IMG/VR virus record: IMGVR_UViG_3300033145_000274
Span: 32,001-96,000 of that record
Origin: a virus
Strand: one strand, 5' to 3'
DNA length: 64,000 nt
Shown: positions 1-64,000 of the stretch, one piece after another
How positions within the stretch are numbered: the first letter of the stretch is position 1
How the letters are laid out: every line of letters starts with the position of its first letter
Notes under the pieces: generated by a model
What the model saw: only the letters and a program-made list of their open reading frames with translations
Databases searched by the model: none
Told to the model about the DNA's origin: nothing
Translations under genes and position numbers: made by a program

Positions 1-296
1 TACGCATTACGACATGAGGCCAATATCTCTTCTGGTTTATGTGGAATAGATTCATTAGGTCGAAAGAACTCATAATCTGTACGAGTGAATTGATTACGTA
101 CAGATGTATTAGTATCATAATTCGCATAACGGTCACGTGAACCTATAGCAGAAAATAACCCATCATATGCTTTCAACGCCCTGCCTGTCGCCATGGATAT
201 ATCACCAGCAGAACCCGTAATAAAGGCGCCCTGTGCCGTATGAGCAGGAAAGTTAGTGGGCATGGAAGAAGGAGCTTGGGAGCGCTTTTTTGCCAT
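1..296 (-). CDS. probable portal protein, N-terminal part (runs off the window)
   Basis: Open frame MAKKRSQAPSS...SVRNQFTRTDYEFFRPNESIP, ATG at 296 with GGAG RBS, directly downstream of TerL. Portal identity inferred from position and recalled similarity. Confidence 0.5.
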   Translation of the reverse strand, partial: MAKKRSQAPSSMPTNFPAHTAQGAFITGSAGDISMATGRALKAYDGLFSAIGSRDRYANYDTNTSVRNQFTRTDYEFFRPNESIPHKPEEILASCRNA

Positions 297-362
297 TGAG
301 ATTTCTCCTATAGGCAACGGAATTGGAATGCGAATTCATTTCTATTCAATTATACACCAGAA

Positions 363-2471
363 CTACCCACGACGTACCGCTTTGCCGTAGGCACCCGTGT
401 TTATCTTCGACACCAAATGGTCTGGCCCAACATACATGGCGTTACCCACACCACGTGGTCCACGCCTTTCACCAGCATAGCCACCCACAAATGTGTGTTG
501 AACACCTTCGAGTTTGTTATCCATCACACGAGCCACCATATTGGCCATAAGCAAGGCAGAATATCGGTCTTTACGTAAGCGGCCTTTCCGATTACCTGGA
601 AGTTTCACTTCGGGAGTATCCCATCTGTCTCGACCACCAGTTGTTTGGTCATGGATAATAGTGGCCAATTCATCTTTGAGTTCTTCAATCTCAACAACAC
701 AGTCCTCAAGGGTATCATGGTCTCGTCCATGTATTTTATCTACAGAAATGGCTTCACTAATAGTAGCCGGGTCAAAATACGGAAAGAGCGTGATTTTGCT
801 CTCAAAGTCCTTTTTCATACCATGGTTGGCATCTCGGGTGAAATCAGCTTGCGCAAACTGCACCATGTGTAGGAGATGGTTACCGGCCTCAACATCCGTG
901 GGTTTACCCGGTTTCTCCCACCAAAATACATCAGTATCTCCTTGCTTAATCCATGGCCACAAGGGGCGTTCTCCTCTGGTGGCGTCTAATTCATCATGGT
1001 CATGCAGTGCTTCCATGATAGCAATACCACCACCCTGGGTATCAATGGCAATATGGTTAGTTGGAAACACGCGCATCAAATCACGAATTTTACGAGCACA
1101 ATAGGTATAAAACGACTTACGTTGAGTTTTACCACTTTTTTTGATACGCTCACGAAGTTCTTGACGATTGATAGACCAGCAATATACAATACGACGATGG
1201 TCTGGGTGACACTCCAAAATGACTAGTGCAAAGTTGTCCTGTTCCGACGCTGGGTCAATACCATAAATGTATTCACAATTTGGATTGCCACGAACACCCG
1301 CCGAAAACTGCACATCACCACTCGGTAATCGGATGGGGTCCTTGCATACACACGCTTCAATCAAACTACGCTTAAAGAAACCGTCGCTATCACGAGTAAA
1401 ACATGCACCATATTCCATGTTATAGATGGCTCTATGCACGGTCGCCTTGGCCTGATAGACCTGGGTTTCATCCATAAAACCAAATGGTAGTTTTGGCCAT
1501 GGTATACGAAAGATACTAAATTGTTTCCAGTCGAAACCATCTGGTACAGCACCCTTGAAGATTTCTTCTAACTTGTGAGTATCACCAGCCGATTCAATGA
1601 TTTGTTTGTAGCGTAACCAATAATCGTAAAAATGATTAAAGGCATAGTATGCCGTACCACTTACAATGGTTTGGTTTCCAAAACCAATATCTACTTCATC
1701 CGCCTCAGCGTACATACCCAAAGATTTCAGTACCTTAATACGTGTCATGTCTTTAGAACGCCGTTCGGGACTAGCGGATACCGATGCAAACCCCTTAATG
1801 ACTACTTCAAAAATTTCTAACGGAATGGATGCAAACTCATCGGCAATAGTATAGTGAGCACGCAAACCACGAATCTTTGTACCATCACCCAATGGAATGG
1901 CCACTATCTCACTCTCTCCAACATAGAAATTACAGCGGTCCACATCACGCTTGGGACCTTCATGTCGTCCCTCTCCAATCATATTCCGTAGTATGGGAGA
2001 AGCACGCCAAAATTGTTCCATGTACTCAAAGAGAAGTTTGGACTGTCGAAACGCAGCACCAACCACCACCACCTTACTACCTTGATGAAAAATAGCACGC
2101 AACATGGCATATAGAGATAGAATCCACGTTTTGCCACCTCCACGAGTCGCTATTAACATTGGAAACTTACGCTTCCATAGCTCCTGTAAGATGGTCACTT
2201 GAAAAGGCATTAAACGAATGTTAAATAGCCACTTGCATGTGTAGTAGAAGTATTCAGGCTGGGACATAAAGTCCACAATTTCCAAGACGGGATTGTTAAA
2301 AAGAGCAGCCCTGCCTGAGTCCAATAACATATTGGGTACTTGGGACTCATCAAAATCAGGTGGCAAACCCATATATTCATTGTCAACCATTGCGTCAATA
2401 GCTTCAACAGTCAACAGCTTTTTAGAAATATGTAGTCTACTCTGTGGACTGGGCAGTGTTAACGTGGACAT
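363..2471 (-). CDS. terL: terminase large subunit
   Basis: Walker A LIATRGGGKT, Walker B TIADEFAS, RNase H-like nuclease motif GIDPASEQDNF. Start set at ATG 2471 after GAGGA RBS. Confidence 0.9.
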   Translation of the reverse strand: MSTLTLPSPQSRLHISKKLLTVEAIDAMVDNEYMGLPPDFDESQVPNMLLDSGRAALFNNPVLEIVDFMSQPEYFYYTCKWLFNIRLMPFQVTILQELWKRKFPMLIATRGGGKTWILSLYAMLRAIFHQGSKVVVVGAAFRQSKLLFEYMEQFWRASPILRNMIGEGRHEGPKRDVDRCNFYVGESEIVAIPLGDGTKIRGLRAHYTIADEFASIPLEIFEVVIKGFASVSASPERRSKDMTRIKVLKSLGMYAEADEVDIGFGNQTIVSGTAYYAFNHFYDYWLRYKQIIESAGDTHKLEEIFKGAVPDGFDWKQFSIFRIPWPKLPFGFMDETQVYQAKATVHRAIYNMEYGACFTRDSDGFFKRSLIEACVCKDPIRLPSGDVQFSAGVRGNPNCEYIYGIDPASEQDNFALVILECHPDHRRIVYCWSINRQELRERIKKSGKTQRKSFYTYCARKIRDLMRVFPTNHIAIDTQGGGIAIMEALHDHDELDATRGERPLWPWIKQGDTDVFWWEKPGKPTDVEAGNHLLHMVQFAQADFTRDANHGMKKDFESKITLFPYFDPATISEAISVDKIHGRDHDTLEDCVVEIEELKDELATIIHDQTTGGRDRWDTPEVKLPGNRKGRLRKDRYSALLMANMVARVMDNKLEGVQHTFVGGYAGERRGPRGVGNAMYVGPDHLVSKINTGAYGKAVRRG

Positions 2472-2928
2472 GTTCAATGGTCCTCTTAAAGATATTAGAT
2501 GCCACCTCTTTGCCATTAGCTCCACACAAAACAATATGCACACGATGGTCACACATCATCTCGGTCATTCTCTTTAGAATAAATGGACCACGAAATTTAA
2601 GATAGCGCCATTTGGATTTGGGAATACCAGAACCGACTGGATAATTCAACACGTCGGTCATATTAAACTCCAGCAAAATCCACGGATGCTGGATACCATC
2701 CAGGCGTTCAAGTTCGCGTTGAAAACGTGCTTCCGTAACGTTCTTAGCCCATTCAGAAATACTTCCTTTACGTTCAATAGCCAGAAAATTTTCCATACCC
2801 TCAAGAGTATAATCCCCAGTATCCAATTTGCGCGTATGAGTACCAGCACAATACTTAGACTTCTTCCAAGTCCAACCCTGGTCGGTTTTTTCACGTGTGT
2901 CACGTAATACTACATACTGCGAATCCAT
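2437..2928 (-). CDS. ERCC4-domain nuclease
   Basis: DTRE...LDTGDY...IERKGS motif of the ERCC4/XPF fold. Confidence 0.75.
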   Translation of the reverse strand: MDSQYVVLRDTREKTDQGWTWKKSKYCAGTHTRKLDTGDYTLEGMENFLAIERKGSISEWAKNVTEARFQRELERLDGIQHPWILLEFNMTDVLNYPVGSGIPKSKWRYLKFRGPFILKRMTEMMCDHRVHIVLCGANGKEVASNIFKRTIEHVHVNTAQSTE

Positions 2929-4086
2929 TTATTCATTCCTAATCTTTAATTGCGCTATGTCGGCCGTAACCATGTCTGTAACCAATTGATTAAATGCTAT
3001 TTGTGGTTCCCAGCCCAGCACATTCTGAATCTTATCTGTCTTGCCCTGTAAATGAGGCACTTCTGCGGGTCGTATGAATTCTGGGTCTACGTAGATATAA
3101 TCCTTATAATCCAACTTCATATGGTCAAACACACTAAATGCGCACTCACAAAAATCACGCACACTATGAGACTTACCAGTGGCCACCACATAATCATCTG
3201 GGGTGTCATGTTGAAGCATCATATGCATGGCGCGTACATAATCCTTGGCGTGACCCCAATCACGAGAAGCATCCAGGTTTCCCAGTCGTAATTTGGGGAA
3301 AGAATCCATATCACAGTAAATTTTATACTGAACGGCATTACAAGAAAAGTCCTTATAAGAAGATGCCCCCACTTTGCTTATCCATTGTTGAAACTCTGCA
3401 ACCCACTTAGTAATTTTTCTAGTCACAAAGTTTTCGCCACGCCGTGGGCTTTCATGATTAAACAAAATACCACAACATCCAAATAGACCATAGGCATCAC
3501 GATACAAATTGACAGCTTGGTGCGCAGCCACCTTGGCTATGGCATATGGACTACGCGGATTCAACGGCACGGATTCATCCTGAAACATAATGGTTTCCGT
3601 TTTTTGCGGCCCACCACCAATCATCAGTGGACCAACACGCCGTGTAATAGAGTGGTAATTGTCACCAAACATCTCACTAGTAGACGCCTGATAAAAACGA
3701 GTAGTATCAATATATCCATTTTGGCGTATAGCTTCCAAAAGATTTAACACACCCATAGCCGTACTATCCCAGGTTGCCAACGGCTGTTGAAAACTAGTGC
3801 CCACATGACTCTGGGCCGCCAGATTATATATCTCGTCCGGAGGACTACCAAAGTGTTGTGTAGCCCACGTCAAAACACCAGACATAGATGCATAATCAGT
3901 AATGTCACCTTCCATCAGACGAAATCTTGCGTTATCCATTACACCAGCCAGGCGTTCCGTCGTGTCTGTACTAGAACGCCGTTTCACACCCAGGACCTTA
4001 TAACCCTCAGCTAATAGTAATTCCGATAGATACGAACCATCTTGTCCAGTCACGCCAATAATAATAGCTGACTTATTCTTCATCAT
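2929..4086 (-). CDS. gmd: GDP-mannose 4,6-dehydratase
   Basis: GVTGQDGSYL, NLAAQSHV, YQASTSEMFG, PRSPYAIAK, LFNHESPRRGENFVTRK, RDWGHAKDYV. Confidence 0.95.
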   Translation of the reverse strand: MMKNKSAIIIGVTGQDGSYLSELLLAEGYKVLGVKRRSSTDTTERLAGVMDNARFRLMEGDITDYASMSGVLTWATQHFGSPPDEIYNLAAQSHVGTSFQQPLATWDSTAMGVLNLLEAIRQNGYIDTTRFYQASTSEMFGDNYHSITRRVGPLMIGGGPQKTETIMFQDESVPLNPRSPYAIAKVAAHQAVNLYRDAYGLFGCCGILFNHESPRRGENFVTRKITKWVAEFQQWISKVGASSYKDFSCNAVQYKIYCDMDSFPKLRLGNLDASRDWGHAKDYVRAMHMMLQHDTPDDYVVATGKSHSVRDFCECAFSVFDHMKLDYKDYIYVDPEFIRPAEVPHLQGKTDKIQNVLGWEPQIAFNQLVTDMVTADIAQLKIRNE

Positions 4087-4306
4087 TATCCTCCACATCT
4101 ACTGGTGGTAATATGTCACCTAGATACTCACCAACCGCGTGCGTATCTTCTTGAGACACCACCTCTGGTACAGTAACTATTTCAAATGACCTAGCCGGAG
4201 GCGGTGGGGGAGGTGGCGCAGGCCGATTACTAACATTGAAATTAGCAATAGAGCTTTTATCCACCGTACCAATGGGCTTATTTTTGTTCATTCTGAAGTC
4301 TGTCAT
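4073..4306 (-). CDS. small Pro-rich hypothetical protein
   Basis: In-operon ORF MTDFRMNKNK with RBS. Confidence 0.5.
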   Translation of the reverse strand: MTDFRMNKNKPIGTVDKSSIANFNVSNRPAPPPPPPPARSFEIVTVPEVVSQEDTHAVGEYLGDILPPVDVEDNDEE

Positions 4307-5111
4307 CTTGCAATTCTCCTTCTGGTGATAAAAACGGTTTGTCCATGATGCCATCCTCGAACTCCATGACCTCATTCCAATCATCGCGTGTAATCTGGGC
4401 AGCCATCTTCATTTTCTCTGCTTGATGCCCCTCTTTAACACGACTACGATGTATGTCCAATTCCTTAACAAGTTCAAAAAAGTTATGCCGGCTCTCTTCA
4501 ATCTGCTTAAAACGTTGGTCACGTGAACCTTTTAGGTCACGCAACTTGGCGTCTTTACGCGCCTGATAATCTAAATGTTGTTTGGCCATGGTTAATTTAG
4601 CCGCAGACAGAGAATTAACCTGTGTCTTCCAAGCATTCAAGCTCAAAGCATCGCGGTCCTCAAAAGCCTTGTCCTCTTCCGTAACAATCACCTTTTCAAG
4701 CTCATCCATTAAACGCATGGCATTAGTTTGAGCCGCAATGGCACGCTGAGAAAATATATCAAGCATAATCAGGTCTTTCATCATCAACTCATCTGTAGCT
4801 ACAATATCAGATGAAGACACAAGTTGATTACTATACGACGCCCACGATTGTTCAAAAAACCCAACTTCTGACCCCATAAGGCCCTTTTTTATTTCCACCC
4901 AAAAAATACTTGCATGAAGGCGTGCAACCCAATCACTCTGTTCAATGGTTCGTTCTACAGTCGGTAGGGCCGCTATCTGCCTACGTACTGCATCTTCAGT
5001 ACGCCGCAACTTCATCGCAATTTCCGCCACGGTCATTGTTTCATGATTGGCAGCCACGTATTCTTGCTCAGACCTACTAATCTTACCACGTTTCTTGGTC
5101 GTCGTCGTCAT
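4278..5111 (-). CDS. HTH/coiled-coil protein (possible terminase small subunit)
   Basis: N-terminal HTH-like MTVAEIAMKLRRTEDAVRR, helical body, upstream of terL. Function inferred. Confidence 0.5.
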   Translation of the reverse strand: MTTTTKKRGKISRSEQEYVAANHETMTVAEIAMKLRRTEDAVRRQIAALPTVERTIEQSDWVARLHASIFWVEIKKGLMGSEVGFFEQSWASYSNQLVSSSDIVATDELMMKDLIMLDIFSQRAIAAQTNAMRLMDELEKVIVTEEDKAFEDRDALSLNAWKTQVNSLSAAKLTMAKQHLDYQARKDAKLRDLKGSRDQRFKQIEESRHNFFELVKELDIHRSRVKEGHQAEKMKMAAQITRDDWNEVMEFEDGIMDKPFLSPEGELQDDRLQNEQK

Positions 5112-5712
5112 TTAACATATCTCCAATAATGCTTCGCACAGACGCCACCACCGCATCTTGCTTTGACTTACTCAAGCGAGCGCCATCAAGCAAGCGCATG
5201 TAATCGGCTCTAAGCTCCAATGGTATCTCATCAGAAACACATTGCAACAATTCAGCACGCGATATATGTGTAAATACATCGAGGTCATCAGATGGGATAA
5301 CGTGAGCAACTTTAGAAGCATCGCATGACTCCACTAAACTACGTTTGGCTTGATTACGATAGTACCACCCAGACCATTTAGCACACTCATTCTTATCCTC
5401 AAATTCTACACAACAAGTTTTGTCGGATGAGTTGACGAAACCACAAGATAAGCAAGGAGGTGAGTTCCTGTGCAATTTATTACGTCGTAGGTTGATGAAC
5501 TGATTTCTCACGCACACGCGGAGAAATGTCTTTAGGGAGCAGCCCTTGTCTGGGAGGAAGCTCGGAAGGGCTTCTGTTGCAAATATAAATCCTTCTTGAC
5601 GTAGGTCATCTTCATCATAGTATCCAAAACAAAAATTAGATACAAGACCATTGACGGCATTATATATGTCGTCCAAAACTTGTTGTTCGGTATAGCCTTC
5701 GGGAATATACAT
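5083..5712 (-). CDS. sigma70-family RNA polymerase sigma factor-like protein
   Basis: Region 2-like DEDDLRQEG...SFLPDKGCSLKTFLRVCVRNQFINLRR followed by a Cys-rich insert. Confidence 0.65.
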   Translation of the reverse strand: MYIPEGYTEQQVLDDIYNAVNGLVSNFCFGYYDEDDLRQEGFIFATEALPSFLPDKGCSLKTFLRVCVRNQFINLRRNKLHRNSPPCLSCGFVNSSDKTCCVEFEDKNECAKWSGWYYRNQAKRSLVESCDASKVAHVIPSDDLDVFTHISRAELLQCVSDEIPLELRADYMRLLDGARLSKSKQDAVVASVRSIIGDMLNDDDDQETW

Positions 5713-5829
5713 TAGTCTTCATCATCCGCTTCACTTATAAACAGATTTACATAAGTGGTGGTCTCGTCAGCTTTAGACTGCTTGTAAAGACCTACGATTA
5801 CCCAGTGGGCTAACCGGGGGGTTTCTCTA

Positions 5830-6072
5830 TCAACATTCTCCATGACATCCACCTCTCTTGCTTACTTGTGGAACCATCTCGGCATCGGCTTCTATATCAA
5901 CGTCAAAATCAAAGAACTCTATTTGGAGTCGATTGCCCTTGGCGTTACAGTCCATAAATAGTGAAGTAATGCCCTGAATTAGCTTACCTGTTTCGACATC
6001 CACTACCTCAATAGTGTCGTTTGAATCGGGGGCACAGCTAGGGTTTGCGCAGCTTTGGACTTTTATCCTCAT
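5830..6072 (-). CDS. hypothetical protein
   Basis: ORF MRIKVQSCANPSC with RBS. Confidence 0.5.
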   Translation of the reverse strand: MRIKVQSCANPSCAPDSNDTIEVVDVETGKLIQGITSLFMDCNAKGNRLQIEFFDFDVDIEADAEMVPQVSKRGGCHGEC

Positions 6073-6259
6073 CGTCGTCCTCCGTTGTGGGTGCGAAGCC
6101 CCACTCTTTTGTGTTGCCAACAATAGCAGCTTGGGCAGCCTCGGTTTCTGGGTCGAGAATTTTTAAGTCGTCTTCGACTGCTTGCTTGACATTTTCGTCC
6201 CCTTGCGTGTATAACAAAGAGGGGATAAGTGGTGGTTTGGTCTCACTATCGTTCGACAT
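6038..6259 (-). CDS. acidic hypothetical protein
   Basis: ORF with GGAG RBS, same strand as the packaging block. Confidence 0.5.
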   Translation of the reverse strand: MSNDSETKPPLIPSLLYTQGDENVKQAVEDDLKILDPETEAAQAAIVGNTKEWGFAPTTEDDDEDKSPKLRKP

Positions 6260-6345
6260 ACTAATCTCCTAGTTTGAACTCGGTTTGTGCGAAGCACCAC
6301 TTTATTATACACACTAACACAGTGATTTTTCAAGGAGAATCGAAA

Positions 6346-6573
6346 ATGAATCAGATTTGGAGTCCAATTGAGGAGCAATTCATTAGAGACAATGCCGATA
6401 TCGTAACTGATGAAGTAGGCGCCGCTCAGCTTAGTGCGATAGTAGGCCGTCCTATCAGTATTTATGCCTGGCGGAAAAAGAGGCAGAAGATGGGGTTACA
6501 CAAAGCTCCGGGGAGGGGCGTTTGTAAGGTATTGCAGCAACACCAGCCCATGGCTATGAGGAGAGTAGTATGA
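6346..6573 (+). CDS. small HTH-like protein
   Basis: WSPIEEQFIRDN...AWRKKRQKMGL, AAGGAG RBS. Confidence 0.55.
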   Translation: MNQIWSPIEEQFIRDNADIVTDEVGAAQLSAIVGRPISIYAWRKKRQKMGLHKAPGRGVCKVLQQHQPMAMRRVV

Positions 6574-6833
6574 GAGAACCGAGGTTGTTTAGAGGGCCCA
6601 ACAAAGAGGTTCTGACTGTCGATGTAACGCTATTGCACTTTGGCTTGTGTAAGTGCAGAAGTATTGCAGAAGCGGCTCTAGCGCAAGAGTCAGAACAAGC
6701 TGATATGACGGTTGTGCTGGAGGAAATCATAGATACAGTTCAGACGACCATGCATGATATTGAAGACAGTGCGATGTTGGATGAAGTTCAAGCACTGTTA
6801 GCAGGGGCAGAGGGGGCAAAAGTGGCGGTTTGA
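6570..6833 (+). CDS. hypothetical protein
   Basis: Coupled ATGA overlap with previous ORF. Confidence 0.5.
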   Translation: MREPRLFRGPNKEVLTVDVTLLHFGLCKCRSIAEAALAQESEQADMTVVLEEIIDTVQTTMHDIEDSAMLDEVQALLAGAEGAKVAV

Positions 6834-6899
6834 TTCAGAAGTAGTGGCGGTTATTTCTGAAAATAAAAAGTAGTCGTTTGAATTCTTTGGGGGCTTGCT

Positions 6900-7200
6900 G
6901 CTTTTGCACCCCCCGCGCCCAGCCGGGGGGTATGTACCCCCCCCACCCTCCATTTATACTAACCCCCCTAGGGTTCCCCCCTCCCCCTTACCCAACCCCC
7001 TCCTCCGGGCTATCGACCCCCTCTGGGTATGTACTCACTCGGGACTACTTCCCCCCTCTACGTGAGTATCTCTCTGTGGTGTGCCATCCCCTCTCGATGC
7101 GTACCACTGTGGTATTAGCTTAGAGTACACCGTACCCTATAGCAAATCCCATGCCAATCAAAAACACCGTTTCCCCCCTCCGATGGTTCCCAACGATTTT
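6900..7200. repeat. non-coding poly-C/poly-G tract region with GGGGGG-TATGTA-CCCCCC palindrome
   Basis: Many C5-C8 runs on +; marks the switch in composition and gene orientation. Confidence 0.7.
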
Positions 7201-7478
7201 CCAACCAGGGTAAAATCAACCTAACATGTTGCAGCGAACCAACTTAGGTACTCCATACTTCTGGGGGGTGCTGCTCTGAAAGCGGGGGGTGGGGTGATTC
7301 GGAGGGAAGAAAAACACCGAAAGAAAGATTCTCGAAAGATTTTAACCCGTTGCTACCAAACGGGTTACGACACAAGATGATTCTAGCTTGTTTCCAAGCT
7401 TAGAATAACCGATACAATACAAGGGCGGGCCGACAAAGGCTCGGAACACAACACCACCACAAACCGAAAGGGAACACA

Positions 7479-7826
7479 ATGGCAACCACTACCACTAACA
7501 CACGCAAACTACGGGAAGCTATCTCGGAACTATCGACGGGTTCCGTTACACACACCCTACAGGCCAAACGTGCCCTCCCCAAACGTAGTACGTACTACGA
7601 AAACGTAGCTGAGTGGCACAACCTGTTGGAGGGGGTACTGGAGAATTATGGGTATACTACCGAAGAACCCTGTCCTGCCATTCACACCGACTATGGGCGG
7701 GGTGTTGCCACCCTAGTCATCGACCCCGCCATGGCCAGCCACACCCCCGTACGGGTGTCTTACATCCACTATCAGTGGTATCGGATGCCGTCCCTACGGT
7801 GGGAAGTAGTCTGTTACCCCGCATGA
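7479..7826 (+). CDS. hypothetical early protein
   Basis: ORF with GAAAGGGA RBS. Confidence 0.6.
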   Translation: MATTTTNTRKLREAISELSTGSVTHTLQAKRALPKRSTYYENVAEWHNLLEGVLENYGYTTEEPCPAIHTDYGRGVATLVIDPAMASHTPVRVSYIHYQWYRMPSLRWEVVCYPA

Positions 7827-7901
7827 GGGGTGTACTGCCTAGCCCCCTTGCGAGGGGGCCTGGTTGTACTGTTTTTCAACCCCTCTCAAGGAGTACGAGT
7901 T

Positions 7902-8402
7902 ATGTCAAGCAAAAAAGTGCAGAAAGTCACCCACAGCGAACTGGCCACCCTCTTGGGGAGTCTCAAGGGTGCTACGATTCTCAGCCTCACCTGGACGGGG
8001 GGTGACCCCGCCCGCTACAAGAGGGACCACGGACGGATTACCAAGGTATCCCGCTACAGCGGAATGGTCAATGCCCGCTACGACCGGAAAAAAGCCAAGG
8101 AATTCGGCATCCCCCTCGACCAGGTGGAGACCAAGCCGGTCACCTGGAGGGAGAGGGAGGGCAAGACCCCCATTCTGAGGCATACCATGTATGGCACCCG
8201 CTATGTCGAGTTCTACCCCGCCAGCGGGGGCACAGCGTTCACCCTAGACGGCACCCCCTGCGAGCGGGGCGACGTGAGGGAGTTGCTCAAGCCCCCCAGC
8301 AAGGGTGGACCGGCGGTTGTCTACCGTACCCCCAAGCTGACTAGCATCAGCGGTGCGGTAATCGGTGGTACCACCTATCAGGTGGTTGCTGACCCCACCT
8401 AG
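7902..8402 (+). CDS. hypothetical early protein
   Basis: MSSKKVQK start after AAGGAG, followed by a hairpin. Confidence 0.65.
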   Translation: MSSKKVQKVTHSELATLLGSLKGATILSLTWTGGDPARYKRDHGRITKVSRYSGMVNARYDRKKAKEFGIPLDQVETKPVTWREREGKTPILRHTMYGTRYVEFYPASGGTAFTLDGTPCERGDVRELLKPPSKGGPAVVYRTPKLTSISGAVIGGTTYQVVADPT

Positions 8403-8503
8403 CACGGGGCCAGCGGGTGTCCCCCACAACGGGGGACGCTCGTCCTGCCCCACTACGGTGGGGTAAGACCAGCGTTAACCACCCCCTGACTGAGGAGAAG
8501 AAA

Positions 8504-8890
8504 ATGCCCAGAATGAGTGAAGATGCCCTGCTCGATGCGGCCCTGGCCTCCCCCGATATGGCCCCCTTTGCCATGTTCGACCTAGACCTGGGGGGTATGA
8601 CCGACCCCCAAACGGGTGACCTGGTGTTCCCCGAATTCAACGGCCAATACACCCCCCTCTGGAGAATTACCCAGAATGGGGAAGAGACACAACGCCAACG
8701 GGAGCACGCCAAACAGGTGGCACGTACCCAGACCAGAGCGTTACACCTGGAGAGGGTCAAGGCCCTGGCCAAACGTATCGACGACGGACTCCCCCTATTC
8801 GAGGAAAATGCCCCCCTCGATGAGTGGCACCGCTTCTGGGGTGGTCTTACTCCTACTGAGAAGCTAGCCCAACTCGACATTGAAGACTAG
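8504..8890 (+). CDS. hypothetical early protein
   Basis: MPRMSEDALL after GAGGAG. Confidence 0.6.
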   Translation: MPRMSEDALLDAALASPDMAPFAMFDLDLGGMTDPQTGDLVFPEFNGQYTPLWRITQNGEETQRQREHAKQVARTQTRALHLERVKALAKRIDDGLPLFEENAPLDEWHRFWGGLTPTEKLAQLDIED

Positions 8891-8966
8891 GGGCGGCGAC
8901 CTGCTCCCCCGCAAGGGGGAGTTAGTCAGCGTTCCTTTCACACCCCCTATTTTGAGGAGAAAAGCG

Positions 8967-9362
8967 ATGAAAGCAGAATCCCGGACGTATACCGAAAACG
9001 GGGTACTGGTACACGAGCAAATGGTCCCCCACATGTGGGTGGTCATCAGTACGTACAACCCGTGTCCCACCACCACCCCATGGGACTACTACGGTATGAA
9101 AAACGTACGCGAGATTCAAACGGTACTCCGTAAGGTGGGTATCCACCCCGTCAGTTTGACTACCACTCGTACGCTACTCTACCCCGTTGGTTCTGGGCAG
9201 GGCGGGGCCGTCCGGTTTGGGGATAACATGACCCCCGGTACCTATCGGGTGGCAGTTAAGAAGCACCAAGAGAGGAGGGCACGGTCAGCCCTGGCAGCCC
9301 ACCACGAAGAGGTACTCAACTGGTTGGATGGCACGGCCCCCATGCCCGAGGCATGTCAGTAG
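8967..9362 (+). CDS. hypothetical early protein
   Basis: MKAESRTY after GAGGAG. Confidence 0.6.
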   Translation: MKAESRTYTENGVLVHEQMVPHMWVVISTYNPCPTTTPWDYYGMKNVREIQTVLRKVGIHPVSLTTTRTLLYPVGSGQGGAVRFGDNMTPGTYRVAVKKHQERRARSALAAHHEEVLNWLDGTAPMPEACQ

Positions 9363-9385
9363 GGTACGACCTACCCCCTAGTCTA

Positions 9386-9409
9386 GCCCCCACCACGGGG
9401 GCTTTCTTT
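9386..9409 (+). terminator. intrinsic terminator
   Basis: GCCCCC-accac-GGGGGC followed by TTTCTTT. Confidence 0.7.
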
Positions 9410-9523
9410 ATGTACCACCCCATCCAGGCTGCTGTGGCCCCCCATGAGCGGTAGTCAGCGAGATTGTCTGTCAGTACCTCATAAGCAAGGAAGCATTATC
9501 TTGGAATTATTTGATTTGTGGGG

Positions 9524-9551
9524 TTGCTTTCGACGATATACATGGTATAAT
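9524..9551 (+). promoter_or_regulatory. sigma70-type promoter
   Basis: TTGCTT-N16-TATAAT with TG extended -10. Confidence 0.6.
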
Positions 9552-9725
9552 CCAGTAGTTGAAAGGATACGACCATGCCTGATGGATACAAGCGAAAAAG
9601 AAGGAACCGAGGGGATATGCGGTCACGATTCTACGCCGCATATCGGTCTGCTCGATTTGCTGCCCGTTTTGGTATGGTACGTATTGACGTAGTCCGAATC
9701 TGTGTTACAATCAGGGAGAAAAAAG

Positions 9726-10016
9726 ATGAGCATTAAGTTTCGCGTAGACAATACCGGTCTGGACGTGGATATTCACGTCAATAACGCCGATGAGGGGTTC
9801 TACACCAAGAGTATGTGCTGTGGGGGTATCGAACACCCCCCATTCGTCTCCGTCACATGGGGCCAGTGGAACCACGACATTACCCCCCCCACCAGTCGGA
9901 TGGTTACCATGTACCTCGATAGGGTGGATGTCCTTGAGCTACAAGAGGCCCTTGCCCAGCGATTGGGGGAGTTGGACAAGGCCCAAAAGGAGTACGACGA
10001 GGCCCAAGACACCTAG
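9726..10016 (+). CDS. hypothetical early protein
   Basis: MSIKFRVD after GGGAG. Confidence 0.6.
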   Translation: MSIKFRVDNTGLDVDIHVNNADEGFYTKSMCCGGIEHPPFVSVTWGQWNHDITPPTSRMVTMYLDRVDVLELQEALAQRLGELDKAQKEYDEAQDT

Positions 10017-10032
10017 TCAGCCCCCTCCCTGA

Positions 10033-10068
10033 GCCCTGCTGGCGTTCCCCCGCCAGTGGGGCTTTTTT
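10033..10068 (+). terminator. intrinsic terminator
   Basis: GC-rich hairpin (CTGGCG/CGCCAG core) plus T6. Confidence 0.7.
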
Positions 10069-10197
10069 CGTAAGTGCTTACGTCACAACGACTTACGTCA
10101 AAAGGGCGGCCCCCACATCGACGTAACCCCTTACACAGCAACGACTTACGAAAACCTCAAGTTTATGGGTTGACTTACCGATAACATATGATAGAAT
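10068..10197 (+). repeat. ACGACTTACG-box promoter element, copy 1
   Basis: CGTAAG-tg-CTTACG palindrome, ACGACTTACG at 10088 and 10141, GGCCCCC, TCAAGTT, TTGACT-N16-TAGAAT. Confidence 0.85.
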
Positions 10198-10206
10198 GAG
10201 GACACT

Positions 10207-10368
10207 ATGAACATTATCCGATTCCTGACCCACGTCGCCTATGTTGGCGATAAGCACCGCCCCGAGGGGGTCAGCGTCCCCCGCTGGCAAGCCATGGTGA
10301 AGTGGCTGGCCCTCCGCGATAGCGAGGGTCACAGCCGAACCAGCTTGGCGGCGGTCCATGAGCGATAG
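10207..10368 (+). CDS. small hypothetical protein (53 aa)
   Basis: ORF directly after the promoter with GAGGA RBS. Confidence 0.45.
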   Translation: MNIIRFLTHVAYVGDKHRPEGVSVPRWQAMVKWLALRDSEGHSRTSLAAVHER

Positions 10369-10443
10369 TCAGCGAATTGGGCTTGCCATTGCCGAAAAGT
10401 ATGATATAATACAACAGTCACCACAACCACTGGAGGGCCAAAC

Positions 10444-10764
10444 ATGCCCCGTCTTACTCAAGCTCAAATGTCAAACCTCATGGTCATATACGACAATGAA
10501 ACCGACCCTGTGTGTCGCAACCACCTGGGCAGCATCATCCGCCGACAGGTGAAACTGTTCACGGACCGCCCCGCCACCACCGCCACGCCCCGGCCCTACG
10601 GCCCCAACGACTTCAGCCGTATGACCAACGAGGAAATCCACGCCGCCATGGGAACCGGCAAAATCCATGCCATTAAACTGGTAAGGGACCGCACACACCT
10701 GGGTTTGCTTGACGCCAAGCGGATGGTCGAACGCTTGGTTCCTGAGTGTGTCCAAACTTTCTGA
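10444..10764 (+). CDS. ribosomal protein L7/L12 C-terminal-domain-like protein
   Basis: KIHAIKLVRDRTHLGLLDAKRMVE matches the L12 CTD motif KIxxIKxVRxxxGLGLKEAKxxVE; own promoter TTGCCA-N16-TATAAT at 10383. Confidence 0.75.
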   Translation: MPRLTQAQMSNLMVIYDNETDPVCRNHLGSIIRRQVKLFTDRPATTATPRPYGPNDFSRMTNEEIHAAMGTGKIHAIKLVRDRTHLGLLDAKRMVERLVPECVQTF

Positions 10765-10847
10765 AAACTTCTCAAGCTTTGGGGTTGACCCAACCGATAA
10801 AACATGATATAATAGGGGCATACAACACACGAACAAGGGAGAAAATC

Positions 10848-11024
10848 ATGTGCGGTATTTGCGGCGGCGAAGTACATGTCAATGGTGACGGCGACCTCCT
10901 GTGTATGGGGTCATGCGGAAGCGTCTTGACCCGTGAGGAAATCGACGCAGACGAACCGTCCCACCCCCAAGTGGAAGAATGGGACAGTGAATGGGAGGAA
11001 TATCAAGACTTTTACGAGGGGTGA
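10848..11024 (+). CDS. small Zn-ribbon, acidic-tailed protein
   Basis: CxxC...CxxxC; promoter TTGACC-N17-TATAAT at 10785. Confidence 0.55.
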   Translation: MCGICGGEVHVNGDGDLLCMGSCGSVLTREEIDADEPSHPQVEEWDSEWEEYQDFYEG

Positions 11025-11289
11025 GGAGTGCTACCCAAAGTCTGGGGATGCTCACCCCCACCTTATATCCCCAAGGGGATTGGGGGGTTCAGGCGTAGCA
11101 TATCGTAAAGCTCTGTTGCTCAATGCGAAAGGCCCTGCCCCTCCCTTGAAAATCCATGGCCCCAGTACGGGGGCCACTCATGTGGGGGAGTGTACATAAC
11201 CCATGTGAGGAAGTGGTTGTTCGCCTCGTTCTACCACAATAATCCTGAGAATGAGGTTGCTATCTTTTCGTTTCTCTCCCTTGAGCCCT

Positions 11290-11435
11290 GCAACGACGTA
11301 AGTCGTTGTGGGGCTTTACTTTACGTCAACAAGGCGGCCCCCGGCTTGACGCAACCCCTTGCTATCAAAGGATTTACGACAATCTCATAAACTCTCAAGT
11401 TTCGGCCTTGACTTTCCGATACACTATGATATAAT
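11290..11435 (+). repeat. ACGACTTACG-box promoter element, copy 2
   Basis: CGTAAGTCGT at 11297, GGCGGCCCCC, TCAAGTT, TTGACT-N16(CCGATA)-TATAAT. Confidence 0.85.
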
Positions 11436-11457
11436 AGTCGTAACAAAGGGAGAAACC

Positions 11458-12153
11458 ATGTACTTGCAAATCACTACTCGTTGCAATATGTCCTGTGCTC
11501 ACTGTTGTTTTTCATGCACAAAAGAGGGGGATGACATGCCCCTCTCAGTCTTCCGCAAGGCCATTGAATTCGACTGCTACATCACACTGGGGGGTGGCGA
11601 ACCCACCCTACACAGACACTTCAATACCATGCTGCTGGAATCGCTAGCAAGCAAAGACCATGGAGAGGGGGGCTTGACAGTCATCACAAATGGCAGCGTC
11701 ACCCGCACAGCCCTATTGTTGGCAGCGTTGGCCAAGTCTAATGTACTAGATGCCCAAATTAGCCGCGATGAATACCACGACCCTATCGACCCACGAGTGG
11801 TCAGGGCCTTTGAGAAAATCGGGGAAAAAACCCGCTCCGTCACCCACCTCCAACACCACCCCGGCATCCGCAACACCACCCAACAGGACGACCCCAAACC
11901 CTACGGTAGGGGCATTGAACTATTGGGACTAGAACCAGACGACCTGGAACATGATGGTTCCGATTGTATGTGTTCCGACCACATTGTCAAGCCAAATGGC
12001 AATATCATGCAATGTGGGTGCCCCGACGCCCCCATGATAGGTGATGTAGAAAATGGTATTGGTGATTCCTGCTCGGGTGGTGGGGAGTGTTGTCATAGTT
12101 CCGAGTTTCACAACTGGTGTATAGAAAACGACCACGAACACTGGCTAGTATAA
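11458..12153 (+). CDS. radical SAM protein
   Basis: CNMSCAHC motif, LGGGEPTL, VITNG, C-terminal Cys cluster. Confidence 0.85.
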   Translation: MYLQITTRCNMSCAHCCFSCTKEGDDMPLSVFRKAIEFDCYITLGGGEPTLHRHFNTMLLESLASKDHGEGGLTVITNGSVTRTALLLAALAKSNVLDAQISRDEYHDPIDPRVVRAFEKIGEKTRSVTHLQHHPGIRNTTQQDDPKPYGRGIELLGLEPDDLEHDGSDCMCSDHIVKPNGNIMQCGCPDAPMIGDVENGIGDSCSGGGECCHSSEFHNWCIENDHEHWLV

Positions 12154-12164
12154 CACCCGGCCCC

Positions 12165-12300
12165 GCATCGACGTAAGTTGGTGCGGGGCCTTGACTTACG
12201 ACGATAAGGTGGCCCCCGGCTTGACGCAACCCCTGTCGTGGCAACGACTTACGATAATCTCAAGTTGGTGATTGACTTTGCCGATATAATATGGTAGAAT
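12165..12300 (+). repeat. ACGACTTACG-box promoter element, copy 3
   Basis: CGTAAGTTG, GACTTACGACG, GGCCCCC, ACGACTTACG at 12244, TTGACT-N17(CCGATA)-TAGAAT. Confidence 0.85.
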
Positions 12301-12468
12301 GACACCATGAGCAAGGAAGCAACCTCTGTGTGGGTGTCTGTGTGTGATAACACGCCGTCCCACCCCAACCAGCTTGGTTGGCCGCGAATAAGTCGTAGTC
12401 AGCGACTTTGTGCAGTCTGGGGTTGACTTGTGGGCTACCGTGGTGTATAATTGCATGGAGGGCAGAAA

Positions 12469-12579
12469 ATGAAGTGTCTAGTGTGCGGTCATAACATGGT
12501 ACAGAAACGTAATACACAGACCGGTAAAGTCTACTGGGTATGTGAAGCGTGTCAAGCAAGTATCAAAATAAAGGACTAA
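12469..12579 (+). CDS. 36-aa Zn-ribbon peptide
   Basis: MKCLVC...VCEAC, GGAGG RBS, promoter at 12423. Confidence 0.55.
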   Translation: MKCLVCGHNMVQKRNTQTGKVYWVCEACQASIKIKD

Positions 12580-12583
12580 AAAC

Positions 12584-13024
12584 ATGTCGGGGTGTGCTGA
12601 TTATCTGAAAAACGCAATTGACGCCAACGCCCGTAAGGAATTGGCGGCTAAAATGTGCAAATCCCTACGCAAACACATGAAGCATGGTCTGGAATTCGAT
12701 GCTATCGCCGTACGTGGCGTATCGGGCATGTTGGTTGGTGTGACCGTTTCGGACAAACTGGACATCCCATTGGTGGTAGTCCGCAAGGAAACCTCCCCGC
12801 ATTCCAGCAACGCATGTGAGGGCATTCCACGGGTACATAGTAAGAAGTACATCATTGTAGACGATTGCATCGACAGTGGCAACACCATTCATAAAATAGT
12901 CGCCCTACTAGATGAAATCTATCCCGATTCCCAATGTGTGGGAATCTGCCTGTATGGTCAGAGTGATTATGACAGTGCGCCCGCCAAGGTACTATTCAAG
13001 AAATATGGCCGGTTGGCCGGTTGA
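12584..13024 (+). CDS. type I phosphoribosyltransferase-domain protein
   Basis: PRPP-binding loop YIIVDDCIDSGNT. Confidence 0.8.
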   Translation: MSGCADYLKNAIDANARKELAAKMCKSLRKHMKHGLEFDAIAVRGVSGMLVGVTVSDKLDIPLVVVRKETSPHSSNACEGIPRVHSKKYIIVDDCIDSGNTIHKIVALLDEIYPDSQCVGICLYGQSDYDSAPAKVLFKKYGRLAG

Positions 13025-13069
13025 CAATTCCCGCTCCGTATGCTATAATAGCATACATGGGAGAAAAAG

Positions 13070-13276
13070 ATGAAGCCAGACAAAGCAACCCGACACCGCG
13101 ACCAGTACAAACGTCAGTTGACAATGTTGGAGGTCTACATAACGGGACGCATCAAACAGCTTGACAATATCACCCGGCAACGACCGGCGGAAAGTACCGC
13201 CTGTGAAATGGCCCAGGGCGAATTAAATATGCTTCTGACCCAGGTTCTCCCTGAAATGAGAAAGGTACAATCGTGA
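13070..13276 (+). CDS. hypothetical protein
   Basis: After promoter TTGACA-N17-TATAAT at 13021. Confidence 0.55.
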   Translation: MKPDKATRHRDQYKRQLTMLEVYITGRIKQLDNITRQRPAESTACEMAQGELNMLLTQVLPEMRKVQS

Positions 13277-13581
13277 ACATTCTTGAATCGTGTCGTATCA
13301 ACGACGTGTTGGGCATTATCTACGGCCAGAACAGCCATGAGCGTGTGTGTCGCGTATTGGAAGTCCGAGACCTCGCCCAGCAACCACTTGCCAGTAAAAC
13401 CCTGGCCCGTCGCCCATACCTCCAACGAGGTACTCGCCTTGTTACATGTCAAAGTGCCGATGGTCAAATTCGGTCATTCTACGCTGGCGTCGAACAAACA
13501 GCCCGGCCCATTCCGAAACTGCGAGCGGCATGGCTGCACCTGCGACGAAAGCTACCAGCCAGAAAGCGTGTGACAACGTGA
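13273..13581 (+). CDS. hypothetical protein, weakly WYL-like
   Basis: IIYGQNSHERVCRV...QIRSFY pattern. Confidence 0.45.
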   Translation: MNILESCRINDVLGIIYGQNSHERVCRVLEVRDLAQQPLASKTLARRPYLQRGTRLVTCQSADGQIRSFYAGVEQTARPIPKLRAAWLHLRRKLPARKRVTT

Positions 13582-13844
13582 ACTACGAAGTGATGCATGG
13601 CCAACGTACGCATTATATCCAGGCGGGCAATTCCTATGCCGCGTGCCTGGATGTTTTGCGTATAGAAGCCGAAGAAAATGACGTACAACAAGCCCAGTTT
13701 CGCGTGATACACTTGCCACATGGCAAACTAGAATGTATCCCCATGGCTTCCGTGCTTAGATTGCGACTAATCGCCCTAAACCCTGACGGTGCAAGTGGTT
13801 GCGACGAACAGGGGGCACCCCCAATGGACTTAACCCATTGGTAA
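13578..13844 (+). CDS. hypothetical protein
   Basis: GTGA-coupled start. Confidence 0.45.
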   Translation: MNYEVMHGQRTHYIQAGNSYAACLDVLRIEAEENDVQQAQFRVIHLPHGKLECIPMASVLRLRLIALNPDGASGCDEQGAPPMDLTHW

Positions 13845-13904
13845 CAAACGACTTACGAAAACATTCAAGTTTGGGGTTGCATTGTCCGATATTTACAGTA
13901 TAAT
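13845..13904 (+). repeat. ACGACTTACG-box promoter element, copy 4 (short)
   Basis: ACGACTTACG at 13848, TCAAGTTTGGGG, TTGCAT-N16(CCGATA)-TATAAT. Confidence 0.8.
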
Positions 13905-13967
13905 GGGGGCACAAGCGACAACAACACCAATCGGAGCGGTTGCTGTAGAAATACGCAACCCAAAATC

Positions 13968-14150
13968 ATGTATCGTTGCGAAAAGTGTGGGGTGACTACG
14001 GAGCCTGGGCAAAAGGCTTTGTTGGTCATCACACAAACCAGACCACGGACCTACCTCAATGGTCGCGACCAAGTTGTTGGCCAGGGCCATGAGACCGTGA
14101 AAGAAATCAAAGTCTGCCCCAAGTGCTACCCGAAAGAGGAGGACGAATAG
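13968..14150 (+). CDS. small Zn-finger protein
   Basis: CEKC...CPKC. Confidence 0.6.
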   Translation: MYRCEKCGVTTEPGQKALLVITQTRPRTYLNGRDQVVGQGHETVKEIKVCPKCYPKEEDE

Positions 14151-14347
14151 TGGAAAACGGAACCCTCACATTACGGCTAGCTAATGGCAAGGAACTCACC
14201 ACAAGGCGTGGGTTTGAATTGGCCTGCTTTCTGGCCAGTCAGGGCAGCAGCATCGTACCCCTTTCCTCCAAGCGAAGGGGTGGAAAGTCTAAGGGTGCTC
14301 GTGGACGTGGCCGCCAGATGGTCAAGCGTACTAGAGACGCACAGTAG
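14150..14347 (+). CDS. small basic hypothetical protein
   Basis: GTG start, GGAGG RBS. Confidence 0.45.
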   Translation: MENGTLTLRLANGKELTTRRGFELACFLASQGSSIVPLSSKRRGGKSKGARGRGRQMVKRTRDAQ

Positions 14348-14353
14348 AAACAT

Positions 14354-14424
14354 TGCGGGATAGTGTAACGGCAACACGCAGCCCTCATACGGCTACACTC
14401 TGGGTTCAACTCCCGGTCCCGCGA
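14354..14424 (+). tRNA. tRNA with CAT anticodon (Met or Ile2)
   Basis: TGCGGGA/TCCCGCG acceptor, loop CTCATAC, T-loop TTCAACT. Confidence 0.8.
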
Positions 14425-14539
14425 CTTAGCCAAGCAAGGTTATGAGCCTCGCAACGTGTTAGGAAGTTCCAACCTGTCGGCCCGAGAGGACAAGATACCG
14501 AGTGGAAGACACCGAGGCCCTAACGGCGCGACAAAGCCC

Positions 14540-14686
14540 CGTAATGACGTAAGTTGTTGCGGGGCCTTTGTTTATGACAAATAGGTGGCCCCCGGCGTAG
14601 CGTAACTCCTGTCCTACCAACGATTTACAATAATTACAAAAACTTTCAAGCTTCGCTGTTGCATTACCGATAATCTATGATATAAT
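14540..14686 (+). repeat. ACGACTTACG-box promoter element, copy 5
   Basis: CGTAAGTTG, GGCCCCC, ACGATTTAC, TTGCAT-N16(CCGATA)-TATAAT. Confidence 0.8.
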
Positions 14687-14723
14687 AAGTGCATACAACA
14701 AACCACAACCATGGGAGCAAACG

Positions 14724-14885
14724 ATGATGTTGATTAAGCTTGGTTCCACGATTGAGTTGTCTGGACACCCCGTCCAGGTTATTCGGATTGCCAACGACGG
14801 CGTGACCGTCCGGCGTAAAGGCGGCCACTGTCTGAAAATCGACTTGAAACAGGCAGCCCGTGCCGTGACACCCAAACCGGCCTGA
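14724..14885 (+). CDS. small hypothetical protein (53 aa)
   Basis: MMLIKLGSTIELSG after GGGAG. Confidence 0.5.
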   Translation: MMLIKLGSTIELSGHPVQVIRIANDGVTVRRKGGHCLKIDLKQAARAVTPKPA

Positions 14886-14913
14886 TTGGCCGTCTGTGGT
14901 GAGTAGTCAGTGA

Positions 14914-15081
14914 ACCCGTAGGCCGGTCAGCATCGGAGGTAACAGAGCACGAACAATACCGTATGGGGTCAAGTACACGCCCCCTGCAACGGAAAGTACG
15001 CCGTTGGGGATACTGTACGGACGTTCGAGCTTGGAATTACTATTCCCACCGCACAAGCGGGTGCGACTCCCGCTACGGGTA
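14914..15081 (+). ncRNA. tRNA-like RNA with greatly extended anticodon arm
   Basis: ACCCGTA/TACGGGT acceptor, CCGG/TCGG D-arm, GCGGG-TGCGACT-CCCGC T-arm, long central helix. Confidence 0.65.
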
Positions 15082-15234
15082 GCTTATAGTGTAGGCCCAC
15101 ACGGGCCGAATAACGAGGCGTCCAAATCTCCACGCCTACAACCCCGCTACAGCGGGGAGAGACTGTAAGGGAGTAGGACCGGAGCAAAACGCAAAGCGAG
15201 TATCGGTAACCGATTGCCACCTACCCCTTGGCCC

Positions 15235-15380
15235 CACGCGACGTAAGTCGTGGTGGGGCCTTAACTTACGACGATAAGGAGGCCCCCGCATCGCCGTAAA
15301 CCCTGACACAGCAAGGACTTACGACAATCCGAGAAACTTTCAAGTTCCAGTGTTGACTTTCCGATACAATATGATAGAAT
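15235..15380 (+). repeat. ACGACTTACG-box promoter element, copy 6
   Basis: CGTAAGTCGT at 15242, ACTTACGACG, GGCCCCC, GACTTACG, TTGACT-N16(CCGATA)-TAGAAT. Confidence 0.85.
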
Positions 15381-15416
15381 ACATGCTTCCAACACAACAC
15401 ACACATGGAGCGACAC

Positions 15417-16199
15417 ATGTTAAAATTCTCCCAGGCGAACGCCAAAACAGATGCCCTATACGGGGTTCTCCAATTGAGACAATTTCTATTCGACAACCGC
15501 AAGGTCTACAGTATAGACTTGCCAGCGGGCTACACCTGCCCTGGAGCTAAAATCTGTATGTCACGGGCAGTACCCCGCCAAGACGACCCCTCACGATTCA
15601 CTATCAGAGACGGCCCCCATTGTGAATTCCGATGCTTTTCCGCCTCTCAAGAGGTAATCTACCCCCCCACTCGCCGACTACGTAAACGCAACCTGGATGC
15701 CCTGCGAAGCATAGGCAAATCGGGGGGTGGAGTCAACCGCTATCGTGACCTAATCCTGAAGAGTCTACCCACCAACGCGGGGGTCATTCGGTACCACGTT
15801 GGGGGTGACTTCTACTGTATCTCCTACCTGCGGGGGGCTATTGCAGCCGCCAAGCAACGTCCCGATGTGCTGTTCTACGCCTATACTAAGAGCCTACACT
15901 TTCTGAAGGGTATAGTACTCCCCGACAACTTCCGGCTCACCCTTAGTCGAGGGGGCAAGTATGACCACCACACAGAGTGGTTGGATATCCGCCAAGCGGT
16001 GGTAGTCTATTCGGAGGAAGAGGCTGCCCAAATGGGACTGCCTGTCGATAAGGACGATTCTCACGCCGCATCCCCCAATAAAGGTAATAGCAAAGGGGGG
16101 TCGTTTGCCCTCCTGGTCCACGGCGTTCAGCCCGCTAATACCGTCGCCGCCGCCGCCTTGTCCGCCCTGCGGGGAAAGGGTAGCTATGCCCGCAAATAG
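15417..16199 (+). CDS. GP88-family protein (radical-SAM-like Cys motif)
   Basis: DLPAGYTCPGAKIC...CFSASQE, IRYHVGGDF, FYAYTK. Confidence 0.7.
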   Translation: MLKFSQANAKTDALYGVLQLRQFLFDNRKVYSIDLPAGYTCPGAKICMSRAVPRQDDPSRFTIRDGPHCEFRCFSASQEVIYPPTRRLRKRNLDALRSIGKSGGGVNRYRDLILKSLPTNAGVIRYHVGGDFYCISYLRGAIAAAKQRPDVLFYAYTKSLHFLKGIVLPDNFRLTLSRGGKYDHHTEWLDIRQAVVVYSEEEAAQMGLPVDKDDSHAASPNKGNSKGGSFALLVHGVQPANTVAAAALSALRGKGSYARK

Positions 16200-16650
16200 T
16201 CAGCAGACAGCCATACATCGCAAACGTGCTAGCGTGCCCTGCCGATGGTTATTTGAGCAAGGCAAGCTAATAGCCCCCATACTCGATTGGGGTTGCGGGC
16301 ACGGCAAAGACGTAATCTGGATGCGGAACGCTTACGGGTATGACCCGCACTACCAGCCGAGGCTCCCCGTCGATGGGGATTTGTTCAACACCGTATTGTG
16401 TACCTATGTGCTCAATACAATTCCAAACTACCACGACCGTTGTGTTATTGTAGCGGAGGCCCTGGAGTACCTCGTTCATGGGGGGTGGATGTACATTACC
16501 ATTCGGGCAGACAAAAAGAACCTAAAGGGGTGGACACTACGGGGTACATGGCAAAACTACATAGGGAACCAACTACAGCATGGAGACTTCACCCTCGTGC
16601 GACGTACCAGTGGATATGAAATATGGGGGTGGCAACAACCTCCCTATTAG
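16186..16650 (+). CDS. class I SAM-dependent methyltransferase
   Basis: TAIHRKRASVP...ILDWGCGHGKD...YDPHY...VLCTYVLNTI. Confidence 0.8.
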   Translation: MPANSQQTAIHRKRASVPCRWLFEQGKLIAPILDWGCGHGKDVIWMRNAYGYDPHYQPRLPVDGDLFNTVLCTYVLNTIPNYHDRCVIVAEALEYLVHGGWMYITIRADKKNLKGWTLRGTWQNYIGNQLQHGDFTLVRRTSGYEIWGWQQPPY

Positions 16651-16667
16651 CGTGTGTGGTTGTGTTG

Positions 16668-16704
16668 AAGCTCACGGGTGGTTCGCTACCCGTGGGCTTT
16701 TTTC
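16668..16704 (+). terminator. intrinsic terminator
   Basis: GCTCACGGGT/ACCCGTGGGC stem plus T-run. Confidence 0.75.
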
Positions 16705-16842
16705 GTAAGTGCTGACGTAGCAACAACTTACGACGATTTGGTGGCCCCCGCAAAACCATAAACCCTTGCACCACAACGACTTGCGTCAATCCGTAAAAAT
16801 GGTGAAGTTTGGGGTTGCAAGTTTCGATAAACATGGTAGAAT
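16702..16842 (+). repeat. ACGACTTACG-box promoter element, copy 7
   Basis: CGTAAGTGCTGACG, ACAACTTACGACG, GGCCCCC, ACGACTTGCG, TTGCAA-N16(CGATA)-TAGAAT. Confidence 0.85.
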
Positions 16843-16884
16843 GATGGCAGTTTCAACAACATCACTTTTTTCAAGGAGTCATTT

Positions 16885-18186
16885 ATGACTACGCAAGCAC
16901 AAGAGCAGTCCGGCCAGTCGATTGCAACCGAGAGGCAGGAAAGCTACAGCGGCGACGTTATTCGCGAGAATCTGGAAATGGGCGACAAGCAAGGCTTCAA
17001 GGCCGTCGCCAAGTATTGGCTCGAAAACGGCTGTATGTCGTTCGACAAGGCTCAAGAGCGATTGGCCAGCGACCAACAGCAAATCGAAGATTTCCACTCC
17101 CCCCTGAAGGAGTGGGATGTTGTAGTCAAGCACAGTGGCATCGCCTTTCGACACCTGTCCAGTGGGCGGGATTACTCCCCCACCGACCATGCCCTCAATC
17201 TCATGTGTCAGGTTGGCCGTGGCATGTCCTCATGGACAGTACGCAATCTGAGGGACCCCATCCCCCACGCCACAAAGAAAGATGCGGACGGCGAGCCGGT
17301 AGCGGTCAAGGGTGGCGAACGTGGTCAGGCCGACTTTGAGGTACTCCGCGACTACATTAAGGTACACCTGTTCCACTCCGACCGTGTGGACCAGACCAAG
17401 CCCAGACTGTTCCGAACCTGGAGTGATGGCACCCTACGTGCCCTGCTTAGTGAGCAGTACACGATTGTCAACAACTTGTGGTTTCTGGACGTACTCCGCA
17501 AGGCCATTCCGGGGGGTGTTGTCTCCCACTGGCAGGGTGACGCCGATAGCATCTTCGGCAACATTCTGATTCCCGATACAATTCGGGCCGAAAGTGATTC
17601 CGACTTCGGCGGTATGCTCAGCGTGGGCAATAGCGAGATAGGAACCCGCCGAATTTCCTCCCTCCCCAGCGTGTTCCGAGCCATCTGTATGAACGGGTGC
17701 ATTTGGGACCAAGAATCCGGCACGGGTATCAACAAGGTTCACCGTGGCAAGGTCAATTTCATCGACCTGGAACATCACATCATCGAGAACCTAGAAGCTC
17801 AGATTCCCCTACTTCCCCAGGGTATCCAGCGGGTCCTCGGGTTGCGTGCGTACGGCTGTGGTGACACCCCCTTGTCCAACCTGTTGGCCCAGACTGCCAT
17901 CGACCATAGTCTGTCCAAACGACAGGTGGGGGTTATCTACGACGGCTGGAATGAGGAGCTACGCCTGCTAGGCCGCAAGGAAGCCCAGACCGCTTACGGG
18001 CTCACCAACGCCATCACACGGGCCGGGCAGCAGCTTGGCAGCAATGACCAGTGGGTCCGGTTCGACACCATCGGTGGGGAGTTCGCCAACTTCAACCGTG
18101 ACGGGTGGGATAAGTTCCGTAACCGGGCCGACAACCTGTCCGCCAAACAGGTGGAGAAGAGACTCGGAGAACTGGCCACTGTATGA
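16885..18186 (+). CDS. DUF932-like protein
   Basis: YTIVNN...VGNSEIGTRR...FRAICMNG. Confidence 0.7.
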   Translation: MTTQAQEQSGQSIATERQESYSGDVIRENLEMGDKQGFKAVAKYWLENGCMSFDKAQERLASDQQQIEDFHSPLKEWDVVVKHSGIAFRHLSSGRDYSPTDHALNLMCQVGRGMSSWTVRNLRDPIPHATKKDADGEPVAVKGGERGQADFEVLRDYIKVHLFHSDRVDQTKPRLFRTWSDGTLRALLSEQYTIVNNLWFLDVLRKAIPGGVVSHWQGDADSIFGNILIPDTIRAESDSDFGGMLSVGNSEIGTRRISSLPSVFRAICMNGCIWDQESGTGINKVHRGKVNFIDLEHHIIENLEAQIPLLPQGIQRVLGLRAYGCGDTPLSNLLAQTAIDHSLSKRQVGVIYDGWNEELRLLGRKEAQTAYGLTNAITRAGQQLGSNDQWVRFDTIGGEFANFNRDGWDKFRNRADNLSAKQVEKRLGELATV

Positions 18187-18256
18187 TAGCCATGCTTATC
18201 ATCACGGCAATAATCGTCAACATATTGCTACATATTGCCGAACGCCAGCAGTGAAC

Positions 18257-18301
18257 ATACCCCCCGACTGGACTATCCGGTCGGGGGGATGTTTTTGTTT
18301 G
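18257..18301 (+). terminator. intrinsic terminator
   Basis: CCCCCCGAC/GTCGGGGGG stem then T-rich run. Confidence 0.7.
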
Positions 18302-18303
18302 TC

Positions 18304-18430
18304 CTAAGTGGTTGTGGCGTAACGACTTAGGGCAAACAGGGGGCCGCCATCATGACACAACTCCCTATGTAGCCGTAACTTATATTCATTCAAGTTTTGG
18401 GGTTGACTTATCCGAATAGTATTGTATAAT
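18304..18430 (+). repeat. ACGACTTACG-box promoter element, copy 8 (diverged)
   Basis: CTAAGT, ACGACTTAG, GGGGGCCGCC, TCAAGTTTTGGGG, TTGACT-N16(CCGAATA)-TATAAT. Confidence 0.75.
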
Positions 18431-18476
18431 AGAGTAACACCAAACAACAATTCCCCTTTTTCAGGAGTGTTTTAGA

Positions 18477-19076
18477 ATGAAGCGTTTACTCGATTGCTTG
18501 TCCCAAGCAGAAGTCGGTCAAGAGGTAACCTTTAACTACCATGGTGGTAGTACCCCCGGCGAAGCACGTACCGTCCGTGTTATGGCCTCGACCACCGATG
18601 CGTTGCTGTCCGAACACATGCTTGGTCTGGACATTGTCCAGAACGAAATATGTGACTACCGCTTTGACCGGGCCAGTGATGTGTATATCATCACCGATGA
18701 CAAACCCGTCCCCAACATCAGGGTACGACACACCACCCATACATTCGTCGAAGCCCGTAAACGCCTGCACAACCAGATTGACGAACTCAACGGTGAAGAC
18801 CTGGCCGAAATCCTGGCGGAAATCGAAGGCGACGACAATGGTAATTTCGACGCAAGCACGGGCGAGGTAACCTTACTACGCAGTGTTTTGATTCCACATT
18901 GCAAACTCAATGCCGACAAGGCAGGCTTGGACTGGGTCAACGAAGACGGCGAAGTGCTCACCAGCCAGTGGCAGTTTCTCAACAACGCCGTACGTCTGTA
19001 TCTGGAAGACAACGAAGTTCCCCCCGTCGAATTTGCCTGCAAACTTTTTCAACATTTGGGATTGACAATCCAATAG
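18477..19076 (+). CDS. WYL-like domain protein
   Basis: VTFNYHGGSTPGEARTV...CDYRFDR. Confidence 0.55.
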   Translation: MKRLLDCLSQAEVGQEVTFNYHGGSTPGEARTVRVMASTTDALLSEHMLGLDIVQNEICDYRFDRASDVYIITDDKPVPNIRVRHTTHTFVEARKRLHNQIDELNGEDLAEILAEIEGDDNGNFDASTGEVTLLRSVLIPHCKLNADKAGLDWVNEDGEVLTSQWQFLNNAVRLYLEDNEVPPVEFACKLFQHLGLTIQ

Positions 19077-19135
19077 AACATGTTATAATAGACGTGTTCA
19101 ACTTACCTGTTTTTTCCTCAACAAGGAGTAGTATC

Positions 19136-19432
19136 ATGGCGAAAGCCACATTTTCCAACACCGATTTGTGTGTCGCATGGGCACATCAGGCTAAGGCCGA
19201 CCCCCAGGGGACACGCGGAGACGTAGTCCGTACCCTCATGGGCAAAATGGAGCAAGACCCCGGCAACGCCGAAGAGTACCGCAAGGTCTACAACAACGTG
19301 ACCCAGCGGGTCAAGCAGTTGGGCAACCACCCGACAAAACCGGTTCAGTTCCCGCAACTGGCGGCTGGCAAGAAGGGTGCCCGACGCACCGACGCCCAAA
19401 TGGAAGACCTCCAGGCTCTCTTCATCGACTAG
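19136..19432 (+). CDS. hypothetical protein
   Basis: MAKATFS after AAGGAG. Confidence 0.6.
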   Translation: MAKATFSNTDLCVAWAHQAKADPQGTRGDVVRTLMGKMEQDPGNAEEYRKVYNNVTQRVKQLGNHPTKPVQFPQLAAGKKGARRTDAQMEDLQALFID

Positions 19433-19486
19433 GGTATCGCTCAAGGCACGAGGGTACCGCTGTCACCAGCGAAATACCCTGGACCC

Positions 19487-19522
19487 GAAACCCCAGCAGC
19501 CGAAAGGTTGCTGGGGTTTTTT
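19487..19522 (+). terminator. intrinsic terminator
   Basis: CCCCAGCAGCC-gaaa-GGTTGCTGGGG plus T7. Confidence 0.8.
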
Positions 19523-19648
19523 CGTAAGTGCTTACGTCGCAACAACTTGCGACGATTAGGGGGGCACCACATCGACGTAACTGGTGTGGTAACAACAACT
19601 TACGGAAATTCTCAAGCCATTGACTTCTTTGTGTCGATATGGTATAAT
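19520..19648 (+). repeat. ACGACTTACG-box promoter element, copy 9
   Basis: CGTAAGTGCTTACG palindrome, ACAACTTGCG, ACAACTTACG, TTGACT-N17(CGATA)-TATAAT. Confidence 0.85.
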
Positions 19649-19868
19649 AGTTGCGGAGAGCAATTTCTGTGCCAATACACAGAAAAAATGAGAGAATAAG
19701 GGCACCGCATACCGGCCCCACCGTAGTGCCGCCCTGTGTCACCCAATCCAACCTGGTTAGTCACCAATAGTCGGTAGTCAGCGAGTGTCAGTGAGCATTG
19801 GGCTTGACAAGAGCGCCAGGAAGTGTATAATAGAATGCGAGCAACTATCGTGCCAACCAACCCAGGAA

Positions 19869-20132
19869 ATGCCTATGAGTACAAAAAAGAAGATTTATGT
19901 CACCAGCGGTGAGTTGGCCGTAGTCACAATTGCAGACGGCCCTATTGCCGCCATCAAAACCGCCCTGTTTCAATTTGGAACAGATAAGCGCCTGGATGAT
20001 GACTTTATTTATCTGGACGAACGTGGCTTCAGACACGACGACACAGCACAATACATAGTACCCCTTGAACAGGCTTTAGCCGAGGCGGGGTACGTCTACG
20101 AGGAACCCAAGTTCCCATCGGCTGAGGTATAG
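19869..20132 (+). CDS. hypothetical protein
   Basis: After promoter TTGACA-N16-TATAAT at 19804. Confidence 0.6.
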   Translation: MPMSTKKKIYVTSGELAVVTIADGPIAAIKTALFQFGTDKRLDDDFIYLDERGFRHDDTAQYIVPLEQALAEAGYVYEEPKFPSAEV

Positions 20133-20202
20133 TCAGCCCCACTAAAGTGACCAGCCCTGCATGTTCGTGCGGGGCTTCTTCTTTTTAAGCAAGGGAAGCA
20201 TC

Positions 20203-20346
20203 ATGCTAGAAAAAATACTTCACGAACTCAACTGGTACACCTTCAGATTCAACTGGAGGCCAACCACCATTCGTTACGACCTGCCGGCTAACCGCCGTGT
20301 AGTCTGGCAGCACCTACCCACTGGTGAAATAAGAATGTCCCACTAA
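20203..20346 (+). CDS. small hypothetical protein
   Basis: MLEKILHELNW with RBS. Confidence 0.45.
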   Translation: MLEKILHELNWYTFRFNWRPTTIRYDLPANRRVVWQHLPTGEIRMSH

Positions 20347-20361
20347 CAACAAGAAGAAAAA

Positions 20362-20571
20362 ATGCCAAAGAAAAGAATCGTCCTAATCATCACCAGTTGT
20401 AAACAATGCACCCATGGCTGCGTCGTACCCAACCCCTATCTACCCGACAAGGGCGAACACATATACAGTTGGATGTGTTATAAGTTGGGGCGCTGCGTGT
20501 ATCGCCTGAAACCATGGGAGGAGCTTGCTAACTCTATTCCTGATGCTTGTCCATTACCTAATGAAGAATAA
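20362..20571 (+). CDS. Cys-rich tandem paralog 1
   Basis: IITSCKQC...WMCYKL...IPDACPLP. Confidence 0.7.
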   Translation: MPKKRIVLIITSCKQCTHGCVVPNPYLPDKGEHIYSWMCYKLGRCVYRLKPWEELANSIPDACPLPNEE

Positions 20572-20580
20572 GGAAAAAAC

Positions 20581-20784
20581 ATGACAAAGAAAATCACCAT
20601 CAACAGTTGCAAGCACTGTCCCAATCACATAGCCGAACGAGACCACACCGGCGATTCGCCTGAACCCTTCTTTAAGTGGAGGTGTTCTATACTACGCCAC
20701 CGCTATGTTGTACGGCGTTATGTGGAGTGGAATGACAATAGTCTCTTCATTCCCGATGACTGTCCACTACCAGAAGACGAGTGA
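20581..20784 (+). CDS. Cys-rich tandem paralog 2
   Basis: INSCKHC...WRCSIL...IPDDCPLP. Confidence 0.7.
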   Translation: MTKKITINSCKHCPNHIAERDHTGDSPEPFFKWRCSILRHRYVVRRYVEWNDNSLFIPDDCPLPEDE

Positions 20785-20794
20785 GAAAGAAAAC

Positions 20795-20992
20795 ATGTCA
20801 AGAAAAATCATCATCATCACCTCTTGTTACCAATGCGACTCTCACTCATTAGAACAGGACCGCACCCACGACGGTTCGTTGGTTTATAATGGTATGTGTT
20901 ATAAACTGAACCGCTACACACAGCGTAATGTATCATGGGAAACTCTAGCCACCTTCATGCCTGATGACTGCCCACTACCAGACGACAAGTGA
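20795..20992 (+). CDS. Cys-rich tandem paralog 3
   Basis: ITSCYQC...GMCYKL...MPDDCPLP. Confidence 0.7.
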   Translation: MSRKIIIITSCYQCDSHSLEQDRTHDGSLVYNGMCYKLNRYTQRNVSWETLATFMPDDCPLPDDK

Positions 20993-21002
20993 GAAAGAAA
21001 AC

Positions 21003-21179
21003 ATGTACATATACACATATTGGAACAACGAAAGAGAATGGCACGGAGAGGTCCTAGCCCATTTCAAGGCAGCTTCACAGGCCGAAGCTGACCAGGAGTT
21101 TATGAAACGGACATCCTATAATCCCCACGATGTCCGAATAGATTGCACGGTTAGAACTCACAAACCCAAACGATGTTGA
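21003..21179 (+). CDS. small hypothetical protein
   Basis: Start lies in the same junction repeat as paralog 3. Confidence 0.55.
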   Translation: MYIYTYWNNEREWHGEVLAHFKAASQAEADQEFMKRTSYNPHDVRIDCTVRTHKPKRC

Positions 21180-21359
21180 CATTGTAAGCGTCCGTCGTAA
21201 GTCTGCGACAAATGACTAAGTATGTCCCTCTCTTGCTCACATGTAGCGAAGTATAACGTTTGTGTTATATTTGGCTACACAGGGCACCAGTCTAGCGTCA
21301 CAGCCCATCCGGCCTGATTGGTCTGGCATGGTCCGTAGCCAGCGACTTTTGTGACGAGC

Positions 21360-21680
21360 CTATGCAGCCGTAGCGTACACTGGAGTTGGTGGACGGTCAT
21401 AGACGCCTGGCTTGACTGTGTCAGGCAATTGGGGAGGGGCTAAAACAATGGGAGATTCAGGGGGCAAGTCTGAGAGAGCGGCACGTCGCACCTTCTTACC
21501 TCCACGAGTATAAATCCCCACCATGCCCATGTCCATGAGATACTCACTTGAGTATTTAGCCGGCTTGGGCTCACCAATAAGATACTGAGCGTGGCCAAAT
21601 TGAGTCTGGAGTTGCTCAATGATTTCTTCAGCCTCTTCGTGAGAACCCACGTTAGAGACATGGGTCCAGCCCTGAGACAT
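21360..21680 (-). CDS. hypothetical protein
   Basis: Minus-strand ORF downstream of the promoter at 22126. Confidence 0.5.
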   Translation of the reverse strand: MSQGWTHVSNVGSHEEAEEIIEQLQTQFGHAQYLIGEPKPAKYSSEYLMDMGMVGIYTRGGKKVRRAALSDLPPESPIVLAPPQLPDTVKPGVYDRPPTPVYATAA

Positions 21681-21712
21681 AAGCAAGGGAAAAGAAGAAA
21701 GTATCATGGGTC

Positions 21713-21946
21713 TTACTCTACTATGTGATAGATTTCTTGCCAACGACTCATGTTGGTACCTGGCTTATCGTATTGGAAGATATTACACCCAGAATGAAAG
21801 TTCAGCCCAAACCACGCCTCACTAAAGCGACCCGCTAGCCAACGCCCATCACACTTCACCAAGTAATAATGGACCCCGGTTGTTATGATGTCGGGGTGCT
21901 TATGGCCATCTCCCTTGGTCCAGTCAAGCTTTTTGAGTGTAGGCAT
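21713..21946 (-). CDS. hypothetical protein
   Basis: AGGA RBS, minus-strand promoter upstream. Confidence 0.55.
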   Translation of the reverse strand: MPTLKKLDWTKGDGHKHPDIITTGVHYYLVKCDGRWLAGRFSEAWFGLNFHSGCNIFQYDKPGTNMSRWQEIYHIVE

Positions 21947-22098
21947 GAGTAGTTCCTAAGAGAAAAGGACAGGGGACCAGAAACAACACTTGACGGCAAC
22001 TCATTAGGTCCCCTGCCCAGTCGTAATTAACGCGGTGTTATTAAAACAACAGGGAACAGAAGCCACCGCGTGTGCTCCAGGTTGTTCCTGCCTACTTT

Positions 22099-22126
22099 AT
22101 TATACACTACTTGAGTCCTTTGTCAA
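22099..22126 (-). promoter_or_regulatory. sigma70-type promoter
   Basis: TTGACA-N16-TATAAT on the minus strand. Confidence 0.75.
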
Positions 22127-22591
22127 TCCCTTTTTTTCTGGAATCGAAAAACTCAGCACAGTAGAGCATACTTACAACAGTAAATCTTGAAGAGTATAGC
22201 CTTCCTTGCTTACTTCATCAAATATGTCCTAAGCCACGGCCCTTTGCTTGTACATGTATAAGCCTAAAGTCTGCCCTAGCGATTCGAGCTTACATGCTCA
22301 GGTTCGCCCGTCATCTCAGACCGAAAACCTGTAGAGAAAAACCATATTGTTAGAAGCGAGCCCTACCGAGTGTGCATGATATAGAATGCACAACTGGCAT
22401 CGCCACTCGTCTCTTTGAGCTTCAACATTGTAACCAACTAGGCTCATCAGACCCTCAACACAAAAACATGTATCAAAAATATGGGAAAGCTGTTGAGGTA
22501 GCCTTCAAAAAGTGGAAGAAAATCTTCCTTACACTATTATACCGGCCAAAATAAGCGTCTGTCCAGTCCATTTTTTCTTTTTTTTCTCTAG

Positions 22592-22619
22592 TTGACACAC
22601 ACGTATCCTATGATATAAT
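22592..22619 (+). promoter_or_regulatory. sigma70-type promoter
   Basis: TTGACA-N16-TATAAT with TG. Confidence 0.75.
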
Positions 22620-22845
22620 AGCAGGGTGAGCATAGTTGGCTTTGAGTTGGCTGGCCAAAAAGCGTTAAAACCCCCTATACAGTGGGAGATTGTGGGGATT
22701 CGTGGGGAAATTTTGCTCGCTGCGTGGTCAGCAGGTACAAAGTGTACGACCGCGACCCAGACGCCTCCGCTCCCCCGCGTCTTCTGTCTGTATTGTCCTA
22801 CTGTAGTATATCGTATAAAACCCCCGAAAACAAGAGAAAAAAACA

Positions 22846-22941
22846 ATGAACTTCCCCTCCCACGTTCGCACCGCCCTGACGTGGCTCTGCCTATTGGCGG
22901 TAGCCGTCGTACTCTTACTTACAGGATTAACGGCTAGTTAA
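22846..22941 (+). CDS. 31-aa hydrophobic membrane peptide
   Basis: MNFPSHVRTALTWLCLLAVAVVLLLTGLTAS. Confidence 0.4.
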   Translation: MNFPSHVRTALTWLCLLAVAVVLLLTGLTAS

Positions 22942-22980
22942 ACACCCAATTAACCGCAATACAAACTTCCAATTACCCCC

Positions 22981-23009
22981 TTGACAAGTTAAAGTCCATA
23001 TGCTAAAAT
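22981..23009 (+). promoter_or_regulatory. sigma70-type promoter
   Basis: TTGACA-N17-TAAAAT. Confidence 0.7.
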
Positions 23010-23157
23010 CGTCTATAGAGAAAATACAGGTCGTATTAAAGAACAGTTACCGGTTGGGCATGAAGGCTCGCGACGGAGCGGATGTTGGCTTACCGTGAAA
23101 TCTGGACGTTTATAACCGGTGTTGATAACTTACATGAAACAATTTTAGGAGAAAACC

Positions 23158-23520
23158 ATGGAAATAATTCCTCCCCCCATACCCAGGTTAGCCATTGAAA
23201 TCAAGTACCGCATTCATGCGATGAGACAGATTAAACAAAGAGAACACAGGGATGGAGTCACGATATGGGCGGGCACAGGCCGGCGTACCCTGGATACTGG
23301 GCTCCCAGGAACCGATATCTACCCAGAATTCCGAGACCGTTCACTCCTATCTCTCTTGTGGGCACTCATGCCATTGTGCTCATCAGTAGACTACCCCAAG
23401 TTGAAAGAACACATCCGTATATTCACAACTGAGTTGCCAGGATGCGGCGGACGCTTCTCGGTGGCATCACTGGAGCGGGCTGTTAAAGCTCTTGAATGTA
23501 CAATTGACCTACTCTACTAG
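23158..23520 (+). CDS. hypothetical protein
   Basis: AGGAG RBS. Confidence 0.55.
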   Translation: MEIIPPPIPRLAIEIKYRIHAMRQIKQREHRDGVTIWAGTGRRTLDTGLPGTDIYPEFRDRSLLSLLWALMPLCSSVDYPKLKEHIRIFTTELPGCGGRFSVASLERAVKALECTIDLLY

Positions 23521-23536
23521 TTCCGGAAGCATAAAC

Positions 23537-23710
23537 ATGGACATATCTGACATAATTATCGGAACTGGCTGGGCGCTAATGATAATAAGTATAGTGTTGG
23601 TCATTACGGGAGCACTGGTATGGTGGAATGATGACTATCAGAAATCAGAAGGAGCACAGACAAATGATAAAAACAATAGCCATAGTGATATCAACAATTG
23701 TAATCTTTAG
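23537..23710 (+). CDS. small membrane protein
   Basis: Single hydrophobic helix. Confidence 0.45.
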   Translation: MDISDIIIGTGWALMIISIVLVITGALVWWNDDYQKSEGAQTNDKNNSHSDINNCNL

Positions 23711-23862
23711 CATAGTGAAGGGGTCATAATGTCATCTTTAGACGTAATAGTGTGTGGAGTCCTATTTGGAATCTTTCTGATAATACTTTCCGAAATCTTT
23801 AATCAGAACAGACTATAAGGACAATACCATGCCAGCGCAACTCACATACAGTGGTATAACAA

Positions 23863-24132
23863 ATGAGTAAACCAATCGGCATTAACGCCAGCAGACTACA
23901 GCGAAAACTGCACAAAGACGAAGCTGCCTTTGTTGAACAATGGCAGTCGTTTAATGAGAACAACGAGGCGATTCGGTACATATTGTCGTCCGATAATATG
24001 TTACCACCCATACCAAGCCAACATGATTGTGTGATAGCAGAGACCATGATACAGTGGTTGGGCTCCAATGTTGGCATGGGGTTTGTGTTAAGTGTTCTTG
24101 AAAAGTTAGGGTATGGGGTCAGTAAATCATGA
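23863..24132 (+). CDS. hypothetical protein
   Basis: Part of a coupled + strand ORF run. Confidence 0.55.
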   Translation: MSKPIGINASRLQRKLHKDEAAFVEQWQSFNENNEAIRYILSSDNMLPPIPSQHDCVIAETMIQWLGSNVGMGFVLSVLEKLGYGVSKS

Positions 24133-24407
24133 AACTAGTCCTCTGCACACACTGTCATGACGTGTTCAAGCTAGACAGAATCCTACGACAGTGTAGGTGT
24201 GAGCGCACGTATGGTTTCTACCGGGATGATGGTATAACTGCCATATATGGTGGTTTTACTGCTATCCCTATTGGTTTTAATAATAGGACGCTCGCAAATG
24301 CAATAGAGAACCAACCACAAGAAGGCATGGGAGAACGGTTTACGGCATTTGTGATACCAAAAACATGTCCTACAATGATAAAGGATAACCCCGATGCAAT
24401 CCCTTAA
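24129..24407 (+). CDS. Cys-containing hypothetical protein
   Basis: CTHC...CRC; ATGA overlap. Confidence 0.6.
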   Translation: MKLVLCTHCHDVFKLDRILRQCRCERTYGFYRDDGITAIYGGFTAIPIGFNNRTLANAIENQPQEGMGERFTAFVIPKTCPTMIKDNPDAIP

Positions 24408-24768
24408 AAAACTCACCGATGAACAAACAAAGATGGCTGCTGAAGCTGTGGTGTGCTTGGTTCAAGATAGATTATACGATGCCATTTCCCGTGGTTCAAC
24501 GCTCCACGCAGCGGAAGTTGGTCGTTGTGAGGCCGAACGAGAATGGGACAAAGACCACCCTGATAATGGAGTAGGTTGCCCCGACGGCTGGGTGAGTGCC
24601 AATCCATTTCAAGACCGAAATAACTATAAGAGTGACCAAGCCGACCGGGCGATGGAAGATGTCAAAGAATGGCGTGTGGTCAGCACGTTTGTTATGACAC
24701 GTCTGTGTAGTATGTTGAAGAATACCGAACTCGAAACCCTACGTCAGAAGGACAAAACAAATGATTAA
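24394..24768 (+). CDS. hypothetical protein
   Basis: Coupled ORF. Confidence 0.55.
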   Translation: MQSLKKLTDEQTKMAAEAVVCLVQDRLYDAISRGSTLHAAEVGRCEAEREWDKDHPDNGVGCPDGWVSANPFQDRNNYKSDQADRAMEDVKEWRVVSTFVMTRLCSMLKNTELETLRQKDKTND

Positions 24769-25294
24769 GTATGTCACAGGTAATTTGTTTGAGTTGATAA
24801 AGCCAGAAACATCCATCGTCATTCCCCACATATGTAACGACTCCGGTGGTTGGGGAGCGGGTTTTGTGATGGCGCTCTCGAAACAATGGCCGCCAACCAT
24901 GCTGAAGGACAGTCCAGAGTGGAAATATCGTCAGTGGTTTGATTCCAGAGACTCCCACTTCACCAAATACGACAATCCATTTAGTCTTGATAGTGTGCAA
25001 GATGTTACGCCAACCGACTACATAGTCGTAGCCAACATGATTGCACAACACGGCACCAGAAGTGCTGAAAACCCCAAGCCAATCAAGTATGCCGCTTTGG
25101 TACAGTGTATGATTAAGGTCGCCGACATGTGTCGCGACTATCGTGAAATCCATGCACCAAAGTTTGGTTCTGGCCTGGCGGGTGGCAACTGGGCGTTCAT
25201 CGAAGAACTCATTGAGGAGCTTTGGTGTAGTCGCGGAATCCCTGTAACCATTTATGAACTTCCGCCAAGGATATCACATGACGCCTCAAAATAG
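24761..25294 (+). CDS. macro-domain (ADP-ribose-binding/hydrolase) protein
   Basis: GNLF...HICNDSGGWGAGF...VANMIAQ...APKFGSGLAGGNW. Confidence 0.85.
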   Translation: MIKYVTGNLFELIKPETSIVIPHICNDSGGWGAGFVMALSKQWPPTMLKDSPEWKYRQWFDSRDSHFTKYDNPFSLDSVQDVTPTDYIVVANMIAQHGTRSAENPKPIKYAALVQCMIKVADMCRDYREIHAPKFGSGLAGGNWAFIEELIEELWCSRGIPVTIYELPPRISHDASK

Positions 25295-25874
25295 CCCGGC
25301 AGAACTGCTGAAAGAGTTCTTATCGGAACATCGCGAGTCTAAGGACAGTGGCTTTGCACCTGTAACAGAACAGGATATGCAGCAATTGTATGAGTTGATG
25401 CACGCCATTGTAACAGCCAAGTGGAGCCCAGATTGCGATGGTGACCGACCTATCAACTTTGACATCATTGACCGCACACGGTTTGAGCCGATGCATTGGG
25501 CCAAGACACCATACCGACATCATGCTGAGTGCATGGAAAACCGCATGGCAGCCAATCGACTATTGGAAGACATACTTGATAGTTGTGTTACCAATGTCCG
25601 CACGGCAGCAGCTAGACTCGATACAGAAATACGTGTTCGACAATACTATCGGCGAGAAGAAGAAAAGCATAATGCAACATTCCAGAAAGGTCAAGAGCTT
25701 GTGTGTGTAGAGGCACCTGAAGATTGCCTAACCGTAGGTCAAACTTACATAGCGAAAAATTATTCGTATTGGGCTACGGATGGAGAGAAGGTCAGTATTG
25801 ATGCCGATGGTCGTGGCTTCTGGTATGGCAAGCCGGTTGAATACTTCACAGCCAAGGAGAAACATGATGAATAA
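25278..25874 (+). CDS. hypothetical protein
   Basis: Coupled ORF. Confidence 0.55.
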   Translation: MTPQNSPAELLKEFLSEHRESKDSGFAPVTEQDMQQLYELMHAIVTAKWSPDCDGDRPINFDIIDRTRFEPMHWAKTPYRHHAECMENRMAANRLLEDILDSCVTNVRTAAARLDTEIRVRQYYRREEEKHNATFQKGQELVCVEAPEDCLTVGQTYIAKNYSYWATDGEKVSIDADGRGFWYGKPVEYFTAKEKHDE

Positions 25875-26217
25875 ACTACTGTTAGGGTCATGTGCCATGG
25901 GTCTATTGGTTAGCAACATGACAGTTCATGGTATACCACGTGGTTTGTGGATTGGTCTAGTAGCCTCGGGTGGGTATCTGATAATTATGCAGATACTCTT
26001 TGCTTGCAACGTATGTAAAAGGCTATAACAATGATATGTGACATGTGTGGTAAAGACAAACCAAAAACGACATGCCAACCAACCATGAGCCAGTTGGTCT
26101 TTGGTGGTTTTCCAATTCATACGCAAAGCCGTTGTGATGGTTGTGAACGCAAGGTGTGTGCGTCTATTGACAAGATATTGGACAGACTAGAAGTTGAATC
26201 ACACATGGAGTAATAAT

Positions 26218-26469
26218 ATGGCAAGGGACAAATACTACAACAAGTTGGTGAAGTTTGATAGCGAGTATTTTCGCGACACGCTAGCGTCCACTCAAATCAC
26301 ATGCAACGAAGAAGAATTATGTCGTGTGTTAGCAACGTGGGCATATGATGGTGATTTTTATGTCGATAGTTGTGGTTGGGAGATGCTCACTAAAATTGAA
26401 ACACACTTCAGTAAGCGAGTACGTGAACAGGTATTATATAACCTTTTTCATCGAAACCATGACACATGA
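26218..26469 (+). CDS. hypothetical protein
   Basis: GGAG RBS. Confidence 0.5.
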   Translation: MARDKYYNKLVKFDSEYFRDTLASTQITCNEEELCRVLATWAYDGDFYVDSCGWEMLTKIETHFSKRVREQVLYNLFHRNHDT

Positions 26470-27050
26470 GCGAATTTGAACAGCACCTACGAGAGCGCGG
26501 CCTGAACGCGATGCACCGCTGTTGGAGCACCGGCCCACTGCCAAAGAAACCCAGGGATGAACATGTCATTTTCCCGCTTATAGCGCCTGGTGGACGATAC
26601 ATTGGGCATCAGCGTTACTTTTGGCGTCGAGATAAACTACGTAGCAATGATGAGCAAGGAAAGTACATCACTACATATCTTGATGAGTGTAAGCTTACGG
26701 GCTTTTATGGCTGGGAGAACTGCTACGGACACAGCCCTCTCTTCGTCACTGAGGGAATTTGGGATAGCATTCGCGTGGGGAACTGTTACTTCGATTGTGT
26801 GGCGCTCCTATGCAACAGTCCTAGCAGACAGTTAAAACAACACATTAGGATGCTTGCTAATGGTCGTTCCGTTATAGCTTTAATAGACAGGGATGAAAAC
26901 AAAGCTGGAGAGAGATTGGGTCGAGCCTTCGACTATGCTTTTGAACCAGATAAGTGGTATGAGGACTTCAGTGCCATGCCACATGATGTGTGTTTTGCTC
27001 GTATGACAAAAATCCTTAACACGCTAGGAAAGCTAACATGTACAAATTAG
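26466..27050 (+). CDS. stand-alone TOPRIM (primase-like) protein
   Basis: LFVTEGIWDSI...ALIDRDENKAG. Confidence 0.7.
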   Translation: MSEFEQHLRERGLNAMHRCWSTGPLPKKPRDEHVIFPLIAPGGRYIGHQRYFWRRDKLRSNDEQGKYITTYLDECKLTGFYGWENCYGHSPLFVTEGIWDSIRVGNCYFDCVALLCNSPSRQLKQHIRMLANGRSVIALIDRDENKAGERLGRAFDYAFEPDKWYEDFSAMPHDVCFARMTKILNTLGKLTCTN

Positions 27051-27291
27051 TATTGAACATGCAAGCTATTGACACCTACCAACGGCAAGTGGCTTGGTAT
27101 GGAGCTACAGAAGGAGTGCTAAAATGACACAGATTTTTCAGTTTTTTCAGTATTGTGTGGACTGTCAGTGGAATAGTACGTTGGGTTGTATAGTGGAAGA
27201 ACCACATCACTACGACTACAGTCGGCGCGAACGAGTCTCTGATGTAACCCCCTGTGCTCGTTTTATGGAAATCAATATGGAGGATTGAATC

Positions 27292-27489
27292 ATGAACATG
27301 GAGAGCGTTATCAGAACACTATGTGTGTTTGTGGGTTGTCTTACGTGGTTTTGCGTAGTATGTTACGTTGTTATCCAACTTGGTTTGCTAACATGCCTGG
27401 CGATTGTTGTGGTCTTATTTGTATCACTTCTATCAATTGTCGCTGGTATAGCAGGCCAGGGCATAGACATTGGAGATTCCCATGACTAA
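27292..27489 (+). CDS. membrane protein
   Basis: Two hydrophobic helices. Confidence 0.5.
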   Translation: MNMESVIRTLCVFVGCLTWFCVVCYVVIQLGLLTCLAIVVVLFVSLLSIVAGIAGQGIDIGDSHD

Positions 27490-27745
27490 TAGAGTGTTGA
27501 TGTGGATATTGTCGCGTTTGGTACACGCAACGATAGCTGGGCTAGCTGGTCTAGGTATGTTGACGGCGGTGTGCTTGTTAAGTGATGATTTCATGTTTGT
27601 GGTATGGGAACATACGTTTATAGTTATGTTCGCTGCTGTGTCACTTGGTAGTTTTATGTTAACGTGTGATGAATACATTGCCAAGTGGATGGTATTAGAT
27701 AGGCCACGTAGATTCATACAGCCACTATTAGACAAGGACACATGA
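27470..27745 (+). CDS. membrane protein
   Basis: Two hydrophobic helices. Confidence 0.5.
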   Translation: MEIPMTNRVLMWILSRLVHATIAGLAGLGMLTAVCLLSDDFMFVVWEHTFIVMFAAVSLGSFMLTCDEYIAKWMVLDRPRRFIQPLLDKDT

Positions 27746-27746
27746 C

Positions 27747-28241
27747 ATGTATACACACGAAGTGGTTTGTCTAAGCATCACAACCTTTGTCGGAACCTGC
27801 GTTATGGGTGCTGTGCATTGGTATGGTCGCTTACATTGGCGTGTACCAGAGGATGCTGAGCATCGTTATTGTCAACGTGATGTTAACTATGTTTTAGGCA
27901 CAGAGAGTGCTGCCAGGCTTAGTGAATGGGATGCTGATGGTCCACCATATAAAGTTGGTGATACATCTATAAGATTTTTTTCTGAAGAACATCTTCGGCT
28001 GACAGCCCAGCGCACATGGAAGACTGTTGTTCCCCGTGGTAGGGTTTTGATTGTGTGTCAATCTGGTGAGTTGGGACCCGTAGAAGTTTTAGCTGGTCCA
28101 TCCAAATTGATACGCTTAGGTAATCAGTTATGGCAAAGCTGGGAGAAAATCGACTTTAATACGGCAGTCAACGACCCACGTTATCTGTCGTTGGAAAAAC
28201 AATGGAATGCTCTGTGGCAAAGGGCTGGATTTTTGACTTGA
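27747..28241 (+). CDS. hypothetical protein
   Basis: Coupled ORF. Confidence 0.55.
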   Translation: MYTHEVVCLSITTFVGTCVMGAVHWYGRLHWRVPEDAEHRYCQRDVNYVLGTESAARLSEWDADGPPYKVGDTSIRFFSEEHLRLTAQRTWKTVVPRGRVLIVCQSGELGPVEVLAGPSKLIRLGNQLWQSWEKIDFNTAVNDPRYLSLEKQWNALWQRAGFLT

Positions 28242-28265
28242 CAAATCCAAAATACATGCTAAAAT
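28238..28265 (+). promoter_or_regulatory. sigma70-type promoter
   Basis: TTGACA-N16-TAAAAT. Confidence 0.7.
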
Positions 28266-28283
28266 TAACCGAAGGAGAATCCT

Positions 28284-28769
28284 ATGGACTCACAGACTAT
28301 TGATGTTTACTACAGTGTTCAAAATGGTGGGGATGGCTCGGCCTATCCCGATTTTATGGAAACTCAGAAACTAGCCGAGTGGGACCAAGCACACATGGAT
28401 GAAGGCTGGGGCGAGTCGTGTGATGGTGTATTTAGGTTTCGTGTTCACCCTGGTAGTTATTTAGGTAGTCCTGATGTTATGACCGAACTGGGTTATTTAA
28501 TCGACCACTACCTAGAGGAATACGACTATGAAGGATGGGAACTACTAGATGAATTCATGCAAGATTTCTTTCCCAATGGCCTGCCTGTGTTGGTGGTATT
28601 TCCATCGGATGACCAGGAGTATTATCTTATATGTCGTGCCGATACCAATGAGCAAATAACGAAGAGGTATGCCTATGACTCCAAACTCGAACCAGCACAG
28701 ACTACAGAACTAGGTCGTGCTGTATTGGAAGCTACACTCAATGCCCTAAACAAAGGCCAGGTACAATGA
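28284..28769 (+). CDS. acidic hypothetical protein
   Basis: AAGGAG RBS. Confidence 0.6.
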   Translation: MDSQTIDVYYSVQNGGDGSAYPDFMETQKLAEWDQAHMDEGWGESCDGVFRFRVHPGSYLGSPDVMTELGYLIDHYLEEYDYEGWELLDEFMQDFFPNGLPVLVVFPSDDQEYYLICRADTNEQITKRYAYDSKLEPAQTTELGRAVLEATLNALNKGQVQ

Positions 28770-29200
28770 TAGCATATATGATAATGGACCGTAAAACAAA
28801 CCGCTGGTGGCGACGTGGGGTCGGTGCATCATGGCGTACCAAACAGGAAGAGGGAAGTATATGGAGCAGGACGGGACCTGTTGCCCTAGCCATACGACAT
28901 ATCCAGCGGTGTTCTCCGTCATCTGAGCCAGTGAAGATACAGTTTGTAATGACCACCCCTTTGGATATTGTGGTTTTAGATGGAGAAACATGGATATATG
29001 ACCAGGATTGTGATACGTGGTTGTGGGGTACAGCAAACAATGGCTGCGGTGTGTTTATTTTTGGAAATGATTGGTGTGCTAATATCGTAACACCACATGC
29101 TTATGTTGACGTAGACGCACAAGTGGGACCATGCACAACACGTGATGAGGCCATGACTAAAGCACTAAAACTTTTAAGGGAACTGAAAAATGACGAGTAA
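28766..29200 (+). CDS. Trp-rich hypothetical protein
   Basis: Coupled ORF. Confidence 0.55.
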   Translation: MIAYMIMDRKTNRWWRRGVGASWRTKQEEGSIWSRTGPVALAIRHIQRCSPSSEPVKIQFVMTTPLDIVVLDGETWIYDQDCDTWLWGTANNGCGVFIFGNDWCANIVTPHAYVDVDAQVGPCTTRDEAMTKALKLLRELKNDE

Positions 29201-29477
29201 GACCACGGTCTTTTTGCATGATATGATTACCACCTCTGTATTGATAGTCGTGGTAGTTGGTTCAATACTAACGGGTGCAATGTTTGGCTTTACCAAGGGC
29301 TATACTGATGCAACCCTAGAGGTTCAAACCCAAGCTATGCTCCATGAGTTTGCCGAATGTCCCACGAATGGCGAGTGGAAGAGTAGACACACGGTAGCCT
29401 ATGAGTATCTAGCTACTACCGAAGCTCCTCTATACGCAGAAGATGAACAATGGAACAAACCAGAGCAACCAAACTAA
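29190..29477 (+). CDS. membrane-anchored hypothetical protein
   Basis: N-terminal TM helix. Confidence 0.5.
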   Translation: MTSKTTVFLHDMITTSVLIVVVVGSILTGAMFGFTKGYTDATLEVQTQAMLHEFAECPTNGEWKSRHTVAYEYLATTEAPLYAEDEQWNKPEQPN

Positions 29478-29686
29478 CACAGTGGCATGTCGTCTATATA
29501 CACCCAATCCATCACGATGGCGGCGTATGGAAGGTCATGGCGTCTTCAGCAGATGATACACTGCACAAGTTCAGGACTTGGGTAGGTTGGAGTACCCACA
29601 GGCATCGTTGGGTACCACGTAAAGCCCGTGTGGTGTGCTGTACACAAGACTATGCATGGGCGTGTGTTCAATTACTAACAGGATGA

Positions 29687-30583
29687 ATGATGATTACCAA
29701 AATGAAACGTTTTGACGGTGGTGAAGGTAACGTATGGAAGTACGTCGTCCATTTTGATAAGCCGACACCAGCCATTGCTGAAGCCGTATTATATCGCTAT
29801 GGTTCCTTCAACGAACGCACGGTTGCGTGTTGTAGCGTGCAAAGCGGTTGTCCGGTCGGTTGTACGTTCTGTGGTACAGGCAAGAAGTTTATTCGCAATC
29901 TGTCTACTAGTGAGATAGTGCAGCAAGTCATTGAGGTTTTCAAAGACCAGGGCATTGCTGATATTAACGACAACTGCGCCAAGCTACAGATTATGTTCAT
30001 GTCTATGGGTGAGCCGTTTCTGAATTACAACAGCGTGAGCCTAGCCATAGAACAACTGCATGATTTGTATCCCAATGCCGAACTCCTGGTATCAACCATA
30101 GCTCCTATGAAACCCATGAACTTGAACGATTTCATCACTTTGTCTAAGCGATGCTCCAAGGTTGGCCTACAGTTTTCCATTCATGCGTCCGATGATACAA
30201 AACGTAACGCACTAATTCCTTACAACAAGTTGTCGCTAGTTGAACTGAGGAATTATGGAACACAGTGGTGGCATAAGACTGGGAGGAAGCCGTATATCAA
30301 TTACTGTGTTACCGAAGACTTTAATTACTACGACATGCGGCGCCTGCATCAGTTATTTCCCACCAATGTGTTCAACGTAACACTATCGGTGTTATGTTCT
30401 ACAGAGGAAACCATGAAAGAGGCTGGTTATCGTGACATACAACGTATTCGTTGGATTGCCGACGAGTTTATGTCGTTAGGATACAATGTGCGTGTGTTTG
30501 ACCCCGCTGGACAAGACGACATAGGTGGTGGTTGCGGCCAATTGTGGTATGTTCAACAACATCTACTAAGGAGCCAAGTATGA
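29687..30583 (+). CDS. rlmN: RlmN/Cfr-family radical SAM RNA methyltransferase
   Basis: CSVQSGCPVGCTFC, FMSMGEPF, FSIHA, C-terminal DIGGGCGQL catalytic Cys. Confidence 0.8.
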   Translation: MMITKMKRFDGGEGNVWKYVVHFDKPTPAIAEAVLYRYGSFNERTVACCSVQSGCPVGCTFCGTGKKFIRNLSTSEIVQQVIEVFKDQGIADINDNCAKLQIMFMSMGEPFLNYNSVSLAIEQLHDLYPNAELLVSTIAPMKPMNLNDFITLSKRCSKVGLQFSIHASDDTKRNALIPYNKLSLVELRNYGTQWWHKTGRKPYINYCVTEDFNYYDMRRLHQLFPTNVFNVTLSVLCSTEETMKEAGYRDIQRIRWIADEFMSLGYNVRVFDPAGQDDIGGGCGQLWYVQQHLLRSQV

Positions 30584-31239
30584 AAGACATGACTATTACG
30601 GCTGGTCCAGGTGATAAAGTTCGATTCTTCTTCATTGACGCAGGGCGTGATGATGATATCGAACACGCCATAAGCCACAATTTACAGTTTGATAAGGTGT
30701 ATACCATTACACGTGTTGTGGTACATAAATACACTACGCGCGTATGGCTTGATGGTATATCAACGCCCGTTGGCTTCAATAGCGTGTTGTTTGTTGATGA
30801 ACAAATTGACCGTGTTGCCTCTGCCGCTCGTCGGGCATACTACACAGACCAGGAACGTCGCACCGGCCTACCGTATGATACCGATAAGATAAACATCAAA
30901 GATACAATTTATGGTATTCGCGCCCTGGTGAAAGGCATCATATTTAATGACCCAATGTATGATGTACGAGATAACGAATCATATGACATTGGCATTATGC
31001 TGATGTCGGCTCTGGTCGTTGGTCCATATTTACCAGCCCTTATTGAATTTACTGACCTGCTAGCAGAAGACCTGGCGTATTACTTTCACATGGCCATGCA
31101 GTTCAATATATTTACGGATGATGATAAGATTGCATGTGCGTGGTTTGAGAGGGACGGCGCTATGGCTTTTCTAAGCGACATATGGTGTATCCAAGGTGTC
31201 CCACACAAACAATTGAGAAACGGAGGCGTAGTATTATGA
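30580..31239 (+). CDS. hypothetical protein
   Basis: Coupled ORF. Confidence 0.55.
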   Translation: MKDMTITAGPGDKVRFFFIDAGRDDDIEHAISHNLQFDKVYTITRVVVHKYTTRVWLDGISTPVGFNSVLFVDEQIDRVASAARRAYYTDQERRTGLPYDTDKINIKDTIYGIRALVKGIIFNDPMYDVRDNESYDIGIMLMSALVVGPYLPALIEFTDLLAEDLAYYFHMAMQFNIFTDDDKIACAWFERDGAMAFLSDIWCIQGVPHKQLRNGGVVL

Positions 31240-31487
31240 AAATACGAAACGGTTTCGTAAGCAACAGCAGTAGTAGTAGCTTTATTGTTACAGATAAGAA
31301 TCACCCATTGTGGTACTTTCTGATGGCGTTAAGCAAGGCAGGCTGTGCTGACTTTACTATTGATGAGCACAGAGTTGACGACACATGTGATAATGGAGTA
31401 TGGTTGGCTATTGGGCAGTTCAATGAGTTGGCTAACCGAAGCTTCGATTATACCGAGTTTCTCACACAAACTTCATTTAATGGGTAA
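31236..31487 (+). CDS. FVSNSS-motif protein 1
   Basis: MKIRNGFVSNSSSSSF. Confidence 0.7.
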   Translation: MKIRNGFVSNSSSSSFIVTDKNHPLWYFLMALSKAGCADFTIDEHRVDDTCDNGVWLAIGQFNELANRSFDYTEFLTQTSFNG

Positions 31488-31568
31488 TGATATGAAGCGA
31501 ACAAGAGCACGAAGATGAATCGTCGGACGTAGTTACTAACATGACAGTAATTTTAGAGGAGATAAACG

Positions 31569-32699
31569 ATGAGTAAAATAGTTGTTAAAGTCTGTAAAAT
31601 AGACGAAATCATACCGCATGGCAATGCCGATGCGTTAGAAGTAGCTTGTGTTGGTGCATGGACAACCTGTGTCAAGAAGGATGTATTTGCCGCAGGTGAC
31701 CTGGTGGTCTTTATTCCTCCCGATGCTATTCTTCCAAAAGAATTACATGAGCATTTGGGTATCACTCAGTATTGTGGTGAAATGCCGCAGAGTAGTGGAG
31801 AAGCTGAGCAAGGAAAGAGACGTGTGCGAGCTACACGTTTGAGGGGAGTGCGGTCGTTCGGTACTCTAATGACCATAGCTGATGTAGTAGAATACTTCAG
31901 GTCGGTACATGGTCATCCTCCTTCTCATTGTTATCCTTTTATGGAGGGCAACGAACTTTCTGTGTTGCTTGGCATCACCAAATATGAACCACCAGAGAAG
32001 ATTCGCCAGGGTGACCAAATGACCCCACATGCCTTGTTTCATAAGTACACAGACATAGAACGATATCAAAACTTTCCTTCCTTGCTTAAAGAAGGTGAGG
32101 AAGTGGTTATTTTGGAGAAAATCCATGGAACCAATTGTCGTGTTGGTCTGGTGATGACCGATGTGGGTCTTACGTTCATGGCTGGTTCACACAATACACG
32201 TCGCAAAGCAGTGGATACCATAGGTCACAATTCGCTTTATTGGAAACCACTTGACGAATCTATTGCAGACATGAAGGGCTTATTGGAATATGAGCAGCAT
32301 GAGCGAGAAGCCGTGTCTATCATAGTGTTCTGTGAAATTTATGGTCCTGGCATTCAGGATATGCAATACGCCGGATATTTAGCATACCGAGTATTTGATA
32401 TTGCTGTCAATGGTGAATATCTAAACTGGGATGATGTAGAGCGCATCTGTAAGGCTCATGCCGTTCCAACAGTGCCGGTACTCTATCAAGGTCCATTTAG
32501 TGAAGAGGTATTGATGGAACATACTGATGGCAATACTCAAGTATGCGAAGCCGTTACTGGTAAGTTCAAGGGTCGCGAAGGGTGTGTCGTAAAGCCCATT
32601 GTTGAACGACAGGATTTTGACATACCAAGTGGTCGAGTTATTCTCAAGAGTGTGGGTGCGGATTATCTCAACAGGAAAGGTGGTACGGATAACGCATGA
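31569..32699 (+). CDS. ATP-dependent RNA ligase, DRB0094/Rnl2-like, with N-terminal OB domain
   Basis: IIPHGNADALEVA, motif I EKIHGTN, CEIYG, FDI, EGCVVKP, ILKSV. Confidence 0.85.
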   Translation: MSKIVVKVCKIDEIIPHGNADALEVACVGAWTTCVKKDVFAAGDLVVFIPPDAILPKELHEHLGITQYCGEMPQSSGEAEQGKRRVRATRLRGVRSFGTLMTIADVVEYFRSVHGHPPSHCYPFMEGNELSVLLGITKYEPPEKIRQGDQMTPHALFHKYTDIERYQNFPSLLKEGEEVVILEKIHGTNCRVGLVMTDVGLTFMAGSHNTRRKAVDTIGHNSLYWKPLDESIADMKGLLEYEQHEREAVSIIVFCEIYGPGIQDMQYAGYLAYRVFDIAVNGEYLNWDDVERICKAHAVPTVPVLYQGPFSEEVLMEHTDGNTQVCEAVTGKFKGREGCVVKPIVERQDFDIPSGRVILKSVGADYLNRKGGTDNA

Positions 32700-33079
32700 T
32701 GAATCTGTATAACAGGGCTGTATACTGGCCAGATGTAGTGGAGCGTGCTATAAATGAAGTGACTGCCGAAGCTCAGCTTCATCGCTGTTATTATGGCGAC
32801 CATGCTAAAGCAGAAGCGCAACAAGACCGTTTTGGTCGTATCGTGTTGCCGTTACATTTGCCCGTGGTAAGTGAGGATATATTTGAAGCAGAACTCACTG
32901 GTGGGGGTAGGTTACATAAATTCCTGACGCGAATACCCCTAGACCAAAGTCGAGATATTGTTATGGTGTTAGTGCCACGTGGACCTGGTCACCTGTTTTG
33001 TAAGACCGTGTGGATAAATCATACGTATGACCACCACCAGACTCTCAAGCGCGAGCACTATATTCAAGAACCGGCTTGA
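32696..33079 (+). CDS. hypothetical protein
   Basis: Coupled ORF. Confidence 0.55.
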   Translation: MMNLYNRAVYWPDVVERAINEVTAEAQLHRCYYGDHAKAEAQQDRFGRIVLPLHLPVVSEDIFEAELTGGGRLHKFLTRIPLDQSRDIVMVLVPRGPGHLFCKTVWINHTYDHHQTLKREHYIQEPA

Positions 33080-33103
33080 CAAAGTCGAAAAATATGCTAC
33101 AAT
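33076..33103 (+). promoter_or_regulatory. sigma70-type promoter
   Basis: TTGACA-N16-TACAAT. Confidence 0.7.
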
Positions 33104-33112
33104 GGAGAAGTT

Positions 33113-33538
33113 ATGAAACAACGAAACGGTTTTGTTAGCAACTCGTCATCGGCTGCTTATGTCCTTAGCAAAGATGTATACCCAACTATTTGGGACGTGG
33201 CTATCGTCATGCTAACCACAAGAGACGTGGACCATGACGAGACACTTGGCAAGGACCATGGTTTCGACGATGGTGAATTGGAACGTGCAGTACGTAACTT
33301 AGATACGGGTGTCAATGCAACAGCCATTACATTCTCAACGTGTAACTTTGCAACATACATTTGGGACGCAGGAGATTCGTGGTGGGTAAGTACCTGTACT
33401 AATCATCCATTCTATCAACTGTTTTGTGATGACGGGGCGTTTACATCAACTACTGTGCCATCACCATATGTAGATTACGACGTAATGGGTTTTATCGAGT
33501 TCAAACTAGAAGACTATTGGGACTTTGTTGAGGTTTAA
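33113..33538 (+). CDS. FVSNSS-motif protein 2
   Basis: MKQRNGFVSNSSSAAY. Confidence 0.7.
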   Translation: MKQRNGFVSNSSSAAYVLSKDVYPTIWDVAIVMLTTRDVDHDETLGKDHGFDDGELERAVRNLDTGVNATAITFSTCNFATYIWDAGDSWWVSTCTNHPFYQLFCDDGAFTSTTVPSPYVDYDVMGFIEFKLEDYWDFVEV

Positions 33539-33540
33539 TC

Positions 33541-33939
33541 ATGCGTACACGACACGGTTTTGTAAGTAACTCATCTGTCACCAGTTTCATTATTGGTATC
33601 AAACGGGTAGCCGAGGTATGTCCCAGTTGTGGGCGTGGTGGTGAAGACTTGCTAAAGATATTAGATAGACACAACCATGAAGAAACAACGATGGAGTGGT
33701 CGGATGTTGATGCACACATTGCACAGCTACGTGCTAACATTAAACATTGCAGGTGGCAGGGCTGGGTTGATGAGGCTAACGCATACCAGCAGACAGTAGA
33801 TATGTTAGTTGAAGCTCAACAGCGTGATTTTCTTCAAATCATAGGTGTAGACATAAGTCATCACGACCCAGTCATGGATAAAACACTTGATGACATGAAG
33901 CGCAGTGGTGATATTACAATTCTACAAGGAGACGAGTGA
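33541..33939 (+). CDS. FVSNSS-motif protein 3
   Basis: MRTRHGFVSNSSVTSF, CPSC. Confidence 0.7.
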   Translation: MRTRHGFVSNSSVTSFIIGIKRVAEVCPSCGRGGEDLLKILDRHNHEETTMEWSDVDAHIAQLRANIKHCRWQGWVDEANAYQQTVDMLVEAQQRDFLQIIGVDISHHDPVMDKTLDDMKRSGDITILQGDE

Positions 33940-35039
33940 TGATGTATCCATATATGATACAGGATGATGAGCAGGTTAAAAACCTATGTAGCCCTGACTA
34001 CTCGTTTCATTTCAACAAGCAAACCGGCTTCTTTGCCAGGTGGGGTAAAACCATTAACAAAGCCGATGACCCACAATGGAGTCCGTATGGTCCCGAGATT
34101 CTTGATTTAGAAATTTCTACTGGAGAATGTAAGGGGCGATGTAAGTTCTGTTACAAAGAGAACGGGCAGCCAAAGGCTGCAACCCAACACATGACGTTTG
34201 CTACATTCAAAGATATTCTGAGTAGAATGCCACCCACCTTGACGCAGATAGCATTAGGAATTACTGACGTAAAAGGTAATCCAGATTTCTTTAGAATCAT
34301 GAGACATACTCGTGAGCAAGGAATCATCCCTAATTACACGACACATGGGCTAGATATGGACACATACGATGCAGACTTGACTGCTGAACTGTGTGGTGCA
34401 ACGGCGGTTTCGATTGTTAATAAAGAAAAGGCATACGATACCATAAAGATGCTCACTGACCGTGGTATGGACCAGGTTAATATCCATTGGATGTTATCAG
34501 CCGAACGTATTGACGCCGCTATGGCATTGATAGATGACATTAAAAGCGACCCTAGATTGGCGAAGCTCAATGCGGTTGTTTTTCTGCAATATAAACCTAA
34601 GGGTAGTAACGCTGACTCATTCAGTACGCCGTCTATGACGCGCTTCAAAGAACTGATTGAATACTGTGACGAACATGAGGTTAGGTATGGCTTTGACAGT
34701 TGTACTGCACCAATGTACATGCGTGCCATCCAGGGACATCCCGATGCCGAACAATTAGAACAGTGTGTTGAGCCTTGTGAGAGCGGGTTGTTTTCGTCGT
34801 ACATCAATGTTAATGGCGATTTCTTTGCTTGCTCATTTTGTGAAGGCGAAGCCGGTTGGACTGAGGGTATCAGCGTATTGGATTATGACAACTTTGTGGA
34901 CCTGTGGCGTTTGCCGCGACTGGATGAGTGGAGAAAAATCCTACTCGCCAATCAACGCGCTTGTCCCATGTATGTACTAGGAGATGGTTCCAGTGGAAAA
35001 CTATACGGTGTGGCGTTATCCGATAAAGCTAACGTCTAA
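33936..35039 (+). CDS. radical SAM protein with SPASM/twitch domain
   Basis: CKGRCKFC; C-terminal CESGLFSSYINVNGDFFACSFC...CPMY. Confidence 0.85.
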   Translation: MMMYPYMIQDDEQVKNLCSPDYSFHFNKQTGFFARWGKTINKADDPQWSPYGPEILDLEISTGECKGRCKFCYKENGQPKAATQHMTFATFKDILSRMPPTLTQIALGITDVKGNPDFFRIMRHTREQGIIPNYTTHGLDMDTYDADLTAELCGATAVSIVNKEKAYDTIKMLTDRGMDQVNIHWMLSAERIDAAMALIDDIKSDPRLAKLNAVVFLQYKPKGSNADSFSTPSMTRFKELIEYCDEHEVRYGFDSCTAPMYMRAIQGHPDAEQLEQCVEPCESGLFSSYINVNGDFFACSFCEGEAGWTEGISVLDYDNFVDLWRLPRLDEWRKILLANQRACPMYVLGDGSSGKLYGVALSDKANV

Positions 35040-35319
35040 GATTGCACGCGCACAGAAATCCGTAATGCTTAAAGTGCCAACCGGTGCAAAGCTGTTGTCT
35101 GTGGGATTAACTCCATGGCAATACAACGCAGTCCAACTATGGTTCATGGTAAATTCAGAAGTAACATCAACCACATTTGTGGAAGTGTTGATTATGGAAA
35201 CTGGCGTGGCCATGGTATCAAAAGAAATGATGGAGCGATTGACGTTTGTGGGGACAGTAACAACCGTTGCTAAAAAGGTGTATCACGTGTTTACCGTATG
35301 TACAGAAGAAAGAATATGA
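34984..35319 (+). CDS. hypothetical protein
   Basis: ORF between rSAM and motif protein 4. Confidence 0.5.
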   Translation: MVPVENYTVWRYPIKLTSKIARAQKSVMLKVPTGAKLLSVGLTPWQYNAVQLWFMVNSEVTSTTFVEVLIMETGVAMVSKEMMERLTFVGTVTTVAKKVYHVFTVCTEERI

Positions 35320-35768
35320 TGAAAATACGACATGGCTTCGTAAGCAATAGCAGTAGCAGTGGATTTGTGGTGCGCATGTGTGGTTGGTTGACCACGAAAG
35401 AACGTTTTCTTACACCTGAGCAAGAAAGCATGTTACGTGAATATGGTTTTCAGCCCTCAAGATATTCGTATGCTAGTCAAGTAGAAGCGTCGCAGGGAGA
35501 TGCTAAAGCCCCGACGCCATTGGATAGCGATGCACTGTTCTATTATGTAGTGTGTAATGAGCAAAGCGTAATAGCGTGGTTGGTTAAAAATCGTATTCCG
35601 TTTCACGCCTCGACACACTACAGTCATCAGACTATCATATATGATGGCAAGGGTACAAAGATTACCGAGATTCCTAACTATGGACTGTTAGCTGAAATGC
35701 ATGGCATAGAGCACTTAACCGAAGAGTTTCCAGACAAAGACCTTAACATAGAAAGTTATGAACCATGA
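35316..35768 (+). CDS. FVSNSS-motif protein 4
   Basis: MMKIRHGFVSNSSSSGF. Confidence 0.7.
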   Translation: MMKIRHGFVSNSSSSGFVVRMCGWLTTKERFLTPEQESMLREYGFQPSRYSYASQVEASQGDAKAPTPLDSDALFYYVVCNEQSVIAWLVKNRIPFHASTHYSHQTIIYDGKGTKITEIPNYGLLAEMHGIEHLTEEFPDKDLNIESYEP

Positions 35769-36040
35769 AAGCATTAGTAAAGTATGTGCGTGGCAGTAAG
35801 AACAGTCGAGTCGGTGTTGTTGTGGCCATTGGCCGAGGTCAGGTCGGTTGGAGCCGGTGTAATAATCGCCTGGATACCTTCGACAAACAACGTGGACTAG
35901 TTATCGCCATGGGCAGAGCAGGTGCGTATTGCAATGTCGCCATGACTGCCTTGGAGACCATACCTTCCAGCATGAGAGATGCTGTTATGGACATGCACAA
36001 TAGGTCTCAACGTTACTACAAAGAAGGAGCACAGTCGTGA
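35765..36040 (+). CDS. hypothetical protein
   Basis: Coupled ORF. Confidence 0.55.
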   Translation: MKALVKYVRGSKNSRVGVVVAIGRGQVGWSRCNNRLDTFDKQRGLVIAMGRAGAYCNVAMTALETIPSSMRDAVMDMHNRSQRYYKEGAQS

Positions 36041-36447
36041 AAATTCGCCATGGTTTCGTAAGCAATAGTAGCTCCAATAGCTTCACATGTGATATCAGTG
36101 GTCGTACCAAATCGGGTTGGGACTTCAGCCTAGACGATGCTGATATGTATATCTGTGAAAAGGGTCATGTTATGTGTGGGCATTACGTACGTGACTTCAT
36201 TACGGACTTAGTAGCCAAGGGTGATGTTGACGCTGTTATACAAAGCATTGAAGGACTACGTATCGTGCCAACCAGCATGTGTCCCATATGTCAACTCAAG
36301 TATATATCGGAGGAGAATATACTGCGCTACCTATGTGCGCGTCGGGGCCAAACATATGATGAAGTGCGCCAGGCCATTGGAGATGATTACGGTGATGCGC
36401 CCGAGGAATTTTACGAGTTTATCGACATTGTTGAAAAACGGCCTTGA
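36037..36447 (+). CDS. FVSNSS-motif protein 5 (Cys-rich)
   Basis: MKIRHGFVSNSSSNSFTC...CEKGHVMC...CPIC. Confidence 0.7.
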   Translation: MKIRHGFVSNSSSNSFTCDISGRTKSGWDFSLDDADMYICEKGHVMCGHYVRDFITDLVAKGDVDAVIQSIEGLRIVPTSMCPICQLKYISEENILRYLCARRGQTYDEVRQAIGDDYGDAPEEFYEFIDIVEKRP

Positions 36448-36472
36448 CAAAATTCAAGTCGTATGCTAGAAT
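36444..36472 (+). promoter_or_regulatory. sigma70-type promoter
   Basis: TTGACA-N17-TAGAAT. Confidence 0.7.
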
Positions 36473-36526
36473 GGTCGATAACACGGGTGAGCACTAACTT
36501 TCAAACTTTTGTTGAAGGACACAAGA

Positions 36527-38674
36527 ATGATAACCAAACCCAAACACTTTGTTCAAAGAGATGGTGGTAAGTTTGTACGAAAAGAATTTACAATTGCCGC
36601 CACACCAGAAGCCTTCAGAATACTTAGTGACGGCTTGTATTCTAAAAAAATTGAAGCCGTAATACGTGAACTCAGTACAAACGCCGTCGATGCACACATC
36701 GTGGCTGAAAATGATGATGTATTTGAGGTTCACCTACCGTCGTTTGAAGAACCCTGGTTTGTCGTTCGAGATTACGGCACGGGCATGTCACATGATGATG
36801 TGATGGACCTTTATTCCACGTATTTTGGAACTAATAAGGCAGACGACCTAAACACGACCGGATGTTTGGGTCTTGGGTCCAAGTCTCCACTGGCTAAGGT
36901 GCGGTCCTTCACCGTTGTATCGCGTTTTGACGGCATGGAACGTCACTATATCGTAACACTCAATGAAGACCGTATTCCCGAAGTTGACCACCTGGTTGAA
37001 CAATCCAAGCCCACTACCGATAGCGGCATGGAGATTCAGATGGCCGTGGCAACCAGTGATATTTCTGAGTATATTCGCAAAGCTGCTCAGGTATACTTCC
37101 ATTTTGATGCTCAGCAACGACCACGTATTATCAATGGGCGTAGTTATGAGTTGTCCAAACCAGAGATTCTAATCGAAGGTACTGGATGGCGCATGTATAA
37201 GGGTGCGGGTACTCCCGTGGCCGTACAAGGTAGTGTTGGTTATCCAATTGCATCTGCACAAATCAAACACATCAAGCCCCATCATGAAATGGTCTTGTCG
37301 TGCAATCTGGAGATTGATTTTCCCAATGGTAGTGTTCACTTCACTCCATCACGTGAGCATCTGTCGTATGATAAAACCACATGTCGGTCATTGACCAGTC
37401 GTTTGGATAAAATTGTAAGCGAAGTCAACGACATGATTGGTAAACGTTTCGACACATGTACCACATTGTGGGAAGCGCGTACGTTAGCCTATGATATGTT
37501 TTGGACCAATAGTGCCGACCTGCGTCATCTACACTCACTGGCTGAGACTGGTGAGATTACTTGGAAGGGTCAAAAGATTGCTGGAAAACAGTTGTCTTTC
37601 AGTGACATACAAGGAGTGGCGGGTTGGTCGTTTGAAACACGACGAAATCGTAATAACTATTGGGATAAAAACACCAAGGTATCACGAAATGAACGTAGCA
37701 TTTTCACCCCACGTGGTAATGTGGTGTGGTGCGAAACAGATATCCCGCGTGGTAGCTATTCCCGATGTCATCAATACATACAAGACCATCAAGATACGTG
37801 TATATACCTGGTAAGTTTCAGTGCGCCCAAGGCACGCCAAGAGTTCTGTGACGAAATGGGACTTGACGGCACGGAGTTCATTAAAACCTCTACCATGCCA
37901 AAGCCTGTTAGCACACGCAGTGGCAGCGGTAAGCTGCATCGGTCCACCTCGTTGGTCTACAAACATATAGGAGGCGTCCATCGTACCCGTTTGTATCAGT
38001 ATTGGAAGAAAACCGAAGTAGACCTGGATAACGGTGAGGGTGGTGTATATGTCGAGATGAAAAACAACAAGGTTGTCAACCCTCAAGGTCACCGGGTTGA
38101 GCCCACTGTGGTTTCCACGTTGGTAAGCCTACTCGATGACGTTGGACAAGAACATATTGAGGTTATCGGCGTACGTCCCCAGGTTGCCAAACGGTTTCGT
38201 AAGTCGGACGACTGGGTAGACCTCTTTACATACGCACGCCACGTTGTTGAGATTGAAGTTGTGCAAAAGCAGTTGGCACAACATATCGTCAATGCCGAAC
38301 ATTTGCGTGATTTGACCAACAGCAGCATATGGTGTTCAATGATGCAGAAAGCAGATGCACTTGGTAAGCTAGACAAGACCATGGCTTTGCATAAGCTCAT
38401 TGAAGACCTACAACACATGCAGAAGTCCAATGATGCCTGTCGTGCTTATTCGCATTGGCGCACACTAGCCACAGAATGTGGTGTTAGTTTGGACGACGTA
38501 GAACCCGAACGTTATATCAGCGTGTCAATTGAAAACATGTATAGTCAGTATCCTATGTTGGAACTGATTCTGGATATAAAAACCTCTAATTACCATCATC
38601 ATCCTTTTCAAACCAATGAACTTCAACACATACGGCATTACGTAAGTTTGGTAGAATCTCAGAATTGCGGTTGA
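36527..38674 (+). CDS. rIIA: rIIA-like protein (GHKL ATPase N-terminus)
   Basis: IRELSTNAVDAH, VRDYGTGMS, GCLGLGSKSP; followed by rIIB. Confidence 0.85.
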   Translation: MITKPKHFVQRDGGKFVRKEFTIAATPEAFRILSDGLYSKKIEAVIRELSTNAVDAHIVAENDDVFEVHLPSFEEPWFVVRDYGTGMSHDDVMDLYSTYFGTNKADDLNTTGCLGLGSKSPLAKVRSFTVVSRFDGMERHYIVTLNEDRIPEVDHLVEQSKPTTDSGMEIQMAVATSDISEYIRKAAQVYFHFDAQQRPRIINGRSYELSKPEILIEGTGWRMYKGAGTPVAVQGSVGYPIASAQIKHIKPHHEMVLSCNLEIDFPNGSVHFTPSREHLSYDKTTCRSLTSRLDKIVSEVNDMIGKRFDTCTTLWEARTLAYDMFWTNSADLRHLHSLAETGEITWKGQKIAGKQLSFSDIQGVAGWSFETRRNRNNYWDKNTKVSRNERSIFTPRGNVVWCETDIPRGSYSRCHQYIQDHQDTCIYLVSFSAPKARQEFCDEMGLDGTEFIKTSTMPKPVSTRSGSGKLHRSTSLVYKHIGGVHRTRLYQYWKKTEVDLDNGEGGVYVEMKNNKVVNPQGHRVEPTVVSTLVSLLDDVGQEHIEVIGVRPQVAKRFRKSDDWVDLFTYARHVVEIEVVQKQLAQHIVNAEHLRDLTNSSIWCSMMQKADALGKLDKTMALHKLIEDLQHMQKSNDACRAYSHWRTLATECGVSLDDVEPERYISVSIENMYSQYPMLELILDIKTSNYHHHPFQTNELQHIRHYVSLVESQNCG

Positions 38675-38698
38675 CTTTTGCAATCTACATGCTATAAT
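38671..38698 (+). promoter_or_regulatory. sigma70-type promoter
   Basis: TTGACT-N16-TATAAT. Confidence 0.7.
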
Positions 38699-38746
38699 CT
38701 ATAGAACGGGTGATGACCAGTCACCCATCGAACCCCTGATAGGAGA

Positions 38747-39778
38747 ATGAACATGTCTTCAATTCACTCAATTATGTCTGGCGATGGTACTATCTGTTTG
38801 GTTGTGGATGGTAAGCACTACACTGTGTCTGTCACTCACCCATCATACCACGAGATGCGTGAACTGATACTCGCTAGACCTCTTAACGAGCCAGCCTTGT
38901 TACAAACGTTGAACATCACCGACAAGATTGCCCACTTGCTGGAGGGTAAGGTACGTGTTGATTTGGAAGAGGGCAAGGTCTGGTACAACGATACTGAGTT
39001 TCACGACCCGGCATTCTGTGAACGCATACTACGACTTATGTCGGAAGGTCAGGATGTATCCTACTTGGTTAACTTCTTGAACAACCTTGGCCAGAACCCT
39101 GAGTTCCGTGCCATTATGGAAACCTTCAAGTTCATCTGTCAGGAAGGTATGCCCATTACTCCCGACGGCTGTTTCCTGGGCTACAAGGGCGTGCGTGATG
39201 ACTTCTATGATGAGTGGAGTGGGACCATAGACAATACCCCTGACGGTCGTCGTGTAGAGTATGACCGGGCCAAGGTCTGTAACAATCCTAACAATTCTTG
39301 TGCTCAGGGATTGCACGTTGGGTCTCATCGCTATGCTAGTAACTGGTCACAGCGCGTAGTTCTCGTAAAGGTTAATCCCAAGGACGTTGTTAGTGTTCCT
39401 AACCATGATTGCGAAAAGATGCGTGTTTGTGGTTATTGGATACTGAAGGAGTTCGGTAAAGACCGTGATGTCCTCAAGGGTGAAGTTTATGACTCGACCG
39501 GACAACGTGTTGAGGGTTCTGTATTTACAGAACTGGAGGAACGCGGTCAGTTCGACCATGATGTGGCTTCACACTGGGATGACGAAGAGGGTCGTACGTA
39601 CGCCGATGGCCTGGAAGACGGGCGTGATGACGATATCGAGCCCGAACCTGAGTTCTGCGATGAATGTCGTGAACTGGTTGAAGACTGCATATGCGAGGAC
39701 TTATGTCCAACGTGTGGTATGCTGGATTGTGAGTGTGATGATAACTACGACCCTTGGGGAAAAGACGACGATGACTAA
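38747..39778 (+). CDS. rIIB: rIIB-like protein with acidic tail
   Basis: ITPDGCFLGYKGVR, GLHVGS, VKVNPKDVVSVP. Confidence 0.85.
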   Translation: MNMSSIHSIMSGDGTICLVVDGKHYTVSVTHPSYHEMRELILARPLNEPALLQTLNITDKIAHLLEGKVRVDLEEGKVWYNDTEFHDPAFCERILRLMSEGQDVSYLVNFLNNLGQNPEFRAIMETFKFICQEGMPITPDGCFLGYKGVRDDFYDEWSGTIDNTPDGRRVEYDRAKVCNNPNNSCAQGLHVGSHRYASNWSQRVVLVKVNPKDVVSVPNHDCEKMRVCGYWILKEFGKDRDVLKGEVYDSTGQRVEGSVFTELEERGQFDHDVASHWDDEEGRTYADGLEDGRDDDIEPEPEFCDECRELVEDCICEDLCPTCGMLDCECDDNYDPWGKDDDD

Positions 39779-39947
39779 GGATTATGTAAGTCGTAAACTT
39801 CAGGTTGGTGATGACGTAGTCTTTATACAATCGAGCTACAGACACTTTCAACGTGGTGTTATTACGAAGATAGGTCTTGTGATGCTTACCATTAAAACCG
39901 TGGGGGGTACCACCACACGATTTCCAGAACGAGTTATAAAGGTGTAA
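39771..39947 (+). CDS. small SH3/KOW-like protein
   Basis: LQVGDDVVF...RGVITKIG. Confidence 0.45.
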   Translation: MTKDYVSRKLQVGDDVVFIQSSYRHFQRGVITKIGLVMLTIKTVGGTTTRFPERVIKV

Positions 39948-40014
39948 TTTGGAATGAATCGGCCACACAAGTGCTGCATGAATTCAAATTGAAGCTTCAG
40001 ATAGAGGTATAGTC

Positions 40015-40536
40015 ATGCCTAGAGGACAAAAGACCTGCGCTAGCTGCGGAAAAATCGTCGGCCCCAGAACATGGCAATGTCCAGCGTGTGGCCTAGGTTT
40101 CACGTTGAGGGGCATTAAAAAGCCTGACATAGATGTGACAGCCAAGCCTGCCAGGTCCAAAGCCGCACCGTCAGACCGTCTGTGGAGCTTGGTAGAGCTT
40201 TACGATGGAGATGATGAGCTTGACGTGCGCAAACGATACGCTATGGAGGGCCAAACCTGGCAATCCAAGTGCGGGCGATATCGCATACGTGAGCAATTTA
40301 CCTTTATGCGCGTGCGCCTAACTGACCACTTCTCCAAGTGTGTGTATCTCTTTAGGCTTGATAATGCCCGGTGGAATATCGTGAGACCGAAGGGTAGGTT
40401 TAGGACTCCGCTGGCGGCTATCAGAAGGATGATGAAAGATAGCAGTGGGCTAAAAGTCAAAGCAACTACGCGCTTAGAAAAGCTACAGGTTAGAGTTGCA
40501 GCGTTACAGAAACAGAAATCAACCCTGACAATATAG
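40015..40536 (+). CDS. Zn-ribbon basic protein
   Basis: CASC...CPAC. Confidence 0.6.
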   Translation: MPRGQKTCASCGKIVGPRTWQCPACGLGFTLRGIKKPDIDVTAKPARSKAAPSDRLWSLVELYDGDDELDVRKRYAMEGQTWQSKCGRYRIREQFTFMRVRLTDHFSKCVYLFRLDNARWNIVRPKGRFRTPLAAIRRMMKDSSGLKVKATTRLEKLQVRVAALQKQKSTLTI

Positions 40537-40644
40537 GAACTCACCATGCTATCAGCCGATGCACGAACCATTTTCTATCTTCGTGGTCGCGTTACACTAC
40601 TCATGGCTCAACTACGCGCCGCCAAAGAACAGGTCATAACATAA

Positions 40645-41013
40645 ATGAAGATAAAGCCCCTGCGGATTGAGATTGATTGTGTATATACCTGTCCGTCTTG
40701 CAAAGCTGATACGTGGTATACAATTCGTGAGTTGAAGTACCGCAAACACCTTACATGTGTGTGTGGAAAGCAAACGCTATTGGAACCAGTGCGGTGTGTT
40801 GAAGTAAGATATGCAGGAAAGGCAATTGAACAGTTGGATAAGTCTGGCCAACGAGTATCGCCAGCATTTCCACTGGAGGACTTTGTGGTCACTTTGACTA
40901 CACTTGGGTACACCAAATCCAATGCGCGACAGTTGGTGCTGCAACATCAACACGAATATCGGGACAATGACAGTGAATTCCTCGCCTTTTTACTTCAACA
41001 AGGAGTATTATAG
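40645..41013 (+). CDS. Zn-ribbon protein with RuvA-CTD-like tail
   Basis: CPSC...CVC; LTTLGYTKSNA. Confidence 0.5.
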   Translation: MKIKPLRIEIDCVYTCPSCKADTWYTIRELKYRKHLTCVCGKQTLLEPVRCVEVRYAGKAIEQLDKSGQRVSPAFPLEDFVVTLTTLGYTKSNARQLVLQHQHEYRDNDSEFLAFLLQQGVL

Positions 41014-41175
41014 ATGCAATGGTTGATTTTCGCATGTATCATACTGGGTTGTGTTGAGGCTTTTGCATTGGCTCATAATGGCATCAATGCTCAGCATGAT
41101 AGCAGAAAAGACGCTAGTATGGGGCATCATTATCAGCGTGATAAGATTTTTCACGATATGATGGGGTTATAGTGG

Positions 41176-41203
41176 TTGACAATCGGCCCGTACGGTGTAT
41201 AAT
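41176..41203 (+). promoter_or_regulatory. sigma70-type promoter for the TROVE gene
   Basis: TTGACA-N16-TATAAT. Confidence 0.75.
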
Positions 41204-41265
41204 TAAGGGCTTAGGAACCTTCCTTGTCGTGATTTTTTTTGACACGAATAACCGGAGACAAACCA

Positions 41266-42909
41266 ATGAACAAGAATCTATTTCAGAATCGTGGTATTCA
41301 GCGTGGCGTTCCTACGACAGACAGCCTGAACGCAGCCGGTGGAGCCGCCTACCGTTTGGACGACAAGAGCGCCCTAGCGCAATACGCGGTCACAGGGACG
41401 TTTCAGGACACCTTTTATGTGGGTGCTCAGGACCATTTGCATAATGTCGAGGCATTGGCAGCAGGTTGCGAAGCTGAGTTTATTGCCAAGCTCGCCGTCT
41501 ACGCACGCGAACGAGGTAAAATGAAGGACATGCCAGCGTATCTCTTGGCTGTCCTAGCCGCGCGTGGCGAAACCGACCTGGTAAAGCGTATCTTTTCGCG
41601 TGTGTGTAACAATAGCAAGGTGCTATTAGGTTTTGCTCGTATCATTCGTTCGGGCGCCACTGGTCGTAGTTCGTTCGGTACTGCTATGAAGCGACTAATC
41701 CAAGATTGGATTACAGACAAGAGTAATAAAGGTCTGTATGTATCTAGTATTGGTCATAGCAATCCGTCAATGGCGGACCTTATCAAAATGGTACATCCAC
41801 GACCACGGGATAATGAGCAGTCGGCGATGTTCTCCTACCTTTTGGGTAGGGAATGTGACCACGACCTGTTGCCCGAAGATATTCAGATATTTGAAAGGCT
41901 AAAGCGTGGCGAAGCCATGCGCGGTGGCACGTCATTCGGACCATCCGACAAGATGCCCGACATTCCATTTCGAGCGCTTACAAATTGCGACCTCAGCGCA
42001 GCACAATGGCGCGATATTGCTCTGAACATGCCCTGGAACACCCTGCGTCAATCCCTCAACCTTTTGAGTCGTCGCGGCGTATTTGATGACCTGGGTGTTG
42101 TGCGCAACTTGGCCGTGAAACTAGCCGATGAAGAAAACGTGATGCAATACAATGCTTTTCCGTTTGAACTACTGGCAACGTGGAAGGCCACAAAGGACCA
42201 GGTACCGGTAGAGATTTCTAATGCTCTACAAGAAGCCATGGAAGTAGCTACGCGCAATGTGCCGAAGCTTCCTGGTGAAACCCTGTTGGCAGTAGATGTT
42301 TCTGGCTCCATGTGTGGTGCTGCCATTACCGGACGTAGCGCCAAGCCATCCATCGTAACGGTTGTAGAATGTGCGTCTCTTATTGCGTGTGCCCTGCTAC
42401 GCAACAACAAGTCGGCCTCGTTGATTGGATTTGACAGTGCTCGATATCCGTCTTATCGTCCCAAGGGTCGCTTGGCCGGCGAGGGTGGTATCTATGTTAT
42501 GGACCACATCAATCCGTTTGATAGTGTGATGACTAACGTGTCAAAAATGAATCATAGTGGGGGTGGCACTGACTGTTCACTACCATTTCAATACTTGTTG
42601 GCTAACACTCGTGCCGTAGACAACATCATCATATTGTCAGACTATGAGAGTTGGACTTCGACCTATCGTACCGCTGGTGGTGCCGCAAGCTGTGAACAAT
42701 GGCATAGATATTCGGCCAATCACAAGAAAACCAAGTTGGCCTGTGTGGACCTACAACCACAAGATACAACGCAAGTGCCCGACCAACCAGGTCGTGTAAT
42801 TAACATCGGCGGCTGGAATGACCCCATGTTTCGTGTATTGGGCGATTTCTTTAACCGTAACGACAACATTGACTTCGTGACCGTGATTGAAGACAGTGTT
42901 GAACTTTAG
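41266..42909 (+). CDS. TROVE-domain Ro60 (Rsr) homolog with vWA domain
   Basis: NAAGGAAY, TGTFQDTFY, DLIKMVHPRP, MPWNTLRQSL, vWA MIDAS LAVDVSGSM, GGGTDCS, IILSDYE. Confidence 0.9.
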   Translation: MNKNLFQNRGIQRGVPTTDSLNAAGGAAYRLDDKSALAQYAVTGTFQDTFYVGAQDHLHNVEALAAGCEAEFIAKLAVYARERGKMKDMPAYLLAVLAARGETDLVKRIFSRVCNNSKVLLGFARIIRSGATGRSSFGTAMKRLIQDWITDKSNKGLYVSSIGHSNPSMADLIKMVHPRPRDNEQSAMFSYLLGRECDHDLLPEDIQIFERLKRGEAMRGGTSFGPSDKMPDIPFRALTNCDLSAAQWRDIALNMPWNTLRQSLNLLSRRGVFDDLGVVRNLAVKLADEENVMQYNAFPFELLATWKATKDQVPVEISNALQEAMEVATRNVPKLPGETLLAVDVSGSMCGAAITGRSAKPSIVTVVECASLIACALLRNNKSASLIGFDSARYPSYRPKGRLAGEGGIYVMDHINPFDSVMTNVSKMNHSGGGTDCSLPFQYLLANTRAVDNIIILSDYESWTSTYRTAGGAASCEQWHRYSANHKKTKLACVDLQPQDTTQVPDQPGRVINIGGWNDPMFRVLGDFFNRNDNIDFVTVIEDSVEL

Positions 42910-42961
42910 TTCTCGCTAATAAGCAAGAAAGGCATGTCTCGTTTCTTGCTTATTGAGAACA

Positions 42962-43091
42962 AGGCAAATGCAGTAAAGCATACATGATGAATGTGATGTT
43001 TTGGGGGTGTCGGACGCAAGTCCTAGTCCCCCGCGCTGGCTGATGACCTAAGTATGTAGCCGCAATTAGCGCTTTGCATTATTTGTTGCCT
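42962..43091 (+). ncRNA. candidate Y RNA-like structured RNA
   Basis: Ends AGGCAA-ATGCA-..AAAGC and GCTTTGCAT..TTGCCT pair with bulges; internal hairpins; directly after ro60. Confidence 0.5.
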
Positions 43092-43159
43092 AAAATAAAT
43101 ACCGAGGATGACTATTGTGGTCATCTACGAGACAGACAACAAGGGTCATCGGTCGGTTT

Positions 43160-43232
43160 CTACTAGGCACGCCTGGGCGTGATAGAAGAATAGCATATGC
43201 CTTTTATCAGGAGTTCGACTCTCCTCTAGTAG
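43160..43232 (+). ncRNA. tRNA-like RNA without canonical anticodon loop (YrlA-like candidate)
   Basis: CTACTAG/CTAGTAG stem, AGGAG-TTCGACT-CTCCT T-arm, 7-bp arm with 12-nt loop. Confidence 0.55.
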
Positions 43233-43246
43233 GTTTGGAGTGATAC

Positions 43247-43924
43247 ATGATACGTCATTTTTCGTTTGCCGGAATGCAGCGCGTGGGTAACCATGCTATT
43301 ATCAACTGGTGGCTTTCACATTTTGATGGTTATGTTTGTCGTAATAACATCTTGGGTTTATCTTGCAAAGACCAAAGTGCTCAATTATCCATCAAGGGTA
43401 AACCAGCAACACAGATACGATTAGACTCATGGGAAAACTATGACCCGGAACTCATTCAAATCTCTCCACGTAGCGAGCCGCTTATCATTCTTGTGCGTGA
43501 CCCATATAATTGGTGGGCGTCCTGGTTTGGCTATACCATTCCCAATCCAGTAGTTCATAACATGTTCCGGCAAGATACTATTCCAATGTATTTGGCCTAC
43601 ATAAAGTATATTCGTGAGCACCCCAATGCTTGTATCATTTTCAATCATTGGTTTTCCTCATCGGAATATCGTCGTGAAATAGAATCGCACTATGAACTTG
43701 GTCCACCAGTAGACACATCCCTGAATTGTGTAACAACGGTTGGAGCAAGTACCTTTGATGCCATATATGAGTATCAAGGACGTGCGCAGGACATGGCCGT
43801 GTTGACTCGTTACGAACAGGTTAGACACCAACCAGACTATTATGAACCACTGCGTCAATATCCTGAGTTGGCTGATATTGCCCGTGAGGTTTTTGATTTT
43901 GAGCCCCCAGCAGGATTACACTAA
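43247..43924 (+). CDS. sulfotransferase-like protein
   Basis: PAPS-loop-like GMQRVGNH and LVRDPYNWWASW. Confidence 0.6.
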   Translation: MIRHFSFAGMQRVGNHAIINWWLSHFDGYVCRNNILGLSCKDQSAQLSIKGKPATQIRLDSWENYDPELIQISPRSEPLIILVRDPYNWWASWFGYTIPNPVVHNMFRQDTIPMYLAYIKYIREHPNACIIFNHWFSSSEYRREIESHYELGPPVDTSLNCVTTVGASTFDAIYEYQGRAQDMAVLTRYEQVRHQPDYYEPLRQYPELADIAREVFDFEPPAGLH

Positions 43925-44496
43925 TGGATATCGATGTATATGAAGCAATTGCTGAACGCGAGCAAGAAAATGAATATCGCTTACAAGTGCTCGAACAACT
44001 GTTGATAGCCGACATGGTGCTACCATTCAAGAGGTTGCACGAAGACGCAAGGCTACCGTTCAAATCTGGCGAGTTGGAAGCATGTTATGATATGACATGT
44101 GTAGAAGATGATAGTTTTCGGTCATTTGATTGTTATATGGGCCTAGACCACTGCGTGCGGGAGAACTTCAAACCTCTTAAACCTGGTCAGAGCCACATAT
44201 TTCACACCGGTGTAGCCTGTGCCATACCACAGGGTCGCGTGTTGTTCCTTTGGGACCGCAGTGGCATGGGAGCCAAACGAAACATTCACAGACTGGCCGG
44301 TGTAATTGATTGCACATACCGTGGTGAGATAATGGTGTGTTTAACCAACCTAAGTAAGGATGTTCAGATAATTGAAGCAGGAGATAAAATTATCCAAGGT
44401 CACCTTGCACTAGTGTTACCAGGTACACCAAAGTGGGTAGTTGAATTGCCTAGCTCTTATCGTGGAGAAGCTGGCTTTGGTTCAACAGGAAAATGA
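43924..44496 (+). CDS. dut: trimeric dUTPase
   Basis: DRSGMG, AGVIDCTYRGEI, GDKIIQ, RGEAGFGSTG. Confidence 0.9.
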   Translation: MDIDVYEAIAEREQENEYRLQVLEQLLIADMVLPFKRLHEDARLPFKSGELEACYDMTCVEDDSFRSFDCYMGLDHCVRENFKPLKPGQSHIFHTGVACAIPQGRVLFLWDRSGMGAKRNIHRLAGVIDCTYRGEIMVCLTNLSKDVQIIEAGDKIIQGHLALVLPGTPKWVVELPSSYRGEAGFGSTGK

Positions 44497-44506
44497 GGAG
44501 AATCTA

Positions 44507-45154
44507 ATGGCGCAACCAGGTCTACCACCACCAGCAATACATAGTCGTTTGTGGGGCATGAGAGCGTATCTAATAGGCGCAATGGACCGTGCGCCCGATG
44601 CAGGTGTCGAGTGGAGACGACGTATTACGCCCTTCCTGGCTAAGCTGGGCGTGGTTGTATTAGACCCGACCGACAAACCCATTGATATTGGTCTGGAGCG
44701 CAGCGAGGACCGTGAGTATCGTCAGAATCTCAAAGCGCTTGGGTGTTACGATGAATTGTCCAAAGAAATCAGGGCATTGCGCGTAGTTGACCTGGGCATG
44801 GTAGACATGAGTGATTTTCTTATAGTCCACATCGACACAGATATTCATGCGTGTGGTACGTATGAAGAAATCTCATGGGCAAATCGTATGAAAAACCCCA
44901 TACTTGTTCATTGTGAGCAAGGAAAGGATGGCGTGTCGGACTGGTTATATGGCATGATTCCACATCAACATATGTTTTCCACATGGGTAGACATGTGTAA
45001 GTATTTATGGGAAGTACATACGGCACCGGCAGTAGAACACTACAAGCGATGGATGTTTTTCAATTATCAACAAATGGTTCCCCAAGTAACACCTGATGAA
45101 TCACGTGCTTATCGGTGGGAATGGGACTCTTTAGCAAAGGAATTAGACAGATGA
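44507..45154 (+). CDS. nucleoside 2-deoxyribosyltransferase-like protein
   Basis: AYLIGAMD...VLDP...DLGMVDMSDFLIV...GTYEEISWA. Confidence 0.7.
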   Translation: MAQPGLPPPAIHSRLWGMRAYLIGAMDRAPDAGVEWRRRITPFLAKLGVVVLDPTDKPIDIGLERSEDREYRQNLKALGCYDELSKEIRALRVVDLGMVDMSDFLIVHIDTDIHACGTYEEISWANRMKNPILVHCEQGKDGVSDWLYGMIPHQHMFSTWVDMCKYLWEVHTAPAVEHYKRWMFFNYQQMVPQVTPDESRAYRWEWDSLAKELDR

Positions 45155-45342
45155 GTTTATTCGCATTTTTCTCACCTGGACCTGCGGAAATTGCTATTAT
45201 TTGTGTCATTGGCGTGATACTGTTCGGTACGCAATTGCCGAAGATAGCGCGTTCACTTGGACAATCCATTCCGGCCTTCAAAAATGGCCTAAAAGACATA
45301 AATGACGAAGTGAAAGACATACAGCAAGAACTCAAAACTTAA
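45151..45342 (+). CDS. tatA: twin-arginine translocase subunit TatA
   Basis: PGPAEIAIICVIGVILFGTQLPKIARSLGQSIPAFKNGL. Confidence 0.85.
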   Translation: MSLFAFFSPGPAEIAIICVIGVILFGTQLPKIARSLGQSIPAFKNGLKDINDEVKDIQQELKT

Positions 45343-45395
45343 TTGCATCGGTGTATATTAGAGTAGACTCATACACCACTTAGGGGGAGCATATC

Positions 45396-45917
45396 GTGCG
45401 ATTATTCATTTGTGTTATCTTGTTGTTGTTAAGCAGCGTCAACATTGCGTTTGGGGTAAATTATCCTGAAGGCACGGTTATAGTATGGGAAAACGGCACG
45501 TATCTAAACGCCGTGCAACGCCAAACCGGTAGTAATAAGACACATGTTGGTATCATTTTGTATGATGGAGTACAGCCGTGGGTATATGAGGCATCGCGCC
45601 CTGACGTTCACCGCTACACATTCCAGGACTATGTCAAACGTGTTGATATACTTCATAAACAGCTACCTAAGCTACGCATACATTTTTTGACGCCTTTCAC
45701 ACCATATCATCCTACTCAGATAGTAGCGATGAAACGCTATGCACATGCTCAATTAGGGCGTCAATTTGGACTCAAGAGTTATATGCTGGGACGACCAATG
45801 GCAACACTTCATTGTTGTGAATACATTGGTAATATCCTGGCGCAGACAGGACGTTTTAGGACTATCGGACCAAGGGAAACCCCAAAGACCATTTACGAAA
45901 AGGCCAGGAAACTATGA
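45396..45917 (+). CDS. secreted permuted papain-like (YiiX/YebB, NlpC/P60) enzyme
   Basis: Signal peptide, THVGI...VYEA, C-terminal HCCEYI. Confidence 0.65.
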   Translation: MRLFICVILLLLSSVNIAFGVNYPEGTVIVWENGTYLNAVQRQTGSNKTHVGIILYDGVQPWVYEASRPDVHRYTFQDYVKRVDILHKQLPKLRIHFLTPFTPYHPTQIVAMKRYAHAQLGRQFGLKSYMLGRPMATLHCCEYIGNILAQTGRFRTIGPRETPKTIYEKARKL

Positions 45918-46432
45918 CACCGCAACCACCAGCAAAAGTGTATGAATATCTATATCCCATGCCATCAATAGTCACAGATATAGTGGTGACTGTACTGTCT
46001 GATGATAAAGATGGAATCGAGCTATTGTTGATAGAACGCAAAAATGAACCATGGAAAGGTTGCTTGGCATTACCGGGTGGCTTTGTCGAGCCCAACGAAC
46101 TCGTCATGGACGCCGCCAAGCGCGAATTGTTGGAAGAAACAGGTGTGGTGGCTCGGGATTTGGCATTCGTAGGATGGTATGATGAACCCGACCGTGACCC
46201 ACGAGACCGTATTATTTCCATGGCTTTTCTCATGTGTTGTGGTCATAACAAGCCAGAAGCTAAAGGCATGGATGATGTTTGTAATGCACAATGGGTGACA
46301 AAAGAACAGTTTGAAAATCTACCAGCAGAGCGCATAGCGTGTGACCATGCTACTGTTATTGGTGACGCAACGGGTTGGGGCAAATCACGTAGTGCAGTAA
46401 GACTATCTTGGGGTGGGGGTCATCAAACATGA
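45914..46432 (+). CDS. Nudix hydrolase
   Basis: GGFVEPNELVMDAAKRELLEETG. Confidence 0.9.
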   Translation: MTPQPPAKVYEYLYPMPSIVTDIVVTVLSDDKDGIELLLIERKNEPWKGCLALPGGFVEPNELVMDAAKRELLEETGVVARDLAFVGWYDEPDRDPRDRIISMAFLMCCGHNKPEAKGMDDVCNAQWVTKEQFENLPAERIACDHATVIGDATGWGKSRSAVRLSWGGGHQT

Positions 46433-46815
46433 TATCACTAGAAAACGCCGCTCAACGAGTTGCCACGAACGATGACTCCGAAGTGTTCGTTGACCCACTG
46501 ACACTTATGCTTATTTGCTCCATTCTTTCCACTGTTTTTAATGCCTTGCGCATGTGGTGTCAATGGAAGCAGAATCAAAAAGCCGATGGAAATACCATCA
46601 AAGAAGTATGTGCAAATCCACCCCTACGAATAAGACGTAGATTACACAGAGTTGTGCGCCAGCAAATGGGCGATGAGCAATATAGGCGAGACGGAGATAG
46701 GGTGGTGACTAACATTCTAAAAGCTGGTGCTGATGCCTTTCCTGCTGAGCTTGAGTATTTGGCAAACCAGAATGTCTATGTTAATCAGTGGGGTGAAACA
46801 GAACAGGAGATTTGA
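46429..46815 (+). CDS. hypothetical protein
   Basis: Coupled ORF with a hydrophobic segment. Confidence 0.5.
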   Translation: MISLENAAQRVATNDDSEVFVDPLTLMLICSILSTVFNALRMWCQWKQNQKADGNTIKEVCANPPLRIRRRLHRVVRQQMGDEQYRRDGDRVVTNILKAGADAFPAELEYLANQNVYVNQWGETEQEI

Positions 46816-46816
46816 C

Positions 46817-47011
46817 ATGGAAGCCGAAACCAGGGCTCGCAAGGGTGAGGTTATCAAAACTGTGATAGGTGGGGGTCATTGCTGTATTGAACCACCACTG
46901 ACCAAGTACCACAGGGTAGTTGATGAACGTGGACACGGTGGGTTTAACGGCAGAAAGACGGTTGTTGAGACAGATTATGATGATTATAAACAAAATGGAG
47001 TATCACGATAA
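46817..47011 (+). CDS. small hypothetical protein
   Basis: AGGAG RBS. Confidence 0.45.
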   Translation: MEAETRARKGEVIKTVIGGGHCCIEPPLTKYHRVVDERGHGGFNGRKTVVETDYDDYKQNGVSR

Positions 47012-47016
47012 TTGAA

Positions 47017-47359
47017 GGGCCTGTCATGGTTTCGACAGGATATTGGAGTTTGTGATTGCGTGTCGTGGTTTACCGAATGGCCACGAAAAAAATCGGTAAA
47101 AAACCTTTAATTGGCAATAACATTGTCGAAGGCTTCGCAGTAGCCGGGTTCGCCTCTCAAAAGGCCCCCAACGCTGCCCCTCAGTTCAGCTTTGTTTAAC
47201 GACAAGTTATCTGAGGCGACGGCTTAATCTTGTGCCATAACAAGAGCATATCATATTTAGAGACAGTTTTGTTTGTTGTACAGCTTAACAACAAACTACA
47301 CACGTAGACGTTGCTTAATAAGGTATCGCTGGAAATGGGTTCGACTCCCATCAGGTCCA
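47017..47359 (+). ncRNA. ssrA: tmRNA
   Basis: GGGCCTG/CAGGTCC-A acceptor with G3.U70, 5' GGTTTCGAC, 3' T-arm ATGGG-TTCGACT-CCCAT, tag frame 47113-47199 preceded by UA at -5/-4. Confidence 0.9.
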
Positions 47360-47468
47360 CTTATTTCATACTATTGAAAATTCACATGTGAAACTGGACA
47401 ATGGGATAGTTTTCCGTGTATAATAGTATGGGTAGACGTTAATTTTCAATACATTAGGGGAGAGAGAA

Positions 47469-49277
47469 ATGAAAAAGTGGCTTATTACAACCGTAGCTAT
47501 GTTAGCTATGCTGTTTAGCACAGTTGCTCTCGCCCGACCGCTGACACTTAACGAGATTTCGGAAGCCGTTTGTCGTGTCAAGATGGGTCCGTTTGTAGGC
47601 AAGCAAAACGCCGGAACGGGAACGTGCATCGGTGAAACACCAGACGGTCAAAACTACTATGTTTTGACAAATGCACATGTGGTCGGACAGCACAGCCAAG
47701 GTACTGTTGAATTCTTCAAGGGTGGTTATAAGACCAGGCCGTTGCCCGCTACCGTTGTGTGGCGAGCGTATAATAAAGGTAGTGACGTAGATTTTGCTAT
47801 TGTTATGGTGTCCAAGGCGATATTTGGTGATTATCCCCCCAGGGTAATTCCATTGGCTCCCGCTGGATATCGTCCAACCACCGGCAATTATATTGCTACT
47901 GTTGGATGTCCCAACGCTCGTTGGGCTCAGGCTTGGGAAGGTCGTATTACGGTTGAACGGCAATCTCGCGTGTTATTTGTCCCTGCACCCGTTGGTGGTC
48001 AAAGTGGTAGTGGTATCACTGTATTGATTCAGGATAAAGATGGTATATGGCATACGCGCGTTGGTGCCGTACTCACCTGGCGATTGGGTGACAACATGGG
48101 TAATTTCCATGGTGGTGCAATTCCAGTCAGCACACTATATAATGTTTTAGCTGGAACTCATGTGGCGTATCAAGTACCAGTACATTACACCGAAGTATCC
48201 ACTGTTGATACTGGTAAGTGGGCCATGGGTAGTAACCAAAGGTTGTATAGGGTTTATTCGGTTAATGGTAATAATACTGTTAATTTTGGCCAGGGACCCC
48301 ACGTACGAATCTTAACATGGGATTACTACAAGACTGGGTGTTGTCCTCCGTCATTTGGTAGTGGTAGCGGTAGTTGTCCACCGTCCTTTGGTAGTGGTCC
48401 TAGTCCGTGGCGTGGACCCAGTCCACAGCCCCAACCACGTCCGAGCCCAGGCGTACCCCCATATAGTCAGCAACCCCCCAATGGTGGTGGTAATCCATAT
48501 GGTGTCAAACCGCCTAGTATTGGCGCGCCGTGGCCAGGTATCACTCCAGAAGCACCCAAGGCCGAGGCCGAGGAAGAAAAGCCACCCTTGCCACCTTTGA
48601 GTGATGAACTGCAAGACTTGGGTGATAAGTACAATGTGTTGTCCGCAGATAAGAAAAAGTTAGAAGACCAGATTGCGGAGCTAGAAGACCAAATTTTGGT
48701 TCAAGCTGATGCCGATATTGCAAAAGCTAAAGCTGAGGCTGACGCCAAGGCTGAAGCCGAACAACAAGCCGTTGAGCAGGAAAGTGAGACCGCTATAACC
48801 GATGTTGGTCTATGGCAGAGATTCAAAACTAACGTGAATGGATTCTTTGGTGGCATCCTTATGGGTGCTGGTATTGGTCTGCTTATTTTTGTGTGGAATA
48901 AGTTTTTGAAGAAGAGGGTTATACAGCGAGTGGATTCCCTACAAGATTATCTTGAAAACAAAATCAAAGGTAAGTGGGGTCCCGAATTGGCTGGGGAAGC
49001 CCGAGATGTAATGGAGGGCGTTGAAGACGCGCTGCTGGGCTTTGCAGACGACTTCTTGGAAGACATACAGGCTCGCAAGCAAGTGGCTAAATCCGTCGCC
49101 AAGGGCCAGCCCGCCGCACGTGTGGTGAATGGTTCACGTAGGTCTAATGTGTCTGAAATCCTCGAAGCCGTACGAGAAGCCTCCCGCGAGGTCGGTGATG
49201 AAAATGTCACCACAGAAGTACCCCGCAGGGTGGATGAAATCTTGGCGCAGGTAGCCAAGGACAAATTGAAAAACTAA
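47469..49277 (+). CDS. secreted, membrane-anchored trypsin-like serine protease with Pro-rich linker and coiled coil
   Basis: Signal peptide; TNAHV, DFAIV, GQSGSG triad; TM helix GILMGAGIGLLIFVW. Confidence 0.8.
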   Translation: MKKWLITTVAMLAMLFSTVALARPLTLNEISEAVCRVKMGPFVGKQNAGTGTCIGETPDGQNYYVLTNAHVVGQHSQGTVEFFKGGYKTRPLPATVVWRAYNKGSDVDFAIVMVSKAIFGDYPPRVIPLAPAGYRPTTGNYIATVGCPNARWAQAWEGRITVERQSRVLFVPAPVGGQSGSGITVLIQDKDGIWHTRVGAVLTWRLGDNMGNFHGGAIPVSTLYNVLAGTHVAYQVPVHYTEVSTVDTGKWAMGSNQRLYRVYSVNGNNTVNFGQGPHVRILTWDYYKTGCCPPSFGSGSGSCPPSFGSGPSPWRGPSPQPQPRPSPGVPPYSQQPPNGGGNPYGVKPPSIGAPWPGITPEAPKAEAEEEKPPLPPLSDELQDLGDKYNVLSADKKKLEDQIAELEDQILVQADADIAKAKAEADAKAEAEQQAVEQESETAITDVGLWQRFKTNVNGFFGGILMGAGIGLLIFVWNKFLKKRVIQRVDSLQDYLENKIKGKWGPELAGEARDVMEGVEDALLGFADDFLEDIQARKQVAKSVAKGQPAARVVNGSRRSNVSEILEAVREASREVGDENVTTEVPRRVDEILAQVAKDKLKN

Positions 49278-49338
49278 GCTGAGATAGCGTTGCCCAAGGG
49301 CGGTCTCAGGGTTTCCTGAAATCGCTCTTTTTTTTTGG

Positions 49339-49366
49339 TTGACAATAAATTTTCTTGGTGTATAAT
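49339..49366 (+). promoter_or_regulatory. sigma70-type promoter for the tRNA cluster
   Basis: TTGACA-N16-TATAAT. Confidence 0.75.
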
Positions 49367-49441
49367 ACAAGTGAGGCGAATGAATTAGCGCTTACATGTC
49401 CAAAAATGAACGGCGCTGAAAATCCTTGTCGCTTCTTGTGT

Positions 49442-49527
49442 TCCGTGGGGGCAACTGTTGGAAGTTGCGGGCGTCTGTTAAACGTCTATGGGTAACACCT
49501 ACGCTGGTTCGATTCCAGCCTGCGGAG
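49442..49527 (+). tRNA. tRNA-Asn(GTT) with 16-nt variable arm
   Basis: GGCGT-CTGTTAA-ACGTC; T-arm GCTGG-TTCGATT-CCAGC; G73. Confidence 0.75.
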
Positions 49528-49568
49528 CTTATGTGATTTACTTAGGATTCTTGTGAAGGAAAAGTGCT

Positions 49569-49910
49569 TTGAGCAAAAACAAAGAACGTCAGTTTAAGTT
49601 GCTTCGTCTTGTTAGCGGCAGTACGGTATTAGCCAATGTGTTATATCAACGTGAAAACACAGGACAAGAATACGAGTTGACGAAGCCGATGGAAGTAATT
49701 GTCATGCCTGACCGGTCGGGCCAAACGATGATTACTCTCATGGATTTTATTCCCGCAAGCCGACAAGAGGTTATTCGTATTGGTAAGGCCCACGTAATGT
49801 GTTCCGCCGTACCCGATGATAAAGTAGCGGCTTTGTATCAACAGGCCACTAATCCGAGTGCCGTGATAGCACCGCCTGAGCAAAAGCTGGCGTTGCCGCC
49901 AGGAGTATAA
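49569..49910 (+). CDS. hypothetical protein, possibly Sm-like fold
   Basis: FKLLRLVSGSTVLA...LTKPM...FIP pattern. Confidence 0.45.
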   Translation: MSKNKERQFKLLRLVSGSTVLANVLYQRENTGQEYELTKPMEVIVMPDRSGQTMITLMDFIPASRQEVIRIGKAHVMCSAVPDDKVAALYQQATNPSAVIAPPEQKLALPPGV

Positions 49911-49913
49911 TAT

Positions 49914-49987
49914 AGGGCTGAGGGCTTGATGGTAAGCCGCCTGGTTTGGGACCAGGAGTTGTGTGGGTTCGACTCCCACCTGCCCTA
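49914..49987 (+). tRNA. tRNA-Pro(TGG)
   Basis: CCTGG-TTTGGGA-CCAGG; T-arm GTGGG-TTCGACT-CCCAC. Confidence 0.85.
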
Positions 49988-49998
49988 CTGACAATCAT

Positions 49999-50085
49999 AG
50001 CGCAGGGTTCTCTGTTGGTAATGGGTGCCCAGACTTTCAATCTGGGGGTCGTAAGGCCACGCGGGTTCAATTCCCGTCTGCGTTA
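49999..50085 (+). tRNA. tRNA-Glu(TTC) with 15-nt variable arm
   Basis: CCAGA-CTTTCAA-TCTGG; V-arm GGTC-gtaa-GGCC. Confidence 0.75.
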
Positions 50086-50093
50086 CTTATAAT

Positions 50094-50168
50094 GGGGGAT
50101 GGTTCACTGTTGGGAGTGTTGCTTGGTTTGCAACCAAGTTGTCGTGGGTTCGATTCCCATATCCTCCA
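50094..50168 (+). tRNA. tRNA-Ala(TGC)
   Basis: G3.U70; CTTGG-TTTGCAA-CCAAG. Confidence 0.9.
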
Positions 50169-50170
50169 CT

Positions 50171-50257
50171 GCGTACGAGTCGGATATTAGTTGGCCGAGC
50201 CTGACTGTGAATCAGGAGGCTATTAAAGCCATGCGGGTGCAATTCCCGTCGTTCGCC
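50171..50257 (+). tRNA. tRNA-His(GTG) with 16-nt variable arm
   Basis: CCTGA-CTGTGAA-TCAGG; V-arm GGCT-attaa-AGCC; C73. Confidence 0.75.
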
Positions 50258-50415
50258 CTTGAGGTTCTGTGTCATAGGAGACCCGCGCACCCTCTTATTA
50301 CCAGTCGATACAACATGGCGTGCGGAATAGCCGGATACGTTCGTATGGTCTTGTGTTGTTTAGGTTAAAGCGACTTATAATCGTGGCGAGCCTCAAATTT
50401 ATAAGGATTTATTTT

Positions 50416-50679
50416 ATGAGTCTTTTTGGACATTGGGAATGCCCCAACTGTGGAACGACTTGGACTGGTAGTATAGGTTGGCAACCCCCAACAGATGAAG
50501 AAGAGTTAAAGAACATGCTACACAATATGTGTGGTTGTAGTGGACCAATCGAGGGTGCTCAAACACCTGTTATGAGTGCATCTGTGATGAATGTTAAGCT
50601 TTCAGACAAGCGATTGGCAATGAATCTTGATATTGATAAACCACGCGAAGGTGACGCCGAAAGCGCCGGGCGCAACTAA
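50416..50679 (+). CDS. small Zn-ribbon protein
   Basis: WECPNC...CGC. Confidence 0.55.
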   Translation: MSLFGHWECPNCGTTWTGSIGWQPPTDEEELKNMLHNMCGCSGPIEGAQTPVMSASVMNVKLSDKRLAMNLDIDKPREGDAESAGRN

Positions 50680-50722
50680 CTCTCCAAAGGTTAGATAAGG
50701 GGTTCGACTCCCTCGTTGCCTG
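50649..50722 (+). tRNA. tRNA-Trp(CCA), atypical D-arm
   Basis: Loop CTCCAAA; AGGTGAC/GTTGCCT-G acceptor; T-loop TTCGACT. Confidence 0.65.
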
Positions 50723-50831
50723 CTAGAAGGTAGGACATCATGTTGCAAATATCTCCAGAAGAAAAAGAACTAAAACTAGAGCAATAAGTAGTCGTTTCAG
50801 CCAGGACTCAGAAAACTTTTTGGAGACACGC

Positions 50832-51320
50832 ATGGACTTTGTTCTGGGATTTGATGGTGGCAACGCCCAAAATCTTGCATGTTATGGCTATGTCATCTGG
50901 ACCGTCTCCGACAAAGAAATAACTACAGTGGGCGAGGGCTACGGCAAATGTCACGACGACCTACAAACTAGCAATGTGGCTGAGTGGTCAGCGCTCATGT
51001 ATGGTTTAATGGCGGTGTTACCGCAGATTGTAACCATAAAACGCGAACACAAGATTGCGAAGCTGTTCTTGCACGGCGACAGCCAGTTGGTCCTGCGACA
51101 ATTGACAGGAGAATACGGCGTGACCCAACCTCACCTAAAGTTTTACTATGGTAAGTGTCGAAAAATAGTACAGAGGATTGAGCAAGAAGGTGTTGAGGTC
51201 ATAACCCATTGGGAGGGGCGCGACAATAACGATGGACCAGACAAACTTACACATTTAGCCCGTAAGAGGTATCTTGATGTGCGACGAAGAAAGCGCGGTA
51301 CTAAATCTGTCACCAGGTAA
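50832..51320 (+). CDS. ribonuclease HI family protein
   Basis: GFDGG...SNVAEWSAL...GDSQLV...WEGRDNN..PD. Confidence 0.85.
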   Translation: MDFVLGFDGGNAQNLACYGYVIWTVSDKEITTVGEGYGKCHDDLQTSNVAEWSALMYGLMAVLPQIVTIKREHKIAKLFLHGDSQLVLRQLTGEYGVTQPHLKFYYGKCRKIVQRIEQEGVEVITHWEGRDNNDGPDKLTHLARKRYLDVRRRKRGTKSVTR

Positions 51321-51663
51321 TAATCTGTCTGAGTTGGTAAACGCCAAGCCAATTGATGCACTGAATATACCTGATAACTTTACCGGTGAGATTCGTGTGA
51401 TAGACAAGGAAGTGACTTTTGTTTATGAATTTGAAAAACACCAACTGAAATCTATTACGGTAAAATCTACCGTACAGGAGAAATGAGATGTTTGTTGTAT
51501 TTTCAAGCAACGATGAAATAATTATAACCACTCCAGAGTTGGAAACACAAGTCCTAGACGATTTTTTCATAAATGGTGGTAGGGTTATGGAAGATTACGA
51601 CCGAGAGGAAGTAGACGAAGTTGGAGTGGAAGTTTCCAGTCGTGTGATGTGGGAATAATACGT

Positions 51664-51746
51664 GGGAGGGTTGAGCAGGTGGTGTGCTTAGCGGACTGTA
51701 AATCCGTGCCCTTTTGGGATTGCAGGTTCGATTCCTGTCTCTCCCA
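51664..51746 (+). tRNA. tRNA-Tyr(GTA)
   Basis: GCGGA-CTGTAAA-TCCGT, long V-arm. Confidence 0.9.
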
Positions 51747-51879
51747 CTTGTGTTCAGTCAGTTTGCGCTTATATAGTCTGGTTAGTTACTGACGAAAAAT
51801 AAAGAACAGCGCCAGCCGTGGTCAATCACTCCACGAAAATCAGTGATGGTGGCTCGGTTCGACCCCCACGCCACAACTT

Positions 51880-51950
51880 GCGCCTGTGATGTAGTGGTAG
51901 CCTATCAGCTTGCCATGCTGAATGTGTGGATTCGATTTCCACCAGGCGCT
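51880..51950 (+). tRNA. tRNA-Gly(GCC)
   Basis: TCAGC-TTGCCAT-GCTGA; U73. Confidence 0.9.
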
Positions 51951-51984
51951 CTTAAATATGACGTTATAACTCAAAGGAATTACC

Positions 51985-52239
51985 ATGAAGAAAAAGAGTA
52001 TGAGTATTGGTACGCTGTCCATGTTGATTGGCTTTGCCCTGTGTATTATTAAAGCCAGCGGACTTGGATTAGTCACATGGCCATGGTGGGTTGTTACCGC
52101 GCCTGTGTGGGGACCATTTGCTATCTTTGCCATCTTCATGCTGTTTGTGTATATGTTGGTGGGCACCCGCATAAGTGTAGATGCCGCAGCAGAAATAACA
52201 TTTGATGCCGATGGTAAACCAAACAACCAGGGCAAATAA
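51985..52239 (+). CDS. small membrane protein
   Basis: Two TM helices, WPWWVVTAPVW. Confidence 0.6.
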   Translation: MKKKSMSIGTLSMLIGFALCIIKASGLGLVTWPWWVVTAPVWGPFAIFAIFMLFVYMLVGTRISVDAAAEITFDADGKPNNQGK

Positions 52240-52243
52240 TGCT

Positions 52244-53473
52244 ATGAATGACATTCTTTGTATCATACCCTACTATGATTTTCATGGCAATGAACGCCTA
52301 CCAACGAATCATTATACGGGTGTGAAATCACTACAAGAACAGGGTGTTGATACGTTGGCTATTGAGGCCGTATATGATAATCAGCCACGACTATCGGGTG
52401 ATAACACGGTACAAATTGATGTACAACATCCATTGTGGTACAAGGAAAACCTGATTAACTTAGGCATACAAGAGTTTCGTGACCAGTATAAATACATCGG
52501 CTGGATTGACTCGGGGTTGTTGCTTAATGATGGGTGGGTAGAGTTAGCCCTGGACAAATTACACCACGTAGACCTCATACAGTGTTTTCGGTCGGGCAAT
52601 TGGTTCAATGAACACGGCATGATTGAATACATAACAGATGGTTATATTTATACACAAGTAATGGATGTGAGATTTCCCAATCGTCCTTCTCCGGGAGGCG
52701 CGTGGGTTGCACGGTCCAGTGTATTATCGGATAACTTTTTGTATGACCGCAACATTGTGGGTGGTGGAGATTCCCTGCTGGCATATACAGTGTTACGTAA
52801 CGGAGCAGTACATTCAGAACTTAAACACTACACACAGGAACACGGCGAACACTATTTAGAATGGCACGAACAACTATCACAACGCAACTTAACATGTTCA
52901 TACATTCGAGGTAGCTTTACGCACCTGTGGCACGCCACCCTAAAACAACGACAACACATACAACGACATCAAATTCTCAAACAGTATAACTACAATCCAG
53001 TGCGAGACCTGTTATACGACCCAAGTGGTCTGCTAACTTACAGTCCCGACGTAAATACTGACTTGCCCGATGCAATACATAAGTATTTGGTGCATAGAAC
53101 TAAATTCACACCACAAAACGCCACATCATCACGACCAGCGTCCGTTAGGTTTCTTTGTAACATAGACCTGCCTGTATTACACAAGGGCCATGAGCGCATA
53201 GTACATTTTAATGCTGGTGATACACATCCAGCAATCAGAATTGAAGTGCATGATGGTAACCAAAATGATATTTACAAACCAGATGGTAGTGTAATTTTGG
53301 ATGTTGCAGATGACATGTTTGAAAACGGGTGCAATCGTGTTCTTGTAACACATGGTGTGCCCGTACGCCAACCAATGCCAGTTACATCAAAGATAGACGA
53401 CTTTAGAACCGGACCGCCTACCAATCCCACACGAATGTCCTATGCTATGGGCGGGAAACCACACACAAAATGA
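52244..53473 (+). CDS. GT-A-like glycosyltransferase
   Basis: WYKENLINLG, WIDSGL, PGGAW, GGGDS, HLWH. Confidence 0.6.
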   Translation: MNDILCIIPYYDFHGNERLPTNHYTGVKSLQEQGVDTLAIEAVYDNQPRLSGDNTVQIDVQHPLWYKENLINLGIQEFRDQYKYIGWIDSGLLLNDGWVELALDKLHHVDLIQCFRSGNWFNEHGMIEYITDGYIYTQVMDVRFPNRPSPGGAWVARSSVLSDNFLYDRNIVGGGDSLLAYTVLRNGAVHSELKHYTQEHGEHYLEWHEQLSQRNLTCSYIRGSFTHLWHATLKQRQHIQRHQILKQYNYNPVRDLLYDPSGLLTYSPDVNTDLPDAIHKYLVHRTKFTPQNATSSRPASVRFLCNIDLPVLHKGHERIVHFNAGDTHPAIRIEVHDGNQNDIYKPDGSVILDVADDMFENGCNRVLVTHGVPVRQPMPVTSKIDDFRTGPPTNPTRMSYAMGGKPHTK

Positions 53474-53976
53474 TATTTACCACACAGCGAAAACTAGTTG
53501 AATTAGCCGAGAAGGATATGTATTGGCATCCGTGGAACATACGCTGGGAATATATGCTGGTCACCATGGCATGGCTACAAGATATTCAACCTACGACTAT
53601 CCTAGAAGCAGGCACCAATGGACTTACAGTGTGTGAGGATAGTGATACGATTGGTTTAGGCAAAGCAGATACAATTCACGACCTGCGATGTACACCATGG
53701 CCATTTGAAGACAAACAATACGATGTATTCATTGCATTACAGGTATGGGAACATCTTACATATAAGCAGGAAAGTGCATTCACCGAGGCTAGTCGCATTG
53801 CTAAACACATCATCATGAGCTTTCCGTATATGTGGGACTACGCCAATGGACATTGTCATAATGGCATAGACGAAGACACAATCAATGAGTGGGCCGGTAG
53901 CCAACCCGACAAAGCACTATTGGTCAATGATTCTTATACACGTTCACGCCTGGTATGTTATTGGAACAAGACATGA
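53470..53976 (+). CDS. SAM-dependent methyltransferase
   Basis: ILEAG...WPFEDKQYDVFIALQVWEHL. Confidence 0.7.
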   Translation: MIFTTQRKLVELAEKDMYWHPWNIRWEYMLVTMAWLQDIQPTTILEAGTNGLTVCEDSDTIGLGKADTIHDLRCTPWPFEDKQYDVFIALQVWEHLTYKQESAFTEASRIAKHIIMSFPYMWDYANGHCHNGIDEDTINEWAGSQPDKALLVNDSYTRSRLVCYWNKT

Positions 53977-54377
53977 AAGTCATCATAGCGGGATGCCGTT
54001 GGATTGAAAATTACGACATAGTCTGTGAAGCCATTGAGGACAGCGGTTTTACGGTCACGGAAGTGGTGTCGGGCACAGCCAATGGAGTGGATACGTTGGG
54101 GGAAAACTGGGCAGAGGCACACGATATTCCTATTAAGCACTTTCCTGCTAATTGGAAAAACCTCAAGGTTAAGGGCGCTGTCATCCGAAAGAATAGGTAT
54201 GGGAAGTACAACGCCGCCGCCGGACATGTGCGCAACGAACAAATGGCAGAGTATGGTGATGCTCTGGTGGCTATTTGGGACCAAAAATCACGAGGTACCG
54301 CCAATATGATTGAGTTGGCACGTAAACATGGATTGAAAGTACACATTTTTCTAGTAGAAGCAAAGGATGAACGATAA
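53973..54377 (+). CDS. SLOG-family (DUF2493/YspA-like) protein
   Basis: MKVIIAGCR...VVSGTANGVD...AGHVRNEQM...SRGTANM. Confidence 0.8.
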   Translation: MKVIIAGCRWIENYDIVCEAIEDSGFTVTEVVSGTANGVDTLGENWAEAHDIPIKHFPANWKNLKVKGAVIRKNRYGKYNAAAGHVRNEQMAEYGDALVAIWDQKSRGTANMIELARKHGLKVHIFLVEAKDER

Positions 54378-54440
54378 TGAGAACTCATTCTTACATTCTC
54401 CATAGGTTTAGTATGCTTTAATATAGCACTACTTTAACCT

Positions 54441-55061
54441 ATGGAGTTGCAAATGCGTGACAAAACCAAACACCCAACTTATCGACGTGAGCCTCGTACG
54501 ACCCAGGAACGTCGGGCTAACGGCAAGCGCAGCGAATGGGGACGTGGCAGGCGCAATCAAAGCAATTTGGTTGATGCTTATAGTGACCGTCCGGTGACCA
54601 TCCAGAAGACCTGGAAGGTTAAGCGTCGTCACCAATACCGTGAGCGTAGCCGTGGACAGCAGCACACAATCTTCCTGCCGAATGGCAGCGGGCCAAGTTG
54701 GCGCTTCTGGATAAACATCTGGGAGTTGGAACAGTGGTTCAATAACCACGACATTCCGTGCTGTGTTGAAAAGGTGGAGAAAATTGAGACGCGAATTGAA
54801 ACACATCGACGTGAGTACAGGGCGATTGGATGGGAATCGTATACCTATGTCCGCCCCGTGCGTCCGCGTAAGAAGGGCGCAAAGAAAACCCTGACCCGAT
54901 ATGAGACCAAGACCTCATGGCGTAATGTCTGCGGTTGGGTGAAGATAAAGCTACCTAAGCCACGTGTGAGTCATTGGTCTACCTTGATAGGCTACAACGT
55001 AACGTGGTGGAGTGGCAAGGACATTGGTATTGAACGTGTTTTGCAACGTAGTGTTAGGTAA
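54441..55061 (+). CDS. basic hypothetical protein
   Basis: 206-aa Arg/Trp-rich ORF. Confidence 0.55.
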   Translation: MELQMRDKTKHPTYRREPRTTQERRANGKRSEWGRGRRNQSNLVDAYSDRPVTIQKTWKVKRRHQYRERSRGQQHTIFLPNGSGPSWRFWINIWELEQWFNNHDIPCCVEKVEKIETRIETHRREYRAIGWESYTYVRPVRPRKKGAKKTLTRYETKTSWRNVCGWVKIKLPKPRVSHWSTLIGYNVTWWSGKDIGIERVLQRSVR

Positions 55062-55290
55062 AGTGGTCATTTGAATATCTTTATTCAACAAATTTTTGGA
55101 CTTGATTACACACGTGGGAATTGGGACGATTAGTAGGCCCCTTAATCAGAAATGCTCACTGCCGTTGGCGCTGAGTTCCCACGTTTTTGATACACTCAGC
55201 CCTAGTTGGCAAGGGTGCGGCGAGCGCTAGTCGCTAAGTGGTGATGGTTGACAACGAGCCATAATCGTTGATGGGATTTGCCATCCCTAT

Positions 55291-55366
55291 GGAGGTCTGG
55301 TGTAGCTGGTGCGCACGGTAGTCTGAAGAACTACAGGACTTGACGGTTCGATTCCGTGGGCCTCCA
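55291..55366 (+). tRNA. tRNA-Phe(GAA)
   Basis: GTAGT-CTGAAGA-ACTAC. Confidence 0.85.
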
Positions 55367-55500
55367 CTGGTGAATGCAGTGAGACTTACATGCATTTTAA
55401 GCCGTAGTTGCGAGTGCAAGACTCGTCCACGCCTAGCGTGGTAGCTTAATTAGTAAAGCAACGCCAATTTGTCTTACGTACCTTGTCACCATTTTTTTTA

Positions 55501-55573
55501 CCTGCCTAGCCCATCCGGTGGTGGGGGCTGGCTGTCAACCAGTTTGTGGCGAGTTCGACTCTCGTAGGTGGGG
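55501..55573 (+). tRNA. tRNA-Asp(GTC)
   Basis: GCTGG-CTGTCAA-CCAGT; G73. Confidence 0.8.
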
Positions 55574-55633
55574 CTAAACGGTCGGGCGACACGCTATTAA
55601 GCATCGCCCAATTGCTAGGGCCGTTTTTTAGAC

Positions 55634-55661
55634 TTGACATTTCTCATTTTGGTCGTAAAAT
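55634..55661 (+). promoter_or_regulatory. sigma70-type promoter
   Basis: TTGACA-N16-TAAAAT. Confidence 0.65.
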
Positions 55662-55875
55662 AAAAGTGAGTGGTGGAGGTGGGGAGCGAAAGCTCCCGTC
55701 TGTATCTTGGCGAATGTAATAAGACTTACATGTCCCGTTGTATGTTGCGAGTTCAAATCTCGTCCGTGCCGCTTTGTGGTGCGGTAGCTCAATTGGCAGA
55801 GCGACGACCCTAAAAAACGGTCTTATGTTGTTAGTCGCCATTTAATTTGTTAAGGTGAGTAAAGGAAATAGGAAA

Positions 55876-56235
55876 ATGAAAACTTTTGGATTGGTAATTG
55901 GTGGACTGGTTTCTTTTGTTGGATTGGTTATTCTCTTGGGCGCATTGGGCCTCGGGGGAAGATGGGTCAACATGAAAGTCGAAGCCTGGTTTGCACCACG
56001 AGAGCAGAACATTCAACGTGAGGTCTTCGAGAATACGAAGTCATATAACGAAGCCAAGGAACAAGAGCTTGTTAAGCACAAGTTTGAGTGGGAAAAAGCA
56101 AAGGGAAAAGATGACGTTGGCACTATGAAAGCTGTTGAGTCTGCCGTGCGTCATAAGTTTGCGGATTACGAGGATAATCGTTTGTCTCCTGAACTTCAGG
56201 AGTTTGTTCGTCACTGTAAATATGGAGGATTGTAA
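55876..56235 (+). CDS. membrane-anchored coiled-coil protein
   Basis: N-terminal TM helix. Confidence 0.6.
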   Translation: MKTFGLVIGGLVSFVGLVILLGALGLGGRWVNMKVEAWFAPREQNIQREVFENTKSYNEAKEQELVKHKFEWEKAKGKDDVGTMKAVESAVRHKFADYEDNRLSPELQEFVRHCKYGGL

Positions 56236-56237
56236 GG

Positions 56238-56801
56238 ATGAAGTGTGTACTGGATAACCTATTTCGATTGGTGGTACTAACCCTGGTAATTGGTTGCCTG
56301 AGCGGCTGCGCAGCCGATAAACGACCGGCTCAAGATGCTGACCTGATTCAGCAAAAGGCAACTGCACAGTCGATGGCTGAAGCCCAACGTCAAATTGGAA
56401 TGCCAGCTATCAAAAACTTCCAAGAAAAGAAATTGGCAAAGATGATTTTCGAGTTGCGTGACCAGGAGGACTACATATGTCATGCATACCTGATGAATCA
56501 GATGACTGGTAACATTGGTCAGTACCTTGGCAAATGCCTGGGTTATGGCTTGCCGTACTCAGTACAGTTTACAAACCCGGAAAAACCCGAGTTTGTTGAC
56601 GGTGGTCAGTATGGAGCAATCAATCCATATACATTGCCACAAGCTGACCCCAATGGCTTGTTCATGCCTTCCGGCCTGAGTGCCACGTGGATTATGTTGT
56701 ATGACAAGGAAAAAGAGGACTTTCGACCCGTTTATGTCGAGCCTTTAATCATTGTTAGTCCCTTCCCATTGGAAACTGGTATGTCAATGGAACCTACGTA
56801 A
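56238..56801 (+). CDS. putative lipoprotein
   Basis: Lipobox LSGC. Confidence 0.65.
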   Translation: MKCVLDNLFRLVVLTLVIGCLSGCAADKRPAQDADLIQQKATAQSMAEAQRQIGMPAIKNFQEKKLAKMIFELRDQEDYICHAYLMNQMTGNIGQYLGKCLGYGLPYSVQFTNPEKPEFVDGGQYGAINPYTLPQADPNGLFMPSGLSATWIMLYDKEKEDFRPVYVEPLIIVSPFPLETGMSMEPT

Positions 56802-56802
56802 T

Positions 56803-56876
56803 GGGCGCTTAGCTCAGGGGTTTAGAGCATCACGTTGACATCGTGAAAGTCGCTGGTTCGATTCCAGTAGTGCCCA
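56803..56876 (+). tRNA. tRNA-Val(GAC)
   Basis: TCACG-TTGACAT-CGTGA. Confidence 0.9.
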
Positions 56877-57043
56877 CTGTGAATAACCCGACGACCGTTA
56901 ATCTGAGGGTTCGGTTGAAGCTGGCCTGTTGGACGCAATTAGCCCGACATTACATGTAGTGTCTAAACCAGCCGCAACACACGGAGAAGTCTGATATTTT
57001 GCTGGCTTTCAAACTCCGTTACCAAAGTCGAAAACCAGCGCGC

Positions 57044-57114
57044 GGGCGTGTAGTATAATGGAAGTGCATCTGGCTTACATCCAGAAAGCGGGGGTTCAAT
57101 TCCCTTCATGCCCA
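57044..57114 (+). tRNA. tRNA-Val(TAC)
   Basis: TCTGG-CTTACAT-CCAGA. Confidence 0.9.
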
Positions 57115-57139
57115 CTAAGCAGGATGCCCACTAAGCAGG
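57108..57139 (+). repeat. 16-bp tandem duplication including the tRNA-Val 3' end
   Basis: ATGCCCACTAAGCAGG x2. Confidence 0.9.
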
Positions 57140-57148
57140 AAAGCAAAC

Positions 57149-57364
57149 ATGATTAAATTTACCAGAGCCGAGTGCCTACAACGCGAGCGTGACTGTACAC
57201 ACGCGCGTAGTCTCACATGCCTTCCAGGCTCAGGTAGTTATTATTTTTGTGATGATTGTGGTACTTACTTCTCCATGTTTGACTATCCAAAAACTACTCC
57301 GATGCGCATAGGCAAATGGAGTGACCACCTATTGGGGCGTGATAATGCCCGTAGACTTTGGTGA
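57149..57364 (+). CDS. small Cys-containing protein
   Basis: CxxxxxC...CDDC. Confidence 0.5.
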   Translation: MIKFTRAECLQRERDCTHARSLTCLPGSGSYYFCDDCGTYFSMFDYPKTTPMRIGKWSDHLLGRDNARRLW

Positions 57365-57609
57365 GAGTGGCCAAAATGACAGATGACCCAGTTCAACGCG
57401 ACGAACGTATCAAAAAGGGCGTGGTGCTGTCCACAGAACGTGGTCAGCTTTACGTAGCACAAGGACGTTATTATAGAAAGTGTGATGGGACCTCAAATGG
57501 CTGGTACGGCATGGGCTTTAATGGGGAGCGTGTGAAGGCCGATGTACCTGAGTTTGTAGCGTCTACCATAAATGCTTATATAACTAGTACATATGGAAGT
57601 GAGGATTAG
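57358..57609 (+). CDS. hypothetical protein
   Basis: Coupled ORF. Confidence 0.45.
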   Translation: MVRVAKMTDDPVQRDERIKKGVVLSTERGQLYVAQGRYYRKCDGTSNGWYGMGFNGERVKADVPEFVASTINAYITSTYGSED

Positions 57610-58043
57610 TGATGTTAAGGACTTTATTGTTTGCGCTAGTATTAACGTTGGGTTTTGCTAACCAATCATTAGCCATCGAGCCACTGATACTAATGCGCTA
57701 TGGTGATGCCTACCATGCAATACAAAAGTATAATGTGAATGGTATCTTTGTTTTTACGGCCTCATGGTGTGAGCCGTGCAAAAAAATGAAGAAGGATACA
57801 TGGACACCCTTGATGTCACAAATCAAGACCAAGTACATTATTTATTTTGTGGATGTAGAAGCTGAACCAGATATTGTTAAGAAATGGCAAGCCATGGGTA
57901 TGGTTCAAAACATACCGGCATACGCCTTGACAACCAGGGGTGGGACGCGCATTATTTCATATGACGCTGGTTACCGCAACAAAAGTAACCTAATGAAGTG
58001 GGTCAATGATGGTATTCTGTCATTGAAAAAGAGACGACGATAG
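57609..58043 (+). CDS. exported thioredoxin-like protein
   Basis: Signal peptide, FTASWCEPCK. Confidence 0.8.
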   Translation: MMLRTLLFALVLTLGFANQSLAIEPLILMRYGDAYHAIQKYNVNGIFVFTASWCEPCKKMKKDTWTPLMSQIKTKYIIYFVDVEAEPDIVKKWQAMGMVQNIPAYALTTRGGTRIISYDAGYRNKSNLMKWVNDGILSLKKRRR

Positions 58044-58046
58044 TAT

Positions 58047-58118
58047 TGTCCTGTAGTGTAATTGGTAGCACGAGACACTCTGAATGTTTTAGTTTTGGTT
58101 CGAGTCCAAACAGGATAG
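58047..58118 (+). tRNA. tRNA-Gln(CTG)
   Basis: AGACA-CTCTGAA-TGTTT. Confidence 0.85.
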
Positions 58119-58124
58119 CTTGCT

Positions 58125-58195
58125 TGCTCTATGGTGTAATGGTAGCACATGTGCTTTTGGCGCACAGAGTCCGAGTTCAAATCTTGGTGGAGCAT
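58125..58195 (+). tRNA. tRNA-Gln(TTG)
   Basis: TGTGC-TTTTGGC-GCACA. Confidence 0.85.
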
Positions 58196-58269
58196 CTTTA
58201 GTCTAACTTAAAAGATTTTGGTTGTCTTGGGTTCGATTTGGTGTATGGTATTATATAGGAGATAATACT

Positions 58270-58998
58270 ATGCGAAAAAAAACCAGCCCAATCTGGCAAG
58301 TGTCCAAGGCAAAGTTGATAACTTATGTCAATGCTAGCAAAACTTTTACTGAGGTGTTGGAAAAATTTGGATTACAATTGAAGGGCAATAATAACCAAAC
58401 ACTAAAGCAAAGATTACATAAAGACAACATAGACTATGGTCACATAACACCGACACATAAATACGAAGGTGTTCCCATAGCAGCTAAACCACTTGAGAAC
58501 ATACTGGTTGAAAACTCTCAGTATAATAGATGCCACCTAAAAAACAGACTCATAAAGGAGGGTATTCTACAATATCATTGTGCTTCGTGTGGGTGTGATA
58601 CATGGCTTGACAAACCACTAATGTTGCAACTTGACCACATCAATGGCATTAGTAATGACAATAGAATAGAAAACTTACGATTATTGTGTCCTAATTGTCA
58701 TAGTCAAACAAATACCTTTGGTGGTAAGAATAAAAAGACATCCGTGGGTTCTGGTCGTGGTAGATATTTTACAAATAGTTGCAAAGATTGTGGAACACCC
58801 ATATTAAACAACTCAACTAGATGTAAAAAATGTGCAGCTAATAATCGAACAGACAATCGCAAGGTTCTGAATAGACCATCATTGCAACAACTATTGTTGG
58901 ATGTAAAACAACTGGGTTATGTCGGTGCTGGAAAAAAATATGGAGTGTCTGACAATTCTATCCGTAAATGGATAAAAAAATACCAGACGTTGCCGTAA
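58270..58998 (+). CDS. free-standing HNH homing endonuclease
   Basis: CASC...LQLDHINGISNDNRIENLRLLCPNCHSQT, C-terminal HTH; AT-rich. Confidence 0.9.
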   Translation: MRKKTSPIWQVSKAKLITYVNASKTFTEVLEKFGLQLKGNNNQTLKQRLHKDNIDYGHITPTHKYEGVPIAAKPLENILVENSQYNRCHLKNRLIKEGILQYHCASCGCDTWLDKPLMLQLDHINGISNDNRIENLRLLCPNCHSQTNTFGGKNKKTSVGSGRGRYFTNSCKDCGTPILNNSTRCKKCAANNRTDNRKVLNRPSLQQLLLDVKQLGYVGAGKKYGVSDNSIRKWIKKYQTLP

Positions 58999-59080
58999 TT
59001 AGAAGTGGTATCGAATCCTGGAATAAGGTTGGTCTTGCGCTGGCTCGACTCCCTACGTCGCTGCTTTATAGGAGAACCGT

Positions 59081-59656
59081 ATGCATAACTACACACCGCG
59101 TAGATTTTTTAACCACCGTGCTGGTGTACAGTACATTGAGATGCCCAAGGTAGCATCCAATTCTATTCAACAAGCTCTGCGACATGACGTAAAACCACAT
59201 AGACCACGGTCCAAACTTGTGTTTACTTTTATTCGACATCCATTAGCCAGGCTAGTATCGGCGTACGTAGAAAAAATACAAACTGGTAAGGTTAAATACC
59301 TGGTCGGCGCCACAATGGCCAAGGACCTACCACCAAGTATAACATTGGATGCATTTATAGACTTCCTACTAAACTTCTCATCACACAAGAAGTATGGCGC
59401 GGAACAAATCAACAATCACTTTTGTCCACAGTCATGGATATTGGAACACGAAGTTGATATAGATTTCATTGGACAACTGGAAAGCATAGATGAAGACTGG
59501 CAGATACTTGTTAAACGAGGACTACCGTTCCTATCACATAAACATCCAACTGAAGGTATTCAACATTGGTCGGAAATGTTAACTTCAGACATGGAGGACC
59601 GAGCCAGACATTTTTATCAGGATGACTTTGAACGATGGGCGGGTTGGTGGGATTAA
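59081..59656 (+). CDS. Sulfotransfer_2-family sulfotransferase
   Basis: YIEMPKVASNS, FIRHPLARLVSAY, NHFCPQ, FIGQLE. Confidence 0.8.
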   Translation: MHNYTPRRFFNHRAGVQYIEMPKVASNSIQQALRHDVKPHRPRSKLVFTFIRHPLARLVSAYVEKIQTGKVKYLVGATMAKDLPPSITLDAFIDFLLNFSSHKKYGAEQINNHFCPQSWILEHEVDIDFIGQLESIDEDWQILVKRGLPFLSHKHPTEGIQHWSEMLTSDMEDRARHFYQDDFERWAGWWD

Positions 59657-59660
59657 ATAC

Positions 59661-59729
59661 GGTGCGGGGTCCGGTGACCGAATGACTCTTATAAGGCCGT
59701 TTAGCTGGGTTCAACTCCCAGACGCACTA
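59661..59729 (+). tRNA. tRNA-Ile(TAT), imperfect stems
   Basis: Loop CTTATAA; T-arm CTGGG-TTCAACT-CCCAG. Confidence 0.55.
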
Positions 59730-59755
59730 CTGACTACAGATAAGCAGGAAAGGCA

Positions 59756-60373
59756 ATGGATATGAATGCACAACCGACATTCGAGCAATGGTTCCGTAAC
59801 GCTCAATATGATTTGGAACATGCCCATGGTGGTGACATAGAACAAATTCGTGCGATTGCGAAGACAGCATACGACCTGGGTAAAAAAAGCCCAGATTCCC
59901 TGGCCCTCCGAGTGTGTAAAACACTTGAGGGATTAGCGATGTTGGAAGAGAAGATAAACTCTTCTTTCCCCCACTGGAGTGATGTGGTTTATAGGTTTTG
60001 TCATATTGCACGCTGTGAGTGTAAGAATCCACATTTAGATTGGATGAAACAGTTTGAAGAGATGGAAGCCGAGATACATGAGGCGTGTGCCGCTCCCGCT
60101 GATAAGAAAAAAAAACATTATGACAGCATTGAAGTGGGCAAGAAATACTGGATAACATACGACGACCCAGATTATCCATGTGATTGTCCATGTCATACGT
60201 CTGAAGGGGCTATCAGACATTGTATACCATGTTGTCGTGACAATAGTTACACTGGAGAAGCAGTGTGTGTTCAGAAACGTGATGACCAACAACTATGTAT
60301 ATTTGAAGACCCAAGAAACTCATTGCATAAGTATGCACTGGACCCATATTCAGTACATGAGATAATAACATGA
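59756..60373 (+). CDS. hypothetical protein with Cys-rich C-terminus
   Basis: CDCPCH...CIPCC. Confidence 0.55.
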   Translation: MDMNAQPTFEQWFRNAQYDLEHAHGGDIEQIRAIAKTAYDLGKKSPDSLALRVCKTLEGLAMLEEKINSSFPHWSDVVYRFCHIARCECKNPHLDWMKQFEEMEAEIHEACAAPADKKKKHYDSIEVGKKYWITYDDPDYPCDCPCHTSEGAIRHCIPCCRDNSYTGEAVCVQKRDDQQLCIFEDPRNSLHKYALDPYSVHEIIT

Positions 60374-60431
60374 AGAATGGCACACTTCCTTGCTCAAATT
60401 GGAATACTTACAGAAGCTATTACATGGGCAA

Positions 60432-60499
60432 GCCGGTGAAGGTGGTCCAAACGACTCACTCGTAATGAATTGTTCCGAGTTCGATTCTCGGCGCTGGCT
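60432..60499 (+). tRNA. tRNA-Thr(CGT), short D-arm
   Basis: GCCGGTG/CGCTGGC; loop CTCGTAA. Confidence 0.6.
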
Positions 60500-60511
60500 C
60501 TTTCTGAAAGG

Positions 60512-60757
60512 ATGATTATGATTGTTTGTCGAAGAAAGGAGAGAGAAAACAATGCTTTAATTGTGATTGATGCACGGACAACCTCTGAAGCACACGAGGT
60601 GTTACGGTCGGTGGGTCTGAACCCTAGTGATTACCTAAGTCCATTCACTGTTATAGCAAGTGTATCAAGATTTGTTACCCCACAAGGAAACTCGACAGTA
60701 TGTTGGGCCAGAGAAGTTAAGTCGGATGACCTGCCCAACCCATATGCGGAGTGTTGA
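60512..60757 (+). CDS. hypothetical protein
   Basis: ORF between tRNAs with AAGGA RBS. Confidence 0.45.
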   Translation: MIMIVCRRKERENNALIVIDARTTSEAHEVLRSVGLNPSDYLSPFTVIASVSRFVTPQGNSTVCWAREVKSDDLPNPYAEC

Positions 60758-60760
60758 GAT

Positions 60761-60845
60761 AGAGGAGATTGCAGTTGGCTTGCAAAGCGCTCTCGAAAAG
60801 CGTATCCGGTAAACCCGGACGGGGGTTCAATTCCCTCCTCCTCTG
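60761..60845 (+). tRNA. tRNA-Ser(CGA)
   Basis: GCGCT-CTCGAAA-AGCGT, long V-arm, G73. Confidence 0.9.
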
Positions 60846-60920
60846 CTGCCGTGATTTCTACCAGTGGTAGGTGTCCTGTAAAGGGCTGCGCAGTCCCAGC
60901 CTGGCAAAACTGCGCTATAC

Positions 60921-61000
60921 AGAAGGTATCCGAATGGTTAGGAACCCGCTTGGAAAGCGGGCGGGCGAAAGCCTTGGGGGTTCGAGTCCCCTGCCTTCTG
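60921..61000 (+). tRNA. tRNA-Ser(GGA)
   Basis: CCCGC-TTGGAAA-GCGGG. Confidence 0.9.
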
Positions 61001-61066
61001 CTGTAAGGGTGTTTTCTTACCGTTCATCCATAAACAAAAACGGTTACTCAAGAATTAAGGCACTAT

Positions 61067-62161
61067 ATGAATGCACAATATACCTGGCCACTCAATGATA
61101 ATCATTTTTCATTGATAGATAAGCTACAAATTGCCTACTTTATTCTCAATCCAAAAAATAGATGGACAGAGGACAGGCGCGTACGACAATTAGAGAACGT
61201 CTGGGCAGATATTACTGGATATAAGTACGTTGTGGCCACTAACAGTGGCACATCTGCAATAGAATTGATGGCGCGTGTATATAGAGAAATGCACGGTGTG
61301 GGAACAGTAGCGGTCCCCGCAGTAACATGGCCAACGTCTGTTACTCCATGGATACACGCTGGTTATACGCCTGTGTTTATTGACATTGACCTCAAGACCC
61401 TGTGCATGTCCGAGACGGACTTAAAAAATAAACTGAATGGTCAGAAAGCAAAAGTCGTCTTTCCAACATCTGTGCTGGGCTCACACTGTGAGACAGCTAC
61501 GCTAAAACCCTACGGCACATTGATAGGCGTAGATAATTGTGAGTCAAGCTTTAGTCTCGTAGATTGTCACGAGACATCCGTCACATCGTTATACTTTGGA
61601 CATCAATTTACTACCGGCACAGAAGGTGGATTATTATTCACAAACTGCCAGGAAGAATGTAGATTAGCCGTTCATATGCGCGGACACGGTATGACCAGTT
61701 CGTGGGCTAAATATAACAATGAACCGTGTGAAAAATTTAAGTTTGCAGTTATGGGTTCAAACTATCGTAGTAATGACATCGCAGCATACATGGGCCTGAT
61801 GGACATGCGTAAGTTTGAACACAAACAACGACACAGGAATGCTTTGTATAATGTATTCTGTAGAAATATACGTAAGGAATACCAGCTATTTAACTTGCGC
61901 GGCCCATTTGCTTTGCCAATCATAACTAGTGTAGTTCCACGCGCAAGCCTGATACGCACGGTTGAAGCATTCGGTATCGAAACTCGCCCCATTATTAGTG
62001 GTAATATACTGCGACAACCAGCATTTCAGCAGTATGATAATGGTTCCTGTCCCAATGCAAATTATATACATGACCATGGTTTTTATGTTGGACTACACGA
62101 GGGGGTACCAACGCGAGACATAGTCATGTTAACCGATGTGCTCAACGAAGCATTTTCATAG
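61067..62161 (+). CDS. DegT/DnrJ-fold enzyme, ColD-like GDP-4-keto-6-deoxymannose 3-dehydratase
   Basis: TNSGTSA, VDNCES, SLYFGHQFTTGTEGG with His at the catalytic Lys position. Confidence 0.75.
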   Translation: MNAQYTWPLNDNHFSLIDKLQIAYFILNPKNRWTEDRRVRQLENVWADITGYKYVVATNSGTSAIELMARVYREMHGVGTVAVPAVTWPTSVTPWIHAGYTPVFIDIDLKTLCMSETDLKNKLNGQKAKVVFPTSVLGSHCETATLKPYGTLIGVDNCESSFSLVDCHETSVTSLYFGHQFTTGTEGGLLFTNCQEECRLAVHMRGHGMTSSWAKYNNEPCEKFKFAVMGSNYRSNDIAAYMGLMDMRKFEHKQRHRNALYNVFCRNIRKEYQLFNLRGPFALPIITSVVPRASLIRTVEAFGIETRPIISGNILRQPAFQQYDNGSCPNANYIHDHGFYVGLHEGVPTRDIVMLTDVLNEAFS

Positions 62162-62242
62162 AGGGTCAAGCCAACCGGTGATGGCACTTGATTTGAAATC
62201 AAGCGAGCGCAAGCCTTGAGGGTTCGATTCCCTCACCCTCTG
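62160..62242 (+). tRNA. tRNA-Ser(TGA)
   Basis: CTTGA-TTTGAAA-TCAAG. Confidence 0.9.
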
Positions 62243-62264
62243 CCTTTTATTTAAGGATACACAC

Positions 62265-63176
62265 ATGAACGTATTAGTTACAGGACACACTGGTTTCGTT
62301 GGAAGAAACCTAATGGAGTATTTGACTCAGCCCACAGATAAAAGTTACCATTTGTGTCAACCCAGCCGACATAATTTGCTAGACCCGATAGACACGCATC
62401 GCATGTTTGCCGAACACCTACCAGACGTTGTGGTTCATCTGGCCGCGCGCGTTGGTGGAATTAAGGACAACATGGAGAATCCCGTTGATTTTTTCCTTGA
62501 TAATATACAAATGGGCATGAATGTATTTAGTGCCTGTCACAAACATAAGGCATACTGTATTTTAGTCGGCACCGTGTGTAGTTATCCACGTGATTGTCCC
62601 ATCCCATTTACAGAGATAGACCTGTGGAACGGAGACCCAGAACCTACAAATGGTGCGTACGCCGCAGCCAAGCGTGGATTATACAAACTACTCGGGGCAT
62701 ATAACCAACAGCATGGCCTACGGGGCACCATACTACTTCCAACTAATATGTATGGCAAGTACAACAACTTTGACCCAGATACTAGCCATGTGATACCAGC
62801 AATGATACGTAAGTTCAATGCGGGCACCGATGAAGTGGTTTTGTGGGGCACAGGACAGGCTACACGAGAGTTTCTACATGTGACAGATTTTTGTCGTGCA
62901 GTATTGCATACCATACACACATGTCCAGATTATCCATTGCCAATGAATATCACTGGTGGTAGTGAAGTTTCCATGATGGAGTTGGCCTATATGATTGCGG
63001 ATATAACTGGATTTATTGGTAAAATTAAGTTTGACCCAAGTAAACCCGATGGTCAACCACGTCGCAAGTCTAATGGAAGACTTGCTAGAGATATGATACA
63101 GTATCAACCTACACACAATCTATATGATGGCATTACAGAACTAAACAAGTGGTATAAATCAGAGGTAAGCGCATGA
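62265..63176 (+). CDS. fcl: GDP-L-fucose synthase / ColC-like epimerase-reductase
   Basis: GHTGFVG, HLAARVGGI, YAAAK, PTNMYG, HVIPAMI, WGTGQATREFLHV. Confidence 0.9.
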   Translation: MNVLVTGHTGFVGRNLMEYLTQPTDKSYHLCQPSRHNLLDPIDTHRMFAEHLPDVVVHLAARVGGIKDNMENPVDFFLDNIQMGMNVFSACHKHKAYCILVGTVCSYPRDCPIPFTEIDLWNGDPEPTNGAYAAAKRGLYKLLGAYNQQHGLRGTILLPTNMYGKYNNFDPDTSHVIPAMIRKFNAGTDEVVLWGTGQATREFLHVTDFCRAVLHTIHTCPDYPLPMNITGGSEVSMMELAYMIADITGFIGKIKFDPSKPDGQPRRKSNGRLARDMIQYQPTHNLYDGITELNKWYKSEVSA

Positions 63177-63370
63177 TAACACGTAGACAAGCCATGTTGA
63201 GCGGGCTGGGTGCAACCCTAGCGCTGCCGTTTATGGGCATGGGTACGAGTGTTAGCCCAGAGTACCAGAACTTCTTGGGCGATAATCCGCAAACCTCCGA
63301 TGTTGAATTGATTGTTGGTCTGGACCTGCGCACTAACGATACCATTGTTGTTAACCATCCCGTACTTTGA
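63173..63370 (+). CDS. small protein with twin-arginine signal
   Basis: MITRRQAMLSGLGATLALP. Confidence 0.65.
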   Translation: MITRRQAMLSGLGATLALPFMGMGTSVSPEYQNFLGDNPQTSDVELIVGLDLRTNDTIVVNHPVL

Positions 63371-63378
63371 GACGATAA

Positions 63379-63570
63379 ATGACACAATGCATTACCGCTA
63401 TTGAAGGACCGATAGATATAGTACGTCGCTTGAACGACATGGGAGTGTACATTGGTCAAACCATACGTTCAATAGGTCCTGGATTGTGGCGTGTTGGCAA
63501 TCAGTTTACATTGGTATATCGTTTACCTGATAGCGTAGTTATTAGTACAGAATGTAGCTCAGCTTGGTAG
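63379..63570 (+). CDS. FeoA-like SH3 domain protein
   Basis: IVRRLNDMGVYIGQTI. Confidence 0.55.
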   Translation: MTQCITAIEGPIDIVRRLNDMGVYIGQTIRSIGPGLWRVGNQFTLVYRLPDSVVISTECSSAW

Positions 63571-63621
63571 AGCGCCTGGTCGGGGGCCAGGAGGTCGCTG
63601 GTTCAAATCCAGTCATCCTGA
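63548..63621 (+). tRNA. tRNA-Pro(GGG)
   Basis: CCTGG-TCGGGGG-CCAGG, canonical D- and T-arms. Confidence 0.85.
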
Positions 63622-63627
63622 CTCAAT

Positions 63628-63718
63628 AGAAGGTAGCCGAATACTGGTTCGTCGGAACTGATTGCTAATCAGTGCCGCATCGCAAGGTGCGGTGAGGGTT
63701 CGATTCCCTTGCCTTCTG
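63628..63718 (+). tRNA. tRNA-Ser(GCT)
   Basis: ACTGA-TTGCTAA-TCAGT, long V-arm. Confidence 0.9.
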
Positions 63719-63742
63719 CTTATTGAGGGAAAGGTACAGTAT

Positions 63743-64000
63743 ATGAAACGCATTGCTATAGTAAGTAACAATCCACGGCAAAGCAATACGGCTAGCTTTG
63801 TAGATAGTTGTGATGAAGTTATACGCTTCTCTAATTGTGTAACACATGAGGGTTTTACTGGAAACAAAATTACTGCATGGGTAACACGTAGTAGATGTAA
63901 TCATACCAATAGTATATATTCCCTGTATGCTGGGATAATGAAACGCGCAGTTTCACACGTCAACGTAGCATTTATAACACATGGATTTCCAGAGTATAGT
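63743..64000 (+). CDS. GT29 (sialyltransferase-motif)-like protein, N-terminal part
   Basis: RIAIVSN...VDSCDEVIRFSN...FTGNKIT; open to the window end. Confidence 0.5.
   Translation, partial: MKRIAIVSNNPRQSNTASFVDSCDEVIRFSNCVTHEGFTGNKITAWVTRSRCNHTNSIYSLYAGIMKRAVSHVNVAFITHGFPEYS

Follow-up and report, generated by a model that had tools for sequence, protein, structure and literature searches.

Introduction

To our knowledge, tRNA look-alikes of phages have been known since the species 1 and species 2 RNAs of T4, and none of them has a known role. These two RNAs, rnaC (139 nt) and rnaD (119 nt), are small stable RNAs encoded by the side of tRNA genes. They are the closest analogues of the RNA family described in this work. 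Both the T4 RNAs and our family are longer than a tRNA and do not decode, and rnaC ends in a canonical T arm. However, the T4 RNAs are without the four-way junction that we call domain 2, and an acceptor pairing is not obvious from the T4 sequence. Their roles are still unknown (PMC3014915). We refer below to the window, which is the whole stretch of 64,000 nucleotides of phage DNA analysed here, and to the window RNA, which is its member of the family.

The YrlA-type Y RNAs (Chen et al. 2014, PMC4201824) are also non-decoding. They mimic the D and T arms of tRNA, some of them are RNase P substrates, and they are present in phages. They show a GNCGAAN0-1G motif near the 5' end, and their ends pair in a Ro-binding stem (PMC4201824), with a loop closing the 'acceptor'. 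In contrast, the ends of the window RNA form an open acceptor stem. The GNCGAAN0-1G motif is absent near its 5' end.

In the tmRNA (RF00023), as in the window RNA, the anticodon arm gives way to a large structured insert, which is framed by the acceptor stem and the T arm. A first-pass annotation of this DNA had pointed out the likeness and also the lack of a G3.U70 pair. The latter is correct, as pair 3:70 is C-G. Compared with tmRNA, the window RNA also has no tag reading frame, and its 3' end is blocked by domain 2 instead of being a CCA end. Neither ARAGORN nor Rfam makes a tmRNA call here, and the phage has an ordinary tmRNA at 47017-47362 (ARAGORN and Rfam), so the resemblance to tmRNA does not hold.

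The tRNA-like structures of plant viruses (Tymovirus, RF00233) and the MALAT1 mascRNA likewise place a tRNA mimic toward the 3' side of a longer transcript. The T arm of the window RNA, GGGUGCGACUCCC, resembles the tymoviral one at 12.6 bits, a score far below the threshold. Those elements differ in that they form the extreme 3' terminus, undergo aminoacylation or cleavage by RNase P/Z, and come from RNA viruses or eukaryotic nuclei.

The main text of a 2023 catalogue of 10,006 candidate viral RNAs mentions tRNA-like candidates and none like this RNA (PMC10690425). A 2026 preprint presents three bacterial tRNA-mimic families with other motifs. No published description of an RNA with a tRNA shell and domain 2 was found in the literature searched, and the family is absent from Rfam 15. 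The new element is the conserved domain-2 junction.

Results

Genomic setting and transcription unit

The window comprises bases 32001-96000 of the 125-kb IMG/VR record IMGVR_UViG_3300033145_000274, which is judged to be about 69% complete. The phage carries 20 tRNA genes and one tmRNA (ARAGORN, Rfam). Rfam also calls a weak tRNA (30.6 bits) at window 60432-60499 that ARAGORN misses. The tRNA-Ser(tga) that ARAGORN places at 62160-62244 scores in Rfam slightly above the tRNA-Sec threshold (62159-62242). Outside the window, at G000:C1:108930-109301, an ORF of 231 aa encodes a PolyA_pol/CCA-adding nucleotidyltransferase domain (78.7 bits). A search of the phage record for RtcB was negative.

The RNA locus lies in the early arm, which is a series of promoter-gene-hairpin units. 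Its unit starts with a promoter at 14659-14686 (+). Read from the sequence, it is of the sigma-70 early type, with TTGCAT, a 16-nt spacer that includes CCGATA, and TG-n-TATAAT. A 169-nt repeat (14546-14714 and 15240-15408) puts it in register with the scored promoter at 15353-15380. The ORF list gives next a 53-aa ORF at 14724-14885 (+), with zero matches in Pfam and PHROG. It is followed by about 340 nt without a credible ORF, and by a GC-rich terminator-like hairpin at 15230-15259 (+) that closes the unit. This hairpin, also read from the sequence, has only two U after it. It is positionally homologous to the scored terminator at 14536-14565, and the terminator scan made no call at 15230-15259 itself. 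The promoter scan of the unit gave the RNA no promoter of its own. The RNA would be transcribed from the early-type promoter at 14659-14686 jointly with the 53-aa ORF. The early expression proposed in the first-pass annotation is consistent with this promoter-to-hairpin unit, as far as its early type can be read from the sequence.

The absence of a credible ORF, noted in the same annotation, was confirmed. Only ORFs of 39 and 54 aa overlap the RNA region on the + strand, and the homologous RNA of locus L083 differs from the window by indels and compensatory base changes. An 83-aa ORF on the - strand over domain 3 was rejected. In L083, its frame stops after 19 codons (read by eye).

A dispersed repeat, CCnGCyTGrTTrG .. 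GTAGTCAGCGA, has copies at 12374-12404, 14882-14910, 19753-19783, and 21314-21344. The copy at 14882-14910 (+) reads ..CCTGATTGG.. GTAGTCAGTGA, with the second part at 14900-14910, and ends 3 nt before the 5' end of the RNA. Two of the copies stand about 20 nt 5' of TTGAC -35 boxes. The motif recurs in many related phage loci, e.g., L004, L034, L083, L098, and L108. In L082 and L083, it stands before a small ORF rather than before the RNA. CCGATA(A/C) is kept inside the -35/-10 spacer of early promoters in this phage group, at window 14665-14672 and 15359-15366 and in L082, L083, and L098. The inverted pair ATCGG-TAA-CCGAT in domain 3 of the RNA can be set beside this spacer motif.

The tRNA-shaped domain

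The analysis confirmed window 14914-15226 (+) as one structured RNA of about 310 nt with three parts. Every helix drawn in the first-pass annotation is present in the sequence, at the positions given below. The first part is tRNA-shaped (14914-15081, +). Its acceptor stem has 7 bp, ACCCGTA (14914-14920) with TACGGGT (15074-15080), and the discriminator A follows at 15081. The T arm, GCGGG-TGCGACT-CCCGC (15057-15073), has a 5-bp stem. The sequence and the constrained fold also give a D-like hairpin, CCGGT-CAGC-ATCGG (14923-14936), and a small hairpin at the variable-arm position, GGAAU-UACU-AUUCC (15033-15046). The small hairpin is missing in L011 and L098, hence it is clade-specific.

At the place of the anticodon stem-loop, there are about 90 nt of branched helices. 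More precisely, this body (14946-15031, constrained fold) is a long stem that opens into two hairpins. The stem consists of AGC/GCT (14946-14948/15029-15031), CGAAC/GTTCG (14950-14954/15023-15027), and CCGTA/TACGG (14959-14963/15016-15020). These stacked helices enclose the hairpin CAACGG/CCGTTG (14987-15006). The other hairpin, GGGG/CCCC (14965-14983), had been overlooked in the first-pass annotation. Both loops contain GUAC (14973-14976 and 14996-14999). A fold constrained by the acceptor and the T arm alone recovers the D-like hairpin, the long stem, both terminal hairpins, and the small hairpin. This fold, together with the covariation of the acceptor and T stems described below, bears out the idea of a tRNA-shaped RNA without an anticodon arm.

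As a chance test, we looked for acceptors of 7 bp, with Watson-Crick pairs only, that stand directly against a T stem of 5 bp whose 7-nt loop is of the U..A form. In dinucleotide shuffles, this pattern is expected 0.125 times per strand per 125 kb, and the site at 14914 is the sole strict match in the record. Taken alone, this match is only suggestive. A looser scan also catches the tmRNA, long-arm tRNAs, and chance pairings beside real tRNAs. A second match to the tRNA frame, at record 122863-123116, was rejected; it consists of an ordinary tRNA-Arg and a chance upstream pairing.

The T loop, UGCGACU, presents U at loop position 1 and A at position 5, corresponding to U54 and A58. The D-like loop CAGC has no GG, and position 55 of the T loop is G, which departs from a canonical tRNA. 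On these bases, a canonical elbow in the window RNA seems doubtful. ARAGORN calls neither a tRNA nor a tmRNA over the RNA. In Rfam, there is no relevant match in this region, either at the gathering threshold or at E 10, and RF00005 is absent even at E 10. The Rfam comparison suggested in the first-pass annotation thus returned no matching family.

The four-way junction and the 3' domain

Domain 2 (15083-15169, +) is a cloverleaf-like four-way junction that begins two bases after the discriminator. Helix P1, CUUAUAGU (15083-15090) with ACUGUAAG (15162-15169), closes it. Inside are the hairpins P2, GGCCC/GGGCC (15094-15107), P3, AGGCGT/ACGCCT (15116-15121/15132-15137), and P4, CCCCGCT/AGCGGGG (15142-15157), all on the + strand. 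The linkers GAAUAAC, ACAA, and AGAG of the window are near-invariant. Across the family, about 30 bases of this domain are almost invariant. The first-pass annotation had listed four 'further hairpins' behind the tRNA shape. All four are real: three of them are P2-P4, and the fourth (ATCGG/CCGAT, 15202-15214) lies in domain 3. They are not loose extras, as that description had it, and form the most conserved part of the molecule. The idea of a duplicate acceptor (GGGGCAGC after P1) fails across the members and was rejected.

Domain 3 (15170-15226, +) is clade-specific. It has an outer helix, GG.GUAGG/CCUACC, a CGC-AAA-GCG hairpin, and the AUCGG-UAA-CCGAU element. Only the window and L083 have it in common, with 89% identity over 57 nt. 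Between them, three pairs stay paired despite changes on both sides. These two-sided changes support selection at the RNA level on this domain. The first-pass annotation had seen the tRNA shape as possibly one domain of a ncRNA of about 300 nt. This view gains from the covariation of domain 2 in 34 sequences and from the conservation of domain 3 in L083.

Relatives of the RNA

A blastn search with the RNA region against 50,697 phage records gave no match. The same search with three family members also gave no match, and with a fourth member, it gave one short match in phage TJE1. Exact searches of IMG/VR with a 24-mer and a 20-mer of the RNA had zero matches. Searching sequencing runs by words of the RNA pointed to no RNA run and to a single DNA run, from sediment, in which a small fraction of the words occurs. 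The DNA sediment run contains an identical 157-nt contig and a relative of 15129-15164.

We sought relatives using the downstream GP88 gene (PF17338) as an anchor. A scan of IMG/VR with a single GP88 protein had zero matches. With a profile built from 30 GP88 homologues, we obtained 80 viral and 80 metagenome loci. None of the 80 profile-scan loci from IMG/VR matches the RNA in sequence. The locus L083, whose GP88 is 59% identical, has a homologous RNA in the same place. Here, the T stem changes from GCGGG/CCCGC to GUAGG/CCUAC, and the first acceptor pair from A-U to G-C. In this closest homologue, two acceptor pairs are mismatched, and the interior of domain 2 has been lost. Its RNA is preceded by a 96-aa ORF unrelated to the 53-aa ORF of the window.

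A structural scan of all loci found tRNA-shaped elements of 173-175 nt located 5' of GP88 in L011 and L098, and blastn added L012. The sequence that follows the acceptor in these three elements aligns with window 15088-15165, which had previously been taken for an insertion. We built a model (R1) from L011, L098, and L012, with helices and linkers set by eye and no window sequence. R1 has one match only in the window, at 15049-15181 (21.8 bits, E 0.015). It also matches L112, L119, and one further viral record.

We then turned helix P3 and its flanks into a degenerate pattern, AACGRGGCGTC, 8-36 nt, ACGCCYACAA. It matches 57 IMG/VR contigs, nearly all with the same flanking features. By our estimate, IMG/VR should yield about 4 chance matches, which leaves roughly 50 genuine members among the 57; L210 resembles a chance match. 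The common layout has a T arm and an acceptor strand just 5', then N73-G-C, P1, often a GUAGG hairpin as P2, GAAYAAC, and P3. On the 3' side of P3 come an ACAA linker, the P4 hairpin, a GAGAG linker, the return strand of P1, and usually GGGG. ARAGORN called no family RNA a tRNA or tmRNA in any of the 57 loci. Likewise, the tail corresponds to no Rfam 15 family in 14 viral family loci and to no Rfam family in 14 bacterial loci. In bacterial genomes, the P3 pattern gave 91 matches, nearly all of them chance or coding; a single conserved gene, present in Bradyrhizobium and related alphaproteobacteria, accounts for many. The genuine members there are L285 and L296 only, and their contigs look phage-derived.

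Covariation and family membership

Alignment A6 has 34 members and covers the molecule from the T arm through the whole tail. Standard pairs occupy 93.7% of its pair cells, compared with 37-46% when the partners are slid by 1-3 columns. Both sides change in 22 of the 30 pairs. None of 500 shuffles of A6 reaches any of the observed measures. The covariation signal is found in the T stem, P1, P2, and P4. P3 is almost invariant, in part because the search pattern fixed it.

The acceptor was examined apart. A perfect 7-bp partner (at most one G-U) lies 100-240 nt upstream in 26 of the 34 members, against 1.84 expected in shuffled upstream sequence. These 26 paired members have 26 different acceptor sequences. 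The window acceptor has a perfect 7 bp at a span of 167 nt. Covariation, which the first-pass annotation had named as a check on the fold, is therefore present in both the 34-member alignment and the acceptor.

A further model (R3) was built from the 33 other members, with the window left out. On the window, it scores 100.9 bits (E 6.6e-21) at 15055-15193, and all five helices (T stem and P1-P4) are present. The membership of the window in the family of tRNA shell plus domain 2 is secure because of the A6 covariation, the acceptor partners, and the R3 score. We are highly confident that the window RNA is a real conserved structured RNA of this family. Homology to the T4 rnaC and rnaD was rejected, as models R2 and R3 have no match in AF158101 66000-76000 and no shared motifs were seen by eye.

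Diversity within the family

The shell of L177 has a textbook D arm, GCGC-AAUUGGUA-GCGC, and a textbook T arm. The match of the Rfam tRNA model extends over 140 nt in this locus (42 bits), and the anticodon stem contains an insert of 78 nt. By this sequence, the shell is clearly derived from tRNA. Several other members keep a D loop containing GG and a UUCGAAU T loop. In the window clade (window, L183, L011, L098, and L189), the T loops read UGCRAYU or similar, and the D-like hairpins lack GG; therefore, the elbow may be altered in this clade.

The body types vary widely. In 9 of the 28 distinct members, the body is a long stem with two hairpins that have YUGAUC(A) loops. The similarity of these GAUC loops to the 3' end of 16S rRNA was judged coincidental. 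The window body shares the layout of the YUGAUC members, with GUAC in both loops, and GGCC occurs twice in L083. That three distinct palindromes fill equivalent positions suggests that the loops contact each other or form a site for a dimeric protein, less strongly than the covariation argues for the helices.

The neighbourhood of the RNA is not uniform. No neighbouring protein cluster is common to more than 8 of the 50 loci. In 11 of the 57 loci, ARAGORN calls a tRNA gene no more than a few hundred bases away from the RNA, a placement like that of T4 rnaC and rnaD. In L083, L011, L098, L082, and the window, the RNA starts 1-30 nt past a stop codon, inside a promoter-to-hairpin unit.

Other tRNA-shaped RNAs, of 125-131 nt, occupy the same slot 5' of GP88 in L082:1203-1327, L017/L019:2763-2893, and L034:2678-2807. 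Their T loop is a canonical UUCGANU, and a search with R3 gave no domain 2 in L082, L017, and L034. The slot 5' of GP88 seems to accept interchangeable tRNA-like genes.

In L184, L192, L196, L200, L207, and L296, another conserved 5' element (..AAAGGGTCAG..GCTAAGCGTGCGG..) precedes the P3 core in place of a T arm. L192 carries in addition a type II hammerhead (179-242).

Finally, the cultured Tetrasphaera phage TJE1 has a domain-2 junction at L321:1503-1559, which is NC_019930 37778-37834 (R3, 34 bits). It is without P2 and has no obvious T arm upstream. It lies in a 1.7-kb gap without an annotated gene.

Discussion

Proposed role of the RNA

The explanation that best joins these results, and that we regard as reasonably probable, is that 14914-15226 (+) would be a gene for a ncRNA of about 310 nt. 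It would be formed by a tRNA shell and a tail, be released by RNase P, and act in trans as a mimic. We are more tentative about the mechanism by itself. An RNase P-released, trans-acting, non-decoding tRNA mimic would be the most likely mechanism, and we hold it as possible with limited confidence. Host RNase P would cut at 14913/14914 because the acceptor and T stems form a 12-bp stack, which is a classical RNase P determinant. The leader is A/U-rich in the family up to the first acceptor base, and such a leader would fit 5' processing. Domain 2 begins two bases past the discriminator; therefore, the attached tail would block the CCA end, and aminoacylation would be excluded while it is attached. 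The released RNA would then occupy or redirect in trans a conserved host factor that handles tRNA. The tRNA genes close to the RNA in 11 of the 57 loci and the CCA-adding-type nucleotidyltransferase of the phage agree with this explanation.

No neighbouring protein is common to the family, and the ORFs that precede the RNA in the window and in L083 bear no relation to each other. For this reason, the comparison argues for a self-contained RNA that would work with conserved host machinery. A near-invariant junction in unrelated phages, with no co-occurring phage protein, would likewise be compatible with a universal host target. The first-pass annotation had considered a decoy for anticodon nucleases. 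This is unlikely, because neither the window RNA nor any other family member has an anticodon loop. The RNA may be a decoy or sponge that captures factors recognising the acceptor/T half, or domain 2 may have a new function. In a bolder reading, which we consider unlikely, domain 2 would be a new RNA module (a ribozyme, a ligand-binding junction, or a binder of RNase P, the ribosome, or EF-Tu). This module would be carried on interchangeable tRNA shells and other scaffolds for an early takeover of host tRNA metabolism that does not depend on proteins.

Alternative explanations

The mascRNA type of RNase P recruitment sets the 3' end of MALAT1. A cis-acting element of the upstream mRNA could work in a comparable way, with the tRNA-like fold recruiting RNase P to make the 3' end and the tail protecting it from exonucleases or tuning termination. 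The short distance to the stop codon inside one promoter-to-hairpin unit, seen in the window and four other loci, is what such an element would show, and so is the lack of a separate RNA promoter in the unit. Nevertheless, the upstream ORFs are unrelated across members, and the 11 loci with a nearby tRNA gene also count against such an element. The approximately 30 invariant bases of domain 2 across very different phages also far exceed the needs of an end-forming signal, and we find this explanation quite improbable. The palindromic hairpin loops raise another idea, that the RNA assembles with itself, within or between molecules, and that the shell is only a scaffold for folding or processing. 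Large phage-associated RNAs occur near tRNA genes, and a self-assembling RNA would in principle be a small relative of them. The YUGAUC(A) loops on the two body hairpins and the three palindromes in the same places agree with it. However, the bodies of most members are without such loops, the second GGCC of L083 is outside any hairpin loop, and the loops also share a non-palindromic CAAG..ACG, which makes a protein site equally possible. Self-assembly is accordingly given a very small probability. The least credible explanation, with almost no probability in our judgement, is an intron-interrupted tRNA gene, or a decayed remnant of a tRNA or integration site without a function of its own. Such intron-containing genes and tRNA fragments do occur in phages, and the shell is clearly tRNA-derived. 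Against an intron, no group I or II model matches (the best is a sub-threshold 12-bit group II D1-D4 fragment, with a gathering score of 49), and the insert is only about 90 nt, whose removal restores no anticodon loop. In a remnant, the acceptor, T stem, P1, P2, and P4 would not have been maintained by compensatory changes across dozens of phages.

The phage also has a Ro60 homologue of 556 aa at 41239-42909 (+), with TROVE (26 bits) and Ro60 vWA (49 bits) domains. It matches the D. radiodurans Rsr (2nvo) at E 1.3e-12. The window RNA could be the Y RNA partner of this Ro60/Rsr, with its tRNA-like domain acting as in YrlA to tether Ro60 to an exoribonuclease or to gate its cavity. The Y RNAs of bacteria and phages are tRNA mimics, one of which RNase P cleaves (PMC4201824); in domain 3, GGACCGGAG is loosely like the GGUCCGA contacted by Ro60. 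We think this very improbable. The Ro60 gene is 26 kb from the window RNA, whereas known YrlA genes lie within about 4 kb and on the same strand (PMC4201824). The Ro60 gene is immediately followed by an ORF-free gap of 340 nt (42910-43246, +), whose fold is much better than that of shuffles (z -6.1). Within this gap, at about 43160-43233, there is a separate tRNA-like element (CUACUAG ... AGGAG-UUCGACU-CUCCU-CUAGUAG), which neither ARAGORN nor Rfam calls. This gap is a better Y RNA candidate than the RNA at 14914-15226. The topology of the window RNA is also opposite to that of YrlA, ending at the acceptor stem and not at the Ro-binding stem, and neither YrlA nor any other Rfam family matches the RNA region. 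A TROVE protein is present in 2 of the 49 RNA-bearing viral records and in 1 of the 8 near-complete ones. With only 2 of 49 records, a coupling of the RNA family to Ro60 was rejected.

Significance

At minimum, the family of tRNA shell plus domain 2 is missing from Rfam and from phage annotation. It is a defined and testable object, with a junction of about 30 fixed bases, strongly covarying helices, and dozens of natural variants with swapped bodies. Among cultured phages, at least Tetrasphaera phage TJE1 carries the tail too. If it is true that the tail binds a universal host factor or is catalytic, the family would represent a new RNA-based control of translation or RNA processing by phages.

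What the first reader, a model, noticed from the sequence alone, without database searches (positions are those of the whole stretch)
31236..36447. Five proteins sharing an N-terminal MKxRxGFVSNSS(S) motif surround a radical SAM/SPASM enzyme
Seen: ORFs at 31236, 33113, 33541, 35316 and 36037 begin MKIRNGFVSNSSSSSF, MKQRNGFVSNSSSAAY, MRTRHGFVSNSSVTSF, MMKIRHGFVSNSSSSGF and MKIRHGFVSNSSSNSF, then show no obvious similarity to each other. Three sit in one promoter-led run (33076) with the rSAM/SPASM gene, which is translationally coupled to motif protein 3. Established: SPASM rSAM enzymes typically modify peptides or proteins at a short recognition motif (anSME, RiPP maturases). Inference: the motif is a portable modification or processing tag (Ser/Asn modification, crosslink, or N-S cleavage) put on diverse cargo proteins, i.e. 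an uncharacterised phage post-translational modification system. I know the motif only from hypothetical proteins.
Basis: partly seen in the sequence, partly recalled or inferred. Interest (0 to 1): 0.82.

Follow-up and report, generated by a model that had tools for sequence, protein, structure and literature searches.

The report
Phage radical-SAM enzyme with tagged proteins
Five otherwise unrelated small phage proteins start with the same 16-residue serine-rich tag, and this tag travels across hundreds of phage genomes with one radical-SAM enzyme family that looks like a peptide-modifying enzyme, pointing to an undescribed, testable protein-tagging system.

Summary
Exactly five ORFs in the window start M-[KR]-x-R-[NH]-G-F-V-S-N-S-S, and the motif occurs nowhere else in the six frames. 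Serine codons differ between copies, so selection acts on the peptide.

The link to the radical SAM gene is real and runs both ways. Of 78 viral loci fetched by the tag alone, 49 carry a homologue of this enzyme within 10 kb. Of 80 loci fetched by the enzyme alone, 76 carry tagged genes, always on its strand. No other gene family is shared.

The tag sits at residue 1 in nearly all of more than 22,000 protein clusters. It heads at least 105 cargo families that profile comparison does not relate. In the one family folded (m5), AlphaFold leaves the tag unstructured.

The enzyme folds like the peptide/protein maturases SuiB, SkfB and anSME. In phages it keeps only one auxiliary-cluster cysteine set, so it is twitch-like rather than full SPASM.

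A bacterial sister cassette pairs one tagged protein and a full-SPASM enzyme with an Avs2-like NLR gene.

Best reading: the tag is the enzyme's recognition element and probably its modification site. The chemistry and the biological role are unknown. I found no paper describing the tag. Earlier runs of this scan found the same system on other DNA.

The parts
31236..31487 (+). Tagged protein m1 (83 aa), cargo without relatives among the loci examined
   Evidence: Starts MKIRNGFVSNSSSSSF. It is a singleton cargo cluster. Its ATG overlaps the stop of the upstream ORF (ATGA), with GGAGG 8 nt upstream.
33076..33103 (+). Promoter-like site in front of the m2-to-m5 gene run
   Evidence: TTGACA, 16 nt, TACAAT with TG before it; 11 of 12 matches. 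It lies in the gap before m2. This is a consensus match only.
33113..33538 (+). Tagged protein m2 (141 aa)
   Evidence: Starts MKQRNGFVSNSSSAAY. Its cargo family has 8 members in 8 loci and shares a 'TCNNH' motif.
33541..33939 (+). Tagged protein m3 (132 aa), with a CxxC knuckle after the tag; its stop overlaps the rSAM start
   Evidence: Starts MRTRHGFVSNSSVTSF. Cargo family of 8 members. An orthologue sits directly upstream of the rSAM in L002. The junction reads GAGTGATGATG.
33939..35039 (+). Radical SAM enzyme with a twitch-like (truncated SPASM) C-terminal domain; phrog_7293
   Evidence: phrog_7293 E 1.6e-80. Conserved C65/C69/C72 plus C256, C281, C299 and C343, with C281-x12-G294-x4-C299. 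AlphaFold2 pLDDT 92.5. VIA matches: SuiB Z 25, SkfB Z 22, anSME Z 20. Pfam SPASM hits 34 of 47 family members. The ORF opens at GTG 33936; ATG 33939 has AAGGAG 7-8 nt upstream.
34993..35319 (+). DUF7352 protein in the same gene run; not a conserved partner of the system
   Evidence: PF24043 E 3.8e-13. Absent from 158 related viral loci. The start (ATG 34984 or GTG 34993) is uncertain.
35319..35768 (+). Tagged protein m4 (149 aa)
   Evidence: Starts MKIRHGFVSNSSSSGF. Cargo family of 9 members, including L002 11845. Its start overlaps the DUF7352 stop.
35765..36040 (+). Untagged 91-aa ORF inside the run, function unknown
   Evidence: No Pfam or PHROG hit. Found in 2 of 158 related loci. ATGA and GTGA overlaps on both sides.
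36037..36447 (+). Tagged protein m5 (136 aa, GTG start): zinc-ribbon-like strands followed by a helical domain
   Evidence: Cargo family of 35 members in 23 loci, plus P0002-P0004. Invariant C40, C82 and C85, nearly invariant C18. AlphaFold2 pLDDT 87 overall, but residues 1-10 average 49 with no secondary structure before residue 13. No significant PDB fold match.
36444..36472 (+). Promoter-like site that closes the run, in front of the rIIA-like gene
   Evidence: TTGACA, 17 nt, TAGAAT with TG; 11 of 12 matches. This is a consensus match only.

Best explanation
The five ORFs belong to a very large class of small, acidic, mostly phage-encoded proteins. These proteins share only a 16-18-residue tag fixed at the N-terminus: M-K-x-R-x-G-F-V-S-N-S-S-S-x-S-F, followed by two hydrophobic residues.

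**Proposed mechanism.** The tag is the recognition element for the co-encoded radical SAM enzyme (33939-35039). That enzyme is a protein-directed maturase with one radical SAM cluster and one auxiliary [4Fe-4S] cluster. It would bind the flexible tag of each newly made cargo protein. It would then use a 5'-deoxyadenosyl radical to abstract a hydrogen in or next to the invariant V-S-N-S-S core. The outcome would be a covalent change, for example oxidation of Ser to an aldehyde (as anSME and BtrN do) or an intrachain crosslink. One enzyme would thus mature many unrelated proteins.

**Shown**
- The tag, its fixed position and its independence from the cargo.
- Two-way genomic coupling to this enzyme family.
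- The enzyme's fold class and conserved cysteines.
- The disordered prediction for the m5 tag.

**Inferred**
- That the enzyme binds the tag.
- That it modifies the tag rather than another site.
- The chemistry.
- The biological role. An early, anti-host or counter-defence role is suggested only by the gene context, the acidic cargo and the Avs2-linked sister cassette in bacteria.
For: **Coupling between tag and enzyme**
- 49 of 78 IMG/VR loci fetched by the tag alone hold a homologue of the enzyme (37-54% identity) within 10 kb.
- Of 10 large contigs without a nearby enzyme, 5 have it elsewhere. These include all 3 contigs that are at least 96% complete.
- 73 of 80 loci fetched by the enzyme profile alone hold strict tags. 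Three more hold variant tags. All tags lie on the enzyme's strand.
- The enzyme is the only other gene family shared widely across the loci.
- In cultured phages the enzyme (173 records) and two tagged proteins (175 and 174 records) have near-identical host-genus counts.
- 24 of 41 loci from bacterial and archaeal genome bins also have the pair.

**Tag behaviour**
- 22,488 representative clusters match the tag, and almost all matches start at residue 1.
- 332 of 342 tags have R exactly 3 codons after the start.
- The cargo falls into 105 BLAST clusters, with no profile-level homology between the 17 largest families compared, apart from one pair of small clusters at 84%.
- Variants at tag positions 6-7 cluster by genome across unrelated cargo. 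There are 18 same-locus variant pairs against a shuffle mean of 3.0 and maximum of 13; 0 of 2000 shuffles reach the observed value. In L203 all 4 tags carry S6-L7. This is what a shared, genome-specific partner would produce.
- AlphaFold2 leaves m5 residues 1-12 unstructured (mean pLDDT 49 over residues 1-10) although they are the most conserved columns.

**Enzyme**
- CX3CX2C is conserved, and four C-terminal Cys are invariant, including the CX12GX4C motif.
- The top structural neighbours are peptide/protein maturases: SuiB Z 25, SkfB Z 22, anSME Z 20, CteB Z 19.5.
- The SuiB and SkfB alignments start in the enzyme's N-terminal beta-strand region, at model residues 7-13 and chain residues 3-12.
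Against: - No chemistry has been observed. In known RiPP systems the conserved piece is usually the handle, not the modified site.
- In cultured T4-like phages the tagged genes lie about 20 kb from the enzyme, so adjacency is not obligatory.
- 29 of 78 tag loci lack the enzyme within 10 kb. Five large but incomplete contigs show none at all.
- Most of the phage contigs may come from related lineages, so the loci are not fully independent samples.
- Only one cargo family was folded, so a small common fold in other families is not excluded.
- The window enzyme itself scores below Pfam's Radical_SAM cut-off (18.7 against 29.5 bits).
- The within-genome clustering of tag variants could also come from gene duplication or gene conversion.
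Confidence: 0.55

Rival explanations
1. The tag is only a docking handle. The enzyme binds it but modifies a residue elsewhere in the cargo. Alternatively, the tagged proteins are adaptors or regulators that bring the enzyme to other substrates such as host proteins, nucleic acids or small molecules.
For: - In RiPP systems the conserved leader is the grip and the variable part is modified (established knowledge of SuiB, PqqE and CteB).
- The cargo is extremely diverse, as a set of adaptors would be.
- m5 has a zinc-ribbon-plus-helical domain that could bind a target.
Against: - A radical enzyme needs a defined residue in its active site. Nothing outside the tag is conserved between cargo families.
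- The invariant S9-N10-S11-S12 run is more conserved than a mere binding strand needs to be.
Confidence: 0.2
2. The tag is an independent sorting or processing signal, and the enzyme is not its reader. Candidates are capsid packaging like the T4 internal-protein targeting sequence, a degradation signal, or export. The two genes merely co-travel in a variable early region of one phage lineage.
For: - T4 internal proteins share a short N-terminal capsid-targeting sequence on diverse cargo (my recollection, not tested here).
- In GAP161-type phages the tagged genes sit about 20 kb from the enzyme.
Against: - The enzyme is the only family that stays with the tags while all neighbouring genes change.
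- The pair also occurs as a tight cassette on large contigs of Acidobacteriota and Verrucomicrobia genome bins, where no capsid is in play.
- Tags are always on the enzyme's strand.
- The tag lacks the T4-type cleavage residue Glu.
Confidence: 0.1
3. The motif is the first structural or catalytic element of one very divergent small protein fold. All tagged proteins would then be paralogues, and the enzyme link would be indirect.
For: - After the serine run, nearly all members continue with F-[IV]-[IV], a likely strand.
- By eye, several families show a later hydrophobic strand followed by acidic residues.
- C-terminal G or H is frequent.
Against: - Profile-profile comparison of the 17 largest cargo families finds no homology, apart from one pair of small clusters.
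- In the m5 model residues 1-12 are not part of the fold, and the fold starts at residue 13.
- The distance from the start codon is fixed in 332 of 342 tags, which is unusual for an internal fold element.
- Only one family was folded, so this test is incomplete.
Confidence: 0.07
4. The tag is a glycyl-radical-type site (R-x-G-F resembles the R-V-x-G-[YF] fingerprint) and the enzyme is its activase.
For: R4 is invariant in the loci examined. G6 and F7 are nearly invariant.
Against: - G6 is replaced by S, A, K, C or R in 20 of 496 tags, and in all four tags of L203.
- The spacing differs from the fingerprint.
- The activase PflA is a much weaker structural match (Z 13.5) than SuiB or anSME, and PflA-type activases lack the SPASM/twitch domain.
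- A glycyl radical needs a protecting barrel, and these small proteins do not share one.
Confidence: 0.02

Closest known systems
RiPP radical SAM maturases with SPASM or twitch domains (SuiB/StrB for streptide, SkfB, CteB)
   Same: - Best structural matches: SuiB Z 25 over 309 residues, SkfB Z 22, CteB Z 19.5.
- CX3CX2C and the CX9-15GX4C hairpin are present.
- One enzyme is encoded beside several substrates that share one conserved recognition sequence.
   Different: - The substrates are 83-199-aa proteins (5th-95th percentile), not short peptides.
- The conserved piece is at residue 1 and only about 16 residues long.
- There is no full RRE domain, only four N-terminal strands.
- No protease or exporter gene is conserved nearby.
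- The phage clade has one auxiliary cluster.
Anaerobic sulfatase-maturating enzyme (anSME/AtsB) with sulfatases
   Same: - A radical SAM enzyme of the same fold class (Z 20) that acts on whole proteins at a short Ser/Cys-containing motif.
- It oxidises a Ser side chain, a plausible chemistry for a serine-rich tag.
   Different: - The anSME motif (C/S)-x-(P/A)-x-R is absent.
- anSME has two auxiliary clusters, and the phage enzyme has the ligands for one.
- anSME serves one substrate family, whereas this system has over 100.
- No sequence-level family membership was found.
BtrN (twitch-domain radical SAM dehydrogenase)
   Same: - A single auxiliary cluster in a truncated SPASM (twitch) domain.
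- Profile hits to both halves of BtrN, and VIA Z 15.5.
   Different: BtrN acts on a small-molecule aminocyclitol, has no peptide substrate and is much smaller.
FxSxx-peptide plus radical SAM/SPASM modules of bacterial conflict systems (Kaur, Burroughs, Iyer, Aravind 2020, PMC7159879)
   Same: - A radical SAM/SPASM gene sits beside variable proteins that share a short conserved piece, inside NTPase-centred conflict systems.
- F7-V8-S9-N10-S11 of the tag formally fits FxSxx.
   Different: - There the conserved piece is C-terminal, and it is released by a peptidase in vWA-MoxR (VMAP) ternary systems.
- Here it is N-terminal, with no peptidase and no vWA-MoxR genes.
- The FxsB family is not among the 25 best NCBIfam hits shown, of 30, for the bacterial sister enzyme.
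KpAvs2 defence operon with Avap1 (radical SAM) and Avap2 (DUF6375) (Bechon et al. 2024, PMC11564622)
   Same: - The bacterial sister cassette found here also joins an Avs2-like STAND NTPase, a radical SAM enzyme and small accessory proteins.
- In that paper the radical SAM partner is needed against some phages and does not look like a nucleotide-modifying viperin.
   Different: - Homology between Avap1 or Avap2 and the proteins here was not shown.
- The tagged proteins do not hit DUF6375.
- The gene order and the NTPase's N-terminal domain (SMEK_N rather than an Mrr nuclease) differ.
- The window itself has no STAND gene.

Membership tests
Radical SAM superfamily | CX3CX2C motif that binds the SAM-cleaving [4Fe-4S] cluster | tested here: met
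   C65-x3-C69-x2-C72 is present in 96-100% of 47 family members.
Radical SAM superfamily | Partial TIM-barrel fold, or a curated family score | tested here: met
   AlphaFold2 pLDDT 92.5. VIA Z 17-25 to many radical SAM structures. Pfam PF04055 hits 36 of 47 members, but the window protein scores only 18.7 bits against the 29.5-bit cut-off.
SPASM/twitch domain | CX9-15GX4C hairpin around auxiliary cluster I | tested here: met
   C281-x12-G294-x4-C299, with C281 and C299 invariant. C256 and C343 are also invariant. Pfam SPASM hits 34 of 47 members, best E 1.3e-7.
Full SPASM domain (two auxiliary clusters) | CX2CX5CX3C motif that supplies the ligands of auxiliary cluster II | tested here: not met
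   Only the last Cys (C343) is universal in the phage clade, and a CxxC is present in 51%. The bacterial sister enzyme L093 has the full C-x2-C-x5-C-x3-C. The phage enzyme is therefore twitch-like.
RiPP maturase with precursor peptides | RiPP recognition element (winged helix-turn-helix) on the enzyme or a partner | tested here: inconclusive
   Residues 7-36 form four strands with no helices. The VIA alignments to SuiB and SkfB begin at model residues 7-13 and chain residues 3-12. No separate RRE-like gene is conserved.
RiPP maturase with precursor peptides | Short precursor with a leader and a core, later cleaved and exported | tested here: not met
   Tagged ORFs are 83-199 aa (5th-95th percentile). 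Short ones are rare and not conserved. No protease or transporter is conserved beside them.
anSME/AtsB system | Substrate motif (C/S)-x-(P/A)-x-R in a sulfatase | tested here: not met
   The tag consensus M-K-x-R-x-G-F-V-S-N-S-S-S-x-S-F lacks this motif. The cargo has no sulfatase domain.
Glycyl radical enzyme plus activase | R-V-x-G-[YF] fingerprint with an essential Gly, and a PflA-type activase | tested here: not met
   G6 is replaced in 20 of 496 tags and in all four tags of L203. PflA scores Z 13.5 against 25 for SuiB.
T4-type capsid targeting sequence | Tagged proteins are packaged in the head and cleaved by the prohead protease | not testable with these tools
   This needs virion proteomics. 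The tag lacks the Glu of the T4-type cleavage site (sequence; the comparison is from my recollection).
Avs2-associated accessory genes (Avap1/Avap2) | Encoded in an operon with an Avs2-family STAND NTPase | tested here: inconclusive
   Not true of the window or of the phage loci. True of 6 of the 7 bacterial sister loci; L103 matches p128, the tagged protein and the enzyme but not the NTPase. The L093 NTPase hits PADLOC Avs2 at E 1.8e-23 and Pfam SMEK_N at E 7.9e-29. It hits NCBIfam Avs2 only below the cut-off.
Avs2-associated accessory genes (Avap1/Avap2) | Small partner belongs to DUF6375 (PF19902) | tested here: not met
   The tagged proteins and the 128-aa neighbour give no PF19902 hit even at E 10. 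None is found in five host genomes, although the control genomes also gave no hit. None of the 120 listed homologues of the bacterial tagged protein (of 160 found) carries a precomputed PF19902 annotation.

The most novel reading that the evidence does not exclude
Large phages carry a general protein-marking system. A single radical SAM enzyme installs a covalent radical-derived modification on a universal 16-residue N-terminal tag. Examples would be a Ser-derived aldehyde or an intrachain crosslink. The tag is worn by dozens of unrelated small acidic effector proteins per genome. A sister version of the same enzyme-tag pair is wired to NLR-like (Avs2-type) immune sensors in bacteria. The modification would then be a currency in the phage-host arms race, and the tag could be used as a portable, enzyme-addressable handle for protein engineering.
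Probability: 0.35. Interest if true: 0.9.

Novelty: new variant of a known kind. Interest (0 to 1): 0.75.

Why it matters
- **Scale.** The tag heads more than 22,000 protein clusters at 50% identity, almost all annotated as hypothetical. Explaining it would give a functional handle on a large block of phage 'dark matter'.
- **New substrate logic.** A radical SAM maturase that serves over a hundred unrelated folded proteins through one N-terminal tag differs from both RiPP maturases and anSME. It could reveal new radical chemistry on Ser or Asn.
- **Immunity link.** The Avs2-linked bacterial sister cassette ties the system to immunity. It may explain why some Avs2 operons need a radical SAM partner.
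- **Testability.** The system is present in cultured T4-like phages of E. coli, Klebsiella, Enterobacter and Cronobacter (the RB43, RB16 and GAP161 group). Each has one enzyme and two tagged proteins.

Tried and rejected
- **DNA-level repeat.** Rejected: serine codons differ between copies, and upstream DNA is not conserved.
- **Known family for the tagged proteins.** Pfam gave nothing. PHROGs gave only phrog_7397, matching the first 24 residues. PADLOC gave nothing. The ESM Atlas returned only 'hypothetical protein' virus clusters.
- **Remote homology between cargo families.** All-against-all hhalign of the 17 largest families found none, apart from one pair of small clusters.
- **Fold of m5.** No significant PDB match, only weak zinc-finger-like rows.
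- **tblastn of m1 against phage records.** No match, probably because the low-complexity filter masks the serine run.
- **The look-up of encoding contigs.** The contexts of P0002-P0004 were therefore not read.
- **Other operon genes as conserved partners.** DUF7352, orf91, the RNA ligase and rIIA were tested and rejected.
- **Phe7 cyclophane (triceptide-like) as the universal chemistry.** Made unlikely by L7 variants in whole genomes.
- **Glycyl radical site.** Rejected (see rival explanations).
- **Identity of the tagged proteins with Avap2/DUF6375.** Not supported.
- **Literature.** The tag strings appear in no relevant paper. Nothing on the RB43/RB16 radical SAM gene goes beyond annotation.

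Full report
**1. Observation**

- The window holds exactly five ORFs that begin M-[KR]-x-R-[NH]-G-F-V-S-N-S-S. They start at 31236, 33113, 33541, 35319 and 36037.
- A six-frame scan finds the core [FYW][VIL]SNSS nowhere else.
- The DNA alignment shows the serines encoded by AGC/AGT in some copies and TCN in others, with no upstream conservation. Selection therefore acts on the peptide.
- Beyond residue 18 the five proteins fall into five different BLAST clusters.
- The gene run 33113-36447 contains m2, m3, the radical SAM gene, a DUF7352 gene, m4, a 91-aa ORF and m5. It is bracketed by two 11-of-12 promoter-like sites with an extended -10 TG, at 33076 and 36444.
- Every junction in that run is an ATGA, GTGA or TGATG overlap or a 2-nt gap, including the m3 stop and the enzyme start.
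- m4 more likely starts at 35319 than at 35316.
- A sixth tagged gene lies elsewhere on the same 125-kb viral contig.

**2. The tag is a widespread, position-fixed module**

- A profile of the first 35 residues was searched against 1.84 billion representative proteins. It found 22,488 clusters at E <= 0.001.
- Nearly all of the best 150 are 40-250 aa long and match from residue 1.
- The few internal matches examined (9 proteins) are head-to-tail fusions of two tagged proteins. In each, the second tag still begins with M or V.
- In 78 IMG/VR loci fetched by the peptide pattern RxGFVSNSS (474 stretches matched in all), I counted 342 tagged ORFs. Of these, 332 have R exactly three codons after a start codon, and a single 20-kb locus holds up to 14.
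- The consensus is M-K-[IVT]-R-x-G-F-V-S-N-S-S-[ST]-[ST]-S-F-[IV]-[IV].
- The remainder of each protein is acidic, with a median net charge of -10. The remainders fall into 105 BLAST clusters.
- Profile-profile comparison of the 17 largest families finds no relationship, apart from one pair of small clusters.
- Tagged ORFs are real proteins, 83-199 aa at the 5th-95th percentile. Very short ones are rare and not conserved.

**3. Coupling to the radical SAM enzyme**

- Tag-to-enzyme: 49 of the 78 tag-fetched loci contain a homologue of the window enzyme (37-54% identity) within 10 kb.
- Ten large contigs lacked a nearby enzyme. Five of them have it elsewhere, including all three contigs that are at least 96% complete. 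The five without are 40-88% complete.
- Enzyme-to-tag: of 80 loci fetched by the enzyme profile alone, 73 have strict tags within 10 kb. That includes 49 of the 56 on contigs not seen in the tag fetch. Three more have variant tags. Every tag is on the enzyme's strand.
- The enzyme is the only family besides the tagged proteins shared by more than 13 of 80 loci.
- The other genes of the window's operon are essentially absent from 158 related loci. DUF7352 is in 0, the 91-aa ORF in 2, the RNA ligase in 7 and rIIA in 3, against 129 for the enzyme. The link is therefore not a by-product of conserved synteny.
- In cultured phages the enzyme occurs in 173 records and two tagged proteins in 175 and 174 records. 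The host genera are the same: Klebsiella, Enterobacter, Cronobacter, Citrobacter and Escherichia, that is the RB43/RB16/GAP161 group of T4-like phages.
- In those phages the genes lie about 20 kb apart.
- An earlier check recorded in this scan's notes reported that only 10 of 129 phage-form tags had an enzyme nearby. My IMG/VR counts are much higher. The distant arrangement in the many near-identical cultured T4-like genomes may explain the difference, but I did not test that.

**4. The enzyme**

- It is phrog_7293 (E 1.6e-80). It is weak against Pfam Radical_SAM and reaches no curated NCBIfam cut-off.
- Across 47 homologues, the universally conserved Cys are C65, C69 and C72, plus C256, C281, C299 and C343. 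C281-x12-G294-x4-C299 matches the SPASM/twitch hairpin.
- The CX2CX5CX3C motif of full SPASM domains is absent. Only its last Cys is universal, and half the members have a CxxC.
- The phage enzyme should therefore hold one auxiliary cluster, which makes it twitch-like.
- Pfam SPASM still matches 34 of 47 members. A family profile hits BtrN and SkfB in the PDB.
- The AlphaFold2 model is confident (pLDDT 92.5).
- Foldseek ranks SuiB, SkfB and CteB first, and BlsE and anSME are also in its top 11. VIA-align gives SuiB Z 25, SkfB Z 22, anSME Z 20 and CteB Z 19.5.
- Residues 7-36 form four beta-strands. The SuiB and SkfB alignments begin in this region (model residues 7-13, chain residues 3-12). 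I did not check whether those chain residues form their recognition domains.

**5. Tag or fold element?**

- The m5 family (38 sequences) gave a good model (pLDDT 87).
- Residues 1-10 of that model average pLDDT 49, and no secondary structure precedes residue 13, although these are the invariant columns.
- Conserved but unstructured is the signature of a linear motif read by a partner.
- Rare variants at tag positions 6-7 cluster by genome on unrelated cargo. In L203 all four tags read S-L instead of G-F, and in L180 four of five lack G6.
- The count is 18 same-locus variant pairs, against a shuffle mean of 3.0 and a maximum of 13 in 2000 shuffles.
- This fits co-adaptation to one genome-specific reader, though duplication or gene conversion could contribute.
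- The variants also argue against chemistries that need G6 (a glycyl radical) or F7 (a Phe7 cyclophane).
- Only one family could be folded, so the shared-fold rival is weakened, not excluded.

**6. Beyond phages**

- A scan of one genome per prokaryotic species found 125 pattern stretches, of which 43 were confirmed and 41 loci kept. Nearly all are from metagenome-assembled genomes of many bacterial and archaeal phyla. 24 of the 41 have the enzyme.
- Seven loci from Acidobacteriota and Verrucomicrobia genome bins, one on a 1.47-Mb contig, share a cassette.
- Its four genes are:
  1. a roughly 950-aa STAND NTPase with an SMEK_N domain and an Avs2-like NACHT module;
  2. a 128-aa protein;
  3. 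one tagged 137-aa protein;
  4. an overlapping radical SAM enzyme that keeps the full CX2CX5CX3C SPASM motif.
- Six of the seven loci match the NTPase. L103 matches the other three genes only.
- In L093 two large ORFs lie just downstream. By eye they look like integrases, but I did not test them.
- The tagged protein of this cassette has at least 160 homologue clusters. None of the 120 listed has a Pfam family.

**7. Literature**

- The tag strings occur in no relevant paper in the searched library.
- Kaur et al. 2020 (PMC7159879) describe radical SAM/SPASM genes beside variable proteins that share a conserved C-terminal FxSxx peptide, within vWA-MoxR (VMAP) conflict systems. That is related logic in a different arrangement.
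- Bechon et al. 2024 (PMC11564622) show that a Klebsiella Avs2 operon needs a small partner, Avap2 (DUF6375). For some phages it also needs a radical SAM partner, Avap1, whose function is unknown.
- I could not obtain those sequences. The tagged proteins here do not hit DUF6375, so any relationship is open.
- Earlier runs of this scan reached the same general reading on other genomes. They are not independent evidence.

**8. Verdict**

- The 'portable tag coupled to a radical SAM enzyme' reading is well supported by comparative genomics and structure prediction.
- Whether the tag is the modified site or only the handle is unknown. So are the chemistry and the role in infection.
- I put about 0.55 on recognition plus covalent modification in or beside the tag.

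Noticed in passing
window 29687-30583 (+): A second radical SAM gene of the RlmN/Cfr RNA-methyltransferase type. TIGR00048 E 2.7e-30 and Cfr models E about 1e-20, all far below the curated cut-offs. By eye it has a C-terminal GGGCGQL that resembles RlmN's catalytic Cys motif (the comparison is from my recollection). Its target in a phage is unknown.
   Followed up: partly
window 31569-32699 (+): An ATP-dependent RNA ligase of the DRB0094 type (TIGR02306 E 7e-49, above the cut-off) lies between m1 and m2. By eye it has an EKIHGTN motif like that of T4 Rnl2 (the comparison is from my recollection). It is present in only 7 of 158 related loci.
   Followed up: partly
window 47017-47362 and 49442-63719 (+): A phage-encoded tmRNA (Rfam 113 bits; tag peptide ending ...APQFSFV) is followed by an array of 19 tRNA genes. 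One further tRNA-Met lies at 14354.
   Followed up: no
window about 6000-20000: A block of higher G+C (0.50-0.57, against about 0.44 elsewhere) holds only short ORFs. It includes a third radical-SAM-like ORF at 11359-12153 (phrog_13987, E 1e-8) and the lone tRNA-Met. It may be a module of different origin.
   Followed up: no
window 36509-38674 and 38747-39778 (+): A candidate rIIA (weak ATPase-family hits only; the rIIA call is my reading of the sequence) and rIIB (phrog_609, E 6e-53) lie directly downstream of the tagged-gene run. This would place the run in a T4-style early region.
   Followed up: partly
L007 4529-4819 and 4822-5865 (same contig, outside the window): The sixth tagged gene (MHIRCGFVSNSSTTSF..., 96 aa) is followed immediately by a 347-aa protein with a PP-loop-like FSGGTDSS motif, far from the radical SAM gene.
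   Followed up: no
L093 6736-11502 (also L096, L101, L103, L105, L089, L095): A conserved bacterial cassette of four genes: SMEK_N/Avs2-like STAND NTPase, a 128-aa protein, one tagged protein, and a full-SPASM radical SAM enzyme. Two large downstream ORFs in L093 look like integrases by eye, untested. This is a candidate defence system resembling the published KpAvs2-Avap1-Avap2 operon.
   Followed up: partly
proteins P0007-P0014, P0024: Database proteins contain two tags in tandem. The internal tag always still starts with M or V. These are either natural fusions or merged gene calls in genomes with recoded or lost stops. P0024 shows the variant tag MKxRxDFVTNSS.
   Followed up: no
window 363-2552 (-) and 2929-4098 (-): A large terminase subunit (phrog_2, E 1e-26) and a nucleotide-sugar epimerase-like gene (phrog_540, E 8e-68) lie on the opposite strand at the left end. 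An aminotransferase-like gene lies at 61067-62161.
   Followed up: no
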